Part shown: one piece after another, positions 1-64,000 of the stretch
Layout of the letters: the number at the start of each line of letters is the position of its first letter
Numbering within the stretch: the first letter of the stretch is position 1
Assembly (NCBI RefSeq): GCF_000143415.4
Contig: NW_003314263.1
Location: forward strand, 1,304,165-1,368,164
Direction: 5' to 3'
Length of the DNA stretch: 64,000 nucleotides
Source of the DNA: Selaginella moellendorffii
Taxonomy: Eukaryota; Plantae; Lycopodiophyta
The notes under the pieces: generated by a model
Databases searched by the model: none
The model's input: the letters and a program-made list of their open reading frames with translations, nothing else
What the model was told of the DNA's origin: nothing
Position numbers and translations under genes: made by a program

Positions 1-1494
1 GGATGATCCGAAAGTTGATTCGAATGTGTCTGTAGGCATTCCTCCGAGAAAACGTGGTAAGGTAGTCGATTACGGAAACAAAGATGTGCTCCTCATCGGT
101 CTGGAAGACTAGAACCGAATAATCCGTGAGGCCCTGTCTCTGCAAAAAAAAAACAAGCAAAACAAGCAAAACAGTCGTAAATGAATCAAGCAAGGATGTT
201 TTCCAGCTTACCTGGAGGAAGTGCGTGTCCCGCTCAATCAAACAAAACAGCATGCGGTGAGAGAAACTTGTCAGCAGCAAAGGCGTTGTGAAATAGGCAT
301 CGCTCTCTGGAACACTGTACTTGATGAACCCCTTGAGATCATGGTGTATCGTTGTGGCTTGAAGAAAGCTCCTGGGAGGATCTGTGGCCTCAATGACAAG
401 GACGTTCAAACGTTCGCTCTCGCTGAAGGTCATCGGTGCGGGCCAGATCTATGACACGAAAAGCAATATGAGAAGTGCTTTCGAACTTTTTCAAGTGTTT
501 ATACCTCGTAAGCGCCCAGTATTATCGCGAACGATGTCTCCAGCTGCTGGGTGTACAGGAAGTAATCTTCTGCTATTCGTCGCAGCGCACTCATATCACG
601 GTGAGAAACCAGCTTCACGATGACTCGCTCGCTGGCAGTGGTGAAAAACTTCGCTCCACTCCTAGAGCTGGCCATCGTCCTCGGGCGTGCGGTGTTCAAC
701 GTTTCAACAAACTCCTTGTCATCCTTGAAGCCATGAACTTCCCGTAGAGTGCGAAACTGTGTGGGAAAGAGAACGTTGACGAATCCATCGATGCCCCCGA
801 ACGAGTACTCTGGCTTGTCCCCAGGAACTTGGTGCGTAAGGTACTTCGTGAGAACGGGAAGCCACTGCGGTGGGGGAGTCTGAAAACGAAAGTTTACGTG
901 AGCAGTGAGCAGTGAGTGAAGTTCCAAATCAAACCAAATGTACGCTGGTAGAGTTCTCGTTCACGATATTCTTCTGAAGGCGCTTCATCGCGCGGATCTG
1001 TTTGGGGAACACAGCCGTGACGTTGCCACTGCAATCAGCATAGAAACGAATCCGCATAGGATCGGCATAAGAAATCACGGGAAAGCTTGCAATCTCGACG
1101 AGTTAAATCTCGAGAATCCGCGTTAGGACCGGGATAAGAAGCAAGAAACCACTGGAAAGCTTGCAATCGGGATAAGAAGCAAGAAGTCTGTGGAGAAACA
1201 AAGTAGAAACCATGAATCGGGACAGCTCGGGGTCTAGGAAACGAGAAAGCACTAGAAAGCTTGCAATCGGGACAGGAAACACGAAATCTCTGGAGAGACA
1301 AGCGTCGAGAATGCATAATCACCATGAATCGAGAGAGAATCGGCAAGAAAGCTTGCATACCTCGCCCGAGACGATGGATCATGACAGTATCGCGTAGGCT
1401 CCCTGGCCATTGCCGCGTCGAATGCGACGCTGAGCAAGAATGGCGCAATCGCGACGCAGACGATCGCCATCGCGCAAACCATCGCCAGCGCCAT
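1..1494 (-). CDS. Divergent phosphatidylinositol-phosphate kinase (PIP5K/PIPK catalytic domain) with an N-terminal hydrophobic signal-peptide-like segment; 3' end lies beyond the window edge
   Basis: Hand-spliced GT-AG exons 1494-1361, 1028-944, 879-505, 448-212 and 139-<1 are all phase-compatible. Motifs in PIPK order: SRSGAKFF, VIVK, HDLKG, ERDTHFL, LTDYSVL, VIDYL. N-terminus is MALAMVCAMAIVCVAIAPFLLSVAFDAAMA. Confidence 0.8.
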
Positions 1495-1591
1495 CGCTCC
1501 GCAACCAAGGCATGCAAAATAAAACCCAAATTTCAAACGATGGATGGTACAAGTTAGCGCCAAAACCCCAAACGTACGGAAATGGGCCAAT

Positions 1592-2986
1592 GCTAAAATT
1601 AGTGGACGTTTTTAGGGTTCTTCGCGAGAGAGAGGGATGGATTCCAAGGTGCTACACCTTGTGCGCCATGGCCAGGCCTTCCACAACGTCCAAGGTGAGA
1701 TTCTACTGCAAATGAGGAGCTCCTGGAAGATTTTCCTGGACGGGAGATGGCGGCGCCTCACGCTCAAGCACATCTTGAGGGCTTTTCGATGCCTGTGGCT
1801 TCTCTTGTGCTGCATCGTTTCCCCAGCGCCTCCTCGTCCCTCCTCCTCCCCAGCTGCTGTGATGCCCATTTACTACGAGCACGCCGACGCGAGCCTCACG
1901 GCTACTGGATGGGAACAAGTAAGTCCTTTCCTTTCCCTTTGCTCCATTCATTTGGTAAATGATCGATCGCTCTCCTTCAAGGCTGAGTTTCTTCACAGGG
2001 AATTCAGGATTTCCGGATTGAGAGACCGAGTGGAGCTTGTTGTGGTGTCGCCCTTGACTCGGTAGTGTGATTTCTCCTCTCGAGAACTCTTCTAAGTTTG
2101 CCTTCCAGGACGCTCCAAACTGCATCTGGGATCTTTGGAGGAGGGAATTTCACTGATACCACTGATCAACTAGCAGCTCCTCTGATGGTAGACAACGTTG
2201 GACGGTGTCCACGACCAGCCATCTCCAGTGCAAACTCCCCTCCTTTCGTAGCACTGGAGCTTTGCAGGGAGAAATTGGTATGTTGGCTCTCCCATATTTT
2301 TTCTCTCTGTCAATGTAGCTAGTTGACGCGAAGTTTTGATGAACAGGGTACCATGCCATGCGATCAGAGGAGTCCCAGGAGCAAATCCGAAATTCAGTTT
2401 CCAGGGATTGGCTTTTCGAACGTAAGGATCATTCGACTCGATCGAGTTGTGTGACTTGATCCAACTCTGTTTCTCTTCTCTATCAGATCGAACAGGACCA
2501 GGACGAGCTGTGGAAGCCTGACAGAAGAGAACTAGAAGAGGAGCTCGACAAAAGGGCGAGAGCTTTTCTAGAATGGTACGTGGGCAGTCTGCGAAAGCTG
2601 TTGTAAGTTTCTGATCAAGCTTGCAGGCTATGGAGTCGTGGAGAGGAGGAGATTGCCGTCGTCTCCCACGCAGGCTTTCTGACCAACCTTGTGACAAAGT
2701 TTGGCGACGAAGCTGTGAACAAGACAGTGTAAGCGGCGTGTTTGGATGCTAGATTTGCTTGGTACTTACACTTGTGCGATTTAGGTTTGCGAACTGTGAG
2801 CTTCGTAGCGTGAGATTGAGGTGAGTCATCGTAGTTTTGTTCTCGAGACCTTAGATCTTGGCGTTTTTTTGCTCAGGAAAATAGTCACGGGCTCGGACTA
2901 CGCATTTGAGTTGACTGCAGCGTGAATCCATCCAAAGTGAGCCATGGATTCTGAAAGAGTTCTTTTGCTGACTTCAAGCTAGAAGC
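1592..2986 (+). repeat. Left arm of a ~1.4-kb inverted duplication (partner at ~22475-23863)
   Basis: Near-identical reverse complement including introns; mirrored ORFs appear in the ORF track (2170..2697- vs 22759..23286+). Confidence 0.95.
1637..2925 (+). CDS. Phosphoglycerate-mutase-like histidine phosphatase (copy 1, multi-exon)
   Basis: LHLVRHGQAFHNV (RHG catalytic His), DASLT..GWEQ, VVVSPLTRTLQTA, ALELCRE, HPCD-like HACD, EIAVVSHAGFL, FANCELRS. GT-AG introns; stop TGA at 2923-2925. Confidence 0.85.
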
Positions 2987-5431
2987 TCGCAGATTCGATT
3001 ATTAATTAAAATAACTTGAACGTTGCAGTATTTAAGCATGAATAATTTACCTTTTGCATATTAAAAATCTATAAAAAATGTCGAATTCATCATTGGAGTA
3101 CCTTATTAAGCATCAGATTCTATTCTCTGGAATTTAATCTAATATATTATGGATTTGACTAAACTTTTTTTGACAAGTTGAATTTCATTCTACATATTGC
3201 CCAATCAATAGTACATGCATCTACTAACATTTTTGGCTTGATATGAATAGTGACCAGTTTGATTTTAAGAAAAGACATCACATCTTGACCATTTGCAGAT
3301 TAGATTGAGCTGCTTTATGAACCCAGAAGAATTGTAACAACCAGCCGCTTGGTCCAGTCAATCTAGCCCCAGGCGACTCTAAGGCCTCGCCACCATGCTA
3401 AGTCCAGACCTTGTACTAGAGCCATCATGGGGTCACATCCTAGGAACACACGATAACCTTGGAGCCTACTGGACAATCCAACTTACGAACTTGGTATTAA
3501 CCACGACACTGGTTCCGAAAAAATCACCCAACTGAAGGCCTCATGACGTAACATTTCCTAACCATGAGCAGCTAGAGCTAACTCCCTACCGAGCGAGCAT
3601 GAAGTGGGAACCTTATACAACAAGGTCTGCATCGGGTTTCCATCCTCAATGTGTCTTCATTGCCTAGGTGTTAACAATCAGATAATCGGGTCTATCAGGG
3701 ACATCACAGCTCTTCCCACACACCTCACCTAGATTCACGGTATAGTCTAACCAACTCCTTGGTTGCCACCTCCCACTTTAGGGATTTGGTAACAAAGTCT
3801 TCACTTAGCCAGAGCTGCTCTCCACACCCTGCCTGGTCCATGTCTTTTGTTCATATGAAACTCATTTAAGCAAAATTGTTCTCCACAACTTCCCATATTA
3901 CAATTTGTTTCCAAGGAAGACTCAGTCTCCCTTCCAGACTACAATTATTCAACAGAGGCTTCTAATTCCACTTTCAGTTTCCAGAAAAGGAGGTCTCTTT
4001 TTTTGGTTTCCAAAGGCCTATACCCTCCGTTACTTCCTATACACCCCCCACGCTCTTCCTGTGGATCACACGACTGGGGCTTCCAGATTGTGAGGGGCCT
4101 GGGAGTGACATGCTGATGTGGCAGGACTCCTGCCACATCAGCTCAGACTACAATTATATTTTGAAGGCAGCTCCTTAGTATTACCAGTATTACTAAGTAA
4201 GTATTAAGTGAACGAGGACTCCTGCCATGTCACCAAACTATAATTAGTTAGGTGTCTTTTAGAGAAACTATGTTAATACAATAACGATCCAGCCGGGCAT
4301 TTGAGACACATATCCGTAACAAGAATGAATCATTTACAAATTCATATAGGCTACCAATGATTTATTATAACTCTTTTGAATCCGAAATTTACAATCAACT
4401 AAGCCCGAATGTAAAATTCAAATTACAAATCCTGCCAAACTACAAGTAGAATATTCTCCTTGTTCAATCAGTCAGTCCTAATGTGGGAGTGAAACATTGC
4501 AAGGATGAAGCACAATGCGAGATTGCAGGAGCTGGAAGCGTGGTATCCATGGAGTCAATGGAGTCCACCGAGCAAGTCAGGCACCTCTCCTTTGACGCTG
4601 AAAAAAATGTGTAGCTGGTGGAGCTGGAGCTGCTCCAGATCTCTGATTAGAATCTGCACGTCAGGTTTGGGAAATCAGAAGACCCCTCTGAAGCTACAAG
4701 AGATAGAATCTCCCAGCGAAGTATTTTGAAACCTCATGAGGCCTTTGATGAAACGTATGATCCTTACTATGAACTCGGAATTGGGCCTGTGTTTCCAGCA
4801 ATCTCTGTCTTTGGTGTCAAGCTCATGGACTCTGGCTGATTCATAAAGATTTCAGTAGAACTTGCAAATAAACTCAGAGCTTAGATTTTATACATACCCA
4901 TAAGAAAATTTGAGATCTTCACCAAATCTTGTAAGATTTAACTACTAAAGTGAGGATGAATGATATAGATTGTCGAGTATAGTGAATCCAAATGGAACAT
5001 CTAACCCTAATAAGTAAGGCGAAATGGATGTAATAATGGAGTGGCAAAAAAACTTGATCAGATGGACAGTCCAAAAAAATAGCATTACCATGCAAAACCT
5101 GTTGGTTTAGGGTACCACATACTCTGAATTTATTTGATGAACAAAATCACAGCACAGAAACATTGAAATTGAAAAAATATGCTTTTTTAGAGCTAATGAG
5201 GACTAAAATTCCCAGAATATTCTGCACACACGAAAATTGAAACTTACGTTTTTAGACTTGAAGGTTTTGGTGTTTAGCAAAATAATATTTAGAAAACTTC
5301 GGCCCAAGCTCAAAGAAATGTCGGACTCATTCCGGATTCCGCTTCAGGACCTCTTGCCAAGTGATTCCAGCCTACACTATGCATCAGGTGTGAAGTAATG
5401 TTTTTCTTCCTGCCCTTATCGTTCGAATTTC

Positions 5432-5670
5432 TTACGCAGGCTCACCTCGTAGTCGATTCACAGCTGATGTGTAAGTTCGAGCTTTGAACGTCCTGAGCTT
5501 AACATAACGAACCAAGCATTTCTTGCATCCTGCTATGTATATCCGATCGCCAGGGAAGAGTCTGTCCGGATCACTTGTGACGTTCATGTTGGCCTCAAAG
5601 ACATCATCCGCAGACAAACCGAAGTGAGCGAAGTGTTATCTCCTTTCACTTGAACAAACATTATAGCTCG
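5432..5670 (-). pseudogene. LysM-domain relic
   Basis: FGLSADDVFEANMNVTSDPDRLFPGDRIYIAGC matches the C-terminal two-thirds of a LysM motif. The N-terminal part (VQVKGDNT) is in another frame. Confidence 0.6.
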
Positions 5671-5799
5671 AGGTTATGATTTCTCAGAATCATAAAACCA
5701 ACGTCCACCAATAGCAAACTCCAAGAGCTCAACACACAAAACTAGAAGTAAAAAAGAGAAGGAAAAAAAAAAAAAAAACCAAAAGCGAACTTTGCGTGT

Positions 5800-7497
5800 C
5801 TACTTCCATGGGAAAGCCATGACAAACTGCTGAACTCGAGACATCGCCGGTAGCGCCTGCTGGTACGTGTCGCCATCATCTTTCTTATACTCTTGAAGGC
5901 TGTAGGTGTCGAACTTGGAGTCAGGAACCACGAAGATGAGCTTGTAGAGCCTTGGGATGGGCAGCTGCTTCTTCTCATGCCATATATCATACTCTTGCAC
6001 CACCTCCCATATTGCCGACCAGAAGAGTTTATGATTCCGGGAGACGGTATCCTGGAAGATGATGTCGGGAGTGAATAGTGAGTCGAAGGCCTTCTGAGTA
6101 GCAGAATACGGCTCCACAAAACAAGCCTCTGGGAGGCTTGCTAGGCCAGTGGCTACCTCGGCCCCTGGTCGCCTTGCATCCTCTGTGCTAGCTGTGTCCA
6201 TGTAGATATTGAAACCAGCTTTGTCCACCTGCTTTTTCTTCCTCCGCCCCGAACTGGTGCCCCTCTCATCAACCGGGATGTCGCTTGTGATTTCCCAGCG
6301 TCGCAACCGCCTAAAATGCTGTGGCTTAAGAGAAATAGATGGAGAGCAGCTTGAGCTTGGGCCATTGAGTGGCCTCATCTTGAACTCTCCACCTCCACTT
6401 CTGACCGTCTTGTGGAAGTGCCTCTCGAGAACCTTGCCTGCTAACGACTGGGCAGAAGGAATTTCCTGACAGAAGTCGAAGAAATCCTTGACTGCTTCAA
6501 AACCTTGTTCTTCGTAAAGATCGCACACCCTCTGCTCAATATACTCCGAGCCAAAGCACAGCTCCTTCTTTGTCACCCTGTAACAGTACCTCTCGTTCAA
6601 ATCCACCACGTTAGGAAGCTTATAATGCAGCAGATAGTCTGACAAGTCCGCACGTTTCTCCCCGTCCCCAGCTGCATGCCCGATTACTGCCTTCCAGTCA
6701 CTAGCACTTGACGCCGCGTTGTCCATTTCACTTTTCAACTTGGCCAGAGACATCTGCTCATCCAAGATTAAACGCGGCAGGCCCCCGCAGATCTCATAGC
6801 GCTGCTCGATGTCACGGTCACTGAATTCCAACTGCAGCTCATCTCTGCAAGCCTTCAAATCTTCCAAGCTCCAAGCTTCAAGGTGACAAAGGATGCCTGT
6901 GTCCTTGGAACACTCGTGATAGCCACGCCTGCCTGGGGAGACGCACTGAAGGAGAGGGCCGTAATGCCCTGCTACACCCCTGGATTCACCGTCGATTATC
7001 AGCCAGATGCTCTTCATAACCCAGGCCGGTGGAATCACATAGGCGAGTGACACCGAAACCAGGGGATCCTCCAAGGAGAAGTCGTAACACAGATAGAGTG
7101 GATTGTCGCCTTTGGTCCTCCACACCACCTTGTTCTTGAGCTTGGCTTGCTTGTACAACCAGTAATGTCCAAAGTAGCTCTTCCCAATCCCAGGCGTCCC
7201 CACAAGGTGAAAACTGAACCTCCGTACCCGTTTCCGCCTCTTGGGTGCTGTGTCCTTGTTTGCATCTACAGGAGTACCTGTTCCGGAGGCCATAATCAGT
7301 TGAATGTACTCCTCCAGAAGGTCGTAGTTTGGATGAACCCACAGCGGATGCAAAGATTCATCGCCCAAAAATCCCGAAGGTACGTCCAACACGCCATTTT
7401 CCACCTCTGCAGCAGCAACCTCCCTACCATAGATCGCATACGGCTCAATCGGAACAGCCACCGCTGCGACTGCCCCAGCCGCCGCTGCAGACGCCAT
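5800..7497 (-). CDS. Crinkler/RHS (CR)-type protein: P-loop CR-NTPase plus C-terminal restriction-endonuclease-fold (CR-REase) domain, intronless, 565 aa
   Basis: Walker A LVGTPGIGKS, Walker B WLIIDG, VSP, WSLEDL, YEICGGLPRLIL, FGSEYI, GKVLERHFH. REase-like part: P..ATQKAFDSL, IIFQDTVSRNH, KLIFVVP, VQQFVM. Basic NLS-like patches PKRRKRVRR and RRKKK. Confidence 0.8.
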   Translation of the reverse strand: MASAAAAGAVAAVAVPIEPYAIYGREVAAAEVENGVLDVPSGFLGDESLHPLWVHPNYDLLEEYIQLIMASGTGTPVDANKDTAPKRRKRVRRFSFHLVGTPGIGKSYFGHYWLYKQAKLKNKVVWRTKGDNPLYLCYDFSLEDPLVSVSLAYVIPPAWVMKSIWLIIDGESRGVAGHYGPLLQCVSPGRRGYHECSKDTGILCHLEAWSLEDLKACRDELQLEFSDRDIEQRYEICGGLPRLILDEQMSLAKLKSEMDNAASSASDWKAVIGHAAGDGEKRADLSDYLLHYKLPNVVDLNERYCYRVTKKELCFGSEYIEQRVCDLYEEQGFEAVKDFFDFCQEIPSAQSLAGKVLERHFHKTVRSGGGEFKMRPLNGPSSSCSPSISLKPQHFRRLRRWEITSDIPVDERGTSSGRRKKKQVDKAGFNIYMDTASTEDARRPGAEVATGLASLPEACFVEPYSATQKAFDSLFTPDIIFQDTVSRNHKLFWSAIWEVVQEYDIWHEKKQLPIPRLYKLIFVVPDSKFDTYSLQEYKKDDGDTYQQALPAMSRVQQFVMAFPWK

Positions 7498-8057
7498 TTC
7501 CTAGCTTCTAGAACCCGGTGTACATAGTTTACATAAAACTTCAGTTTAGGACTTAAGGCACAATCATAACAGAATTGTGAGATGCGTTTAGTTTATCGAG
7601 CTAGCTACAAGCTGACGGAATTTGTCTGGCAAGTGAGCCTCGTAATCTTCCAATCGATCCCTAACCTTACCACTTTCCCAGCGGACGAGCGTGGACGCCG
7701 TGAATCAATCCTCAAAGGATGATCAGAAACTCGCCATGCCGTTTTGTCGCCCACATTCACTCTCACCAATGTCGTCGGCTTCTCAATTCCTCGTAGATCA
7801 CAGATTCACCTCGCACACAATCTGATTCAATCCATCCCAGAATCATTCAATCATTCAATCAATCAAATTTCAGCTGGGCACCAGCTGCGTCCAAGCGACG
7901 GCACAATCTCTCCCACAAACAGGATCAACAACGGCCTCCCCTCGCCTCCCCTTGCTTCTCAAGAACGGCATCAAGCTCCGACACGCTCGTGTCCACAATC
8001 ACCATCACCCACAAACCACCCGATCGCGTTCTTCCACCATTCTCACGCTTCCAAAGA

Positions 8058-11000
8058 TGTAGCACGTAAGCCGTCGGATCCTTCTCATCCAGCTCCACCA
8101 ATCTCTCTTACGCGATCTTCCCCACCTCCACATTCTTCCACTTGTGAAGTTGTGACACGCCCCAAGAATCGCAGTCCAAGTCAGGCTCGATCGGCATCTA
8201 ATTCACCAATCTCAGCGCCTCGCTCAGGAAATTCGCCCGCCCCAGAAGATCCACAATGCAGTTGTAGTGGATGATGTTGGGAATCACTCCGTATTTGTTC
8301 TGCATCTCCTCCAGGAAATCCTTGCCTTTGCAAGTCAGCCCCATGATTGCAAGCCGAAAGAAGATGAGTGAGCGTGATCTCGTTGGGGACGACTCCTGAC
8401 TTCTCCTTCATACGCTCAAACATCTCCAAACTCTGCTTCCAATCCCCCATTTGGCTGTAGCCACTCAGAAGCGCATTCCAGCTGCACAAATCCCTCGCAG
8501 ATATCGAGTTGAAAACCATCTTCGCAGCTTCCATGCTTCCACATCTCCCGTAAAAATCCACCAAGCAAGTTGCCACCGGAACATCCTCTTCCAGCCCGCA
8601 GCTCTGAATCTCCCTGTGGAAGAACTTACCAGTTCCAGCTGTTGAAGTGAAATCTGTTGTTCTTGCTCTGCTTTTCTTTCATGGTATTAGAGATCAGTTT
8701 CTGAATTCTTTCTTCTCCTTTCTTTGTGTCTCACATCATGAGCTGCAGCAAAGTTGGATTGATCTTGCTACAGGGAGTCACTGCCTTTGATGGGAGGAGA
8801 GGGTTCAACACCTGGTCCGAGAAAGTGATGCGTGTGCTGCAGATGGAAGAACTCTGGGAAATCGTTTCACCATCGACAATCACTGCAGATGCCCATATGC
8901 GACGAACCCCTGCTGCGTTGGGAGCTTCAACTTCGGTGGAAGGAGAAGTCGTGGATGAAGAGGCAATTCGTGCCTCTATTGCAGCAGCTCGACAACAGCT
9001 TGATCCTGGGAACAGGCTGTGCTGGAGAAGAAGGAATCTCGAGCAAAAGAATTGATTCTTTCTAAGCTTGCAGATGCCCTTATGATGCGTTTGCGTCATA
9101 AGAGTGCTTGTGAGATTTGGGCTCATTTTCACAACAAGTATGCTGTTCTTTCCCTCTCCAAGATTAGCATGGTCGAGACTTGCATTCGTGAGACCCATTT
9201 TCATCCAGGCGAGAACTTTGAAGAGTTCCTCGCCAAGATGCAAGACCTGTGGATGGAGCTTGAAGGCAGTTTAGTGGCATTCAACGAAAACAAGAAAGTT
9301 TTGGTGCTTTGCGAGGGCATACAAGATTTTTCTTTTAGTTCTTTTGTCCCTACCGTTCACATGATGTCACTCAACTTTGAACAAGCTGAGCAAACTTTAT
9401 GCTCAGAGCTGGCTGCGAGAGGTTTGATTGTGGACTTTGATCAGAGGCCTTCTCATGTTTTAATCTCACAATCTACATCAAATGTTTTTGCATCAAGCGA
9501 TCAGTCAGGGATTGATTCAGCTCTGTGGGCTGGAAATCATCAAGGCAGAGGAGGCCACGGAAGAGGAGGATGGCAGAGGTCGCAGGTTTAGGGGAAATCC
9601 GCAGAAGCAGCAGCACAATTCAAGGAATTCTGGTAAAGAAGCAGCAGTTTGAGATTATTTTGTGGGCAAGAACAAACAGGAATGCTGGACCTGTGGGATG
9701 CCAGGACACTACTCCAAGGATTGCCCAGTTGCAGCTTGGCTGCAGCACATGAACATAGGGCTCGCAGTAAATGCTCACGAAGGGGAAATATAGGAACTTG
9801 CAGCATCATCTGAGATAGTAATTTCAAACGTTTCTGAAAAACTAGGTTCAGAGAGACACCTAATGCAAAGATGGTTGAACTTTATGCAGTTGCGTGCTGC
9901 GAAAGTGAAGTGCATTCGTATGGGAGATGGAAGCATTTTACCTGTTCGCGCAACTAGGGATGTGCGAGTTCCACTGGGAAGAAAGTCTCTACTCTTGAAG
10001 AATGCGTGGTATGTTCCAAAGATAGTGAAGAATCTGGTTTCTATAGCCAGGTTTATGGATGAAGGTTTGGATGTGAATTTCTCCAAACATCAATGTCAAG
10101 GTCTTGCAAATGGTCGTCCATTACTACATTTTCCTAGATATGTTTGAGAAGGAGATAGCTTCTGGAAAAAATTTGAACGCTCCTGAGATGTGCATGACTG
10201 TAGATAGTTCTCTCTAGCATGCTCGACTTGCACATGCCAATCCCCCTCTCATCAGGCGTATGCAGAAGCAGGAGCTTGTGGATGGCTTTAACAACCACAT
10301 TCTTCAAAGTTCAGTGAAATGTCACACTTGCATTCTTGGTAAGCAAACCCATTGTACTTTCAAACCTGCTGTGATCAGAAGCACTCGTCCCTTGCAGCTC
10401 GTTCACTCAGATATTTATGGACCCATGCGACTGTTTGCTCAGAATGGTGCAAAGTGTTTTATGATGTTTACTGATGATTTCTCCAGGCACATGGACGTCT
10501 TCTTCCTTTGTCACAAAGATGAAGTCTTCAGCAAATTCAAGCAATTTGTAGCAGAAGCCGAAGTGAAAACTGGTCAAAGGGTTGGTTGTTTATGTACTGA
10601 TTCAGGAGGGGAATACATCAACAAGTCCTTTCAGCAGTTCTGTGTTGAACGAGGAATTCTTCATCAACGCTCTTGCTCTCATACCCCTCAACAGAATGGA
10701 GTCTCTGAGCGCAAGAACAAGACAATCATGAACACAGTTTGGTGCTTCCCTCAAGAATCAGGACTATCAAAATTCCTCTAGGCTGAAGCAGTTGGATCAG
10801 CTGTGCACGTTCAAAACCTCCTCCCTCATTCTCGCAATCCCAACAAGATCCCAAAAGAGCTTTGGACTGGTCAAAGACAATCAGTGGTGCATCTCAGGTG
10901 TTTTGGTTGTTTAAGCTTTGCAAAAAGGGTTGATGAGCATCTCGGTAAGTTGGAGAGCAGAAGCAAGCTGGCATTTCTTGTTGGATACGACTCCAATTCA

Positions 11001-14000
11001 AAAGGATATTGCCTGTACCAGCCTGGTAATCATCAAATTTTTGTAAGCACTGACGTTCGTTTTGATGAAGGAACACTATAAAGATTGCGAAGGAAGCTCG
11101 GATCAAAATGTGAAATGGAGTTGGGATGGTGTTGAAGACGTTGATGAAGATGACGATGATCTAACAATCATCTATCCCTCATCTCCTTCAGCTGACAATC
11201 ATCCAACACCAGTCTCTGGATCTTTTCTTCCTGAAGAACAGGGCGATGCTGCTCATCGTGCACAAACTGGAGAAGTCGACAAGCTCACACATGATCTACC
11301 ATTCAACATGGAGAACTATGGGTGAACATCATCTGGATGATCAAGCAAAGCACCTCATCCCAAGCAGTGGTCTTTTGCAGCAATAGAAATAGCTTCTGAA
11401 CTAGTCAACTTTAAGCAGGGGATTCAAGGTCCTGATGCAGATAAGTGGATTTCAGCAATGCAAGATGATTTGAATTCTCTTGATGAGAACCAGACTTATG
11501 ACTTGGTGGAAGCTCCTGAAGGATGTGAAGTTGTCAGATCGCATTGGGTGTTCAAGCTTCACAGAAATGATCAGTTTAGTGTTACAAGGCAAGACTTGTT
11601 GCTCAAGGATATTCACAAATTCTTGGAGTGGATTTTGATGAGATGTTCTCACCAATTGTGAAGTAGACAAGCATGAAACAGCCTTTCTTAATGGGAACTT
11701 GAAGGAGGAGATATTTATGCAGCAACCCCCAGGCTTTGAGCTTTTTGGATCACAGCGCTCTGAACTCGTCTGCAAGCTTTGCAAGGCTCTTTATGGCCTT
11801 AAGCAGGCTTCCCATCAGTGGTATGAATATTTGAATTCTTTTCTTATGGGTCTCATTATGCAGAGGTTGAACAGCGATGGAAATCTATATCTTCTTCAGC
11901 AGGGTGATCACTTTGTTGTGATGGCAGTTTATGTGGATGACTATTTGATTGTCAACAACAATGACACTGTTTTGAAGGATGTGAAGATCAAACTCATGAA
12001 CAGGTTTGTGATGAAGGATTTAGGAGCTGTGTGGCAGCTGTTAGGATGGAAGTTGACAGGGATGAAGCAGACAGGACAATCATCCTCACACAACGCCAAT
12101 ATGTGAAGAAGCTTCTCAACCAGTTCAACATGACAAGTTGCAAATCTGTGGCTACACCAATCATCACTGGCATCAAGTTCAGAAGTAAGATGGATGATTT
12201 ATTTGATTAGCCCTCGGTCTACCGATTGCTTGTTGGAGGACTACTCTATCTCATCAACATGACTTGCCCCGACATCTGCTTTGCCGTTGGTCTCCTCAGC
12301 CGATACATGCAGTTTCCAAGTTTTTGTCATTGGCAAATGGCAAAAAGAGTTTTGAGGTATTTGAAAGGACAAGCTGCTCATGGATTGGTTTACAAATGCT
12401 CAGGTCAGTCCAAACTTGTTCTTCAAGCTTATTGCGATGTAGATTGGGCTGGCAACTTGAATACACGACATTCAACCTCTGGAATTTGCTGTGTAATTGC
12501 TGGTGCTGCGGTTTCATGGGGAAGTAAGAAGCAAATGATGGTTGCTCTTTCCAGTGTAGAAGCAGAGTACGTAGCTGCCAATACAGCAGTAAGGGAGATC
12601 ATCTGGCTTCTTCGATTACTTGGAGAACTCAATCAACAACAATCAGATGCGACCATTCTACATTGCGACAGCAGAAGTGCAATCGCCATGTCAAAAAATC
12701 CTGTGTTTCATGCTCGTACAAAACATATAGATGTGCAGCATCACTTCATTCAAGAACGTGTAGCAGCCGGAGATCTTCATCTGGAATACATTCCTTCACA
12801 GTATCAGTTGGCAGACCTTCTAACCAAGCCACTTTCAGAGTTCACATTCATCAAGCTGAGGAATCAACTTGGAGTGTCAAGCGCCCTCAACTTGAAGGGG
12901 GAGTGTAAGAATAATGATGAACACAACAAGCAAGACAATTTATATCAGAAACAGTCCGAATAGCGATCAGATCTCTGGTGATTTCCGATTTGATTGAAGT
13001 TGTATATATATACAGCCATACATGAATCAAGGTGCGTGTTAAAGTGAAATCCATTGTTCTTGCTCCGCTTTTCTTTCACCAGCAGCCATCAAACTTCCGC
13101 AGGCCGTGAGTGCAGCTACAAATGTCGCAGAGTTCATTGTCACCCCGTTCAGATCCATCTCACACACCACCTCCAGAGCTCGTTTGTTCTTCCCATTGTC
13201 GACATATCCCTGTATCAAGCACGTCCATGAAACAACGTTCCGCTTCACCATCTTGTCAAAAACTTCTTGAGCTTCCGCCATACTGCCACACTTGGCGAGG
13301 AGATTCACCACTACAGTCTCCACGTAAACGTCCCAGCATCTGTTCCTCACTGCTTGAAGATGAATCCTCTTGCCTTTCTCTAACCAGTGATTCAAGCATT
13401 TCTGCTCGGCTGCCAAAGCAGTGCAGGCTGTGATTGCAGTGACGAAAGTTCTAGCAGCCGGAGGAGCTTCAGCTTCTTCGGCCATGCCTTCGAACAGTTT
13501 CAGTGCGACTTCGCTCTTCCCGTTATCAACGTATCCTTGCATCAGAGCAGTCCAGAAAACCACGCTGCAGCTGCTCATCTTGTCGAGTGACAAGCAGCTG
13601 CTGCGACAACATTTTCGTCCAGAACACGCTGGTGGATATGTATGCCAAGCTTGGCAAAATGCAGCAGGCCCGTGACGTCTCACCCGGGAATGAATCGACT
13701 TTCCTCTTTTCAGCCAGTTGCAGCTTCCCACAGCCCTCGCTGCTAACGAAGTGCAAGCAGTCAGTGGAGCAACGAAAGTTCTAGCGTTGGGGATTGTCGA
13801 ACTCATACCGTCAAAAAGCCTCAGAGCGAGCGCACTCTCGCCGTTGTCAACGTAACCTTGCAGAAGAATCGTCCATGAAACCGCATTACCATGCAGCCGC
13901 ACCTCGCATAAAGATCAATCAGCGCATTCTGCACGAAGGAGTTGTCGGAGCAGTTCTTTTCCAGTGCTTGCCGATAGATTTCTTCTCCCTTTTCTAACCA

Positions 14001-14442
14001 TCTCCTGGAGTTTCCTCTCTGTTCAACAGCCAAAGCAGCACAGCCCGTCAGTGCTGCAACTAGAGTTCTCGCATCCGAGCCAGCTTCATCGCACCGCAAT
14101 GTCCGTAGAGATCGATCAAAGTGTTTCCAACGAAAGAATCAAAACAAGCCTGTGCATGAATGATTTTTCCCTTGTCAAACCATCTGCTGCAGTCACCACC
14201 TCAAGCTTCTGCTGCTAAAGAAGTGCAAGCTGAGAGCACAGCAACATAAGTCCTAGCATCCCGAGCAGCAGAATTTCCCATACGATCGAAAATCTCCAGA
14301 GCCAACTTGCTCTTTCCATTGTTGACATATCCCAGAATGATGCAGTTCCAACAAACTGTATTAGGAGAGGAAATCCTGTCGAAAATCTTCCAAGCCTCAA
14401 CAACGCTTCCATGCTATTGCACTTTTCTAGAAAGGTGACCAT
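8058..14442 (-). pseudogene. PLS-class pentatricopeptide-repeat (PPR-E) pseudogene interrupted by a Copia element
   Basis: Repeated motifs VSWTILLQGYVDNG..ALRLFD.M, KCGSMAEAQEVFDKMVKRNVVSW and WNALLSGYSQMG. E-motif relic WTAILGAC..WKNVEVGKIA*ERLVELDEKDPTAYVL. Several frameshifts. The frame rejoins across the insertion as ...CGSLMAAG|TGKFFHREIQSCGLEEDVPVATCLVDFYG. Confidence 0.9.
8640..13078 (+). mobile_element. Degenerate Ty1/Copia LTR retrotransposon with 5-bp TSD CCAGC
   Basis: TSD ccagc at 8635-8639 and 13079-13083; TG..CA termini. PBS tggtattagag (tRNA-Met-like) at 8682; PPT gaagggggag before 12904. Order is gag, integrase (VHSDIYGPM, TDSGGEY, TPQQNGVSERKN), RT (YVDD), RNase H (YCDVDWAG), with stops and frameshifts. 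Confidence 0.95.
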
Positions 14443-14455
14443 TGCGTCTTTCTTT

Positions 14456-17400
14456 TGTAGTATTATGCTTGGTGGTAAGTTGCACCTTACACTTTGTTAA
14501 ACTCTATGAGAATAATAAGCTCTCACTAATCTTGATTTGGTCTTGGTGGCTCTGTGCCTTAGTTAAGGATGGTGATGTTCAACTTAATTATTTGAGGTTG
14601 AGATGTTGGTATCCATACTATAATTTTGTCTATGAGGAGGTTGTGTACTGATATGAGTGTGAGACACAAAATCCCTAGGCCCCAAAGTGGAGCCGGAAAG
14701 GGTGCCACGTGGTAGTGGCTGAAGCGAGAGCCAAACAAGTGTAACACGTTTGGACCAAAAGCTCCGACTTGAAAAGTCAAGAGCGGGAGTGGAACTCCCA
14801 AAGAAGTGCTCAAGGAACGAGCACAAAGCGAGAAAAAAGCGAGGTTCCAAAAAGGGACCCGAGTTGGAGTCCGAAGTGGAGTCCGAGATGGACCCGAGTT
14901 GGAGTCCGAAGTGGAGTCCGAGATGGACCCGAGTTGGAGTCCAAAGTGGAGTCCGAGATGGACCCGAGTTGGAGTCCGAAGTGGAGTCCGAGATGGACTC
15001 GAGTTGGAGTCCGAAGTGGAGTCCGAGATGGACCCGAGATGGAGTCTGAGGTGGACCCGAGATGGACCCGAGATGGAGTCCGAGATGGACCCGAGATGGA
15101 GTCTGAGATGGAGTCCGAGATGGAGTCCGAGATGGAGTCCGAGATGGAGTCCGAAGTCGAGACCGAGACCGGGACCGAGACCGAGACCGAGACCGAGATC
15201 GGGACCGAGAACGAGACCGAGGCCGAGGCCGAGACCGAGCCCGAGCCCGAGTCCGAGTCCGAGTCTGAGTCCGAGTTCGAGTCTGAGAGGGTGAAAGCCC
15301 AAAGCGTTCATCTCCCAGACCCTGAGGGGTTTGGTGAGCCCCAAAAGTATAGTAGGGGGAGGACTGCAGTGGAGCCAGTTTGGCCAGGAAAGGTCAGTTT
15401 GGCCCAAGAAGGCCAGACCCAGTGTTGGGTGATGAATTGACCACTGGGAAGTCCAAGACTAGAGTGAATACGGACCAACAAGCGGGGTAGCTTGGTGAAG
15501 TGTTCAAGAGCCGGCTCTAGTTCCCCCGGGAGATCGACTGGCCGATGCTCCCAATCCAAGTGTGGGTGGCACTACCTACTTGGATACCAGGCGTGGCTCA
15601 ACGGAACCTCGCTCTAAGCCCATGGCTAGAGCACCTAAAGGCGATAGGTGGGGAGAGTACCCAGGTGGCTCGCGTAAGGCCACGGTGTTCCGAAATGTCG
15701 TCCCAAAGGCCCAGACTGTGGAAAGGAAGAGGAGCAGTCCTCTGGGGTAGTGACCAAGGACACAGTCGTGTGGTGAGGAAGTCCCAGAGGACCGTGGGAC
15801 TTAGTGGTCGGGCCTGTGGGCCTCGATCCAGTGGCAGTGTTGGCAAACACGGCCAGGGGCAGAAAGGGACTTGATAGGAACTGACAAAGGGACTTTGGGG
15901 AAGGCGATTCCCCAGGTCTGTGGGCATCCTAAGGATGCTAAGGAGTGGATCTAGGATGACCCCTCGTAGACAGATGGCCCAGTCTTGGAGAGACGGGATG
16001 GTGATGCAAGTGGTATTGGACCATTTGCGCAGCAAAGGTGAATGGGCATGGCCTTAGCGTAATGGGCCGAGATGTCAGTGGTACCTTTGGGTGTCGGTCA
16101 TGGGATCGGACACGTGGAGCACTTGGACCAAGTGCAAAGGTTGAGTGGCATGGATGCCATTCTCGGGGCTAGCAAGCCCCAAGTCCTGAATGGGACTTAT
16201 GGAGGTTGTGAATGAGACTCCTCCAAGTGGTCGGAGGTGTGGATAAGTGACTAAAGTAGAATGGAAAAATTAGTTGCTTACAATGAGTTCATCTCATGGT
16301 CTTCATTTTGGTTTCCACTAAGTGTTGATCATGCATAGCTAACCTCTTCAAGACATGCTTAGAGCTAGTGGCTAAATGCATTAATAAACTTATTGCGGTT
16401 GAGTTGGATTCAAGTGGTCATTTAGTTTATACTTGTCCATGAACCTTTATCTCATACTTAAGGTATTACGTTCATGTTGGATGAGTATATGACTTGATGA
16501 TATGAGTTTAGTGTTGGGTCTTGTGATGGCAAGTTGAAGAGTGATTGTTAGTTGCTTAGCAACTAATGATTGCTTATAGACTTTGTCAAGGACTATTTGA
16601 CACTTACTTCTCTCGATGATGATTTAACAATGATGGGCTTGTTTTATTGGATGGTGTTGCAGAGGATCGTGTTGTTAAACTTACATGGGTTTTCTATGTT
16701 TGCATGTCAACTCTACCTCTGTCGATATTATTTAGTTACGTTTAGTCCGTAATGTTGGATTTCATAAAGTCTTGGATGTGGTGGATCACTCCTTGATGAT
16801 GTGTTATCTGTAACTGAGTATTGTTGGAGGATTGATCTTAGATATTGACTAAGGTATCTTTGACTTCAGTTAGCTTAGTTGCTAAAGAGTTTTGAGTGGT
16901 GATTCACTCTTGCTTTCTTCTAGCTTTATTCCAATGTTGATGGCATTGAAGTGACATCTTGTCATTGACAATATTGATATGAGATTCAAGTGAAATGAGA
17001 TGTCTCTCCTTATGATTGATATTAAATTTTATTAGTCTTGATGAAGATAGTGTTGATGATTTGGTTGTAGCTTTATGTTATTAACATTTGTACAATTGCT
17101 TGTTAGCAACTGTATTGATGTTCAAACAAGCTGAGTGGCAAGTTTGAGTTAGCTGTGTTCTAGACAAGATTATTTAGTAAGGGTTGAGCTTTGGCTTTCT
17201 TTGAAAAGTGATTTAGTCGTGGACTATGCTAGCCTTACGAGTGAAAGAGTTAGTGATTGATATTGAAGTGATTAAATCCTTGTTGGATTTGAGTTGGGAT
17301 ATATCAATCATTGATGACTCTTCTTATACTTGTTATAAAGTGAGTTATGTCTTGCTATAAATGGATTCATGAAGGATCATTTAGTGATCATTTATTAAGT

Positions 17401-19362
17401 ATAGCTCCATTGTGATTAGCTTTTGGATTGATACAAACATGCTCTTCATTAGCTTTAGCATTATAAAGTTTAGTTTATGGATGTGTTGAGGAAAATATTA
17501 TGGGTTGTACTATGATTTCTTCTTTTGCATTGAAGTTAGTTCATACAAAACTTATAATCATTGTTAGGTAAGACTTGGCTATAAGCTTCTTGAAGCTCTT
17601 GGTTTTTTTTAAGTTTTTATACTCATTGTTCCATTTGTTAGAAATTGTTGGGGGAAGGCATTTTAGCTCATTAGTTTCGATGAAGTTTGTATTTGCATCT
17701 AACAATCATTGATGATGATTGACTGTCATCTAGGATAATTGATTATCCTTGTTAAAAGGTTTTGCTTGATTGTTGTTAATATATAATGATTCGCTATTCT
17801 TCAGGATGGTAGATTCCTTCTTTGACGATAATTATACATATCTCTTTTTGATGGGATAATTGATGATTTTTCATGATAGTTAGTGGTTCTTTTTAATGGC
17901 TTTTGGCTTTTTGCGTTATCACATATTTTTTGTAGTTTGCTTTGGATTGGTCTTTTGGGTTTGAGACATTAGTAGGATGTTGTTAACACTTGTTTAAAGA
18001 ACTTGAGTTCCTTCGTATTGTTGACTGGGATCTATTTAGATTGGTGTGTGATAGTTGGCATGAATAAGTGTTTGTTAGTCTTACCGCATTCATTCTGTTC
18101 TATTGATTATTGTTCAAGTTAGTTCTAATAGATTGGGATGTTATTTCCTTTGGGTGATACATTCGCAAGCATTTTGCTTGTCAGTCGATAATACTTTGTG
18201 TTCTTTGAGTTATCTTTTATAAGTTTTTTGGCATTCTATCTTCAATCTTTGATAGTTAAGTTTTGTCATTAAGTATCTTTAATGATACAATAGCTATTGA
18301 ATTTTGTTAGATGGTGAATCCTATGTTTCCAAAAATGATGATTTTGGTGGCTCCTATATTATAATTTTAGTTTATCGGATGATAACTTAGAATACTTTTA
18401 TGTTCTAATCTAAGATTTATTCACTGGTAATTAAGACTCTAAGCTATCATTGTCTTTGACTTTGATATTGTCCATCTCACAATCTTTGAGTTTGGGCCAG
18501 TATACGCAAACTGGCTTTGGCACTTCGTGTGCATGGTGAAATCTCTAGTTATGGGGTAGCTACTGTCAACTGGTCACATCACCGCCTCTCTATACATTTA
18601 AAGGGCGTGACCATGTAAACAACTCTAACTACTTATTTACAGTAGTCTATCTAAACCTTATTTATAGGTTTGGTATTTTTGCTCATGAGGGTTAGAGCCT
18701 CTGGCTTCTCTCTCTATGTCCCTATAGGTAGGGCATATCACACTTTTGTAAGCTAGATGACACTTAGAGTAGCAAGGGTGGCTAACTTCGTTGGTCATTT
18801 CCTTGCCGGCGACGGCTAGAAGGTGTTTAAGTTAGTAGTGCATCCGCATTAGGCAAAGAGGCTATCTTAACTCATTTAAGTTGGTGCATTTTTCATATAA
18901 TGTGGTCACCGTGAACTTTTTCTAGGGCTATTTTTTTGCCGGTGGTCTAGACTCGAGTATGTATCGACAAGGACGTCAATCTTCCCTAGGGGGGGAGAGT
19001 ATGGCAGATGTGACTTCGGGTATCGAAAGTTATCTATTGGTTAGTCCTTTCGGATATTCTTTTCTTACTGCCGCGATGGTAGGAGGTCGGTATTGCTGGA
19101 CCCTTTATTAATCTCTGCCTAAGCTAGTTGAAAAAATGGTCATCACATGTGCACTTAGACCAGAAAGGCACTAAGGAAAGAAATCCTAAGTTGTCATTTG
19201 TCAAGCAAACTTGACACGTTGATGAGAAATTGTCGCGAATGTGACTTTAGGTATCGAAAGTTATATGTCGGCCAATCCTTTTGGATATTCTTTCCTTACT
19301 ACCACGACAATAGGAGGTCGGTATTGCTGGACCTGTTATTAGTTTCCGCCTAAGCCAGTTGA
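14456..19362. mobile_element. Degenerate LTR-retroelement-like region (GC-rich LTR-like block, AT-rich decayed interior, PPT-like tract)
   Basis: Abrupt end of PPR homology, no intact genes, purine tract agggggggagag at ~18988-18999, ~123-bp direct repeat at 19008-19131 and 19239-19362. Boundaries are approximate. Confidence 0.45.
14856..15287. repeat. Compound minisatellite: five 35-bp units, then 12-bp units, then 6-bp units
   Basis: gacccgagttggagtccgaagtggagtccgagatg starts at 14856, 14891, 14926, 14961 and 14996; then (gagatggagtcc)n; then gagacc/gaggcc/gagccc/gagtcc. Confidence 0.95.
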
Positions 19363-19364
19363 CA

Positions 19365-20705
19365 TGTAGCGCACCCTATCTCTCTCCCCTTAAGCCAACT
19401 GGAAAAAGGGGCAATTGCTTGATGAGAGAGCCCTTAATGGCTATTTTATCCCCATTCCCCCAAGGTTCTAAGGATCCATAGTGACCGTATATCCAAATCT
19501 TATCCCATGATCACGTGCACTACACTCACCCCCCTTTAGAGATGTCAATGTCCTTATTGACTATTGATTAATAACCTCTACTGAGTTAAGGGGAACTAGC
19601 ACTTGCTATTCCATGTGAGGCAACTATTCATCCACCCGTACTGTAGTCCCACGCACTAAATCTACCAATCTTTCTATTATGTAAACCAATTATTCCATGT
19701 GAGGCAACTAGTCATCCACCTGTATGCACTAAATCTACCAATCTTTCCATTGTGTAAACCAGCTATTCCATGTGAGGCAACTAGTCATCCACCTGTATGC
19801 ACTAAATCTACCAATCTTTCCATTGTGTAAACCAGCTATTCCATGTGAGGCAACTAGTCATCCACCCGTACCGTAGTCCCACGGTGGATACCTTCGTCCA
19901 TGGATACTCCTCTTGTGTCCATGGCGTACGCACTGAATTTACCAATCCTTCCATTGTGTAAACCAGCTATTCCATGTGAGGCAACTAGTCATCCACCCGT
20001 ACCGTAGTCCCACGGTGGATACCTTCGTCCATGGATACTCCTCTTGTGTCCATGGCGTACGCACTGAATTTACCAATCCTTCCATTGTGTAAACCAGTTA
20101 TTCCATGTAAGGCAACTAGTCATCCACCCGTACCGTAGTCCCACGGTGGATACCTTCGTCCGTGGATACTCCTTTTGTGTCCATGTGAGGCAACTCGTAC
20201 GCACTAAATTTACCAATCCTTCCATTGTGTAAACTAGCTATTCCATATGAGGCAACTAGTCATCCACCCGTACCGTAATCCCACGAAGGTATCCAATCCT
20301 TCTATTGTGTAAACCAGCTATTCCATGTGAGGCAACTAGTCATCCACCGTACCATAGTCCCACAGTGGATACCTTCGTCCGTGGATACTCCACACAAGAG
20401 GAAGGATGTACGTATGGATGCCCAATTCGTACGATTTCAAATTTTTAGGGGTAGGAATATACCTTGCTCAAGGGTATATTATATTTTTTTTAAGTAGCCA
20501 CTAATCAATGGGAATTGAACCCATGCTATTTGCTCATACCACATGTAGTGCACCCTATCTCTCTCCCCTTAAGCCAACTGGAAAAGGGGCAATTGCTTGA
20601 TAAGAAAGCCCTTAGTGGCTATTTTATCCCCATTTATCCCCTAAGGTTCTAAAGATCCACGGTGACAATATATCCAAATCTCATTCCATGATCACATGCA
20701 CTACA
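19365..20705 (-). mobile_element. TRIM-like non-autonomous LTR element with an internal tandem array
   Basis: Two ~160-bp direct repeats (19365-19524, 20544-20705) with termini tgtag(c/t)gca..tgcactaca. On the minus strand, PBS-like tggtatgagc follows one LTR and PPT-like ggggggtgag precedes the other. No ORF; no clean TSD. Confidence 0.85.
19606..20392. repeat. Eight-unit tandem array (73-140 bp units) with core ctattccatgtgaggcaactagtcatccacc
   Basis: Core at ~19606, 19690, 19763, 19836, 19967, 20098, 20238 and 20318. Confidence 0.9.
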
Positions 20706-21050
20706 GAAACTCATAATATTGACTTGCACTTGCTAATGTTGGGAACCCCTACAATATTGAGCTTGGTCCCTCAATATTGCTAGATGATAGCATACTATGT
20801 TTGTCAAACACCCTCGCTATCATGCCCTTTGTGTTAGTCTCATTTCGTCCCAAATGTTATTTATGGAAAGTGTTTAGATTTGCTCATTTGGCATATCTAT
20901 GGAATGTAGAGATTATCTTAAACATAATGGTGTTCATTTTATATCGAAATCTAAGGACATTCTATATTTAGTAAGTTTTGAGTTTGTCCTAAAGACTAAC
21001 TCTTGGTACTAAGGTAGATTTGGGGTGAAAGCCCAAAACATGTGTTCCTT

Positions 21051-21780
21051 AGGGGGGGGGGGGGGGGTTATAGGGGGTTTTAAATGTATAATAGGAATAG
21101 TGGGTAGGTCGGGCATGGTCGACCAACCTGAAGCATAGTTTAGCTTCCATTTGCATGCCTATCTTTGTTTTGCGTCTGGCTTGGGTCTAAGCCCAAGTTC
21201 CACACCATGTTAGTTGGTGGAGTATCCATGTTCTTGCGTTAGGCCACTAGTATGCCGAAATAGTGCCAAATTGTAAACGCTTGAGTTTGGACTTCCCGGG
21301 AAGTCACCCAACTTAGTACTATTCAAACCCAATGACACTTAATCCCAAGTATCCCAAGACCTTTAACTGTTTGGAAAAGGGGGTGCACTTTTGTTCAAGG
21401 GCCCTTTCCCTCTATATTTGAACCCCATAGATCGTCTCTCAAGTCGTTCCCTTTGGTTGCTTATACAAACTCTGTTTAGCTCCGTTTTGCGTGTTAGTCC
21501 TGGCATTGGGGTGTTGGTTGCTCTAAGGCTGTTCCAAGTCACTCCATGCTCCTATCCCTTCACTCCTTAGGTTGTATGTTTGAAAGTTGCTCTATAGTCC
21601 AGTTTTGCCGCTCCTTGGCTCTATGCTTAGGAGTTTAGCTCCGTACCTTCATTCAATGGCCCAAAGCTCTAAAACTCAAGTTCCACACCATTGTCCTTGG
21701 ATACGTGGCACGTGGTATGTGTTATATGGCATTAGGTTCCGTTTTAAGGTGTTGTCCTATGGTAAATCACCATAGGATAA
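21051..21780 (+). mobile_element. LTR-like sequence after a poly-G PPT, carrying an antisense 5S-rRNA-like segment
   Basis: Poly-G at 21052-21067, then aaatgtataata..gcatggtcgacc..ttttgcgtctg; a related sequence follows the poly-G at ~33000-33135. Right boundary uncertain. Confidence 0.5.
21289..21342 (-). other. 5S rRNA-derived fragment (box A to box C internal promoter region), not a full gene
   Basis: Minus strand reads ttaagtgtcattgggtttgaatagtactaagttgggtgacttcccgggaagtcc. It aligns ungapped with plant 5S as recalled (ttaagcgtgcttgggcgagagtagtactaggatgggtgacctcctgggaagtcc), 43/54 identical by eye. Confidence 0.75.
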
Positions 21781-22530
21781 ATGGTCAAAACCATATGTGC
21801 TACAATTCCGAGCTTGATCTGCTCCAATATATTTGGCTTCACACGAAGTAAGAGGCTTTGAAAACGAATGCCAAATTGCATTATTGGCTCAAATGGCCCT
21901 TGACGAAAATGATGCAATTGTTAGAAGGCATCATCACTATCGTCAGCATGTCTAAATGTGCATTTAAAGACATCCGAAAGAACACTTCAATTCTCGCGAG
22001 TGGCTACACTCAAACTATTGTACCACTTGAGCACCATCCCTTGGAGACACGTGAAAACTCACGTAAACATCAAGCATCATCCCAAAAATGATATATGGCA
22101 ATCATTGTGAAGTGATCAAACTAATGATACATATCATCCCTAAGATTCCCACAAAAGAACTTCGGCTAAACTCAAAGATTAGTATTAAGAGCAAGAGAAG
22201 CTATACCATGTACTGTGAATGCTGCCATCAACTAAGTTTGGTTGTTCAATTGCAATCACATAACATCAAGCAATTGCACCAACTATTGTTTCAGAGTCAA
22301 ACAAATCAATTGAATCTTACAATGTTTATAAATTATAAACATGTTTACAAATTATTTAATTATTTTTACATTATACTCTCCCTTAAATATATTTTAAATT
22401 ATTTTCTGCCTAGATATATCATCATAAATTAACTTTTCCCTAGCTAAATATAGATACGTTTTAAGATCTAAAATTGCTTCTAGCTTGAAGTTAGCAAAAG
22501 AACTCTTTCAGAATCCATGGCTCACTTAAT

Positions 22531-23823
22531 TCACGCTGCAGTCAACTCAAACGCGTAGTCCGAGCCCGTGACTATTTTCCTGAGCAAAAAAACGCCAAGA
22601 TCTAAGGTCTCGAGAACAAAAACACGATGACTCACCTCAATCTCACGCTACGAAGCTCACAGTTCGCAAACCTAAATCGCACAAGTGTAAGTACCAAGCA
22701 AATCTAGCATCCAAACACGCCACTTACACTGTCTTGTTCACAGCTTCGTCGCCAAACTTTGTCACAAGGTTGGTCAGAAAGCCTGCGTGGGAGACGACGG
22801 CAATCTCCTCCTCTCCACGACTCCATAGCCTGCAAGCTTGATCAGAAACTTACAACAGCTTTTGCAGACTGCCCACGTACCATTCTAGAAAAGCTCTCGC
22901 CCTTTTGTCGAGCTCCTCTTCTAGTTCTCTTCTGTCAGGCTTCCACAGCTCGTCCTGGTCCTGTTCGATCTGATAGAGAAGAGAAACAGAGTTGGATCAA
23001 GTCACACAACTCGATCAAGTCGAATCATCCTTACGTTCGAAAAGTCAATCCCTGGAAACTGAATTTCGGATTTGCTCCTGGGACTCCTCTGATCGCATGG
23101 CATGGTACCCTGTTCATCAAAACTTTGCGTCAACTAGCTACATTGACAGAGAGAAAAAATATGGGAGAGCCAACATACCAATTTCTCCCTGCAAAGCTCC
23201 AGTGCTACGAAAGGAGGGGAGTTTGCACTGGAGATGGCTGGTCGTGGACACCGTCCAACGTTGTCTACCATCAGAGGAGCTGCTAGTTGATCAGTGGTAT
23301 CAGTGAAATTCCCTCCTCCAAAAATCCCAGATGCAGTTTGGAGCGTCCTGGAAGGCAAACTTAGAAGAGTTCTCGAGAGGAGAAATCACACTACCGAGTC
23401 AAGGGCGATACCACAACAAGCTCCACTCGATCTCTCAATCCGGAAATCCTGAATTCCCTGTGAAGAAACTCAGCCTTGAAGGAGAGCGATCAATCATTTA
23501 CCAAATGAATGGAGGAAAGGAAAATCGAAATGGTGACTTACTTGTTCCCAGCCAGTAGCCGTGAGGCTCGCGTCGGCGTGCTCGTAGTAAATGGGCATCA
23601 CAGCAGCTGGGGATGAGGAGGGACGAGGAGGCGCTGGGGAAACGATACAGCACAAGAGAAGCCACAGGCATCGAAAAGCCCTCAAAAAGTGCTTGAGCGT
23701 GAGGCGCCGCCATCTCCCGTCCAGGAAAATCTTCCAGGAGCTCCTCATTTGCAGTAGAATCTCACCCTGGACGTTGTGGAAGGCTTGGCCATGGCGCACA
23801 AGGTGTAGCACCTTCGAATCCAT
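22531..23823 (-). CDS. Phosphoglycerate-mutase-like histidine phosphatase (copy 2, inverted)
   Basis: Near-identical to 1637-2925: RHG motif and the same exon structure; stop at 22531-22533. Confidence 0.85.
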
Positions 23824-23934
23824 CCTTTTCTCGAAGAACCCTAAAAAACGTCCACTATTTTAGCTCTTTCCGTGGCGCCAATTTTAAATTGCCAATCTAG
23901 GTTTGATATTTTGCCATTGCCCCGATTCGGGGGC

Positions 23935-24160
23935 GATGGCTATGGCGATGGCGCGATGGGGATAAGCTTGGGATTCGATGTGGCAATGGTGAGCCGACGA
24001 GATACTGCCGTGATCATGCAAGGTATGCTAGAGAGCTTTTGTTGTTCTGGCATTGATTCTATTCCGTAAGGTGAAGTGTTTTAGGGCAATGTGACTGGGA
24101 TAGTTCGCAAGGACATTAGAGCGATGAAAATCCATCACAATATCGTGGAGGGTGTTTAGA
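23935..24160 (+). pseudogene. Decayed 5' exons of a paralog of the signal-peptide PIP5K-like gene
   Basis: gattcgatgtggcaatgg..gagccgacgagatactgccgtgatc..ag|gtatgc parallels exon 1. GNVTGIVRKDIRAMKIHHNIV parallels exon 2 (GNVTAVFPKQIRAMKRLQKNIV). Confidence 0.65.
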
Positions 24161-24708
24161 TGGATTTTCATCCTTCGGATGTCTTTGTTTAGCTTTTCCA
24201 GCGGATTTACTGTAATTTGGAGCTTCGCACAAGCTTTGTTATCAAGGCATCTGCGAGGTATGGTGAGGTACTTTGTAGATTTGTGTGCCTGTTGGTACCA
24301 ACAATTTTAATAGCTTTTTACTCTCTTGAGAAACAGCTACGTCTCTATGTCTCACTCACGCACTCTTTTTGCCTGGTGAGCTGAGGAACTTGTGGCAATT
24401 ATTATAGCTGGAACTTACGTTTCCACTGGTTTTTGCGGGGATCCCTAATGCGTTTGGGTGCTTGAGAACTATTTCTTTCCACAGACGAGGTAAGCATATA
24501 GATCTTACAGTACTGATGTCTTCTTTGGGACAGCTAACGAGCTCCACATGCCAGGCCAAGTGGTACTTGCTGCGCTCATTTACATCCAAACTATATGCCT
24601 CGGTCGTGAAGAAATATTTCATAGCGCGACTGAAGCACCGATGCTCGTCCCTTGTCCGGGGGCGCCCGAAAGAAAGAAAGTATCTGCTCAGCACGCTTTT
24701 CACGTCCC

Positions 24709-27147
24709 ATGGCGGTTTGCTCTTTCGTGATTCTCCTGATGATTGGTGCCGTTACTCCATCGTTTACGCAGGATCAAGGCGCAGCGCCCCTCAACTCGAC
24801 ATGGATACTCGACGGCTCCTCGTCGCGCATTGTCCTCTCAGTGCCCGATGCAAAGTTCCCAGTTTTCGCCGGCTTTCTCCCCACTTGCGACCACTGCCCC
24901 AGGCCCCGGTATTACTTCTCGGTCTTCTTCCAGGATCCGAGCTCCAACCAGAGCACGCAGGTTGTATGGCGAGCAGGCCTCCCGATTTCCGAAGGTGGTA
25001 TGCTCAGCTTGACCGCAGATGGAAACTTGGTGCTATACAGAGATGGCCATGCGAAGAGTCCAGTGTGGTCGACAGGCACCGCCAGGAAAGGAGTCCTAGA
25101 AATGAGGCTAGACTATACCGGCAACTTGCTGCTCAACAAGGCCAAATATGATGGCACCGCCTGGCAGAGCTTCCGGAACCCGACCGACGCGCTGCTGCCG
25201 ACGCAAAATCTAGAGTCAGGAACGAGCATGGTTTCTAACAGCGTCCAAGAGGCGGAGGGGTTCCAAGGCTACTTCACGCTCGAGGTGAGAGTCTCGGAAA
25301 TAGTGATGACCGCCCAGGCGCCGGTGGCGCCTCAAATCTACAAACTGTGGAGAAATCCGAGTAGCCTCGACGTGGGTGACATGTCTCTCGAGTCTGGCTG
25401 CCAGCTCAAGATCTACACCACAGACGGGCAGCCCTGCTGGTCGACGCCATCTTTTTGTATCGACTCGACAACGCTGGAGGTGCTGAGGATACACCCCGAC
25501 GGGACATTGCGCTATGACAACCAGCCCGAAAAAGCCTCGGTGTATCTCAACGCGTTGCTCTTCGATGACGTAGAGGCTGTAAGCATCGGGGCTTGCGGGA
25601 AGAAGAGCGTCTTCGACGTGGAAACCAGGAAGTGTGGCTGTCCGCTGCTACAAGGCGAGAGATCATACTTCCAGCAGCTTGATCCGGCCGATGCTTCCAA
25701 AGGGTGCCAGCCTTGGGAGCCGGAGGACCCGTGTGACGGACTGTATAACTCGTCAAACCACGTCATGCTCCAAGCGGCTGGCTTCTACAACTACGCGCCG
25801 CTGCGATTCATGGCAGCCAACGAGGGAGACTCGTGCGTGAGCTCCTGCTTGGAGGACTGCGCTTGCAAGGCGGCGTTTGTCTCTAGCAACTCGTCCGCGA
25901 CGTGCTTCCGAGTGACCGAGTTCTACACGCTGCGCGGCAGCAGCTACAACACAACGCCGTCGTTCAAAGCGTTTCTCAAGGTTGAAAAGAAGAGACCATC
26001 CGCTCCAGAGATAATCGTCAAGCCTCAAGTCAGACCCCCTACCGGCGGCTGGAGCTCCAACGTCCAAGCCATCCTCATTGGCGTCTTCATGCTGCTCTTG
26101 GCGATGGCGACGGCAATGGTGACGTTCATCACTTTCTACTGGAAGAGAGCTAGCGACGCTGTGGACCAGGGCCAGGCTTTGTCGTCCGAGCTACCTCGGC
26201 CCTTCTCGCTGCACGAGCTGGAGGTGGCGACCGAGAAGTTTAGCAGGGAGATCGGGAGCGGGGGATTCGGATCGGTCTTCGAAGGTGTTCTTGCGGACGG
26301 GAGCCGGGTGGCCGTGAAGCGCGTGAGCGACTCCAAGCAAGTCCACAAGTTGTTTGAAGCCGAGGTGGTGGCCATCATCAGCATCCACCACAAGAACTTG
26401 GTGCGGCTCCGGGGATTTTGCTGCCCGAACTTGCTCGTCTACGAGTTCGTCGCCAATGGTTCTCTCGACCGCTGGCTGTTTGATGACGACAAGTTCCTGG
26501 ACTGCGATGCCAGATACTCGATCGCTCTCGACATCGCTCGGGGACTGTCCTACCTCCACGACGGATGCCGGACGAGGGTGCTACACTTGGACATCAAGCC
26601 GCAGAACATACTGCTGGACGAGAAATTTCGAGCAAAGATCTCCGACTTTGGGCTCTCGCGGCAAGGCGAGCTTCAAGCGGTGGACGAGATGGTCATCCGG
26701 GGGACTCCGGGATACATGGCTCCGGAGTGGCTCCACTTCCAGATTAGTGACAAGCTCGACACTTACAGCTTTGGAGTGGTGGTGCTGGAGATGGTCACTG
26801 GCAAGCCTGCGTGCTCTCCTTGCGGATCGAAGTTCCTGGCTGGAGGAGTTCTTGAGATGTCTCAAAAAAGGCCAGTAGTGGAGATCATGGACAAGAGGAT
26901 GAACTTTTCTTCACAATGTTTCAAGAAGATGGAGAAGCTGCTGAGAATTGGATTGTGGTGCGTCCAGAGTGATCCCGGCCAGAGACCATCGATGGGATAT
27001 GTCACGAAAATGCTGGAGGGATCCTTGGAAACAGTGGACGCTCCTCCAATCCCTCCCAAATCTCGCGCCGGGAAGGAGGAGGCAATCGACATGAGATCGT
27101 GCTCTTTGAGTGACATTGTGAGAGTTCATGTAGATCAACGGCTGTAA
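24709..27147 (+). CDS. G-type (B-lectin/S-domain, PAN) receptor-like Ser/Thr kinase, non-RD, intronless (RLK-A1)
   Basis: Signal peptide; B-lectin motifs (VVWRA, LTADGNLVL, WQSF.NPTD.LLP); PAN CxxxCLxDCxC; TM helix; GSGGFGSV, VAVK, HLDIKPQN, DFG, GTPGYMAPE. Confidence 0.95.
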   Translation: MAVCSFVILLMIGAVTPSFTQDQGAAPLNSTWILDGSSSRIVLSVPDAKFPVFAGFLPTCDHCPRPRYYFSVFFQDPSSNQSTQVVWRAGLPISEGGMLSLTADGNLVLYRDGHAKSPVWSTGTARKGVLEMRLDYTGNLLLNKAKYDGTAWQSFRNPTDALLPTQNLESGTSMVSNSVQEAEGFQGYFTLEVRVSEIVMTAQAPVAPQIYKLWRNPSSLDVGDMSLESGCQLKIYTTDGQPCWSTPSFCIDSTTLEVLRIHPDGTLRYDNQPEKASVYLNALLFDDVEAVSIGACGKKSVFDVETRKCGCPLLQGERSYFQQLDPADASKGCQPWEPEDPCDGLYNSSNHVMLQAAGFYNYAPLRFMAANEGDSCVSSCLEDCACKAAFVSSNSSATCFRVTEFYTLRGSSYNTTPSFKAFLKVEKKRPSAPEIIVKPQVRPPTGGWSSNVQAILIGVFMLLLAMATAMVTFITFYWKRASDAVDQGQALSSELPRPFSLHELEVATEKFSREIGSGGFGSVFEGVLADGSRVAVKRVSDSKQVHKLFEAEVVAIISIHHKNLVRLRGFCCPNLLVYEFVANGSLDRWLFDDDKFLDCDARYSIALDIARGLSYLHDGCRTRVLHLDIKPQNILLDEKFRAKISDFGLSRQGELQAVDEMVIRGTPGYMAPEWLHFQISDKLDTYSFGVVVLEMVTGKPACSPCGSKFLAGGVLEMSQKRPVVEIMDKRMNFSSQCFKKMEKLLRIGLWCVQSDPGQRPSMGYVTKMLEGSLETVDAPPIPPKSRAGKEEAIDMRSCSLSDIVRVHVDQRL

Positions 27148-27294
27148 TTCAAATGGGAAGCGCGCGCCATATTATCGACGGCTGTATGCTCTCGAACTTG
27201 GTGCAATCCGGTAGTGGCATAATCTCGCCATTTGGATTTATGGCGCGGCAGGAAATCCATTGGGAAGTGATGACAAGCGCGCGGCATTTGTTTG

Positions 27295-28290
27295 ACGATG
27301 GAGTCCATCTGCGGAGTTTTTGGTTGTATGAGCGTAGGTGCCAACGGATCTGGCATTGGGCGGTTGGAATTCTTTTTTTTTTTTTTCAGATGGCCGTCGG
27401 TGTGGTGGTTGTATTCCTTCCTTCGAAAAGAGCTATCAGCGGAATACTAATGTTTGGTTGAAGGAAATCGACCAACTTGTCGCATTCTTTGCAAAAACTA
27501 TTTATTTTTCCTTCCATACATGATTTGCTGAAAACTAAAGCAGGTCCAACCGTGGAAGTTGGACCAGGTTAAGAAGTTATAAATCTCTCGACGGCCAACT
27601 ATCTGGGATTTGTCGGTCAGGAAATGAAAAGCGTAGGTTTTGTGTTTTTGTGTAAGACTTACCTTGCCAGTTTCTTGAATCGAATCTTATGTTTTTTTGC
27701 AAGCGATGGGGATTTAATCATAGCGTAAGTGGATTTGCTTTCTAACGTTTTCTGTAGTTAAGTGATGAGGAGGGGTCGAAAATGGCCTGCAGCTTTCTTG
27801 AAGCACCATCAAGTATTTGATATTGGAGCTTTATGGTTTGTGTTGATAATTAAATTGGCACCTTTGCACAAGATTGTATGAGGGGAATTTTTTCCTCGTA
27901 CTCACTCATTGATGAAAAGATTTTCTCAGCAGTCTTTGATTGTGCTTACCAGTCAGTGGTTTCTGCCTGATTGAAAGGACTGCAATGGGCACGTCTGTAA
28001 GAGTTTTCGATCATTAGGTACCTTTTTCTATTTATGCGGGACAATCCTAGCATAATGCTTTTGGCCGTCGTTACCTCCGTTCCTAGCTAGAGCAGCGCGA
28101 TCGAGGAGGATCCAAGTTCGCCGGCGCAGCACTTTTCTTTCCACAGGGATTTTATTTTCCATGACAGGCTTGCCGGACGTCTCCAGCATGCAGCGACGCA
28201 AGCTCCCGATTGTTCTTCTTCACCTCAGAATCTCGCTAGGATCGTTTCACGCTGACGCTGCTTGTTTACAAACCATCGTGGATGAGGTAT
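27295..28290 (+). pseudogene. Decayed LCB1 (serine palmitoyltransferase subunit 1) copy
   Basis: Colinear patches matching 35910-37821, e.g. aagagctatcagc, gaaggaaatcgaccaacttgt, ataaatctctc..gccaactatctgggatt, gatcgtttcacgc..ccatcgtgga.gaggta. Many deletions. Confidence 0.85.
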
Positions 28291-28787
28291 TATGAATAAT
28301 CCGCCTTTCTCTTGGTTGATTGGAATAGGAAATCTTACTCATGTTTTCTCTCTATTGTCGATCCACCGATCAAGGTTTCTGAAAGCGACGGCAAGGTACT
28401 TCCCTTCATAGCTTTGTGTGCCTGTTGGTAACTTGGTTTCAAACATATCTTCACACTTTTCAGAAACACATAAAAGGTAAATATCTTTGTCTCATGTATT
28501 CTTTTGGCCTGAGCAGCTTTCTATGTATTACTTTAGCCCGATGAACTTCATTCCCTGGAACTTCGGGTTCCTTTGTGAAACAAGTAATCTTCATGATCCA
28601 ATAACTATTTCTTCACAAGCATATAAATCTTCATACCGAGCCAAATGCTAGTCTCTGCGCTCTTTGGAATCCGAATTATATGCCTCGGTTGTAAAGAAAT
28701 GTTTCCATCACGCGACTGAAGCACCGATGCTTCTCCCTTGTCTGAAGGTGCTCGAAAGAAAGTATCTGCTCAGCAACTTTACAACTC

Positions 28788-31181
28788 ATGGCGGTTTGCT
28801 CTTTCATGATTCTCCTGATGATTCGTGCAGTTACTCCATCGTTTACGCAGGATCAAGCCGCAGCGCCTCTCAACTCGACATGGATACTCGACGGCTCCTG
28901 GTCGGGCATTGTCCTCTCGGTGCCCGATGCACAGTTCCCAGTTTTCGCCGGCTTTCTCCCCACTTGCGACCACTGCCCCAGGCCCCGATACTACTTCTCG
29001 GTCTTCTTCCAGGATCCGAGCTCCAACCAGAGCGCACAGGTGGTATGGCGAGCAGGCGTGCCGGTTTCTGAAGGTGGTATGCTCAGCTTGACCGCAGATG
29101 GAAACTTGGTGCTATACAGAGATGGCCAAGGGAAGAGTCTGGTGTGGTCGACAGGCACCGCCAGGAAAGGAGTCCTAGAAATGAGGCTAGAGTCATCGGG
29201 TAACTTGGTGCTCAACAAGATACACTATGCTAGCCCTGCCTGGCAGAGCTTCTGGAACCCGACCGATTCGCTGCTGCTGCAGCAAGGGCTGAAGTCAGGA
29301 ATGGGCATGGTTTCTAACAGCGTCCAAGAGGCAGAGGGATTCCAAGGCTACTTCACGCTCGAGGTGGGGACTTCGGGAATAGTGATGACAGCCGAGGCGC
29401 CGGTGTCACCTCAAATCTACAAAGTGTGGAGCAATCCGAGTAGCCTCAACGTGATCAAGATGTCTCTCGACTCTGGCTGCCAGCTGAAGATATACATGAC
29501 AGACTGGGAGCCCTTCTTGACGACGCCACCTTTTTGTACCGACTCGACAGCGCTCGAGGTGCTGAGGATACACGCCGATGGGAGTTTGCGCTTCGACAAC
29601 CAGCCCAAGATGGCGTCGGTGAATCTCAACGCTTTGCTCTTCAATGACTTAGAGGCTGTAAGCATTGGGGCTTGCGGGAAGAAGAGCGTCTTCGACGTGG
29701 AAAACAGAAAATGTGGCTGTCCGCTGCTGCAAGGCGAGAGATCATACTTCCAGCAGGTTGATCCCGCTGATGCTTCAAAAGGGTGCCAGCCTTGGGAGCC
29801 GGAGGGCCCGTGCGACGGACTGTATATCTCGTCCAAGCACGTCATGCTCCAAGCATCTGGCTTCTACAACTATGCGCCGCTGCGGTTCATGGCAGCCAAC
29901 GAGGAAGAGTCGTGCGTGAGCTCGTGCTTGAAGGACTGTGCTTGCAAGGCAGCGTTCGTCTCCAGCAACTCGTCCACGACGTGCTTCCGGGTGACCGAGT
30001 TCTACACGTTGCTCGGCAGCAGCTACAACACGACGCCGTCGTTCAAAGCGTTTCTCAAGGTTGAAAAGAAGAGGCCATCCGCTCCAGAAATAATCGTCAA
30101 GCCTCAAGTCAGACACCATACCGGCGGCTGGAGCTCCAACGTCCAAGCCATCGTCATCGGCGTGTTCGTGCTGCTCTTGGGGATGGCAACGGCAACGGTG
30201 ATGTTCATCACTTTCTACTCGAAGAGAGCGAGAAGCGATGCTGTGGACCAGGGCCAGGCTTTGTCGTCCGAGCTGCCTCGGCCCTTCTCCCTGCACGAGC
30301 TGGAGGTGGCGACCGAGAAGCTTAGCAGGGAGATCGGGAGCGGGGGATTCGGGTCGGTCTTCGAAGGTGTTCTTGCGGACGGGAGCCGGGTGGCCGTGAA
30401 GCGCGTGAGCGACTCCAAGCAAGTGCACAAGCTGTTTGAAGCCGAGGTGGTGGCCATCATCAGCATCCACCACAAGAACTTGGTGCGGCTCCGGGGATTT
30501 TGCTGCCCGAACTTGCTCGTCTACGAGTTCGTCGCCAATGGTTCTCTCGACCGCTGGCTGTTTGATGACGACAAGTTCCTGGACTGCGATGCCAGATACT
30601 CGATCGCTCTCGACATCGCTCGGGGACTGTCCTACCTCCACGACGGATGCCGGACGAGGGTGCTACACTTGGACATCAAGCCCCAGAACATACTCCTGGA
30701 CGAGAAATTTCGAGCCAAGATCTCTGACTTTGGGCTCTCGAGGCAAGGCGAGCTTCAAGCGATGGACGAGATGATCATCCGGGGCACCCCGGGATACATG
30801 GCTCCGGAGTGGCTTCAATCCCAGGTGAGCGACAAGCTCGACACCTTCAGCTTTGGAGTGGTGGTGCTGGAGATGGTCACTGGCAAGCCCGCTTCCTCTC
30901 CTTGCGGATCGAAGTTCCTGGCTGGAGGAGTTCTCGAGATGTCTCGAAACAAGCAAGTTGCGGAGATCATGGACAAGAGGATGAGCTTTTCTTCGCATCA
31001 ATGTTTCAAGAAAATGGAAAAGCTGCTGAGAATTGGATTGTGGTGCGTCCAGAGTGATCCTGGACAGAGACCATCAATGGGATACGTCACAAACATGCTG
31101 GAGGGATCCTTGGAAACGGTTGACGCTCCTCCAATCCCTCCTTATTTTCGAGCCGGGAAGGAGGCCATCGACATGACATAG
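28788..31181 (+). CDS. G-type lectin receptor-like kinase, non-RD, intronless (RLK-A2; tandem paralog of RLK-A1)
   Basis: Same architecture and motifs as 24709-27147, with high identity. Confidence 0.95.
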   Translation: MAVCSFMILLMIRAVTPSFTQDQAAAPLNSTWILDGSWSGIVLSVPDAQFPVFAGFLPTCDHCPRPRYYFSVFFQDPSSNQSAQVVWRAGVPVSEGGMLSLTADGNLVLYRDGQGKSLVWSTGTARKGVLEMRLESSGNLVLNKIHYASPAWQSFWNPTDSLLLQQGLKSGMGMVSNSVQEAEGFQGYFTLEVGTSGIVMTAEAPVSPQIYKVWSNPSSLNVIKMSLDSGCQLKIYMTDWEPFLTTPPFCTDSTALEVLRIHADGSLRFDNQPKMASVNLNALLFNDLEAVSIGACGKKSVFDVENRKCGCPLLQGERSYFQQVDPADASKGCQPWEPEGPCDGLYISSKHVMLQASGFYNYAPLRFMAANEEESCVSSCLKDCACKAAFVSSNSSTTCFRVTEFYTLLGSSYNTTPSFKAFLKVEKKRPSAPEIIVKPQVRHHTGGWSSNVQAIVIGVFVLLLGMATATVMFITFYSKRARSDAVDQGQALSSELPRPFSLHELEVATEKLSREIGSGGFGSVFEGVLADGSRVAVKRVSDSKQVHKLFEAEVVAIISIHHKNLVRLRGFCCPNLLVYEFVANGSLDRWLFDDDKFLDCDARYSIALDIARGLSYLHDGCRTRVLHLDIKPQNILLDEKFRAKISDFGLSRQGELQAMDEMIIRGTPGYMAPEWLQSQVSDKLDTFSFGVVVLEMVTGKPASSPCGSKFLAGGVLEMSRNKQVAEIMDKRMSFSSHQCFKKMEKLLRIGLWCVQSDPGQRPSMGYVTNMLEGSLETVDAPPIPPYFRAGKEAIDMT

Positions 31182-31259
31182 TGTCCTTTTTGTGAGAGTT
31201 CATGTACATCAACGGCTGTAATTCAAACAAGAAAGCGCGCGGCACATGATCGACGTGAG

Positions 31260-31535
31260 AGGGTGAACTTCAACTTTCATTGTACCGAAGGATGCCCGCA
31301 TCGTTTTTATGGCACCGTTGGTCAGTGTTAAATTTACTTTCTTTAACATATCAAGGGTTGTGTTTTTGTGTAGATTTGTGTAGAATCAATTCGTCTGAAT
31401 TGACTCCTATGCGCATGCGAGGGGGATTTAATACTAGCGTAAGGGTCATGGGATTTGTTTGATAACGTTTTTTGTGGTTCTGTAATGAGAGTTTGAGTTG
31501 GGGGATGTAAAATGGCTTGCAAGTGTTTGCTCTCT
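31260..31535 (+). pseudogene. Short decayed LCB1 fragment
   Basis: ttttatggcaccgttggtcagtg, tgtgtttttgtgtagat and gcgagggggatttaatactagcgtaag match LCB1 at 36636-36855. Confidence 0.7.
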
Positions 31536-32999
31536 GGATGATGAGAGTAAAAGCGAAGAGAAAAAGACATGTAGAGAGACTAAAAACACTACTACAGAAT
31601 TATAGTATTGGCATTCTAAGGCCAAACATATGGTGATGTAGTTGCAATAGAGCTTTCCACCCACTCTCAGGCCTATACATCAAAAGTGATACTTTATTTG
31701 AACAGCCTTGTCTTGTCCTAGGGTGATTTATATCCTCCCACATTTGGCCATAAACATCAACAATGAAGCATATTTGGCATAAATGCTTGTGCTTATGTTA
31801 AGCTCTCATAAAAAAAGCTAAAAAGTTAAGAACTAAATACAGAGAAAGTGCTAGTATAAATACTCAGAAAACAAAGCAGAAAGTATTATTTGTGTAAATG
31901 CCACAATAGCAAGCAATACAACCAATTCTCCCAAGATAAGAGCCTCTAGTGGCCTCTAAACAGAGAAGTAACCTGCCAAAGTTTGGATAAATAGGCTCAT
32001 GTTATGCCGTTCCATGAAAAACAAGTGTCTTAAACAAGCATAGTCCAGAATAGATGCCCGAAGAGGTTAACTGTTGAAACAAAGGTAAGAACCTCTCTAC
32101 CTTTCATCCTCCAAGGTTTTAGCAATTTGCAGGTGGAGAAGTGGCCTGCAAGAGCATCACATGGCTGTATGGAAGAGTAAGACATGCCACTATTTTGGCA
32201 AATGCCAGCAATGTTTATGTACATTTTAAGACTGGTAATAAATATGCCTTTGACGAGCATATTAGGCATCATCACATGCCCCACTCACCACAAAACACCA
32301 TTTGCCAGGAAATAAAGAGCATTAATAGTTAAATCTCCCATTCTCTCCTCCATTATCTAAAGAAACTCATGAGAGATCATGAGAGAGAGGTCTCCTAGCT
32401 GTTTAATCAGTGGCAGCAATCTCACAACGCCCAAGGAAAGATGAAGGGCTTCAAAAGTTACCCTCATGGAAGGCTTGACACTCAATTTATTTAGTGGCAC
32501 TTGCCCTAGTACAATCTCCCCACTGGGCAAATGTAATGACAATGACATTTTTCCACCCAGAGAAACTTTGCATGATGTCTCAAACTGCACATCACCAAAA
32601 TTATCATTGAAAATCCCAATAATAACACCCTCTAAGATAATATATGAGCCATGTATTGCAAGACATAGAGAAATATGACACTTGGTTGCACTGGCCTGCT
32701 GTCACAATTGCTACTATTGGCACTAGGCAAAATGGAGCTCATCCACACTAAGCAAATAGGTGTTATATATTATAAATGTGACTTTACCAATTTATTAGTT
32801 TCTTTTGCTCTATTGTCTTTGGCAAAAACCTTGCATATTGAGCTTAATCTTTTAATATCATTATATGCTAGTTTATTGTGTCTGTTAATTCCATTTTAGT
32901 CCTATGTGCTGTTTATGATAAATGTCTAGGTCTATTAGTGAGGCATATATATGGAATAGAGTCTTGAACATTATAGTGTTGTTTATATATCCAGCGCGC

Positions 33000-35515
33000 G
33001 GGGGGGGGGGGGGGGGGGGGGCATTCAAAATGTATAATAAAGATAATAAAGATAATGGTTGAAAGCATGGTTGACCACTTGAAATATTAGTTTATTTCCT
33101 ATTAGGCTATATCACTCTTTATTTTGCATCTGACTTTAAATATAGGGAGTAAGTGTTTGTAGAGGATTTTTAAGTTTATACTAGACCCTTATTTTGTAGC
33201 ATGGAATTCAATTCTAAATTTAAGTGTGCTATATTTAATATAAGAGAAAATGTCTCAGCGATTTTTATCTAAATTTTGTCAGAACTTTTTGACTTTAGTT
33301 GTATACATAGAGACTTTCCTAATAGATTCAAAGTGACATATGTAAAATTAATTGGATTGAACCATTCAATAAGAATATTGTATATATGCCTTTATTGATA
33401 CAAGCATATATGTAATTAGTGAGATGGCAAAACGAAACCATGCTAAGAAATTTGAAACCTCTAGGCGAGCAAATAAAAAGGAGGAAGCTCTTGGTGGAGA
33501 TGCTGTAAAAGATGTTAAGGTTGAGTCTAAAGAGAAATAGCTTAGGTCAAAATTTACACCATAGCATATGACTAAAAATATTAGATTGAAAATGTGCAAA
33601 AGTAAATTCATAAATTAAAGAAGGAAAACAAAAAGAAGCCACTAAAAAAGCTAAACCTACCTCATCAAGTTTTAAGGATCCTCAATTATATGAGTTTTAA
33701 AGTTTAAGGCCCCAAAACAAAGGCATGCAAAACTATTAGGTTTTGGAATATTGGATATACAATATGAAAAATTATTTCATAGAAGCAGCTATAGATAATC
33801 ATATAAAAGTTACAAGTGTGTAATCCTTTTTCACCAATTATGCTAAAACTTAGTGGTGTTAGATATACACTAAAAAAAGGTAGATTAAAAGTTAGATGAA
33901 GATATGATCTTATAACTGCAAGGAATACTTACCAGATAATCTTGGTCTTAGACTTTGCATAGAGCCGCAATGGTTAAAACAATGTGGGGACATTTTACAC
34001 TATATTAATGCATTTGCTCAGAAATGTATTATCATTGCAAATATAAGTGATGAAGATGTTTGGAGTTATTTCTTAAAAGGTTTAAGTTCACTTTCTTAAA
34101 CCAAAGATATTTTTGGAATGCAAAGAAGTAGCACAATAAGTTGCATTTAATCACTCACTCATGGAATAGTATTAATAGACATATATTGTGGATAAGAATT
34201 AAAACTTTTAAAATAAACAAGGTGAACAAAAACACAAAGTGGAAGGAAAGTTCTATTTCAAAGGTTCACAAACAATAATTAATAAGAGTGATAGTTGGCA
34301 ACCACCATTATTTTCTTATGATCTTAAGCCTTCTATTTCTCCTTTTGATGGGCTCAAGTAACAACAACTTACAAAGTATACTCTTAATATGTGTCATTGT
34401 TTCAATTATAAAGATGTAAGACATAAATCCTTAGAATTTTACAAGTATATTACAAAAATCCTTTTAGGTTGAAGTGATGAATGTTGAGAGTGATGGTGAT
34501 AAAATTTGGATAAGTGATGGGGTTAATCCTATACCAAGTAAAATTATAGAGTTAATGACGAGGAATCAAAATATCTTCCCACACATATAAGCTCTATACC
34601 GCGTGAACATCAAGGAGATGGCTAAACTCAAGAAGCAACTTATGGAACTTCTTAACAAAGGTTATATTTAACTAAGCAAATTGCCTTGTAGAGACTAGTC
34701 ATTTTTGTTATGAAAAAGTATGGTATTATGAGGGTGTATATCAATTATTAAGCTTTCAATAAGATCATAGTAAAAACTAGTTATCCATTACCTCACATTA
34801 ATGACTTGTTCGACTAACTCTTAAATGCCAAATATTTCACATAATTTGGGTATTATCAGATATGGATGGTAGATTGAGATGTGGAAAAGACAATATTTAA
34901 GGCTTGTTATGGATCCAATGAGTTATTGATTATGCCATTCAAGCTATATAATACTATGGCTACTTTTAGTATGATGATGGATAAAATATTTAGAGATTAT
35001 TTAGACACATTTGTTATTCTATATATTGACAATATCATAATCTTTAGTTGAATGTTAGAGGATTATTTGAAACACTTAGAGTTAATGTTTTAAAAGGTAC
35101 AAGAAAACAAATTATAAAGGAGTGTAAGTGCATTTTTTATAAATTGCATATGAACTTTTTTAGGCATATGGTTAGTGGTGGTGTAATTGAAATGGATCCA
35201 AAGAAAGTAAAAGTGATGAAATCTTAGGAAGTTTCAATCACTATATCAAATATTTATTCTTTTTGTAGCTTAGTAAGATACTATTGCAATTTGTTTTGCA
35301 ATTTTGCAAGTATTGCCCTTATGTTGATTGAGTTAACGAAGGTAATATACCATTTCATTAGACACTAGCTTGCTAGCATGCTTTTGTAAAGTGAAAGACA
35401 ATGATTATTATTCTTAGGATTTTATATTTTGATAAACCCTTTGAATTTCATTGTGATACATTTAGTTATATTGTTGCAACAAGATTATGGTAAAGTATTT
35501 GGTGTTATATTGAAA
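33000..35515 (+). mobile_element. Highly degenerate Ty3/Gypsy retrotransposon relic (LTR-like, gag-like, RT)
   Basis: About 34590-35060 translates as LYRVNIKEMAKLKKQLMELLNKGYI..VIFVMKK.G..R..INY.AFNKIIVKTSYPLPHINDLFD..FVILYIDNIIIFS (Gypsy RT, YxDD decayed), with many stops. Confidence 0.8.
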
Positions 35516-35519
35516 CGAC

Positions 35520-35786
35520 ATGGACAAGAGAGTGAGCTTTTCGTCGCAGCAAAACCAGGAGCCGTGTTTCAAGAAGATGGAGAAGATGCTGAGACTTGGA
35601 TTGTGGTGCGTCCAGAGTGATCCCGGCCAGAGACCATCGATGGAATATGTCACGAAAATGCTGGCGGGATCCTTGGAAACAGTGGACGCTCCTCCAATCC
35701 CTCACAAAACTCGCGCTGGGAAGGAGGACGTGAAATCGTGTTCTTTGAGTGGCATTGTGAGAGTTCATGTAGATCACCGGCCGTAA
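35520..35786 (+). pseudogene. C-terminal remnant of a third RLK-A copy, truncated by the Gypsy relic
   Basis: MDKRVSFSS..CFKKMEKMLRLGLWCVQSDPGQRPSM..VHVDHRP, homologous to the RLK-A1 C-terminus. Confidence 0.9.
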
Positions 35787-35909
35787 TTCAAATAAGGACG
35801 CGCGCGCCACATGATCGACCGCTAGGATTATTTTCTGAGATAGACGGCTGCGATAGACGGGTGAATTTTATTTGGAGACATTAGGGCTTTTGTTAGGGGT
35901 TGGGCGACG

Positions 35910-38057
35910 ATGGAGGTGTGGCAGTCGCTTTGGGAGGCGCAATTGGGGGATGCTGTGGTTTTTGGAGTTCGATTTGGAGGTATGAGCACAGATCTGTGTT
36001 TCTGGCGATTAGATTTAGTCATGGTACTTGTTTTTCAGCTATGATTCGCAATGGCTGTCTTTGAACAGGACATTTGATCGTCGAAGTCGTACTTGCTGTG
36101 GTGATCGTATTCCTTCTTTTCCAAAAGAGCTATCAGCCGGCAAGCAGGCCATTGTCGGAGAAAGTAAGAGAAGAAGGCTTGATTTTTTATTTTTTATTTT
36201 TCTACGGTACTAATGTTTTGGTGAAGGAAATCGACCAACTTGTGGAAGAATGGACTCCAGAGCCTTTGCATCCGCCAGTTACCAAAGAGATGACACCGCC
36301 ATATCCGGTTCTAGAGAGGTACTCATCTTCGCAAAACTAGAATTTTTTTTTCTGTGTCTTTCTTCTTCTTTATACACGATTTGCCGAATGGAACCAAACT
36401 AAATGCCTTCATGGTTCAGTGCAGCAGGTCCAACTGTGCAAATAAATGGCAGGAAAGTTATAAATCTCTCCACAGCCAACTATCTGGGATTCGTTGGCGA
36501 TGAAAGGATCAAGGTATGGCAAAATGAGAAAGCAAAAGTGTATTATGTTTACTTCTGTTTTCACTGTGTGACTTGTAGGAATCCTGCAACGCTACTTTGC
36601 TGAAGTATGGCGTTGGAGCATGCGGTCCGCGTGGTTTTTATGGCACCATTGGTCAGTGTGAAATTTACCTTGCTCTATATGTCCAAGGTTGCTTATTATG
36701 TTTGTGTTTTTGTGTAGATGTGCACCTAGACTTGGAGACAAAAATTTCCAGTTTCTTAGGAACGTCCGAGTCAATTCTTTACTCCTATGGCCTCGCAACT
36801 GCTGCGAGTTGTATTCCTGCGTTTTGCAAGCGCGGGGATATAATTATAGCGTAAGTGGTCCATGTCGTGGGATGCTTTTCTCTAAAGTTTTCTGTGGTGC
36901 AGTGACGACGGTGTGAGCTGGGGGATCCAGAATGGCCTGCATCTTTCTCGAAGCACCATCAAGTATTTCAGACACAATGATATGGGGTCCCTGGAAACCC
37001 GTTTGAAAGAAGTTCGAAAAGAAGACGAGCGAAAGAAGAAGCCCTTGAATCGTCGTTTCATCGTTGTGGAGGCTATTTACCAAGTAAGGTTTTTGGTTCG
37101 TGTCGGATGATTTTGCGATAATTTGCTCTACAGAACTCGGGTAAAGTGGCACCGTTGGGCGAGATTGTACGCCTGAAGGAGAAGTATCTCTTCCGGTTAC
37201 TCGTTGATGAAAGTAACTCTATTGGAGTGCTTGGAAAATCAGGACGAGGCATTTCTGAGCATTTCAACATTCCGGTATGCTTTTCCTCGGCGGACTTTGA
37301 TTGTGCTTACCAGTCAGTCGTCTCTCCCAGATTGAAAAGATCGATATTATAACAGCTGCGATGGGCACGGCATTCGCTTCGGCCGGGGGATTCTGTACTG
37401 GCAGTGCAAAAGTTGTCGATCATCAGGTATCTTTATGTTTTTGCTTCTATTAATGCGGACAACCGAAACATGACAAACAGCGCCTTAGCGGAGCAGGGTA
37501 CTGCTTCTCGGCGTCATTACCACCGTTCCTCGCGACCGCGTCCATTTCAGCCATAGAGCTGCTCGAGGACGATCCAAGTGTCCTCGCCAGACTACATAAC
37601 AACATCGCTCTTTTCCACAAGTGTAAGCCTCTGTAGCTCTTCTTTCCACAAGGATCTTACTGATCTTACTGTCCACGATTTTCTTCTTGACAGGCTTGTC
37701 GGACGTCTCCGGCATAAGGATAGGCAGCGACACACGCTCCCCGGTTGTTCTTCTCCACTTGAGACCCTCGCTAGGATCGTTTCACGCGGACGCTGCCTAT
37801 TTACAAGCCATCGTGGACGAGGTATAGAAATCTTTTTCTTCGTTCCCTTTCCTTGCTTGAGGAGCTAAGCTAAACCATCTCCTCTTGTGTAGATGTTAGA
37901 GCACTCGGTCCTTATGTCCGTCCAGAAACGCACTGCTTTGGATAACTGCGCGCTCCCTGCTGGTATCCGAGTGTGCATCTCGGCTGGGCACACCGAGTCG
38001 GATATAATTTCTGCGACTGCGGTATTGAAGAAAGTTATGACCTCAAAGAAACAATAA
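35910..38057 (+). CDS. LCB1: Serine palmitoyltransferase subunit LCB1 (multi-exon)
   Basis: [115 protein letters not shown] introns; TAA at 38055-38057. Confidence 0.95.
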
Positions 38058-38409
38058 TCAAATAACCAACTGACATGGTAAACTTTGCAAGTATCACTGC
38101 AAAAGCCAAAATTTGTATTGACTATCTAGTCAATGTGGTCAGCAGACGTTTGCTTTGTCGCAACGCCATTTTGCGAGACATCTCTAAATGGGCAAGAAAA
38201 CACGAAGGCATAAAGAACTTGAATAAAACAATTTCCCGTTAACCAAAATTCACTTGTAGCTTGAAGCCGCACTCCAGGAGTTCTTCAAAGTGAATTCTCG
38301 TCCGCTATGTAGAAACTAAAGCAAAAGTATTTTCTCAAACATGGAGACGGCAATTTGGCAAATGGTTCCGCAGATGGTCAACAGCAGAAACTTGATTTAC
38401 AGCCCAAGC

Positions 38410-41065
38410 GGAACGGTTCTTTAGTCACGGTCTCCAGACGCTCAAGATTTCTCCCAGTGGGGAGCTCACTGGACAATGGGAGTTTATTCTCAATCCAAGC
38501 TTCAAGGAGAAAACCTTGCCTGCGACTAAGGAAAAATGTAACATCTCTTTTCGCCATCAAAATGGTAAGACGAAGCTCAACTCGGCAATCTCATTTTATC
38601 TAAGATGAATCGTGGATGAATCACTTCAGTCTAAAACAGAAGAATAGAAAGATCCTGTCATGGGAAGGGGTCCATCCTGTTATGGATGGGATTCCGACCA
38701 CTCGACGGGACCTCGTCTGGCCGGGCAGCGAGGGATTCATCCAGAGAATCCGGGGACGAAGATGGAGCTGGATGCCCGTTCCTGATCATCGTTTTCTGGC
38801 AAGATGCGGTGGCGAAAAGGGAACCCACGCTTTCCGGAGCCGGAGACGAGGCGATTTGCATCGCGTAGTCCCCGCACGCCTTTGCGATGCTGCCGTGGTA
38901 CTGCTTTCGCTTGGAACTTCTCTTGTGCTCAAGGTAAGCGATGATAGAGCCTCTCCCCTGATTTAAGATCGACAAGCTCGCCGGCTTGAAACAGCTTTCT
39001 GGGCACTCCTGGCTCCTGCAAAGTCGTAATAAACAAGCAAAGCCATTGCTGGTTCGAAGAGAGAAAAGAGAGAAATCATTGAAAGACTTGCCTTGGGACC
39101 AAGTTGAGAGACGCACCAGCGGTGGAAGCGGTCGCAATGGAAGCGCCCAGAAGCAACATTTAGACGATACTGACAGTCGCGACCATTCTTTCTCCAGCCA
39201 TGATCATCAGAAAGCGCATGAGAAGAAAAGAGCAGTCGCTCTAATTTGAAGGTCACAGTTAATATTCAAGCGCAAACTCGTGAACTCGTGTGAGCTGGAC
39301 AGAGCTTTTAGGGTTTGGAGGGTTAGGGCTCCCAAAAGTTGACAATGCTCAACGAATATCTGTGATTTTCTCCAAGCTATTTCAGTTTGTATTTCAGAAA
39401 AGCAGTAAGATCCTTTTATAGGTCCTCCGTTGCCGATAAAAGAATCTATAAACGAAGCTGAGAGGTATTTTTTTCTCCATGTTGGCATAGTAGAGCCTCC
39501 TGCAGGATTTCAACCCAAGGTACAAGTATCAAATACCTTTAAGGATCTCCATTGGTCTCCAAATGTTCGCAGAGATGCCATATCTCAGAGCAGCATGCCT
39601 TGAAGTCCAATGTTTTCGTCCTCGTCTCTTTCACATGATCTTTGATCATGCGCGGCTCCAACCGGACATTAATTAGAATACCAGAAAATCTTCCTCTTCC
39701 ACCGCTCTGCACTCGACTCTGGCTGGTGTTCTAGTAGAATTATTGTTGCTTTGATGTCTTCCCAACGCGCAGCGTTTGCAGGCGCTGCACGCCAAGCTCC
39801 ACAGCAAGTGCTTCCTGGTAATGTATGAAGAGTGCGAGACGAGGCCACGCGATTCTTGGATCGTCGGTATCTCGGCTGATCTCCAGTTTTGGGGAATGGC
39901 TCTCGATGAGTCAACGCCTTTCTGGACAGGGGATCGGTTCGTGCTTGCGGTTTCCAACACTGCAACCAAGCACATCCTTTACTATGATATTTTGTTATGT
40001 ATCTGGATGCGCCCGTTGGACTCTCACGAATGCCACTGCAGCTTTCCAGTGTCGAAGCTGCCATTCTATGGCGTAACCTACTGTCCACCAGTATTGGCTC
40101 TCGCAGGATGCCTCAGGACAGATAGGAGACTCCATAGCTGGGAACAACGATCCTGATCTGCATGAGGGCTCGAAGGGCGCGGTCTTCAGTTGCGAGAACA
40201 GGTATGCGGTGTTTTTGTCCCTGGGGATAAGGTCGTGGTGTGCACCCTCGATTGGGAGGGGACGGAGCAGTGGATGCCCGGGTCTTCGTGGGAGCTTGGG
40301 GAAGTGTCGGATCCAAAGTCCGAGTTTTTGTTTTGCAGCAACGAGGAGGACAAGATATGGGTGATTTGCTGCGGGAAGCCGCTGATGCTCGAGTTTGACG
40401 TGACGACGTGCTTGTGGACGGACTTGAGTGGCTGCTTTGGTAGTCATAAGCGATTCGAAAGAGCAACGTTTGTCACAATATAGAAAGAATGCCACCTTGG
40501 GGCTAAGAGCTGTTCAAGCTTCAAAGAGGAAAACATGCCTGCGACATAAGTGCTCCTGTCCAGAGTTGAAGAATAAGAAACTCCATGCAGTATGTGTTCT
40601 CTGGCGAAAAATGTACTTCCTTCCTTGCCGATGATATCTATCAAAATGGTAAGACGCCCCATCCTGCCAAACTTTGAACAGAAGGATACAAAGATCCTGT
40701 CATGGGAAACTTGTCTTGTCCATCCTGTTATGGAGGGGATTGGGACCAATCGGTACATCCCTCTCCGGCTCAGCCTTGGTCATCTCATTGCCACCACGAT
40801 TGACCGCGAGCCTGTGTCGAAACTTGAAACAACGATTCCTGGGCAGCGAGAGATTTCTCCAGAGAATCCGGGGACGAACATGGAGCTGGATGCGCGTTCT
40901 TGATCATCGCTTTCTGGCAGGCGAAAGACGGTCGCGAAGAGGGATCGAAGCTTTGTGGAGCCGGAGGAGACGAGGCGATTTGCCTCGCGTAGTCCTCCCA
41001 CGTTTGCGATGCTGCCGTACTTCTTTGGGTGGGAAGCGCCGCTTGGAACTTCTCTTGTGCTCACA
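38410..41065 (+). pseudogene. Mosaic of duplicated gene debris: two copies of an RLK-B ectodomain fragment fused to an unknown segment, flanking a broken F-box-associated/kelch-like ORF
   Basis: 38420-38526 and 40514-40595 match RLK-B at ~42175-42395. 38555-38935 is a diverged duplicate of 40640-41065. 39776-40483 is a frameshifted Trp/Cys-rich ORF whose identity is tentative. Confidence 0.5.
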
Positions 41066-41416
41066 GGAAAGACTCGATTTTGTTCTCCTGAGATGAAATT
41101 ACCATCTTTGACAGTAGAATTGACTAAGCACACACTATAGTCAACCATGGTCAACTTAGACATTTTAAAAGACAGCTGGCTGACCTTGAAAACATCAAGA
41201 ATAAAGAAAGAAAGAAAGAAAGAAAACAAATATTGCACATAAGAGACTCAGCTATTAGCATAGTTCCTCACGAGATCACCAGGACGAACGAACTCCCTTG
41301 AAATGCACGTAACGAAAAAAGAATGGTCCTTGGAAAATCCCTCCGTCCGTCTCGTAAGAATCATCAAACGCGAAGAAAAGGGGAGATCTGCAAAGCTTCC
41401 GCCATTTCCATCAGCG

Positions 41417-43951
41417 ATGCCCGACCACTGTTCCAAGTTCTTCTTCTTCGCCATCGGCCTCCAGCTGGTAACCATCCCTCTCCTCGTCTCCTCACAGTCT
41501 TCGGTCGAGGCGGGCTACAGCTTGGAACTCAGTAGGCCCATCACTCGCAACGTCCTGGAACTACAAAAAGATGGCGAGATCCAAGCAGCGTTTGGCTTTA
41601 CCTCGCGTTCCATGACCTGGGCTGTCTTGTATTCTCTGTCCGCCTACTTGGTAGCCCAGCCAAACGACGAGAAAGCGCAGGTCATAACGCCTGCAACAGT
41701 GGTGTGGAGAGCTACAGAGAAACTAGTTCATCAAGGTGCGTACCTTAACTTCACCGAAGATGGAAACTTGGAATTGAGTGATCGCGATGGAAGCTTGGTG
41801 TGGTGCACGGGAACGGCTGGCTCTGGAGCACAGATCCTCGCGCTGGAAGCTCCTGGGAATCTCGTCCTTCGCACCCGGAATGGGACTTTGGTGTGGCAGA
41901 GCTTCGATCATCCCACGGACGCCTTGTTCCCTCAGCAGCAGTTGAAACCAGGAATGAAATTAGTCGCGAGTGTCTCAAGCGAGAACACGCAGGAAGGATA
42001 CTTCTCCCTCGAGGTCGATCGGTTCTCGGTAGTCTTGTACTCGGCTAGTCCCGTGTATGGAGAGCTTTGGAGCTCCGGATCCAGCAAGGTCGAGATATCC
42101 CACGTCCTTCTCTCCGCAAGCAGCCTAAAGATTTACGGCCAAAACGGCACAGTTCTTTGGTCCTCCCAAGCGTTTAGTCCAGTCACGGATGCCACAGGGT
42201 TCCAGCTGCTTAAGATTTATCCCAAGGGGGAGCTTCGTCTTCTCACTGGACAATCAAGGACGAAGGAAATGATTATTCTCAATCCAAGTTTCAAGGAGAA
42301 AAGCTTGCCTCCGACGTGTGGTACAAACTGGCTTCCCAAAAACACCGGGTGCTCCTGTCCAGAGTTGAAGAATGGAAACAACTCCATGCAGTATGTTTCC
42401 TCCGGCGACAAGGGAAGATGTAAGATCGACAAAGAACCTGCAGAATGCAGTGGTGGCTTAGAATATGATCCATCAGAATACCAGATGCTGGAAGCCAAAG
42501 ACTTCTACTACTACGCACCAGCGAATCTTTCGAGCGGTGGAATCCACAACATCACTCGAGAGGCTTGCAAGACCCTGTGCATCAACAACTGTACATGTAA
42601 GGCGTCATTGAGTCACGGAGACACGAGTACCTGTTTCCAAATGGCAGACATAGATACGCTCTACAGAACACCGAACGCAGCCAACTCGAGCTTTATGGTG
42701 GCCTTCAAATCGCACTCTCATTCCAAAGTGGCTCTCGGAACTTTTAATGGCTTTCGAAAGGCTCCAAGTAGGAGAATCAGGCCAGTGATCGTCGTGGCGG
42801 CAGTCGTTCTACCAGCCATTATAATCGTTACTTTTGCGGTCGTGATCTGGAGAAGGATACTCCACTCGTACCTGGATGAATTCCGCCAGTCATTCCCTTC
42901 TGGTGCTGTAGAAGTGCCTCGGGTTTTCACGTATCCGGAGCTGCACGAAGCAACAAAAGGTTTCAGTAAGAAAATAGGAAGCGGAGGATTCGGCTCGGTG
43001 TACGAGGGGGTTCTTCCGGACGGATCAAGAGTCGCGGTTAAGCGTCTAGAAAACTCAAACCAAGGACGCAGGCAATTCAAAGTGGAAGTGAAAGTCATAG
43101 GGAGCATCCACCACAAGAACCTGGTACGACTCAAAGGCTTTTGCTCTCAGAGACCCTGCTACTTCCTGGTCTACGAATACATCGCGAATGGATCGCTAGA
43201 CAGATGGATTTTCAAAGCAAAGGCAGCAGCAGCAGCACTGGACTGGGACACAAGGTTCCGGGTAGTGGAAGACATCGCGAGAGGCCTGGCCTATCTCCAC
43301 GAGGAGTGCAGCACCAAAGTCCTCCACTTGGACATCAAGCCGCAAAACATCCTCCTGGACGAGAGCTTTGGGGTGAAGATCGCAGACTTTGGACTCTCGA
43401 GGATGGTGGAACAGGGAGAGATGAGCACCGTCATGACCATGATCCGAGGAACACCCGGATACATGGCCCCGGAGTGGCTCCAGCTGAGAGTGAGCGACAA
43501 ACTGGACGTCTACAGCTTTGGAATCGTTGCTCTGGAGGTAGCAACGGGGCTGCAAGCGCTCCACACTTGCGTCTCTTGCGAGACTAGCCCAAGGTTTCTA
43601 GCGGCATGGGGATACATGAAGCTACGAGCGGGAGAGATGGTGGAGATGGTGGATGCAAAGCTACGAAAGGAAATCTACGAGAGTACCTCGAGAAGGAGCC
43701 AGGCCGAGCGGCTGCTCAAGATTGGAATGTGGTGCATCCAGCCGGATCCAAGGCAGCGGCCTCGCATGGTGGAAGTGGTGAAAATGCTGGAAGGAGCGAC
43801 GCCAGTGATGGATCCGCCAGTGCCACCGCCGGACCAGGCCTGCAAGAAAGGAACATCAGACACGAGCTTGCCGCTAAACATCCTCATGGATATGATAAAC
43901 CAGGGCGCGAGGAAGCCGAAGGAGGCGAGAGGATGCATTCCTCGTCTGTAG
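41417..43951 (+). CDS. G-type lectin receptor-like kinase, non-RD, intronless (RLK-B1)
   Basis: Signal peptide MPDHCSKFFFFAIGLQLV.., B-lectin, PAN (CKTLCINNCTCKA), TM helix, kinase with HLDIKPQN. Confidence 0.95.
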   Translation: MPDHCSKFFFFAIGLQLVTIPLLVSSQSSVEAGYSLELSRPITRNVLELQKDGEIQAAFGFTSRSMTWAVLYSLSAYLVAQPNDEKAQVITPATVVWRATEKLVHQGAYLNFTEDGNLELSDRDGSLVWCTGTAGSGAQILALEAPGNLVLRTRNGTLVWQSFDHPTDALFPQQQLKPGMKLVASVSSENTQEGYFSLEVDRFSVVLYSASPVYGELWSSGSSKVEISHVLLSASSLKIYGQNGTVLWSSQAFSPVTDATGFQLLKIYPKGELRLLTGQSRTKEMIILNPSFKEKSLPPTCGTNWLPKNTGCSCPELKNGNNSMQYVSSGDKGRCKIDKEPAECSGGLEYDPSEYQMLEAKDFYYYAPANLSSGGIHNITREACKTLCINNCTCKASLSHGDTSTCFQMADIDTLYRTPNAANSSFMVAFKSHSHSKVALGTFNGFRKAPSRRIRPVIVVAAVVLPAIIIVTFAVVIWRRILHSYLDEFRQSFPSGAVEVPRVFTYPELHEATKGFSKKIGSGGFGSVYEGVLPDGSRVAVKRLENSNQGRRQFKVEVKVIGSIHHKNLVRLKGFCSQRPCYFLVYEYIANGSLDRWIFKAKAAAAALDWDTRFRVVEDIARGLAYLHEECSTKVLHLDIKPQNILLDESFGVKIADFGLSRMVEQGEMSTVMTMIRGTPGYMAPEWLQLRVSDKLDVYSFGIVALEVATGLQALHTCVSCETSPRFLAAWGYMKLRAGEMVEMVDAKLRKEIYESTSRRSQAERLLKIGMWCIQPDPRQRPRMVEVVKMLEGATPVMDPPVPPPDQACKKGTSDTSLPLNILMDMINQGARKPKEARGCIPRL

Positions 43952-44084
43952 AGATCCAGGCATAGATCATTCACCTCGCGATGCGATCGCGCCTCTTCCA
44001 CGAGCGATGGCCGATCCGGGCGCTCTACCACAGGCGACTAAAACCCTAGATCAGTAACAACCATCTCAAAGAAAGAATCCTAAC

Positions 44085-44655
44085 CGTCGATCATATGGCG
44101 CGCTTTCTTATTTGAACTACAACCGTTGATCTACATGAACTCACTCAAAGAACACGATCTCACGTCGATGGCCTCACGATCTCACGTCGATGGCCTCCTC
44201 CTTCCCGACGGCGCGAGATTTGGGAAGGATTGGAGGAGCGTCCACTGTTTCTAGCGATCCCTCCAGCATTTTCGAGAGATATCCCATCGATGGTCTCTGG
44301 GCGGGATCACTCCGGACACACCACAATCCAATTCCAAGCAGCTTTTCCATCTTCTCGAAACACAGGTCCTGGTTTTGCTGCGAAGAAAAGCTCATCCTCT
44401 TGTCCATGATCTACTACTGCAGCCAGGAGCTTCGATCCGCAAGGAGAGCAAGCGGGCATGCCAGTGACCATCTCGAGCACCACCACTCCAAAGCTGTAGG
44501 TGTCAAGCTGGTCGCTCATCTGGAACTGGAGCCACTCCGGAGCCATGTATCCTGGATGATCATCTTGTCCACAGCTTGAAGCTCGCCTTGCCACGAGAGC
44601 CCAAAGTCGAAGATCTCCACTCGAAAGTTCTCATCCAGGAGTAATATTATGGGGC
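44085..44655 (-). pseudogene. Inverted fragment of an RLK-A kinase C-lobe
   Basis: PGYMAPEWLQFQMSDQLDTYSFGVVVLEMVTG and MDKRMSFSSQQNQDLCFEKMEK, with deletions and a 22-bp tandem duplication at ~44152-44195. Confidence 0.9.
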
Positions 44656-45187
44656 TTTTTTGGCGCAGATGAGTACCTCTCTAGGCGTGTCATCTCCTTG
44701 GTAAGTGGCAGATGCAAAGGCTAGGTTGTCCATTCTTCCACTTGGTTGATCTCCCTTCAACGCAACTATTGGAGATATATGCTCTCATGTCATAAGAGGT
44801 CTATAGATGCCATTTTATTAATCCACGTAGAGTTATAACTCTTATAATATTTTCCATAAATTTTGAGGGCTAAGGTCCTGAGACGTCAGGTGATTTTTAC
44901 AGAGAAATGACAGCATTCTTCAAACTTTATGAAATTATAGTAAAATCTAAACTGTGTATGTGGCTTGGCAAAATTTAGGGCACTTTAAAAATGCTTTTGG
45001 CGCCCTTTAGGGCTTATACTCTCGCGGTCAGACTCTCGGGGACAACGTTACAGCCTCGAGAAGAACGAAACCATTCTTGTCCTCCTGAGACCACGATGCG
45101 CTAGAGCCGATCGATTTCACGCTACCTTACAACCCATCCCTTGCAATCACCTCTTTCCCAGGCTTGCTCGTTGTCTTCAAGCACCTA

Positions 45188-47719
45188 ATGCAGCCTTTTC
45201 TCTTCATCTTCATCGTCTTGCTCCTCTCGTTCTCTTTACTTCGTGCCACTCCACACGATGTCTATGCGATGCCCAACACGATCTGGAGGATCGGCTACCT
45301 CTCCAACATAGTTATCAAGGGTCCGATCGGCTTTCTCGCGAAGCCCATGACGCTCGGGTTTAGCACACCTTGCGTTCTCGTCTCCTGCAAGAACGATCCA
45401 CTCTATTACTTGTCCATCTCCATGCCGATCGACTCACCTGATAGCCAGTCCCAAGGCGCGACAGTGGTGTGGAGAGCTACTCCAAGGCCTGTTCGTCTCG
45501 GTGCCTATCTCAACTTCACGATCGATGGCGACTTGGTGCTGCGCGACTTTGATGGCAGCTTTGTGTGGTCGACGGGGACAGCAAACGCTGGAGCGCAGAT
45601 GATGACCCTCGAGAGCTCTGGAAATCTCGTCATCCAGACGGACAGTGGTTCTTTGCTGTGGCAGAGCTTTGATCATCCCACCGACGCGTTGCTCCCTGGC
45701 CAGATCCTAAAACCAGGGATGAAGTTAGTGGCAACAAAGACGAACGAGAACAAGGAACCAGGATACTTCTCTCTTGAGGTAAAACTCTCCTCGGTAGTTT
45801 TGTACTCCACGCTCCCGGCATATGGAGAGCTTTGGAGCTCTGACAGTAAAGATATATCTACTGTCGTCCTCTCCAACAGCAACCTGCAGATTCGCAAAGG
45901 TTACGATCCTGTCGACTATTACACTCCAACGTTTAGCACAGTGACGTTTAGCCCAGTGACTGACCTTTCCGGCTACCAGTTGCTCAAGCTGTATCCGGAT
46001 GGAGGGCTCCGATTTACCTCCCAGTCATACAGCAGTAACACCAGCAACACCACCAGTCTGAACGCCCTGTTCACGGCAAAAACCTTGCCTCCGTCGTGTG
46101 GACCTGCTTGGCTTCCCAGGGAAGATCAATGCGACTGTCTAGAGCTCGAGGAGGAGAACAGCTCCATGCGAGCCAGCATATCTGGGGACAAAAAAATATG
46201 CAAGTTTGATGAGCAGCCTCAAGAATGTGGCAAATATGATTTCTCACAACACGAGATGGTAGAAGCCAGAAACTACTACTACAACGATCACGCACCTTTT
46301 GGGTACTTATACACCATCCACAACGTTACTCCAGTAAAGTGCAGGGCCCTGTGCATCAACAACTGTACGTGTAAGGCGGTATTGATCGACGAGAAAACGA
46401 GTACCTGTTTCCAGATGAGCGAAGTCTTTGCTCTAAACAGAACGCACAACCCAGCCAGTCCAGCGTTGTCACTGTCTCTTAAGGTGCATCATGCTAAACT
46501 TCCGTTCTCGCGCAGCTTTCCTCAATACTTGTCTACGCATAAAAGGGCCAAGCCAGTGATTGTGGTGGTACTCTCTGCGACAACGATCGGGATAATTATC
46601 GTCGCAATCGTCATCTGGAAGAAACAGATAAACTCGTACCTCAAGCACTACGGGCAGTCGTTTCCATCTGGATCTGCTGAGGACGGCCTGCGTGATTTCA
46701 CGTACTCGGAGCTATACACAGCCACCAAAGGTTTTAGTAACAAAATTGGAAGCGGAGGATTCGGTGTAGTATACGAAGGAGTACTTCAGGATGGATTCAA
46801 GGTTGCTGTCAAGCGCATCGAGAATTCAAACCAGGGTCACAAGCAGTTCAAGGCGGAAGTCAGAGTTATTGGAAGCATAAATCACAAAAACCTGGTACAA
46901 CTCAAAGGCTTCTGCTCTCACTCGGCGTGCTACTTCCTGGTTTATGAGTACGTTGCAAACGGGTCGCTAGACAAATGGATCTACTCGCAGGAAAAGCTAG
47001 GCTGGGACACAAGGTTTGCAATCATTGTCGACATTGCTAAAGGGATCTCCTATCTCCACGACGAATGCACCACTAGAGTGCTTCACTTGGACATCAAGCC
47101 TCAAAACATACTGCTTGACGAGAACTTTGGCGTGAAGATAGCAGACTTCGGACTGTCCAGAATGGTAGAAAAAGGGGAAATGAGCAACGTCATGACAATG
47201 GTGAGAGGAACACCCGGATACATGGCTCCAGAATGGTTGCAGCTGAGAGTAAGCGACAAGCTCGACGTTTACAGCTTTGGGATCGTTGTTTTGGAGGTAG
47301 CTACAGGACTGCAAGCTCTTCATACCTGTGTGTCTTGCGGGACAAGCCCAAGGTTCCTGGCCACATGGATCGTTAACAACCTTCGAACGGGGAAAATGGT
47401 GCAGATGTTAGATAAAAAGCTGCAGCAAGAAATGGACGATACCTCAAGAAAGGTCCAAGTCGAGAAGCTGCTTCGCATCGGAGTGTGGTGCATTCAGCCG
47501 GATCCCAGGCAGCGGCCTGCAATGGTTGACGTCGTAAAGATGCTCGAAGGCTCGGCCGAAGTCTCGGATCCACCACTGCCTCCTCCCGAGGCCTGCAACA
47601 AAGTCGACACGAGCTTATCTCTCAACATCTTGATGGAAATGATAAACCAGCAAATGACACGGCCGAGAGTGGCGCGGGGATGCCTCCCTCTCCTCACGGA
47701 GAGAAGATCAGCAAAATGA
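45188..47719 (+). CDS. G-type lectin receptor-like kinase, non-RD, intronless (RLK-B2)
   Basis: Signal peptide MQPFLFIFIVLLLSFSLLRA, B-lectin, PAN, TM helix, kinase with HLDIKPQN; paralog of RLK-B1. Confidence 0.95.
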   Translation: MQPFLFIFIVLLLSFSLLRATPHDVYAMPNTIWRIGYLSNIVIKGPIGFLAKPMTLGFSTPCVLVSCKNDPLYYLSISMPIDSPDSQSQGATVVWRATPRPVRLGAYLNFTIDGDLVLRDFDGSFVWSTGTANAGAQMMTLESSGNLVIQTDSGSLLWQSFDHPTDALLPGQILKPGMKLVATKTNENKEPGYFSLEVKLSSVVLYSTLPAYGELWSSDSKDISTVVLSNSNLQIRKGYDPVDYYTPTFSTVTFSPVTDLSGYQLLKLYPDGGLRFTSQSYSSNTSNTTSLNALFTAKTLPPSCGPAWLPREDQCDCLELEEENSSMRASISGDKKICKFDEQPQECGKYDFSQHEMVEARNYYYNDHAPFGYLYTIHNVTPVKCRALCINNCTCKAVLIDEKTSTCFQMSEVFALNRTHNPASPALSLSLKVHHAKLPFSRSFPQYLSTHKRAKPVIVVVLSATTIGIIIVAIVIWKKQINSYLKHYGQSFPSGSAEDGLRDFTYSELYTATKGFSNKIGSGGFGVVYEGVLQDGFKVAVKRIENSNQGHKQFKAEVRVIGSINHKNLVQLKGFCSHSACYFLVYEYVANGSLDKWIYSQEKLGWDTRFAIIVDIAKGISYLHDECTTRVLHLDIKPQNILLDENFGVKIADFGLSRMVEKGEMSNVMTMVRGTPGYMAPEWLQLRVSDKLDVYSFGIVVLEVATGLQALHTCVSCGTSPRFLATWIVNNLRTGKMVQMLDKKLQQEMDDTSRKVQVEKLLRIGVWCIQPDPRQRPAMVDVVKMLEGSAEVSDPPLPPPEACNKVDTSLSLNILMEMINQQMTRPRVARGCLPLLTERRSAK

Positions 47720-47878
47720 TACAAGCTCATCTGGAATGTAAAGGAGAATGTCTCAAGGACATACCATCCTAAACTTAACAAAAAATTCGTCACATCGAGG
47801 TAGATTTATAGTAAAAAGACACACCTTCAAGACTTCTTTCATTTCTGAAGAGCCTGTACGAAACTAACCAGATGTGAT

Positions 47879-50445
47879 CTACGTCCTGGCCTTTTTCTTT
47901 GAAAGCGGAGGCCCCATGTCACCGGCCGGGCGTTTTATTCCCAGGAAATGTTCCACCTGCGAGACGCGAACGTGAGTCACTTAAAAATCACAAAAGGTTT
48001 CTATCTCACCTTTTTGTCACCAAGCATTGGTGTAAGGCTGCCAATCGGTTCCTTCTCTACGGTTGCAAAACCACTCCTTGGATCACTCGTTTGCCTGTAA
48101 TTAGCAAATTGAAACACTGGATCCCCGGGAAGAACAAACAAAGAAAATACATACCCCGGCTTTATGTGCCCGCTCATAACAATGTAGGGGGTGCTCGTCT
48201 TCATTTGTACTTCACGCATTTTCTCCATAGACCTCAGAGGCGTGTCACCGGCTGCCATCTGCTTCTGCTTTAGCTCCTCCTCGTGCTGCTTCATCTTCTT
48301 TTCTTGCTTTCTCTTTCCAGGATTTTTTCCATGAAATTTGTGCGAGACTAGGCGAAAGGCTTCTTTGGGAGTCAACTGCACAGGGCAAGACACAGAGATG
48401 AGGGTCGGAAATTACGTAACAGTCACATACGTACCGTTCGGCCATACTCGTCTCGCCGATCTAACTGGATATCCCTTTCATAGGTTTTGTCATCGTCCAA
48501 AACACCGACAAGTTTGCTCGCCTTCTTGTCCATGTTTCTGCCACCCCATTCCACTGATTCCTTCAGGCTCCCCCTTTCTTTGAGGAGACTCAAGGCACCC
48601 GCTAATCCTTTCCCGACGGATACTTCTTTGATTGGCAATTCGTCGAAGACATCATCGTCTTCATTTTCGACGACGTCGTTCACCTTTGTGTCAGTTCGCC
48701 CATCTTCTTGATGGATTTCCATCGCAGATTGTCCATCCACCTCATCATCTCCGAAGGCATCATTCGTTGCAGCTCTTCGACTGATAACTGGAAACCATAC
48801 AATAGTTAGCAGCAAGGAAGAGGATGATGAACAGGATGATTACCTTCATCAGGTTGTAGGCTCAAGCAGAACTCCTCCGTCTCCGTGATAACGACGGTTT
48901 TCTCGGCCACTGAAGTCTTACTATCCACATCCATTGATTGTTCTTCGTCGGCAGCCTCCAGTTTCAAACGAGCAGCTATTCCTTGAGGCCCGAGCGTAGA
49001 CTGTATGCGCTGCCTAATGGCCAATTCACGCGACTTCTGCAAACGACTGTACAACTCGTCTTCTTCCTCCGCCTCAGCTTCTTGTTTGGGCTTCGAATTA
49101 TTTGCTCTTGAACCGAGATCATCAGCACCTAAACCGGCAGCTTTTGCTTCGGCTTCAAGCGCATCGACGTCCAGCATGTCTTTTTTCCTCAATTTCTTTT
49201 GTTTTCTCGGCTTCTTAAACTTCATCATCTCTTCCTTGGTATAGAAATCAGATGCCTGGTTTTCTGGTCCCAGCAACGATTGCATTTTCAGCGCTGCGCC
49301 TTGCAACTTTAGTCGGACCTGACATCGAAAACATCAGTGAACTTCAGTGGTGTAAGAAAACAGGAGAGGGTTACCTCCTCCAAACGCTTCTGGCTCTCCT
49401 CATTGACTCCACCCAAATCGTCAAGTTGGATTCCCTACACAGATCCAAGTTCATATATGGCAGATAAAGCAAAAGGATTAAGTACCTCGTCCTTTGGAGC
49501 ATCGTCATATTGAGGTAACAGCGATTTCACAGTATTGATGTCGTTTTGAAACCTGCAAAAGAAATGTTATTCCATGCCCATGTTGCTTAACTTCTTACTT
49601 GTCTTCGTAAGTCCCCTTTTTTTTCTTGGCATCACGATATGCATTGCTCCGCACAGTCTGCTCAGTGAGATTCACATTCTCCAATTCATCAGCATCTGAA
49701 ATTGCCATGTAAACATCATGGACTCTACGAGAACAACGTACCTTCGTTTATATCTCCTTCAGCGAGGATGTTGCTGTCTTTCAGAGTAAGAACTACCTCA
49801 CCACCTTCTATTATCTTCTCCAGTCCATGTCGAATCTTCATTCCTGCTAGATCCTCTGAAGAACAGGAGGAAGAAAACAAGCACGTTAAACAAATGCGAG
49901 GAAAAGGAAGCACTTACTTGATTTATACGCACTCTCCTCGTCATCTTCTTCATCCACGACCTCTTCATCCTGCAATAAAAGAAAACCAATAAAACTAGTG
50001 CTCGAAATTTCGTCTCTACCTGTTGAGCGATCGATCGAATTGCCGGCACTGCCTTCTTGGCCCTGACCTTCTCAATCTTTTCGATCTTTCTCGACTTCCT
50101 CACCCATTCCTCAATCTCCTTCGTCGCCGCTACCTCTTTCTCCTGCTCATCGCCGTCGAAATCCTCCCCCTTCTCCCTCTCTTTCTCCTTATCCCTTCTG
50201 GATTTGTGCTCCCCCGCCTCGGCGGCATCCCTGTCCCTGCGCCGATCATCCCTATCCCTCTCCCGATCCCTCTCCTTCTCCTTATCCTTCGAATTCTCCT
50301 TATTCCGATCGTGATCTCGCTCTTTCTTCTCCCTTCTACCGCTCTCCTCGCGATGATCGGCGGCGTCGCCATCCCTAGACCTATCGCGCTCTCGCCGCGA
50401 CCTACTGCTGCTCTTCTCCTTCTCGCTTCGCTTGCTGCGCTCCAT
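47879..50445 (-). CDS. SART1: U4/U6.U5 tri-snRNP-associated protein 1 (SART-1/Snu66; plant DOT2/MDF)
   Basis: RD/RE-rich N-terminus, LAGMKIRHGL..VLTLKD..IL, DFYTKEEM.KFKKP, GLAGAL.LLKERG, DEYGR.LTPKEAFR.VSHKFHGKNPGK.KQEK. Confidence 0.92.
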
Positions 50446-50486
50446 TGGAGTTTTGCCCTAGCACGGAATATCCGAATAAACACCTA

Positions 50487-50495
50487 AAACCCTAA
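50487..50495 (+). promoter_or_regulatory. Telo-box (AAACCCTAA) in the 81-bp SART1/ORN divergent intergenic gap
   Basis: Direct motif. Similar motifs occur at ~51676-51725, ~62800-62847 and ~63253-63261. Confidence 0.6.
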
Positions 50496-50526
50496 ATAGG
50501 GCTACATTGTCAATGCGTGGGAACCC

Positions 50527-51646
50527 ATGACGGAGAATCTCTTCTCCGCGCTCACTCTCATTGACGATGAGGACGATCTCGGTCAGCTCGGCGGTGGCGG
50601 CGGCGGCAGTAGCAGCTCTCGAATTCCTCTCCCGCTCGGCGATGCGGGGAGAAAGAATGGCTCCTCGCTCGCTACAATCGCCGGGGAGTTCGTGAGCCGG
50701 CCTCTTGTGTGGATTGATCTCGAAATGACTGGTAAGAGGCTAGAAGCGATCGATTTGGCAGTCTCTCTTTGTAGGATTGGATGTTTGCAAGGATAGGATT
50801 TTGGAGATTGCGTGTATCATCACTGATGGCAAGCTAACAAAGAGCATTGAGGTAACTTCTTTTGCGAATTCGTCGTCGTGATCAGTGCTTGAAAAAAATA
50901 AAAACGGTTCTTCCAGGGACCGAATTTGGTGATCCATCAATCCGACGAGATTTTGAAAGGCATGGGAGAGTGGTGTCAAACACACCATGCAGCTAGTGGT
51001 AGTGTTCTTCGGCTTCTATGAAATCTCTTATCTTTCTCTCTATGAAATCTCTTAGTTTTTTCTCTCTTCCAGGACTTACTGAAAGGGTGCAAAATAGCAA
51101 AGTAACCGAGGCACACGCTGAAATGCTGGTAAAAACCAACCAAAGTTTTTTCTGCGATTCCCTGAAGATCATTGTCTGTCATCCAGGTTCTCAAGTTCGT
51201 CCAGAAGTACACGATCGCTGGCTACGCACAGCTCGCCGGGAATTCGGTCTACAACGATCTAAACTTCCTCCGAGTGAGTGAATCAATCCCAAAACTTCCA
51301 GATGATCTTAACAAGGCTTCCATTTTTCTTCTTCGTCTAGAAGTACATGCCGACGCTAGCAGCGCATCTCTCCCACGTAATCGTCGACGTGAGCTCGATC
51401 AAATCGCTGTGCAAACGCTGGTACCCTCGAGGTTCGTGCGTGATAAGAAAAAAAAAAAAACCTTTTTACTTTTTTTCTACCAGAAATCTCTGTTGTTTTT
51501 CCTTTTGTTTTTTTTTTTGCCAAACTCTTCTAGACGCCGAAAGGGCTCCAAAGAAAGCAAAGAGCCACCGAGCGCTGGATGATATCAGGGAGAGCATCAA
51601 AGAGCTCGAGTATTTCAAAAGGACGATTTTTAAAGACAAGCGCTAA
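50527..51646 (+). CDS. ORN: Oligoribonuclease (Orn/REXO2, DEDDh exonuclease), multi-exon
   Basis: [68 protein letters not shown]. Confidence 0.93.
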
Positions 51647-51743
51647 CCAGTATGTAATTTTAAAAATCCTGGTTATTAGGGTTAATAATTGTAAAGGGTT
51701 AATTGTAAAACCCTAGCTAGGGTTTGGGCGTGTTCTTCCCGCA

Positions 51744-54697
51744 ATGGCAGCGTCCGACGACGATGCGCTCCAGGTTCTCTCGGGCGATGATCAAGACGAT
51801 GGAGCGTATTCCAGTGATTTTGAGGAGGAAGAGGCAGATTCTGGTGAGGAAGAGGCAGATTTGGATGAAGAAGAGGGAGATTTTGACGATGAAGATGAAG
51901 AGGATGAAGATTCCGATGAGGAGGACGGGGCTGCGGATGGGAATGTGGAGGCCAACGACTCGGCGAATCACGAGGAAATTCGCGAGGCGCTACTGGATTA
52001 CATTGGAAACGGCAATGCTGGAGCTGACGGTGATGAAGAATCTGATGATCGCGAAGCCGCCGACGAGAGCGATTCTTCCGAAGACGAGGTCAGTCTCTTA
52101 AAAAAAATTGGATCCTTTCATTTTTAGTTTACCACAGGCTCCTCCACGGAACACTGTCGGAGAAATTCCCTTAGAGTTTTACAAAGACGAGGAACACATT
52201 GGCTACGATAGAGCTGGCCGCAAGCTGAAGAAGCAAGCACGGAAGGATCAACTGGATTCTTTTCTCGATCGTAGTGATGATCCAAAGGACTGGTAAGGTA
52301 AACGTTTAGCTCGGGTGAGGTCTTAGTTCATGGTTTTTCTTTCACAGGCATAAAGTCTATGACGAGTATAACGATGAATATGTCGAACTTACGAAAGAAG
52401 AGATGGGTATGATCTCGAGAATTCGCCAGGGGAAGCTACCACACGCGGAAGTTGATGCATATCAGGTACAAATGGATTACTCGCTCACGTCTTCACGATT
52501 TTGTCTCTCAGCCTTATGTGGATTGGTTCGACTGGGACGGAAAAGGCCATCCATTGTCAAATGCTCCTGAGCCTAAACGTCGCTTTATTCCCTCCAAATG
52601 GGAAGCTAAAAAGGTATGCCCAGCTTGGTTCTTTATGGTCACTCGTTTCCGTTGCAGGTTGTCAAACTCGTTCGTGCTTTGAGAAAAGGATGGATTAAAT
52701 TGGACAAACCGAAAGAGAAACCTCGATTTTATTTAATGTGGGGAGATGACCTGAAAGTTAACGAGAAAACAGCCAACGGTCTTGCCTACATCCCAGCACC
52801 AAAGGCCAAGCTTCCAGGTGCTCGTCACATGATGTTGTAGCGGTTGTTGATGCTTTGTATTTTCAGGTCACGAAGAGTCATACAATCCCCCAGTCGAGTA
52901 TATCCCATCTGAAGAGGAAATTAATTCTTATCAGCTTATGTATGAAGAGGATCGACCAAAATTTATTCCAAAGAAGTAAGCACTCTTTTTTATTGCTAAT
53001 GTTGTCAATCGTGGATTTTTTATTACAGGTTCGATAGTCTTCGTCATGTTCCTGCTTATGCTGAGTTTATCAAGGAAATATTTGAGCGTTGCTTGGATTT
53101 ATATCTGTGCCCCCGAACACGCAAAAAACGGGTAAAGTGCATATTTTCATTCGTCAGCCTGTAATACTTTCCTTGCAGTTGAATATCGATCCGGATTCCC
53201 TTCTTCCAAAACTTCCCAAACCAAAAGATTTGCAGCCTTATCCAACAACGTGCTTTCTAGAATACAAAGGGCATACGGGTGCCGTTTCGTCCATCAGTGC
53301 GGATCCTACTGGAGAGTGGCTATTATCAGGTTTGTGTTTTTTGATGATGGAAGTGTTTCGATCAGAGCTCTATGTCAGGATCGCGGGATGGAACTGTTAG
53401 AGTCTGGGAGGTGCAAACCGGAAGGTGTAAAAAGGTTTGGGACATGGGTGGCAGCGTGTTTTGTGTTGCCTGGAACCCGAATCCAGCGTTACCTGTTGTC
53501 GCGATCGCAGTGTAAGTTCAATAGTTCATCTTACATTCGTATTCGTTTTGTCCTGATTATCTTTCTTTTAGGAGCAACGACGTGGTGTTACTTGATCCAG
53601 AAGTTGGAGATGAAGAAGTCCAATTGAATATTGCCAAGCTGTTAGCTGTCCAGCCGAGTACTTCGGAACCTACGGGTGAGCCCTTCTTTTTAACTGTTTT
53701 ATTCTCTTCTCATTATTCTTCTGAGTAGAAAATACTCCATTGATCGGCTGGAAAAGGCACGACAAGCTTCGCGGCATCCAACTGTCTCATCAGCAGGTTC
53801 TGATATTTTGATTGATGTTTATGAATTAACTATTTTATTTCTTTAACAGAACGTTGTGCGGGTTTCATGGCACAATAAAGGCGATTATTTTGTCTCAGTT
53901 TCTCCAGATGATATCCTTTTTACTTTTATTTATTTATTTTCTTTCTTTTCTGTTGAACTTAACGCTAGCAAACGCAACAACAGAGCTGTTTTGGTACATC
54001 AACTATCAAAGCAGCAAAGTCAAAACCCTTTCCGCAAGCATCATGGCCGTGTTGCTGATGTGCTTTTCCATCCAGCAAGGCCGTTTATGTTTGTGGCAAC
54101 GAAAATGCATGTCCGTGTATACAACCTTGCGAAGCAGGAGCTGTCGAAGAAGCTGATCACTGGTCTTCAGGAAATTTCGTCGATGGCTTTACACTCGGGA
54201 GGTAGGCTTTGAAAGAGTAATCTTGCAGGCTTTGAAGTCTGTCACTGGCAGGGGACAATTTAATTCTCGGAAGCAAGGGTGCAAAGCTGTGCTGGTTCGA
54301 CATGGACCTCTCAGTGAAACCTTACAAAACCATCAAGTAAGGTAGTTGGGTTATCTCTTACAGATTTCTGACAAAATTCCACATTAGGAATCATAAGGAA
54401 GACATCAATGCGGTAGCTTTTCACAAGTCATACCCGCTGTTTGCATCATGCTCAGACGATTTGTCAACGCATGTCTTCCACGGCATGGTATACTCCGATC
54501 TCATGCAGAACCCCTTGATCGTTCCATTGAAGATCCTCCACGGCCACCAGAAAGGTGAGAGATCCCCCTCAGGAAGCAGCATGCTCCAGTCTTACCCCGC
54601 CACATCTCCAGGTGTATCGGACATCAAGTTCCATCCAACGCAGCCGTGGCTTTTCACGGCCGGAGCAGACTCAGTTATAAAACTCTTCTGCAACTGA
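51744..54697 (+). CDS. BOP1: Ribosome biogenesis protein BOP1/Erb1 (acidic N-terminus, BOP1NT domain, WD40)
   Basis: [90 protein letters not shown]. Confidence 0.95.
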
Positions 54698-55202
54698 AGT
54701 GGTAGGGAAGGCAGATCGATCAACCCATGAAAACCGAAAGCAACCGCCAGAGAACGAGATCGGTACGTCAATCGGAGCAGGATCTCTGGCACTGGGGGGA
54801 ACGCTTTTCCAACTTTGTTTTTCTTGCTTCGTCCACGGGTTTGCTAATCCCGAGAACGTGACCTTGCAGGATGGAGCAGAAAAAATCGGTCAGTGTTCGT
54901 AAGTCTCGAATGGGAGCGGCAACAGCAGCAGCAGCAGCAGACGGAGGTGGTGGTGTTTTGTTTCGCGCCGATGAAACGATTAAACTGGACAAGCGGGAAA
55001 AGGATTGAGAGTGAGTGAGTTTTCTACTCGTTTTCCGCTCCTTTCTTTTTATTTGCTGATGCAAGTTGGGGCTGACTTTTTTGGTGCTTGCCGCTGTTAT
55101 GTTTGGAAGTCATACGCTGACAACGGCGCAGAATCTGGGGACCACGCGGGCAGCGTTTTGACTTTGCGGGGGGGCATTATTGCACGTGGCCGTTTTCGTT
55201 TT

Positions 55203-55204
<2 letters not shown>

Positions 55205-55236
<32 letters not shown>

Positions 55237-56129
55237 GCTACTACACTACTACAAAAACTACGAGCAACGCAACAAGACTTCGCTACAGCTCACAAGGCCT
55301 GTTTGTGTTTCGCTTTGCTTTCGACTCTTTCGTTTTCACGACCCAGTTCTCTCTCTCTCTCTCTCTCTCTTGTGTTTTTTTTAAAGAGTTTTATTGGGGA
55401 CATGCTCTACAGGCGGCACCCCGCTTGCAAACAGACGAGCAGTTTTCTTTGCGTACGTGGTGCCCGTGTTTTTCACTACTCTTTTCTTTTCTTTTCTTTT
55501 TTCTTTCTTTCGAGGCCAATGTTGGCTTGATTGCTTACTAGTGAGTGTGAAGGTGAGAGCTTTGGTTTCTCTCTCTCTCTCTCTCTCGCACTTTCGCTTT
55601 CGATTCCTTTGTGTTTTTACTTCCTTGATGACCAGAATTGAGGGAGGACCAAGTCGAGCGAGACTGCGAGGTATGGAAACTTCCAAGCGCTTCTTACGGT
55701 GCTAGTTTTTTTTTGCTTTCCTTGTCTTCCAGATCTTCCCAGTGAAAGAGAGAGCTAAGCAAAGAACACGTTAATAAAGACTAAACAACAGTGCTTGGGT
55801 TCCACTGTGAGTGTCACTCAACTCATCATTGCAATGGAGCTGGACCAGCAAGCACCAAAAACAAAGAGTCTCCGTACCGATGATGCCAAGTTGCGGCCGT
55901 ACGCAGCCAGATCAAACAAATCAAACCAAATTCCTGGCGATGAACTTGGAAGAACTATTTGGTTTAATGTTCATTCTTTAACTTCAGAATCTCCAGTTCT
56001 GGAAAAGCTATGGCTTGAATCATTCTGTAAAGGATTGCTGTGTGTGTGTGTGTGTGTGAAAGCAACAATGGGGGGAAGAATGGAATGGTAGAAGACAACA
56101 TCATTCTCTCTCTCTCTCTCTCTCTCTCT
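55205..56129. repeat. Cluster of microsatellites: (CTG)n, (CT)n, (GT)n
   Basis: (ctg)n at ~55207-55235; (ct)n at ~55348-55370, ~55568-55587 and ~56105-56129; (gt)n at ~56039-56058. Confidence 0.9.
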
Positions 56130-56284
56130 ATGTTTTTTCCTTCCTTTGTTCCGGGCAAGTTCGCTCTTTTTACAAAATAGAACACTCGATTCTCTGGAAG
56201 AGCTGTTCATCTAAATCGTGTGCGATCGATTCATTCGATTCGGCGGCGGCGGCGGCTGTGAGCTGCGCGACGCGCGACGATATC

Positions 56285-58391
56285 TCATTGATGATGGTGA
56301 TGCTGCTGCTGCTGTTGCTGTCCTCGATGGTTTTGATTCGATCCAGACGACCAGCTAAACAAGTTGAAAGGATCCACGCTGCTCTTTGGACCACCAGGAG
56401 AAGGATCACTGTTCCCAGGACCGCCGCCGCCGCCATCGCCACCTCCGCCACCGCCACCACCACCACCACCTTCGTCATCCGATTTGTACTCGAGGAATCC
56501 CTTCTCCAGAATGGACGACAGCTCCGGCAGCTCCTCCAGCTCGGAGAAGAAATCCTCGTCCTGGGAGCTCGACCGGGACGTGTTTGTGTCGAATCCGATG
56601 TCCGCCAGGAGGTGCTGGTGGTGGAGGAGCGCTCGGCTGGGAACTTGGCGCTGCTGCTGGTGGTGCGGCTGCTGCTGCGGGTGGTGGTGATCAACCTGCA
56701 TTGGATCCGGCAAGTTGACGATGGAAACGAACGGGTTCTCCAGATGCCCGGTCGCGGCATTTGCTGCAGGGTCCGTTTGATGGGCTTGTTGCATCTCCTG
56801 CATGGACGACGAACCGGGTCGACTCTCCTGCTGTGGCTGATTGTTTGAATCTTGCTGCCGAGTTGGCGAGGAAGCTGTGGTTGATCCTGACGCCGCGGCT
56901 GCCGTTGCTGCGGCGGCGGCGGCGGCGGCTGCTGCTGCTGCTGCTGCTGCTGCCATGGGACGGATCCTCGTTGTTCCAGCCAGGGAGTTTCGATGGGCCG
57001 GCCAGGGATGGTTGTGCTCGGAGGTGTAGGTGATGATCAGCATTGTCGGGTCGTTGCGGCTCCGCTCGACTTGCTTTCTCGCGGAGCAGCCTTTGGAGCT
57101 ACTGCATCTGTAGTATCCCCTGGAAGCAAAAGCACGAGAAACCAGCGTGAGCATTGCGAAATCCGAGCGAGACCCACGAGACCCAATGCGCGCGGGGATG
57201 GGGGGCAGGGAAATTCTGACAGACCCACGATGCCATGCAGTTGATAGATAGATATGGATATGAAGATCTTTGAGGAGCTCGCAGGAAAAAAAGTGGGAGA
57301 GAAGAGGAGAGGATGATCACATACCTGGGATACGGAGATCCTTTGATGGGTTTCTGCCCGTACTTTCTCCACGCCCACATATCTGAGGGAAGAACTTCTC
57401 CGGTCGGCTTGCCGCCGCCAGCCACGGGAACGCACACGATCCGCTTTTGCTGCATTTTCCGGCTGCCACAGACAAGAACCAGCCATCAGAGATCAATCAC
57501 CCAAGAAGAACTGACAAAACTCTCGGATCTCACAAGCATACGATCATCGAAGTTAAGAACAAGGCAACAAGAAAGGAAAAGATCTCAAACTCACCGACAA
57601 GGAAATCTATGCAAAGTTGTCGCTTACCTGCGCTTGGATCCCTGATGCTTGGAAGAATTGCTAGTGCTGTTGTTGCTAGCTGCGTTGCTGTTACTGTTGT
57701 CGGCAGTGGCGAGCGATGAATCCTTGCCCGCCGAGGGAGCCATGGTCGGGCTGGCCGGCGACGCGCAGTCGAAGCTCGACGCCGGCACATTCACGTCCGT
57801 CAAATCCAAGCTCCCAAACTCGTTCTTCACCGCCCCCGCTGGCGACGAGCACGCAGACGACCGCTGGAAGTCGGCCTTGAGATCGTCCAGGAAGGTGAGC
57901 GAGCGGCTGTTCGAGAAGATGGTATCGAAATCTGGCACCTCCAAAGGCTCGCGCTTGACGAGGCCGCCGCTGGTGGAAGCGCTACCGCCACCACCACCGC
58001 CACCACCGCCATGGAACAAGCTCGAGGGAGCCGGGTGGTGGTGGTGGTGGTGGAAATCGCTCAAATCGGCTGCCGGGACCAAATTCCCGCTGATGAGCTC
58101 CAGGAATCCTCCAGCTCCCATCCTAGCCTCTGGAAAACTTGCTGTCGATCCTACTGCTGCCACTGGTGGTGGTGGAGGAGACGATGACGAACTATTCAAT
58201 CTCTCCGCGCCAATGGCTGGCAAATTCTGCTGCGACGACGAGGAGCAAGATCTGGAAGGCGAGTCGGCGATGGTGGCGTTGCTGCAAATCCCGGCGCTGC
58301 GAACAATGGCTCCTAAATCCCCATCGTGCTGCTGCTGCATTCTACTCCGCGTCTCCACAACTTGCAAAACCCCGGAAACAGTTTGACACAT
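56285..58391 (-). CDS. WRKY: WRKY transcription factor, group II (IIe-like), three exons
   Basis: [22 protein letters not shown]|[27 protein letters not shown] (C-X5-C-X23-HxH, R-type intron). N-terminal DL.AIVR motif; poly-A/G/Q/H tracts. Confidence 0.95.
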
Positions 58392-58997
58392 GAGGAGAGA
58401 GCTCGCTCTAAGAACTGAACCAGAAGATCATAGGAAAGGAGGGAGCGAGGAAAAAAAAGCTAAAAAAAAGGACTGGAAGAACTCCAAGAAGAACAGCAAG
58501 AAGAAACTTTCTTCACGGAAGAACACCGCGACTTTTTCGCTCTCTCTTTTTTTCCCCGTTTAACTGGTAGATTGGTCGGGAGATTTCGGCAATGGGTCGC
58601 CGGATCACTGCTCAAAATCCCACCTTGGCGGTGGAAACCTGGTGAAAAAAGTAAAGACTTGTTACCGTGGAGCTGTTCTTGCGTAGTAGCAGTAGCTCGC
58701 GAGAAGCAATGCCGCGCCTCTAGCGGAAGAATCCATATTGGCACCCAAGAGACAACGAGGCAAGCATTCCAGCAGGAGAGATAGAAAGAAAAAACCTCAC
58801 AGCCCAGCCGACTTAATAGTCGTGTCCATGATCTCTTCCAGCACTGGCAGCAAGGAAGAAAGTTTAGATTCCTGGTGTGGAATATCGCGAAAGAATAAAA
58901 GGTAGAGAAAGGATGGATTGAGACACTCCCGATCGAGACGATCAAATCGCTCGATGGAAAAGTGGGAGCCCAAGAGTCCCGCTCCTCCGACGAAAAA

Positions 58998-59000
<3 letters not shown>

Positions 59001-59039
<39 letters not shown>
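59001..59039. repeat. (GA)n microsatellite upstream of the WRKY gene
   Basis: About 19 GA units. Confidence 0.9.
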
Positions 59040-59045
<6 letters not shown>

Positions 59046-61131
59046 CAGCAAACAAGCCGGCGATCAGATCTTTCACTGATCAAGCAAGACTATTGCGACC
59101 CAAAAAAGCTTCACATCTTTCTTCCAAATTCTTCACTCTTTTTTCTTCCCGGAGCTCCGTTAGCCCCGCTGATGATCCTGACTCTTTTGGAACCCCCACT
59201 TTTGTCAAACTAGCTCATGGAAAGAGGAGGATTTACACACACACACACAAAGTACTGCAAGTATATCATGGTGGCTACTTGTGTGCGTTGGTTGTGTGAG
59301 AAGAAAGCAGTGAAACTAAGTGTGTTTGTGTGGGTGTGAGAGAGATTGAGAAAGCTGTGAATACCTAAGTGTGTGAACTGTGTTGCCCAGCATTTGATCT
59401 GATTTCCCAAAAATTCTCTCCTTTTTGCCGAAGAGAAGGTAATTTTCCTAGTTTTTCCAAGAGAATTCAAGCTCAACAAGGGCCTTTTTATCAGCCCAAG
59501 TTGTGAATTCTATCCATCAACAGGTGTTCATCTCCAGGAGGAAAAGAAGAGATGAGAACTGGGCTTCCATTCAAATAAATACATGGAAAACAAGAGTAGT
59601 AGGACCATGGTTCCTGTAGATTATGCCGTATGCCTACATGTATGTGTATGATGATGATGTATGGGTGGTGTCATCTCAGTTGCGTGTGAAACCCTAATTT
59701 GCGGTCAGCTTTTGGCTAGACCACGTTCGTTTGTTTTGGAATTTAGAATTGTCATTGAATGATCCACATGAGCAAGACCAAGCACGATGGAGCACATTTT
59801 CTCTACCCAAGAAGTTTCATCCAAATTAGATGACCCAAACGATCTATATTGATCTAACTATGTTTTGATAGTTGCGTCTTCTTTGTGACATGGACAAGAT
59901 CTATTTACAAGATCAAAAGATGATAATCCTACCGCACAGTTTCAAGAGACAATGAACCATCGATTCGCGGGCCTTTTATGTCCGGCGTTACTTTCTTTAG
60001 AAGTATGAACTTACCTTTACCGCGAAAGTATATACCCGTTGGTAACTCCCCGTGAAAACAAAATGGCGGACGGTTAGGTAAAATATGGAGAAGGTCTGAC
60101 TTGGTGCATTAAATGTGCGCACGTTCGGGCCATGGGGGCCATGCATGTGCCATAGATAGCCATCCGAGATTCCCTGGCATCTCTCACCATGCATGCTTGA
60201 TGCTTATACCCATGCGGATGATGTCATCATGGGCATCATGATGGCCATGATTCATAATTGTCGGCCGCCGTACGGGAGTACGGTAAAGGCCGCGCGCACT
60301 CAATGTCAACGCGCTCCAGGCGTTGCCACGCGGAAAGCGCGCCCAAAGTCAAATACCCCCTGTCGGATGTCAAAACCCCCGGGATTCCACCGTGGTCCAC
60401 GCCCCCCGCCGTACAGCCACTGAGTTGTGGAAGTGGAGTGGGGTGGTTTGTTTTGGAGGCCTTTCTGTCCGTACCTTTCTTTTCTTTTCTTTTTTGGAGA
60501 TTCCTTCCGTATGAATTAGGGCTCACGCGAAACGTAGCGTACGGATGGTTCGCGTTTCAAGGATACATTGTTTACTCTCTCCTTGGGGACCAAAGTCTTT
60601 GAAGACGTTGGATTTGTTTTGAGGGAGCAATGGGAGCTCATCACGACCAAGTTTTCGGGGAAATTTATGGTGGTGGCATCGTCGTGCAACACACATAAAA
60701 GTGGGATCGATCATAGCTGGAGCTGGCATGGACCAAGATCAAACATTTCCTGGTGTGACTGAGGAGTGCTCATGATCTCCAAATGTTTAATGGTTTCCTG
60801 GGATGGATCCCGGCATTGTGTACACGTGAAGCTTTTAACTACCACAGCTGCAAATGGATCACGCCCCACATCTTCTCTTTGTCAATCTCATCGAAATTAG
60901 GATCAAACGTATAGATAGTATACTTCGTCTAGTTTCTAATGTTGACAGTAACACTCGAGCGATTTGCATTAGATTAGAATTGTGATAAAGACAGTGGTCT
61001 TGGCAACTTCTAAGAGGATTTGACCTGGCAAGCAGGAAGCAATATTCGGGTTTGGACAGAATATCCAAACCTAAGAATATTCTGCTACCAAATAGCTCTT
61101 TGGACAGAATATCCCCCAAGAACCCTTTAAA

Positions 61132-61436
61132 ATGGGGTCACTCGACTTTAGAGCGTTCATTCTTCGGTCCCGCGCCATAGCCGTGTATAGGAGTGGCCTG
61201 AGATTGACAAAACGGGCACCAAGCTCTTCTCGAGGTACTTACCATCGCTTAAAAGCTTCCAATCGATCCTTTTTTTTTTGGTTCTTCCTTTAGATGAGCT
61301 CAAGAACACCATTCGAGCGGAGATGGAGAAGAATCGCGCAGTGACAGACCCAGCAGCAATCCGCTACCTCATCAGCGATGGCCTGCAAAGGATAAAAGAA
61401 CTCCAAACGATGCTTAGCATCCAAGGAAACGATTAA
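61132..61436 (+). CDS. LYR-motif (Complex1_LYR, LYRM2-like) mitochondrial protein, 81 aa, two exons; absent from the ORF track
   Basis: Exons 61132-61234 and 61294-61436 give MGSLDFRAFILRSRAIAVYRSGLRLTKRAPSSSRDELKNTIRAEMEKNRAVTDPAAIRYLISDGLQRIKELQTMLSIQGND. Confidence 0.8.
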
Positions 61437-61449
61437 GCAGCTAACAGCA

Positions 61450-62789
61450 CTAGAAGCGTTTCTTCTCATAAGAAACGAGGCCGTGAACACCGCCCTCGAC
61501 TTGGGCAGCTCCTGATCGAACCTGGTTGATGAGAAGCAATGGTTTAGTATCGAAAAATCGAATTTTGTTTGTTAAGTACCTCTAGCCTTATGTGTCCGTC
61601 GTATAAAGCCTTGTGTGCTTCTTTCACGGACTTAACTCCCAGGTCTTGGAATCCTTGCTTCACGGCTTGCATAGTGTATGGAATCAGCCGCAAGACGGAG
61701 CCCTTGTCCGCGACAGTCCCCGAGACACCTTGCGCGATCTTCATCTTGGCTTTCTCACCGAGGTAGCGAGCATCGCTCCCTTTAGCCATGGCTTCCAGAG
61801 ATCCCATTCCTCGGTAAACTTTGAGACGCTGTCCATCCTGGAAGAACAGTTTCGAGGGAAAACTTAAACTTAAAAGACGGGAGAAGAAAATGCTTTACCC
61901 TGTCGAAGTAGTCGCCGGGAGCTTCTTCGGTTCCAGCGAGAAAGCTTCCCATCATCACGGTCGAAGCGCCGAGAGTGAGAGCCTTGACAATATGTCCGGA
62001 GTTGGAAATCCCTCCGTCAGCTATCACAGGAATTCCAAACTTTCGAGCGATGGACGAGGTCTTATACACCGCTGTTGCCTAGAGAAACCAAGATCAATCT
62101 CTACACGAGACAAAGCTAGAAAAAACTACCTGTCCTCTTCCAACAGCACAAACTTCTTGAGTTGTGCATATAGAACCCGATCCCATTCCAACTCTGAGAG
62201 CGTCGGCACCGGCCTCGATCAGATTCCGGGCTTGCTGCATCGTCACCACATTGCCAGCGATCACGTCCACCTCCGGGAACCATTTTTTCGCGTAGCCAAG
62301 CATCTCCCTCTGATAGATCGAGTCCCCCTGCGAGCTATCCAGGATAACCACGTCCACCCCGGCTTCCACGAGGAGCTTGAGCCTCTCCTTGTCGGCTTCC
62401 CTCGTCCCTATGGCAGCGCCGACCAAAACACGCCCATCTTTTCCCAGAGATGGCGTGGATCCTACCTCTAAGCTCGCGCTCTTGGCGGCTCTCACCAGGG
62501 ATGCTTGCTCCGCTGGCGAGCTGTTGTAATGGATGAAGCCGATGCCGCCGGCGCGCGCCATCGCCACCGCCATGGAGGATTCCGTGACGGTGTCCATCGG
62601 GGAGGAGAGGCAGGGCGCCGCGACTCGGATATTTCGCGTGAGCTGCGACGAGAGATCGACGGCGTCGGCCGGGAAATCGATGTAGCGCGGCAGGCAGATG
62701 ATGTCGTCGTAGGTGTAGGAGAATCCCTGATTGAACAAGCGCGCGGCGCCATAGCCGTCCTCCTCGCCCGCATTGCCATTGACCTCCAT
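61450..62789 (-). CDS. IMPDH: Inosine-5'-monophosphate dehydrogenase lacking the CBS pair (~389 aa, four exons)
   Basis: Exons 62789-62130, 62078-61899, 61837-61580 and 61521-61450. Motifs [27 protein letters not shown] (catalytic Cys), IADGGI, YRGMGS, IAQGVSG. Confidence 0.95.
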
Positions 62790-62830
62790 GGAAGAAAAAC
62801 TAGGGTTTATGCTATAAACCCTAAAAATTG

Positions 62831-63241
62831 TCAAGATTTAGGGTTTATCAGGAACTCCCGGCCGACAAGAATCGCGGCAGCGATCAATCCACCAGAGGCT
62901 CCAGCGACGCTCGCGGGGCGGATTCCAGCGGCGGATCTGAAAATGGCGCCTGTTCCAGCGGTCGCGGCGATGAAGCTGGCCGGATCGTCCCTTCCCCGCG
63001 CGCAAACCAAGCCATTGTGGAGAGAGGCATAGACGAACCCTACAGTGCCCAGAGAAGCGCCGGCCTTGCGTCCCCTGTGCCCGGCCATGTTGAGAATTTG
63101 ATTGATCCGGAGCTTGAGAGTGTCGCTGGCGTCGCCGAACCGCAAGCAATCCATCACAGCCGTAGCGCCGCCGACAAACGCTCCAGTGAGAAATCCAGCG
63201 CCAGAGAAGAACACGAGATCGTCTAGAAAATCCCTCTCCAT
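62831..63241 (-). CDS. TIM23: Tim17/22/23-family mitochondrial import channel, TIM23-like, intronless, 136 aa
   Basis: G..FLTGA.VGG, LKLRINQILN..G.RG, LG.VG.VYA, RGRDD, A.AGTGAIFR. Confidence 0.8.
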   Translation of the reverse strand: MERDFLDDLVFFSGAGFLTGAFVGGATAVMDCLRFGDASDTLKLRINQILNMAGHRGRKAGASLGTVGFVYASLHNGLVCARGRDDPASFIAATAGTGAIFRSAAGIRPASVAGASGGLIAAAILVGREFLINPKS

Positions 63242-63262
63242 TGTTCTTTATTTTAGGGTTTA

Positions 63263-64000
63263 ATGAAGGTTTTGGCTATGGCGCGACGAGCGTCGCGTCT
63301 TGGCCTCCGGTTCCCTGGCCGATCACGCGATCTGTGCACTGGTAGCGACGATTTTGGAATGCCTCTGCACGTTTGCGTCGTGGGGAGCGGTCCGGCGGGA
63401 TTCTATGTCGCGAAAAAGGTTTGATCGGTTCTCAAGGTTTGCGCAAGAAAGCGACAATCGCTCGGCATTTTCGCAGCTTCTCAAGCGTTTTGATTTCGCG
63501 AGGGTGGATATATTGGAGCGCTTGCCAGCGCCGTTTGGTCTAGTGCGATCGGGGGTTGCTCCAGACCATCCGGAAACAAAGGTAAAGAGACTTGTCTCGA
63601 GTTTGTGTTGTTCTCAGCTTTGTGTGGCGTGGAACCACAGGTTGTGATCAATCAGTTTTCCCGCACGGCAGAGGACGAAAGATGCCGATTTTTCGGTAAT
63701 GTGTGCCTGGGAACGGATGTTTCTCTGGAAGAACTTCGAAAAAACTATCATGTAGTAGTTCTTGCATATGGAGCTGAGAGCGATCACAGGCTCGGAATTC
63801 CTGGAGAGGTTTGTGTTCTTTCTTTCCTTTTTTTTCTCGTTTTAATTTAACGTTGGAACAGGACTTGGAAGGAGTTTTTTCTGCAAGACAATTTGTCTGG
63901 TGGTATAATGGACACCCAGATGGGAAGGACTTGCCGATCAATCTGAACGATGTGGAAACTGCTGTGGTCCTTGGCCAGGTTTTGATCTTCAAGTTTTCTT
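63263..64000 (+). CDS. MFDR: Mitochondrial NADPH:adrenodoxin oxidoreductase (5' part; runs off the window)
   Basis: Arg-rich presequence, VCVVGSGPAGFY, ERLPAPFGLVRSGVAPDHPETK, FFGNV, VLAYGAE, FSARQFVWWYNGHPD, AVVLGQ. In-frame ATGs at 63263 and 63278. Confidence 0.93.

What the first reader, a model, noticed from the sequence alone, without database searches (positions are those of the whole stretch)
1..1494. PIP5K-fold lipid kinase with an apparent secretory signal peptide
Seen: five phase-compatible exons encode a minimal PIPK catalytic domain with the key Lys and the DLKG, (M/T)DYS and IDY Asp residues intact. It is preceded by a hydrophobic N-terminus ending in an AxA-type site and N-glycosylation sequons (NVT, NST). 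There are no MORN repeats and almost no insert. Established: characterised PIPKs are cytosolic or peripheral membrane enzymes acting on the cytosolic leaflet. Inference: this may be an ER-luminal, secreted or signal-anchored PIPK-fold kinase with a different substrate (inositol phosphate, GIPC/GPI inositol, glycan or protein).
Basis: partly seen in the sequence, partly recalled or inferred. Interest (0 to 1): 0.78.

Follow-up and report, generated by a model that had tools for sequence, protein, structure and literature searches.

The report
Stand-alone FAB1-type lipid-kinase domain with export-like start
A spikemoss (Selaginella moellendorffii) gene, present in several copies and weakly expressed, encodes only the catalytic domain of a FAB1/PIKfyve-type phosphoinositide kinase behind a hydrophobic, signal-peptide-like start; this layout is not described for plant PIP kinases, and whether the enzyme really enters the secretory pathway is untested.

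Summary
Window 1-1494 (minus strand) carries five exons of a real, spliced, weakly expressed gene of Selaginella moellendorffii (GL377567.1; annotated product P0008, 412 aa). RNA contigs confirm all four introns, including the exon 1-2-3 joins. One correction: exon 2 ends at 935, not 944. The gene runs about 140-400 nt past the window's left edge.

The product passes Pfam PIP5K (49 bits against a cut-off of 27) and keeps the G-loop, K165, DLKG, TDYS and VIDY motifs. Its nearest kin are FAB1/PIKfyve kinase domains, not MORN-type PIP5Ks. It has no FYVE, CCT or MORN part.

The family has three copies on this scaffold, plus an allele on another scaffold and a decayed remnant in the window. The scan already noted one near-identical copy 40,395 nt upstream (s1-402870). 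Old paralogues give dN/dS 0.23 at dS 0.78, so the kinase has been kept by selection. No relative with this layout turned up in three large protein searches.

The start is a 24-residue hydrophobic stretch with a Pro break and small residues at -3/-1. A natural allele has Glu in its middle. This fits a cleavable signal peptide better than a membrane anchor, but topology is unproven. The two sequons are at chance level, and the first 50 nt of the coding sequence lack direct RNA cover.

The parts
1361..1494 (-). Exon 1: ATG at 1494-1492 and codons 1-44 plus 2 nt. The hydrophobic segment (residues 2-25) lies at 1491-1420. Candidate cleavage sites follow A24 and A30. The first 13 codons lie in a degenerate 6/18-nt tandem repeat.
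   Evidence: Sequence; joint 1361|1028 in an X1 RNA contig that reaches 1444; hydropathy; tandem repeat at 1455-1497
1029..1360 (-). Intron 1 (332 nt, GT..AG), holding internal direct repeats of about 67 nt (1135-1201 and 1235-1301, 82% identical)
   Evidence: RNA joint; self-blast
935..1028 (-). Exon 2: linker, with sequons N47 (1024-1016) and N70 (955-947)
   Evidence: RNA joints 1361|1028 and 935|879
880..934 (-). Intron 2 (55 nt). In the allele on GL377662.1 the first donor base (window 934) is G>C, and its gene model uses the donor at 943 instead.
505..879 (-). Exon 3: Pro-rich end of the linker and the kinase N-lobe, with the G-loop SGAKF and the ATP-binding Lys165 (615-613)
   Evidence: Translation; Pfam PF01504 26.4 bits for the exon alone; RNA contig covers 515-879 with no mismatch
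449..504 (-). Intron 3 (56 nt)
   Evidence: RNA joint 505|448
212..448 (-). Exon 4: hinge and the start of the C-lobe, with DLKG (340-329) and a short variable insert
   Evidence: Translation; RNA contigs in X1 and X3
140..211 (-). Intron 4 (72 nt)
   Evidence: RNA joint 212|139 in X1; X3 loose end matches the start of exon 5
1..139 (-). Exon 5, first 139 nt: TDYS (127-116), VIDY with Asp305 (67-65), and the start of the activation loop. The exon continues 136 nt beyond the window edge.
   Evidence: Translation; mapping of P0008 on L004; the X1 contig runs 206 nt past the window start
1495..1636 (.). Shared 142-nt head-to-head intergenic region (likely a bidirectional promoter) with the His_Phos_1 gene. 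An out-of-frame upstream ATG sits at 1513.
   Evidence: Many molecule ends of the neighbour's RNA at 1634/1637; sequence
1637..2986 (+). Neighbouring histidine-phosphatase (His_Phos_1) gene. It is highly expressed and has been co-duplicated with every copy of the kinase gene.
23930..24150 (+). Decayed remnant of exons 1-2 of a further copy. The hydrophobic core is deleted, and there is a stop and a frameshift. It lies next to an inverted 96.8%-identical duplicate of the His_Phos gene (22476-23864).
   Evidence: tblastn; blastn; sequence

Best explanation
This is an intact, spliced, weakly expressed Selaginella moellendorffii gene (product P0008) belonging to a small family found so far only in this species. 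It encodes, in order, a 24-residue hydrophobic N-terminus, a linker of about 70 residues, and the catalytic domain alone of a FAB1/PIKfyve-type (type III) phosphatidylinositol-phosphate kinase. Shown: the exon structure, expression, PIPK membership, intact ATP-binding and catalytic residues, several copies, long-term purifying selection, and recent gene conversion of the 5' half. Inferred: the enzyme is active and still works on an inositol-lipid head group at a membrane surface, because the activation-loop region remains basic and looks amphipathic in both old paralogues. Also inferred: the hydrophobic start sends the nascent chain to the ER and most likely acts as a cleavable signal peptide or an N-in/C-out signal anchor. 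That would place the kinase domain on the luminal or extracytosolic side. The hydrophobic start seems to have arisen from a GC-rich ATGGCG-like tandem repeat and replaces the FYVE-based membrane recruitment of true FAB1.
For: Splicing and expression: X1 and X3 contigs support all four joints, and one contig spans exons 3-2-1. Identity: L004 equals the window, and P0008 equals the spliced model. Family: PF01504 scores 49.2 bits against a cut-off of 27. PIKfyve 7k2v_P scores 55 bits, PIP4K2A 31.6 and PIP5K1A 22. The best exhaustive-search hit, P0004, is an exon of a FYVE-Cpn60_TCP1-PIP5K gene. The IDY..TF and P..YR.R motifs line up with FAB1. Motifs are intact. Selection: dN/dS is 0.225 at dS 0.78 over 169 codons between the window copy and the P0001 copy, and both keep DLKG, TDYS and IDY. 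The allele differs by about 3 non-synonymous codons against 5 synonymous sites. Signal-like start: hydropathy is about 2.5 over residues 1-25. Pro18 is followed by SVA|F and AMA|R. The 15-residue flank after the segment has net charge -1. The basic region 312-340 has net charge +5, and +6 in the paralogue. The A17E allele is hard to fit with a membrane-spanning helix but fits a 15-residue h-region. The X1 contig ends at 1444 and 515 sit next to variant sites 1445 and 514. These ends therefore look like assembly-graph branches, not a transcript start.
Against: No signal-peptide or topology predictor was available, and there are no experimental data. A 24-residue, very hydrophobic segment with a one-residue N-tail can also insert N-out/C-in, as in P450-type anchors. 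PI3P-type substrates and most known PIPK biology lie on the cytosolic leaflet. The two sequons are at chance level. No ER-retention motif is present. No orthologue exists to test whether the start is conserved, because all full copies share an identical, gene-converted exon 1. RNA does not directly cover 1445-1494. Expression is very low, with 0-2 reads in two deep RNA runs. The structure model failed (pLDDT 39).
Confidence: 0.42

Rival explanations
1. The protein is an N-terminally anchored, cytosol-facing lipid kinase. The hydrophobic stretch is an uncleaved type III (N-out/C-in) anchor that tethers a FAB1-type catalytic domain to ER or endomembranes. It replaces the lost FYVE domain, and the enzyme still phosphorylates PI3P or PI on the cytosolic leaflet.
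For: The hydrophobic stretch is 24 residues long with hydropathy about 2.5 and almost no N-terminal tail. Catalytic residues and a basic activation-loop region are conserved under purifying selection, as expected for work on an acidic cytosolic leaflet. Transmembrane-tethered PIPKs with cytosolic kinase domains are known (GPCR-PIPKs; PMC3823935, PMC5784254). A loss of FYVE and CCT needs some new membrane-targeting device.
Against: No cluster of positive charge follows the segment: Asp26 comes first, and the flank is net -1. Pro18 breaks the helix. The A17E allele puts Glu-Pro in the middle of the would-be membrane span. Canonical small -3/-1 sites follow the hydrophobic core.
Confidence: 0.3
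2. The protein is a soluble cytosolic stand-alone PIPK domain. Transcription starts inside exon 1, or scanning is leaky, so translation begins at Met29 (ATG 1410-1408). The hydrophobic stretch would then be untranslated leader derived from a GC-rich repeat.
For: RNA contig cover stops at 1444, so 1445-1494 is not directly supported. Met29 has a good start context, with A at -3 and G at +4. The stretch is encoded by a degenerate tandem repeat. One allele carries a charged residue within it.
Against: The contig end at 1444 sits exactly beside the variant at 1445, just as the other end at 515 sits beside 514. This points to graph branching, with RNA continuing upstream. ATGs at 1494, 1482 and 1470 all have G at -3 and +4, and all give a hydrophobic start. 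Any transcript start upstream of 1468 therefore yields that start. The annotated models of four loci all begin at this Met. Exon 1 differs from the allele less (1 in 134) than the 5' flank does (8 substitutions in 206).
Confidence: 0.12
3. This is a young, dispensable duplicate family with no specific role: a by-product of segmental duplication that is barely expressed and on its way to decay.
For: Expression is very low in the raw RNA runs. One copy in the window is already a remnant. No relatives were found outside this species. The region is a patchwork of duplications and gene conversion.
Against: dN/dS is 0.225 at dS 0.78 between old paralogues, with every catalytic motif kept. Reading frames and splice sites are intact in three copies and one allele. 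Spliced transcripts appear in two studies.
Confidence: 0.1

Closest known systems
FAB1 / PIKfyve (type III PIPK, PI3P 5-kinase) kinase domain
   Same: It is the best match among solved structures (7k2v_P, 55 bits, E=5.9e-14). The motif order is shared: G-loop, IxK, DLKG, xDYS, IDY..TF, and a C-terminal P..YR.R helix. The best exhaustive-search hit is an exon of a FYVE-Cpn60_TCP1-PIP5K gene.
   Different: The FYVE, CCT/Cpn60_TCP1 and conserved Cys-rich regions are all absent, and the protein has about 376-412 residues instead of more than 1,400. It has a hydrophobic N-terminus, DLKGF instead of DLKGS, and about 25-38 extra residues in the activation-loop region compared with a compact FAB1. Identity to FAB1 domains is only about 30-38%.
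Type IV transmembrane PIPKs (GPCR-PIPKs: Dictyostelium RpkA, Phytophthora GKs, ciliate PIPK2)
   Same: A PIPK catalytic domain is fused to N-terminal membrane-inserting sequence. One ciliate member also carries a signal peptide (PMC3823935).
   Different: Those proteins have seven transmembrane helices and a cytosolic kinase domain, and they are reported absent from plants (PMC5784254). Here there is one hydrophobic segment only, in a land plant, and the kinase domain is FAB1-like.
Plant type I/II PIP5Ks (Arabidopsis PIP5K1-11)
   Same: They share the Pfam family PF01504 and the same catalytic motifs.
   Different: There are no MORN repeats and no linker or dimerisation domain. The match to type I structures is much weaker (22 bits).
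Secretory-pathway kinases (Fam20C, four-jointed, VLK, POMK)
   Same: This is a functional analogy only, and only if the luminal reading is right: a signal peptide or signal anchor followed by a kinase domain that uses luminal ATP.
   Different: Those enzymes have the protein-kinase-like fold, belong to other families, and are not related in sequence. No similarity to them was sought or found here; this comparison rests on general knowledge.

Membership tests
PIPK catalytic domain (Pfam PF01504, PIP5K) | Whole-protein score above Pfam's gathering cut-off | tested here: met
   P0008 scores 49.2 bits against a cut-off of 27, E=5.7e-13. Exon 3 alone scores 26.4 bits.
PIPK catalytic domain (Pfam PF01504, PIP5K) | Gly-rich loop and the ATP-binding Lys of the IIK motif | tested here: met
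   SGAKF at 150 and IVK with K165 align to GGKSGAAF and ILK of PIKfyve.
PIPK catalytic domain (Pfam PF01504, PIP5K) | DLKGS, MDYSL and IID catalytic/Mg-binding Asp motifs | tested here: met
   DLKGF at 238, TDYSV at 285 and VIDY at 303 are present and conserved in paralogue P0001. Ser to Phe after DLKG is a departure from the consensus.
PIPK catalytic domain (Pfam PF01504, PIP5K) | PIPK three-dimensional fold | tested here: inconclusive
   AlphaFold2 with a 7-sequence alignment gave pLDDT 39. The model was too poor for a fold search, though the predicted N-lobe strands and helices are in the expected order.
PIPK catalytic domain (Pfam PF01504, PIP5K) | Lipid-kinase activity | not testable with these tools
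   Needs a recombinant enzyme assay.
FAB1/PIKfyve orthologue (type III PIPK) | FYVE, CCT (Cpn60_TCP1) and CCR regions upstream of the kinase domain | tested here: not met
   PF01504 is the only Pfam hit. The 95 residues before the domain have no family or Atlas match.
FAB1/PIKfyve orthologue (type III PIPK) | Kinase domain closest to type III rather than type I/II | tested here: met
   55 bits to PIKfyve against 31.6 and 22 to types II and I; hit P0004 lies in a FAB1-type gene. No tree was built.
Type IV GPCR-PIPK | Seven-transmembrane receptor domain N-terminal to the PIPK domain | tested here: not met
   There is a single hydrophobic segment at residues 2-25.
Plant type I PIP5K | MORN repeats and a long variable insert | tested here: not met
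   No MORN hit. Only 47 residues lie between the start of DLKG and the start of TDYS.
Cleavable Sec signal peptide | n/h/c layout with small residues at -3 and -1 | tested here: inconclusive
   By hand: h-region 2-17, Pro18, then SVA|F (24/25) and AMA|R (30/31). The n-region has no basic residue, and the hydrophobic run is long at 24 residues. SignalP and DeepTMHMM were not available.
Cleavable Sec signal peptide | Translocation, cleavage and glycosylation of the passenger | not testable with these tools
   Sequons N47 and N70 exist, but at chance frequency (2 seen, 1.7 expected).

The most novel reading that the evidence does not exclude
A land plant makes a PIPK-fold (FAB1-type) kinase whose catalytic domain sits in the lumen of the secretory pathway or outside the cell. 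There it would phosphorylate an inositol lipid on the non-cytosolic leaflet (PI, GPI intermediates or GIPC) or another luminal substrate. This would be the first luminal member of the phosphoinositide-kinase families.
Probability: 0.3. Interest if true: 0.8.

Novelty: new variant of a known kind. Interest (0 to 1): 0.5.

Why it matters
All characterised PIP kinases act from the cytosol, and transmembrane PIPKs are reported absent from plants (PMC5784254). A selected, expressed plant gene that joins a bare FAB1-type catalytic domain to an ER-targeting start means one of two things. It may be a new way of tethering a PI(3,5)P2/PI5P-type kinase to endomembranes without a FYVE domain. Or it may be a PIPK-fold kinase working on the luminal side. 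The second case would open the question of phosphorylated inositol lipids on the non-cytosolic leaflet. Interest is tempered because the family seems confined to one species, expression is low, and topology and activity are untested. The locus is also a clean example of a gene-conversion mosaic: 1.2 kb identical, introns included, next to a stretch with dS 0.78.

Tried and rejected
(1) Exhaustive phmmer of exon 3 against 1.84 billion representatives gave 6 hits. One is the paralogue. Two are false: P0002 has only an alphavirus-E2-like low-complexity hit, and P0003 is a bacterial 'cellulase'. The other three are weak fragments of ordinary PIPK or FAB1 proteins.

(2) A word search with P0001 and a profile search with alignment A1 found only the Selaginella copies and P0006. 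No signal-peptide PIPK clade was found. Sensitivity is limited by word matching and by the length window of 227-721 aa.

(3) AlphaFold2 on a 7-row alignment gave pLDDT 39, so I ran no fold search. MAFFT misplaced the FAB1 C-lobe fragment in alignment A2, so I dropped that row.

(4) The ESM Atlas search on the whole protein returned only generic PIP5K clusters. Residues 1-95 gave no usable hit.

(5) The weak tblastn hit at 23991-24147 looked like a possible divergent paralogue that could test conservation of the start. It is a decayed remnant and says nothing about constraint.

It is the near-identical copy P0007, so it gives no independent support.

(7) A contig end at 1444 could have marked the transcript start. 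I rejected this because both contig ends abut variant sites.

(9) Paper searches found no paper on this protein or on Selaginella PIPKs. The rice 'OsPIPK-FAB' is an ordinary 1,610-aa FAB1.

Full report
**What is there**

On the minus strand of window 1-1494 lie five exons: 1494-1361, 1028-935, 879-505, 448-212 and 139-1. I laid public runs on window 1-3000. Contigs of run X1 carry the joined forms 1361|1028, 935|879, 505|448 and 212|139, all GT..AG on the minus strand. One 543-nt contig spans exons 3, 2 and 1, and X3 supports exon 4 and its join to exon 5. These spliced forms show that the contigs are RNA. Exon 2 ends at 935, so Val-His-Leu is included; the simpler donor at 944 is not used in this copy.

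Two deep raw RNA runs (X15, X16) show almost no reads on the gene, whereas the neighbouring gene is covered 50-150-fold. Expression is therefore real but low.

**Identity of the locus**

The spliced translation (326 residues inside the window) equals the start of annotated protein P0008 (412 aa). The locus of P0008 is L004, on Selaginella moellendorffii scaffold GL377567.1, assembly GCA_000143415.2. L004 is identical to the reverse complement of window 1-11494 with no mismatch. The window therefore begins at about GL377567.1:1,304,165.

Exon 5 continues 136 nt past the window edge. Two further small 3' exons are annotated, but one of the introns is only 40 nt long. Without that splice the frame ends shortly after the last kinase helix, at about 376 aa. 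Either way the catalytic domain is complete.

**Family**

P0008 passes Pfam PIP5K (PF01504) at 49.2 bits against a cut-off of 27. Among solved structures the PIKfyve kinase domain is clearly the best match: 7k2v_P, 55 bits, E=5.9e-14. PIP4K2A scores 31.6 bits and PIP5K1A 22 bits.

The closest protein in the exhaustive search, P0004, is one exon of a FYVE-Cpn60_TCP1-PIP5K gene, that is, a FAB1 of some eukaryote. The motifs SGAKF(150), K165, DLKG(238), TDYS(285) and VIDY(303), and the C-terminal HPRNYRAR helix, are all present. They line up with FAB1.

There is no FYVE, CCT or MORN part. So this is a bare type III (FAB1/PIKfyve-like) catalytic domain, not a type I PIP5K. Compared with a compact FAB1 it carries about 25-38 extra residues in the activation-loop region. 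That region has net charge +5 in this copy and +6 in the old paralogue.

**Copies and selection**

Scaffold GL377567.1 holds three full copies:
- P0007 at 1,261,869-1,263,770. This is the earlier scan note s1-402870, exactly 40,395 nt before the window.
- P0001 (SELMODRAFT_404223, UniProt D8QUN4) at 1,290,684-1,292,407.
- P0008, the window's copy.

An allele, P0009, lies on GL377662.1. Each copy sits head to head with a His_Phos_1 gene. The window also holds an inverted 96.8%-identical duplicate of that neighbour (22476-23864), with a decayed remnant of exons 1-2 beside it.

P0001 and the window copy are 100% identical from window 1700 to 515, promoter and introns included. Beyond that they drop to about 85% identity, which marks a recent gene-conversion tract. 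In the unconverted 169 codons, dS is 0.78, dN is 0.175 and dN/dS is 0.225, with every catalytic motif kept. The allele differs in exons by about three amino-acid changes and five silent sites. The kinase domain has therefore been under purifying selection for a long time, and this is not a decaying fragment.

**Relatives elsewhere**

Three searches were run: an exhaustive phmmer of exon 3, a word search with P0001 and a profile word search. They found only the Selaginella copies and weak fragments of ordinary PIPKs. Two of the six exhaustive hits are false positives.

I found no signal-peptide PIPK clade outside this species. The limits are these: the only exhaustive query was a single exon, and the word searches see only proteins of 227-721 aa. 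No paper mentions the protein. Transmembrane PIPKs are known only as seven-helix GPCR-PIPKs with cytosolic kinase domains (PMC3823935). That class is reported absent from plants (PMC5784254).

**The hydrophobic start**

Residues 2-25 are uniformly hydrophobic, with mean hydropathy about 2.5. The AlphaFold2 model predicts them as a helix, but that model is unreliable overall. The first 13 codons lie in a degenerate ATGGCG-like tandem repeat, which suggests the stretch arose de novo.

Four features favour a cleavable signal peptide or an N-in/C-out orientation:
- Pro18 splits the stretch into a 16-residue core and a 7-residue tail.
- Small residues occupy -3/-1 at SVA|F (24/25) and AMA|R (30/31).
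- The first residue after the stretch is Asp, and the 15-residue flank is net -1.
- The natural allele has Glu17 next to Pro18. That fits a 15-residue h-region but fits a membrane span poorly.

Four points count against, or are neutral:
- The run is long and very hydrophobic with a one-residue N-tail. This can also give a P450-type N-out/C-in anchor.
- The two sequons (N47, N70) match chance expectation (1.7).
- There is no retention motif.
- The conserved basic activation-loop region fits work on an acidic, usually cytosolic, leaflet.

Because exon 1 is identical in all full copies through gene conversion, and the remnant is a pseudogene, no independent test of constraint on the start is possible.

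**Is the start translated?**

The RNA contig reaches only to 1444, so the ATG at 1494 is not directly covered. That end, however, abuts the allelic variant at 1445. The contig's other end at 515 abuts the first paralogue difference at 514. Both ends therefore look like assembly-graph branches rather than transcript ends.

The ATGs at 1494, 1482 and 1470 all have G at -3 and +4, and each would give a hydrophobic start. Only a transcript start between 1445 and 1467 would make Met29 the first AUG. The neighbour's RNA 5' ends lie at 1634-1637, which leaves a 142-nt shared promoter region. I put about 0.12 on the 'not translated' rival.

**Verdict**

My best reading (0.42) is an active, membrane-surface lipid kinase that enters the ER by a signal-peptide-like start, so that its catalytic domain faces the lumen or the exterior. 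The main rival (0.30) is a cytosol-facing N-terminal anchor that replaces FYVE-based recruitment. Either reading is a new variant of a known kind for plants. The fully novel luminal reading, including a luminal substrate, gets about 0.3.

Noticed in passing
window 1592-2986 (+) and 22476-23864 (-): The highly expressed His_Phos_1 (phosphoglycerate-mutase-like) gene is present twice in the window as an inverted duplicate at 96.8% identity. Every copy of the kinase gene in the assembly has such a neighbour head to head.
   Followed up: partly
window 23930-24150 (+): This is a remnant of exons 1-2 of a further kinase copy. It keeps the ATGGCT/ATGGCG start, GNVT and IRAMK, but has lost the hydrophobic core and carries a stop and a frameshift. 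It is far more diverged than the adjacent His_Phos duplicate, so gene conversion seems to have refreshed only the neighbour.
   Followed up: partly
window 515-1700 against L001 9795-10990: A 1.2-kb tract (promoter, exons 1-3, introns 1-2) is 100% identical between the window copy and the P0001 copy. From 514 leftwards identity falls abruptly to about 85% (dS 0.78). This is a sharp gene-conversion or recombination boundary inside exon 3.
   Followed up: yes
window 1634-1637: Many RNA molecules of the His_Phos gene end at 1634 or 1637, at or within 3 nt of its annotated ATG (1637). This gene seems to have almost no 5' leader, or its true 5' ends are under-sampled.
   Followed up: no
window 1918 to 1982 or 1999: The His_Phos gene has a minor alternative acceptor: the read-supported joint skips 80 nt instead of 63 in about 4-6% of reads in both raw RNA runs.
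   Followed up: no
window 1135-1201 and 1235-1301: Intron 1 of the kinase gene holds direct repeats of about 67 nt (82% identical) built around a recurring 'cccgattgcaagctttc' motif. The remnant copy has only about 70 nt between its exon 1 and exon 2 traces, so the intron seems to have grown by internal duplication.
   Followed up: no
window 24652-27147 (+): This is an intronless B-lectin / S-domain receptor-like kinase ORF (831 codons as listed from a TTG). Similar B_lectin-Pkinase genes flank the allelic locus on GL377662.1.
   Followed up: no
L003 10561 (equivalent to window 934): In the allele on GL377662.1 the intron 2 donor is GT>CT. Its annotated model uses the donor 9 nt upstream and then reads through later introns to give a 525-aa product, which is probably a mis-model.
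   Followed up: partly

Follow-up and report, generated by a model that had tools for sequence, protein, structure and literature searches.

An intact, headerless Crinkler-type NTPase gene with a nuclease-like C-terminal module in Selaginella moellendorffii

A 64,000-nucleotide stretch of the Selaginella moellendorffii genome (the window) contains an intact gene, native to the plant, for a protein of the Crinkler/RHS-type (CR) family. The encoded CR protein is headerless, combines a CR-NTPase, a winged helix, and a C-terminal nuclease-like module, and probably plays a role in genetic conflict. Crinkler effectors are best known as weapons of oomycetes and fungi that are delivered into plant nuclei, and the combination of NTPase, winged helix, and nuclease-like module is the commonest toxin end of these effectors. 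"NTPase + HTH + REase" has been described as the main C-terminal architecture of Crinkler (CRN) proteins (Zhang et al., 2016, as cited in PMC5289972, PMC12957317, and PMC11342252).

The ORF list of the window gave an intronless frame of 565 amino acids with an ATG start. It is the same as a public single-exon gene model on S. moellendorffii scaffold GL377567.1 (4.46 Mb), which confirms the intact frame reported in the initial annotation. The probability of a 565-codon frame being open by chance was estimated arithmetically as ~1e-12. The GC3 of the ORF (0.61) equals that of two neighboring receptor-kinase genes. The features of the gene and of the surrounding segment are collected in Table 1.

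Table 1. Features of the CR gene and its surroundings, in positions of the window; residue numbers refer to the encoded protein.
Feature	Residues	Positions	Strand	Basis and details
Segment common to the second copy on GL377665.1		5744..10808		blastn, 92.8% identity over ~5.1 kb; ends 56 bp past the stop codon
Complete intronless CDS, headerless CR-family protein	565 codons + stop	5800..7497	-	ORF list; identical public model; homologues
Ala/Val-rich low-complexity tract	1-15	7453..7497	-	pLDDT 44; specific to the window copy and the near-identical second copy
N-terminal subdomain (helix, small sheet, helix), then low-confidence loop	16-94	7216..7452	-	Model; Y58 95%; loop with KRRKR 86-90
P-loop NTPase core and start of helical lid	95-250	6748..7215	-	Walker A GTPGIGKS 100-107; Walker B LIIDG 166-170 (D169); W209; GGLPR 238-242, sensor-2-like
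Helical/winged-helix-like region between NTPase core and C-terminal module	251-346	6460..6747	-	Model; S317 97%
C-terminal nuclease-like module	347-565	5803..6459	-	G354; helix E358/H362; strands D472, Q482-x-T484, H489; FVVP 522-525; Q535; Q557
Disordered variable linker/insertion in the C-terminal module	402-442	6172..6294	-	pLDDT <50 in the full-length model; RRKKK 418-422

Sequence comparison confirmed the protein as a member of the CR family, in which an NTPase is followed by a C-terminal module. This membership and the missing header are established by near-invariant motif columns, by collinearity with a header-bearing protein, and by the named relatives. Detectable relatives numbered 447 at E≤1e-3 and 82 at E≤1e-10; those with named sources come from Glomeromycota, a chytrid, a dictyostelid, Capsaspora, and a xanthophyte, and the nearest relatives outside Selaginella are 22–27% identical. 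The source name "Crinkler family protein" is carried by relatives in Glomus and Polysphondylium and by one Selaginella paralog, which UniRef lists as "Crinkler (CRN) family protein". One relative, P0023 of the glomeromycete Diversispora, has the full Crinkler header (PF20147, 73 bits, E 3.6e-20) at residues 5–108 and its Walker A at residue 184. BLASTP aligned it collinearly with residues 96–542 of the Selaginella protein (E 5e-25; phmmer E 2.6e-16), the Walker A of which comes ~80 residues after the start; the median Walker A position among the relatives is 88. The C-terminal module was found in most relatives.

All motifs quoted in the initial annotation were present, at near-invariant columns of the family (87–100%). 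In the 149-sequence family alignment, conservation in the NTPase motifs was 99% for G100, 100% for K106, 99% for D169, 100% for G238, and 99% for R242, and in the C-terminal module 95% for E358, 90% for H362, 97% for D472, 91% for Q482, 87% for T484, and 91% for H489; Y58 (95%) and S317 (97%) were also conserved. The window copy retains every near-invariant position, several of which are lost in some paralogs.

Database profiles matched the family more weakly. Among 48 relatives, Pfam nSTAND3 matched 25 and RHSP matched nine (best E 4.7e-6), mostly below the curated cut-offs; together with the collinear alignment to the header-bearing CRN, these matches uphold the CR assignment. The Selaginella protein itself gave only sub-threshold P-loop matches in Pfam, NCBIfam, and PDB sequences. 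Its best Pfam match was RHSP (PF07999, E 0.023), a distant P-loop likeness to the trypanosome RHS proteins that reached 14.6 of the 25 bits required and covered only residues 98–116, the Walker A region; TIGR01631 scored 9.9 bits against a cut-off of 89.75 (E 0.18), and the gene has no retroelement hot-spot context of the RHS kind. The PADLOC defence models yielded nothing meaningful, and the matches listed by a word-index protein search with the whole protein, the family profile, or the C-terminal region were Selaginella paralogs or the query. The absence of a Crinkler header, as initially annotated, was borne out by the lack of a PF20147 match at E≤1, and none of the upstream ORFs in the window shows such a header.

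The protein thus resembles the Crinkler NTPase+HTH+REase effectors in the collinearity from NTPase to C-terminus, in the invariant motifs, and in the three-part architecture, but it has neither the ubiquitin-like header nor an LFLAK-type region. Being the product of a free-living land plant, it is presumably neither secreted nor delivered into a host as an effector. CR proteins have been reported in land plants and free-living eukaryotes (Zhang et al., 2016, as cited in PMC5289972, PMC12957317, and PMC11342252). The headerless Crinkler-like gene AACRNL of free-living animals, the N-terminal targeting domain of which is described as degenerated or absent (PMC12957317), offers a precedent for Crinkler-derived genes in the genomes of non-pathogens; its toxin module is an ADP-ribosyltransferase, whereas the Selaginella protein combines an NTPase with a nuclease-like domain.

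A second copy of the gene, on GL377665.1, is also intact and 98% identical at the protein level. The two coding sequences differ by 2.0% substitutions and one 12-nt in-frame indel, whereas in the 3.2 kb of 5' flank substitutions amount to 5.8% and 17 indels occur, 12 of which have lengths not divisible by three. The substitution density of the CDS is therefore one third of that of the flank, and none of the ~6 frame-breaking indels expected in the CDS at the flank rate was seen. As aligned, the two copies show that the reading frame was kept open while the flanks gained indels. Divergence rises along the flank in a gradient of 2.8%, 5.1%, and 8.0%, which could reflect gene conversion rather than selection. 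The dN/dS ratio, proposed as a check in the initial annotation, is 0.54 between the two copies, mildly but not significantly below 1 (one-sided p 0.067). That value would also suit a decaying relic, i.e., a recent duplicate not yet disabled, and elsewhere in the genome there are family loci that are incomplete or lack invariant residues (P0005, P0010, and the P0011 group). Such a relic is nevertheless very unlikely, given two intact copies, the missing frame-breaking indels, the complete set of near-invariant residues, and the reduced substitution density of the CDS.

In a neighbor-joining (NJ) tree built with capped distances, the Selaginella copies and one Logan copy formed one clade in 47 of 50 bootstraps, and the copy from run SRR22405887 nested within the Selaginella clade. 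By this tree, the gene is shown to be one of roughly 6–8 loci in a Selaginella clade that is old and monophyletic. With identities of only 36–49%, the paralogs go back to old duplications, and there are few copies. Of the possibilities raised in the initial annotation, contamination and a horizontal acquisition, if recent, are not supported, and this clade speaks against both. The named non-plant relatives are all fungi, amoebozoans, a filasterean, or a stramenopile, which would fit contamination or a very recent horizontal transfer out of a fungus or oomycete. However, the gene lies within a 4.46-Mb scaffold among plant genes (PPRs, B-lectin RLKs, and PIP5K), other large scaffolds carry the second copy and several paralogs, GC3 is native, and even the closest relatives outside Selaginella are distant (identities given above), which leaves a foreign origin of this kind extremely improbable.

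The surroundings of the gene were described in the initial annotation as decayed neighbors. This applies to a fragmentary PPR remnant just upstream of the CR gene, but a PPR gene (13039-13806), His_Phos_1, and PIP5K are annotated genes. The four non-RD receptor kinases said to lie nearby are indeed present; all four are of the B-lectin RLK type and have the sequence HLD. The functional link hinted at by their proximity found no support and was rejected, as it is not repeated elsewhere: none of four other S. moellendorffii CR loci has an annotated kinase within 8–10 kb on each side.

In the published descriptions drawn on here, CR-NTPase+CR-REase combinations are transposon-derived mobile elements that include Tribolium castaneum Medea1, and a headerless CRN-like fish gene is called a selfish genomic element (PMC12957317). 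The Selaginella protein has the same two-module kind of architecture as these elements and the CifB REases, and its gene could by analogy be a selfish element that persists by spreading or by killing non-carriers and not by serving the plant. The gene is multi-copy and intronless, similarity to the second copy stops 56 bp past the stop codon, and, of the five S. moellendorffii CR loci examined, four have a 1.6-kb repeat no more than 10 kb away. On the other hand, no terminal inverted, direct, or long terminal repeats were found to bracket the CR gene, and no transposase or other element genes adjoin it. Shared flanks among paralogs, which were to be looked for according to the initial annotation, did not emerge, since the paralog loci have no flanking sequence in common with the window apart from the separate 1.6-kb repeat. 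This repeat varies in distance, side, and orientation and is missing at the fifth locus (L007), and a fixed unit of CR gene and repeat was rejected on these grounds. The old duplications and low copy number also speak against spreading, and in the recent copy similarity extends over 3.3 kb of host sequence upstream, with the PPR remnant included, which points to a segmental duplication or a haplotype pair and not to transposition of the gene alone. No sign of mobility or of a killer-rescue arrangement like that of Medea1 was seen at the locus, nor was any association with hAT elements, which flank AACRNL and amplify with it. The gene is most likely not a transposon active at present, and a selfish element of the Medea1 kind is considered unlikely.

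Tertiary structure prediction of the full-length protein gave a model with pLDDT 86 and pTM 0.84. Foldseek matched it to RuvB, CED-4, RFC, Clp, NLRPs, and Avs3 at probabilities of 0.9–1.0 (0.99–1.00 for RuvB and CED-4), and the alignment to the three-domain RuvB spans ~300 columns; TM-scores of these ATPase matches are low (0.22–0.26 on the query). A profile search against PDB sequences returned dynein AAA modules and NLRP9. On the predicted model, residues from about 95 to 346–400 can confidently be assigned an AAA+/STAND-like ATPase fold composed of core, helical lid, and winged helix. This fold, proposed for checking in the initial annotation, is thus supported by the Foldseek probabilities and by the 99–100% conservation of the Walker A, Walker B, and lid Arg residues; the lid Arg of GGLPR would correspond to the AAA+ sensor-2 position. 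In the model, the fold, the Walker motifs, and the lid Arg are shared with AAA+/STAND ATPases at large (RuvB, clamp-loader subunits, CED-4/Apaf-1-like proteins, NLR NACHT, and bacterial Avs), but the Selaginella protein has no LRR, WD40, or TPR sensor repeats and carries its effector-like module at the C-terminus. NB-ARC (PF00931), NACHT, and LRR gave no Pfam match at E≤1, and the likeness to plant NLRs, which have NB-ARC and LRR, is at the general level of the STAND fold only.

The C-terminal module was described in the initial annotation as a restriction-endonuclease-like tail. The motif residues and a fitting structural pattern were found, but no fold or profile match was significant. Residues 347–565 modeled in isolation gave pLDDT 89.2 and pTM 0.85, and the best Foldseek hits of this model reached E 0.4 in PDB and 0.07 in BFVD. 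With the whole chain, ATPase matches dominated and no significant nuclease match appeared; a C-terminal-only profile built from DNA references matched nothing among PDB sequences, and no nuclease family was matched by profile in PDB sequences, Pfam, or PADLOC. PD-(D/E)xK enzymes nevertheless recur in the weak PDB list (BstYI, OkrAI, BbvCI, N.BspD6I, SgrAI, XPF, and McrC), in company with unrelated folds in the PDB and BFVD lists that include RNase H-fold and phage tail-tube proteins; CifB is not among the fold matches listed.

In the PD-(D/E)xK signature, strand 2 opens with an Asp and strand 3 carries (D/E)-x-K; a Glu in helix 1 often accompanies them. The predicted order of secondary structure in the module (helix, strand, hairpin with D472 at its start and Q-x-T on its second strand, helix, hydrophobic strand) is compatible with the α-β-β-β-α-β core of that fold. 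Throughout the family, Q482-x-T484 stands where the canonical (D/E)xK would be expected, with D472 preceding the strand, E358 in the preceding helix, and H489 following. Judging from these residues, a PD-(D/E)xK fold would here have an atypical active site. Published work classes the family as an REase family, and in one CR-REase clade, CR-REase7, an active-site Glu is reported to be followed by a His three residues downstream. The equivalents of such a helix Glu and nearby His would be E358 and H362, which are four residues apart, and the clade of the Selaginella protein need not be CR-REase7; alternatively, E358 and H362 may be part of the ATPase's winged helix.

The replacement of the (D/E)xK Lys and the second acidic residue by Q-x-T, the missing nuclease matches, and the unrelated folds among the weak ones would fit a tail that is a non-catalytic domain binding nucleic acid or protein, attached to an AAA+/STAND-like ATPase and cleaving no DNA. 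This reading is considered unlikely, because polar residues (E, H, D, Q, T, H) kept at 87–97% across kingdoms suggest an active site over a binding surface, and because the recurring PD-(D/E)xK enzymes, the predicted secondary-structure order, and the published REase classification favor a nuclease-like module.

The N-terminus was initially annotated as only an Ala-rich stretch. This is true of residues 1–15, but residues ~16–75 form a confidently folded, family-conserved subdomain (pLDDT 82–98 for residues 11–70 and 63–67 for residues 71–90). The Ala/Val tract differs in length between the two near-identical copies, which have a 4-aa indel in the first 50 residues and 10 of their 23 amino acid differences there; the older paralogs start just ahead of a conserved YGREV motif and have no such tract. 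Where the initial annotation saw no signal peptide, this tract is hydrophobic, with a Kyte-Doolittle value of 2.2 over 12 residues. With its length of just 15 residues and its absence from the paralogs, it was rejected as a transit peptide for chloroplast or mitochondrion.

The NLS-like basic patches named in the initial annotation are present, and a further run, RRLRR, was found at residues 396–400. They are not conserved, however: they are common only to the 98%-identical second copy and lie in low-confidence or disordered loops, and paralogs bear basic runs at differing positions. The insertion at residues 402–442 is missing from the alignment with the glomeromycete CRN, so that the C-terminal module of the Selaginella protein differs from that of the fungal CRN by an extra disordered basic insertion of 40 residues. 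Nuclear localization, as read from these non-conserved patches, is putative.

As the protein has no header and no conserved secretion signal, it would act inside the plant's own cells. Binding and hydrolysis of ATP by the AAA+/STAND-like module, probably with oligomerization, may control the C-terminal module through the winged helix, and the C-terminal module may be a divergent PD-(D/E)xK-type domain that cleaves or binds nucleic acid and acts on DNA. The role of the gene is most likely one in genetic conflict, as a component of defence or as what is left of a formerly selfish element that the host now retains, and not in housekeeping.

A more specific role, in which the protein would be an ATP-gated nuclease of headerless Crinkler type serving as a cell-autonomous executor of death or immunity, or else a Medea-like selfish killer in a plant, is doubtful. 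If true, a death or immune executor would correspond, in a eukaryote, to the STAND-nuclease defence proteins of bacteria, and either role would be the first assigned to a land-plant CR protein.

The expectation of an uncharacterized system was not borne out, given the published land-plant CR proteins and the Selaginella paralog already named Crinkler. Since CR proteins of land plants and free-living eukaryotes are already in print, the locus is another instance and adds no new principle; it provides a well-documented, apparently constrained example in a lineage-specific family. An intact headerless module in a plant genome bears on why toxin-derived genes persist in non-pathogens and on whether eukaryotes reuse STAND-ATPase and nuclease modules for self-defence, as in bacteria.

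The open reading frame of the query protein (565 codons from an ATG start) corresponds to a publicly available single-exon gene model on Selaginella moellendorffii scaffold GL377567.1 (4.46 Mb), and all the motifs quoted in the initial annotation lie in the query where they had been placed. Searched against Pfam, NCBIfam and PDB sequences, the query matched only the trypanosome RHS P-loop family, through its Walker A region and below threshold. With HMMER, 1.84 billion representative proteins were searched exhaustively, which identified 447 relatives at E ≤ 1e-3, 82 of them at E ≤ 1e-10. The C-terminal 125 residues of the query were detected in most of these relatives, and the two-module architecture is therefore a family trait. 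The motifs correspond to near-invariant columns in family alignments of 55 and 149 sequences, both in the ATPase (K106, 100%; D169, 99%; G238, 100%; R242, 99%) and in the C-terminal part (E358, 95%; H362, 90%; D472, 97%; Q482, 91%; T484, 87%; H489, 91%). The proposed Crinkler/RHS-type (CR) assignment was borne out. In P0023, a protein of the glomeromycete Diversispora epigaea, a complete Crinkler header (PF20147, 73 bits) at the N-terminus precedes a query-type module, to which residues 96–542 of the query align (E 5e-25). Further named relatives belong to Glomus, the chytrid Gorgonomyces, Polysphondylium, Capsaspora and the xanthophyte Heterococcus, and "Crinkler family protein" is the source name of several named relatives and of a Selaginella paralog. 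Among 48 relatives, Pfam matched nSTAND3 in 25 and RHSP in 9. Hence, the query can be placed in the CR family with high confidence.

Features of the CR gene, its product and its surroundings (window positions unless a locus or residues are named; L002, locus of the second copy P0006; L003, L004 and L007, paralog loci)
Feature	Position	Strand	Remark
CR gene	5800–7497	−	
Ala/Val tract	7453–7497; L002 10001–10060	−	
Basic runs	residues 86–90, 418–422; third, 396–400		
Walker A, GTPGIGKS	residues 100–107		
Walker B, LIIDG	residues 166–170		
GGLPR	residues 238–242		
G354/E358/H362			C-terminal part
D472, Q482-x-T484, H489			C-terminal part
FVVP	residues 522–525		
Segment shared by both copies	5744–10808		
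Fragmentary PPR sequence	7800–9250; L002 8383–9703	−	
PPR remnant	8181–8576		
42-nt match	8640–8681; 13037–13078		
Segment absent from L002	10808–14658		~4 kb
Annotated PPR gene	13039–13806		
~1.6 kb repeat	14658–16282; L002 4352–6741; L003 18744–20441; L004 494–2297		tandem array, 14820–15294
~200 bp repeat	21266–21472; L003 16853–17058; L004 19146–19347		
~1.4 kb duplication	1592–2986; 22476–23864		
B-lectin (G-type) receptor kinases	24652–27147; 28788–31181; 41303–43951; 45164–47719	+	intronless tandem array; HLD for HRD in catalytic loop
P0005	L007 8001–10905		fusion-like gene model

Pfam analysis found no Crinkler header on the query, in agreement with the initial annotation, and the query starts approximately where the header of P0023 ends. 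The description of its N-terminus as only an Ala-rich stretch holds for residues 1–15, a hydrophobic Ala/Val tract found only in the query and the near-identical P0006, but residues ~16–75 form a conserved folded subdomain, which was modelled with confidence and in which Y58 is 95% conserved. The tract shows a 4-residue indel between the two copies, with a longer poly-Ala run in P0006, and this length difference is consistent with triplet-repeat slippage. Older paralogs begin just ahead of the conserved YGREV motif. Among the relatives, many of which are metagenome gene calls, Walker A lies at a median position of 88, so that short N-termini are common in the subfamily of the query. The suggested NLS-like patches lie in low-confidence loops and are conserved only in the near-identical copy; paralogs nevertheless tend to carry a basic stretch somewhere in the variable linker.

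The full-length AlphaFold2 model, built on the 149-sequence alignment, showed a pLDDT of 86 and a pTM of 0.84, with disorder confined to residues 1–10 and 402–442. Foldseek comparison with the PDB matched it to AAA+/STAND ATPases (RuvB, CED-4, clamp-loader subunits, Clp ATPases, NLRPs and Avs3) with probabilities of 0.9–1.0; the TM-scores were low, owing to the multidomain architecture of the query. The alignment to three-domain RuvB extends over ~300 columns, which suggests a core–lid–winged-helix arrangement for residues ~95–400. The GG-x-P-R motif, whose R242 is 99% conserved, is taken by us to be the putative lid-domain sensor-2 arginine of AAA+ proteins. The query is thus a CR-family protein in which both the AAA+/STAND-like ATPase and the conserved C-terminal module are intact.

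The C-terminal module (residues 347–565) modelled in isolation gave a pLDDT of 89 and a pTM of 0.85 and no significant fold match (best E 0.4 against PDB and 0.07 against BFVD). PD-(D/E)xK enzymes (BstYI, OkrAI, BbvCI, N.BspD6I, SgrAI, XPF and McrC) were noticeably numerous in the weak PDB list, which also holds unrelated folds and RNase H. A profile built from the C-terminal part alone found nothing among PDB sequences, and neither Pfam nor PADLOC detected a nuclease family. In the predicted secondary structure, a helix with E358/H362 leads to a strand and then to a hairpin (D472 where it begins, Q482-x-T484 on the second of its strands), after which come another helix and the hydrophobic strand FVVP; this order would be that of the PD-(D/E)xK core and favors a nuclease. 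The retention of the polar residues across kingdoms counts in the same direction, as does the active-site Glu with His three residues downstream that is reported for one CR-REase clade. Against a nuclease, Q-x-T occupies the canonical (D/E)-x-K position throughout the family, and E358/H362 could instead be part of the winged helix of the ATPase. A non-catalytic tail is unlikely, and the module is considered a putative divergent PD-(D/E)xK nuclease.

P0006, the second copy (569 aa, scaffold GL377665.1), shares with the window a DNA segment of 92.8% identity that ends 56 bp past the stop codon, beyond which the downstream genes of the two copies differ. Between the copies, the coding sequence shows 2.0% substitutions and a single indel (12 nt, in frame), and the 5′ flank (3.2 kb) shows 5.8% substitutions and 17 indels, 12 of them of a length not divisible by three. 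If indels accrued in the coding sequence as they did in the flank, ~6 would be expected to break its frame, but none was observed. The dN/dS ratio was 0.54 (dN 0.018, dS 0.033; one-sided p 0.067), and 10 of the 23 amino-acid differences fall within the first 50 residues. The S. moellendorffii assembly contains both haplotypes, and several family members come as >90% identical pairs; P0006 and the window copy may thus be structurally different alleles and not paralogs. The reading frame is kept open in either case, and it is very improbable that the gene is a decaying relic. The upstream region of P0006 is otherwise collinear but lacks ~4 kb that is present in the window and contains the annotated PPR gene, an insertion/deletion difference between the copies. 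Immediately upstream of the CR gene, both copies have only fragments of PPR sequence, whose short ORFs lie in several frames (the longest, with PPR repeats, is 131 aa). This sequence looks like a remnant carried within the 5 kb that the copies share, and it is connected to the annotated PPR gene by a 42-nt match.

The CR gene is native to the plant genome. It is flanked on both sides by plant genes (PPR gene and remnant, His_Phos_1, PIP5K and four B-lectin receptor kinases), its GC3 (0.61) is the same as in two kinase genes of the four, and it belongs to an old Selaginella clade, so that contamination or recent horizontal acquisition, raised at first, is essentially excluded. All four kinases are non-RD, as initially noted. 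No kinase is annotated within the 8–10 kb fetched on each side of four other S. moellendorffii CR loci, where the neighbors are PPRs, an aldo-keto reductase, a DEX1-like gene, RNase P p30, PRMT, Nse4 and epimerases; a functional tie is therefore not supported, and the proximity looks coincidental. Five S. moellendorffii CR loci were examined for a ~1.6 kb repeat with an internal 12/35-nt tandem array (82–89% identity): four have it at a distance of less than 10 kb, on varying sides and at varying distances and orientations, and L007 lacks it. This repeat is probably abundant in the genome. A ~200 bp repeat (85–89% identity) that the window shares with two paralog loci and a ~1.4 kb local duplication (96.8%) spanning the His_Phos_1 gene region were also observed.

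The S. moellendorffii genome harbors roughly 6–8 CR loci, namely, the window copy with P0006, P0002 beside P0007, P0003 with P0008 and P0009, P0005, P0010 and the P0011 group. Identity to the query is 36–49% for the Selaginella paralogs and ~28% for the P0011 group. Together with one copy from a Logan assembly of a eukaryote, which has no DNA-level similarity to S. moellendorffii and a frame apparently broken once by a stop, they form one clade (47/50 NJ bootstraps), the closest outside relatives sharing only 22–27% identity. The invariant residues are nearly all retained in the window copy, P0002 and P0003/P0008/P0009, and several are lost in P0010, the P0011 group, the Logan copy and the partial copy P0005. 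The pattern is that of an old lineage-specific family in which some members are decaying, not of a recently active element or recent transfer. A still-selfish, Medea-like element has precedents in the literature, but the locus bears no sign of mobility and no terminal repeats surround the gene; this explanation is quite improbable. Two public gene models have a fusion-like appearance: P0007 (1125 aa) comprises two complete CR units in tandem, and P0005 (751 aa) joins an Nse4_C domain to the partial CR copy, which a separate Nse4_C gene adjoins.

Reviews and recent papers report CR proteins in land plants and free-living eukaryotes, with NTPase+HTH+REase as their commonest toxin architecture, and headerless Crinkler-derived genes of non-pathogens are described in PMC12957317. 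The proposal that the gene is a candidate for an uncharacterised system is therefore not supported; no open paper specifically on Selaginella Crinklers was found, and the query adds a Selaginella member to the known land-plant and headerless CR proteins. The query would act within plant cells as a DNA-directed enzyme under ATP control, probably as an oligomer, and its C-terminal module would be a divergent PD-(D/E)xK nuclease. Its role would most likely lie in genetic conflict, either in defence or as what is left of a selfish element after domestication.
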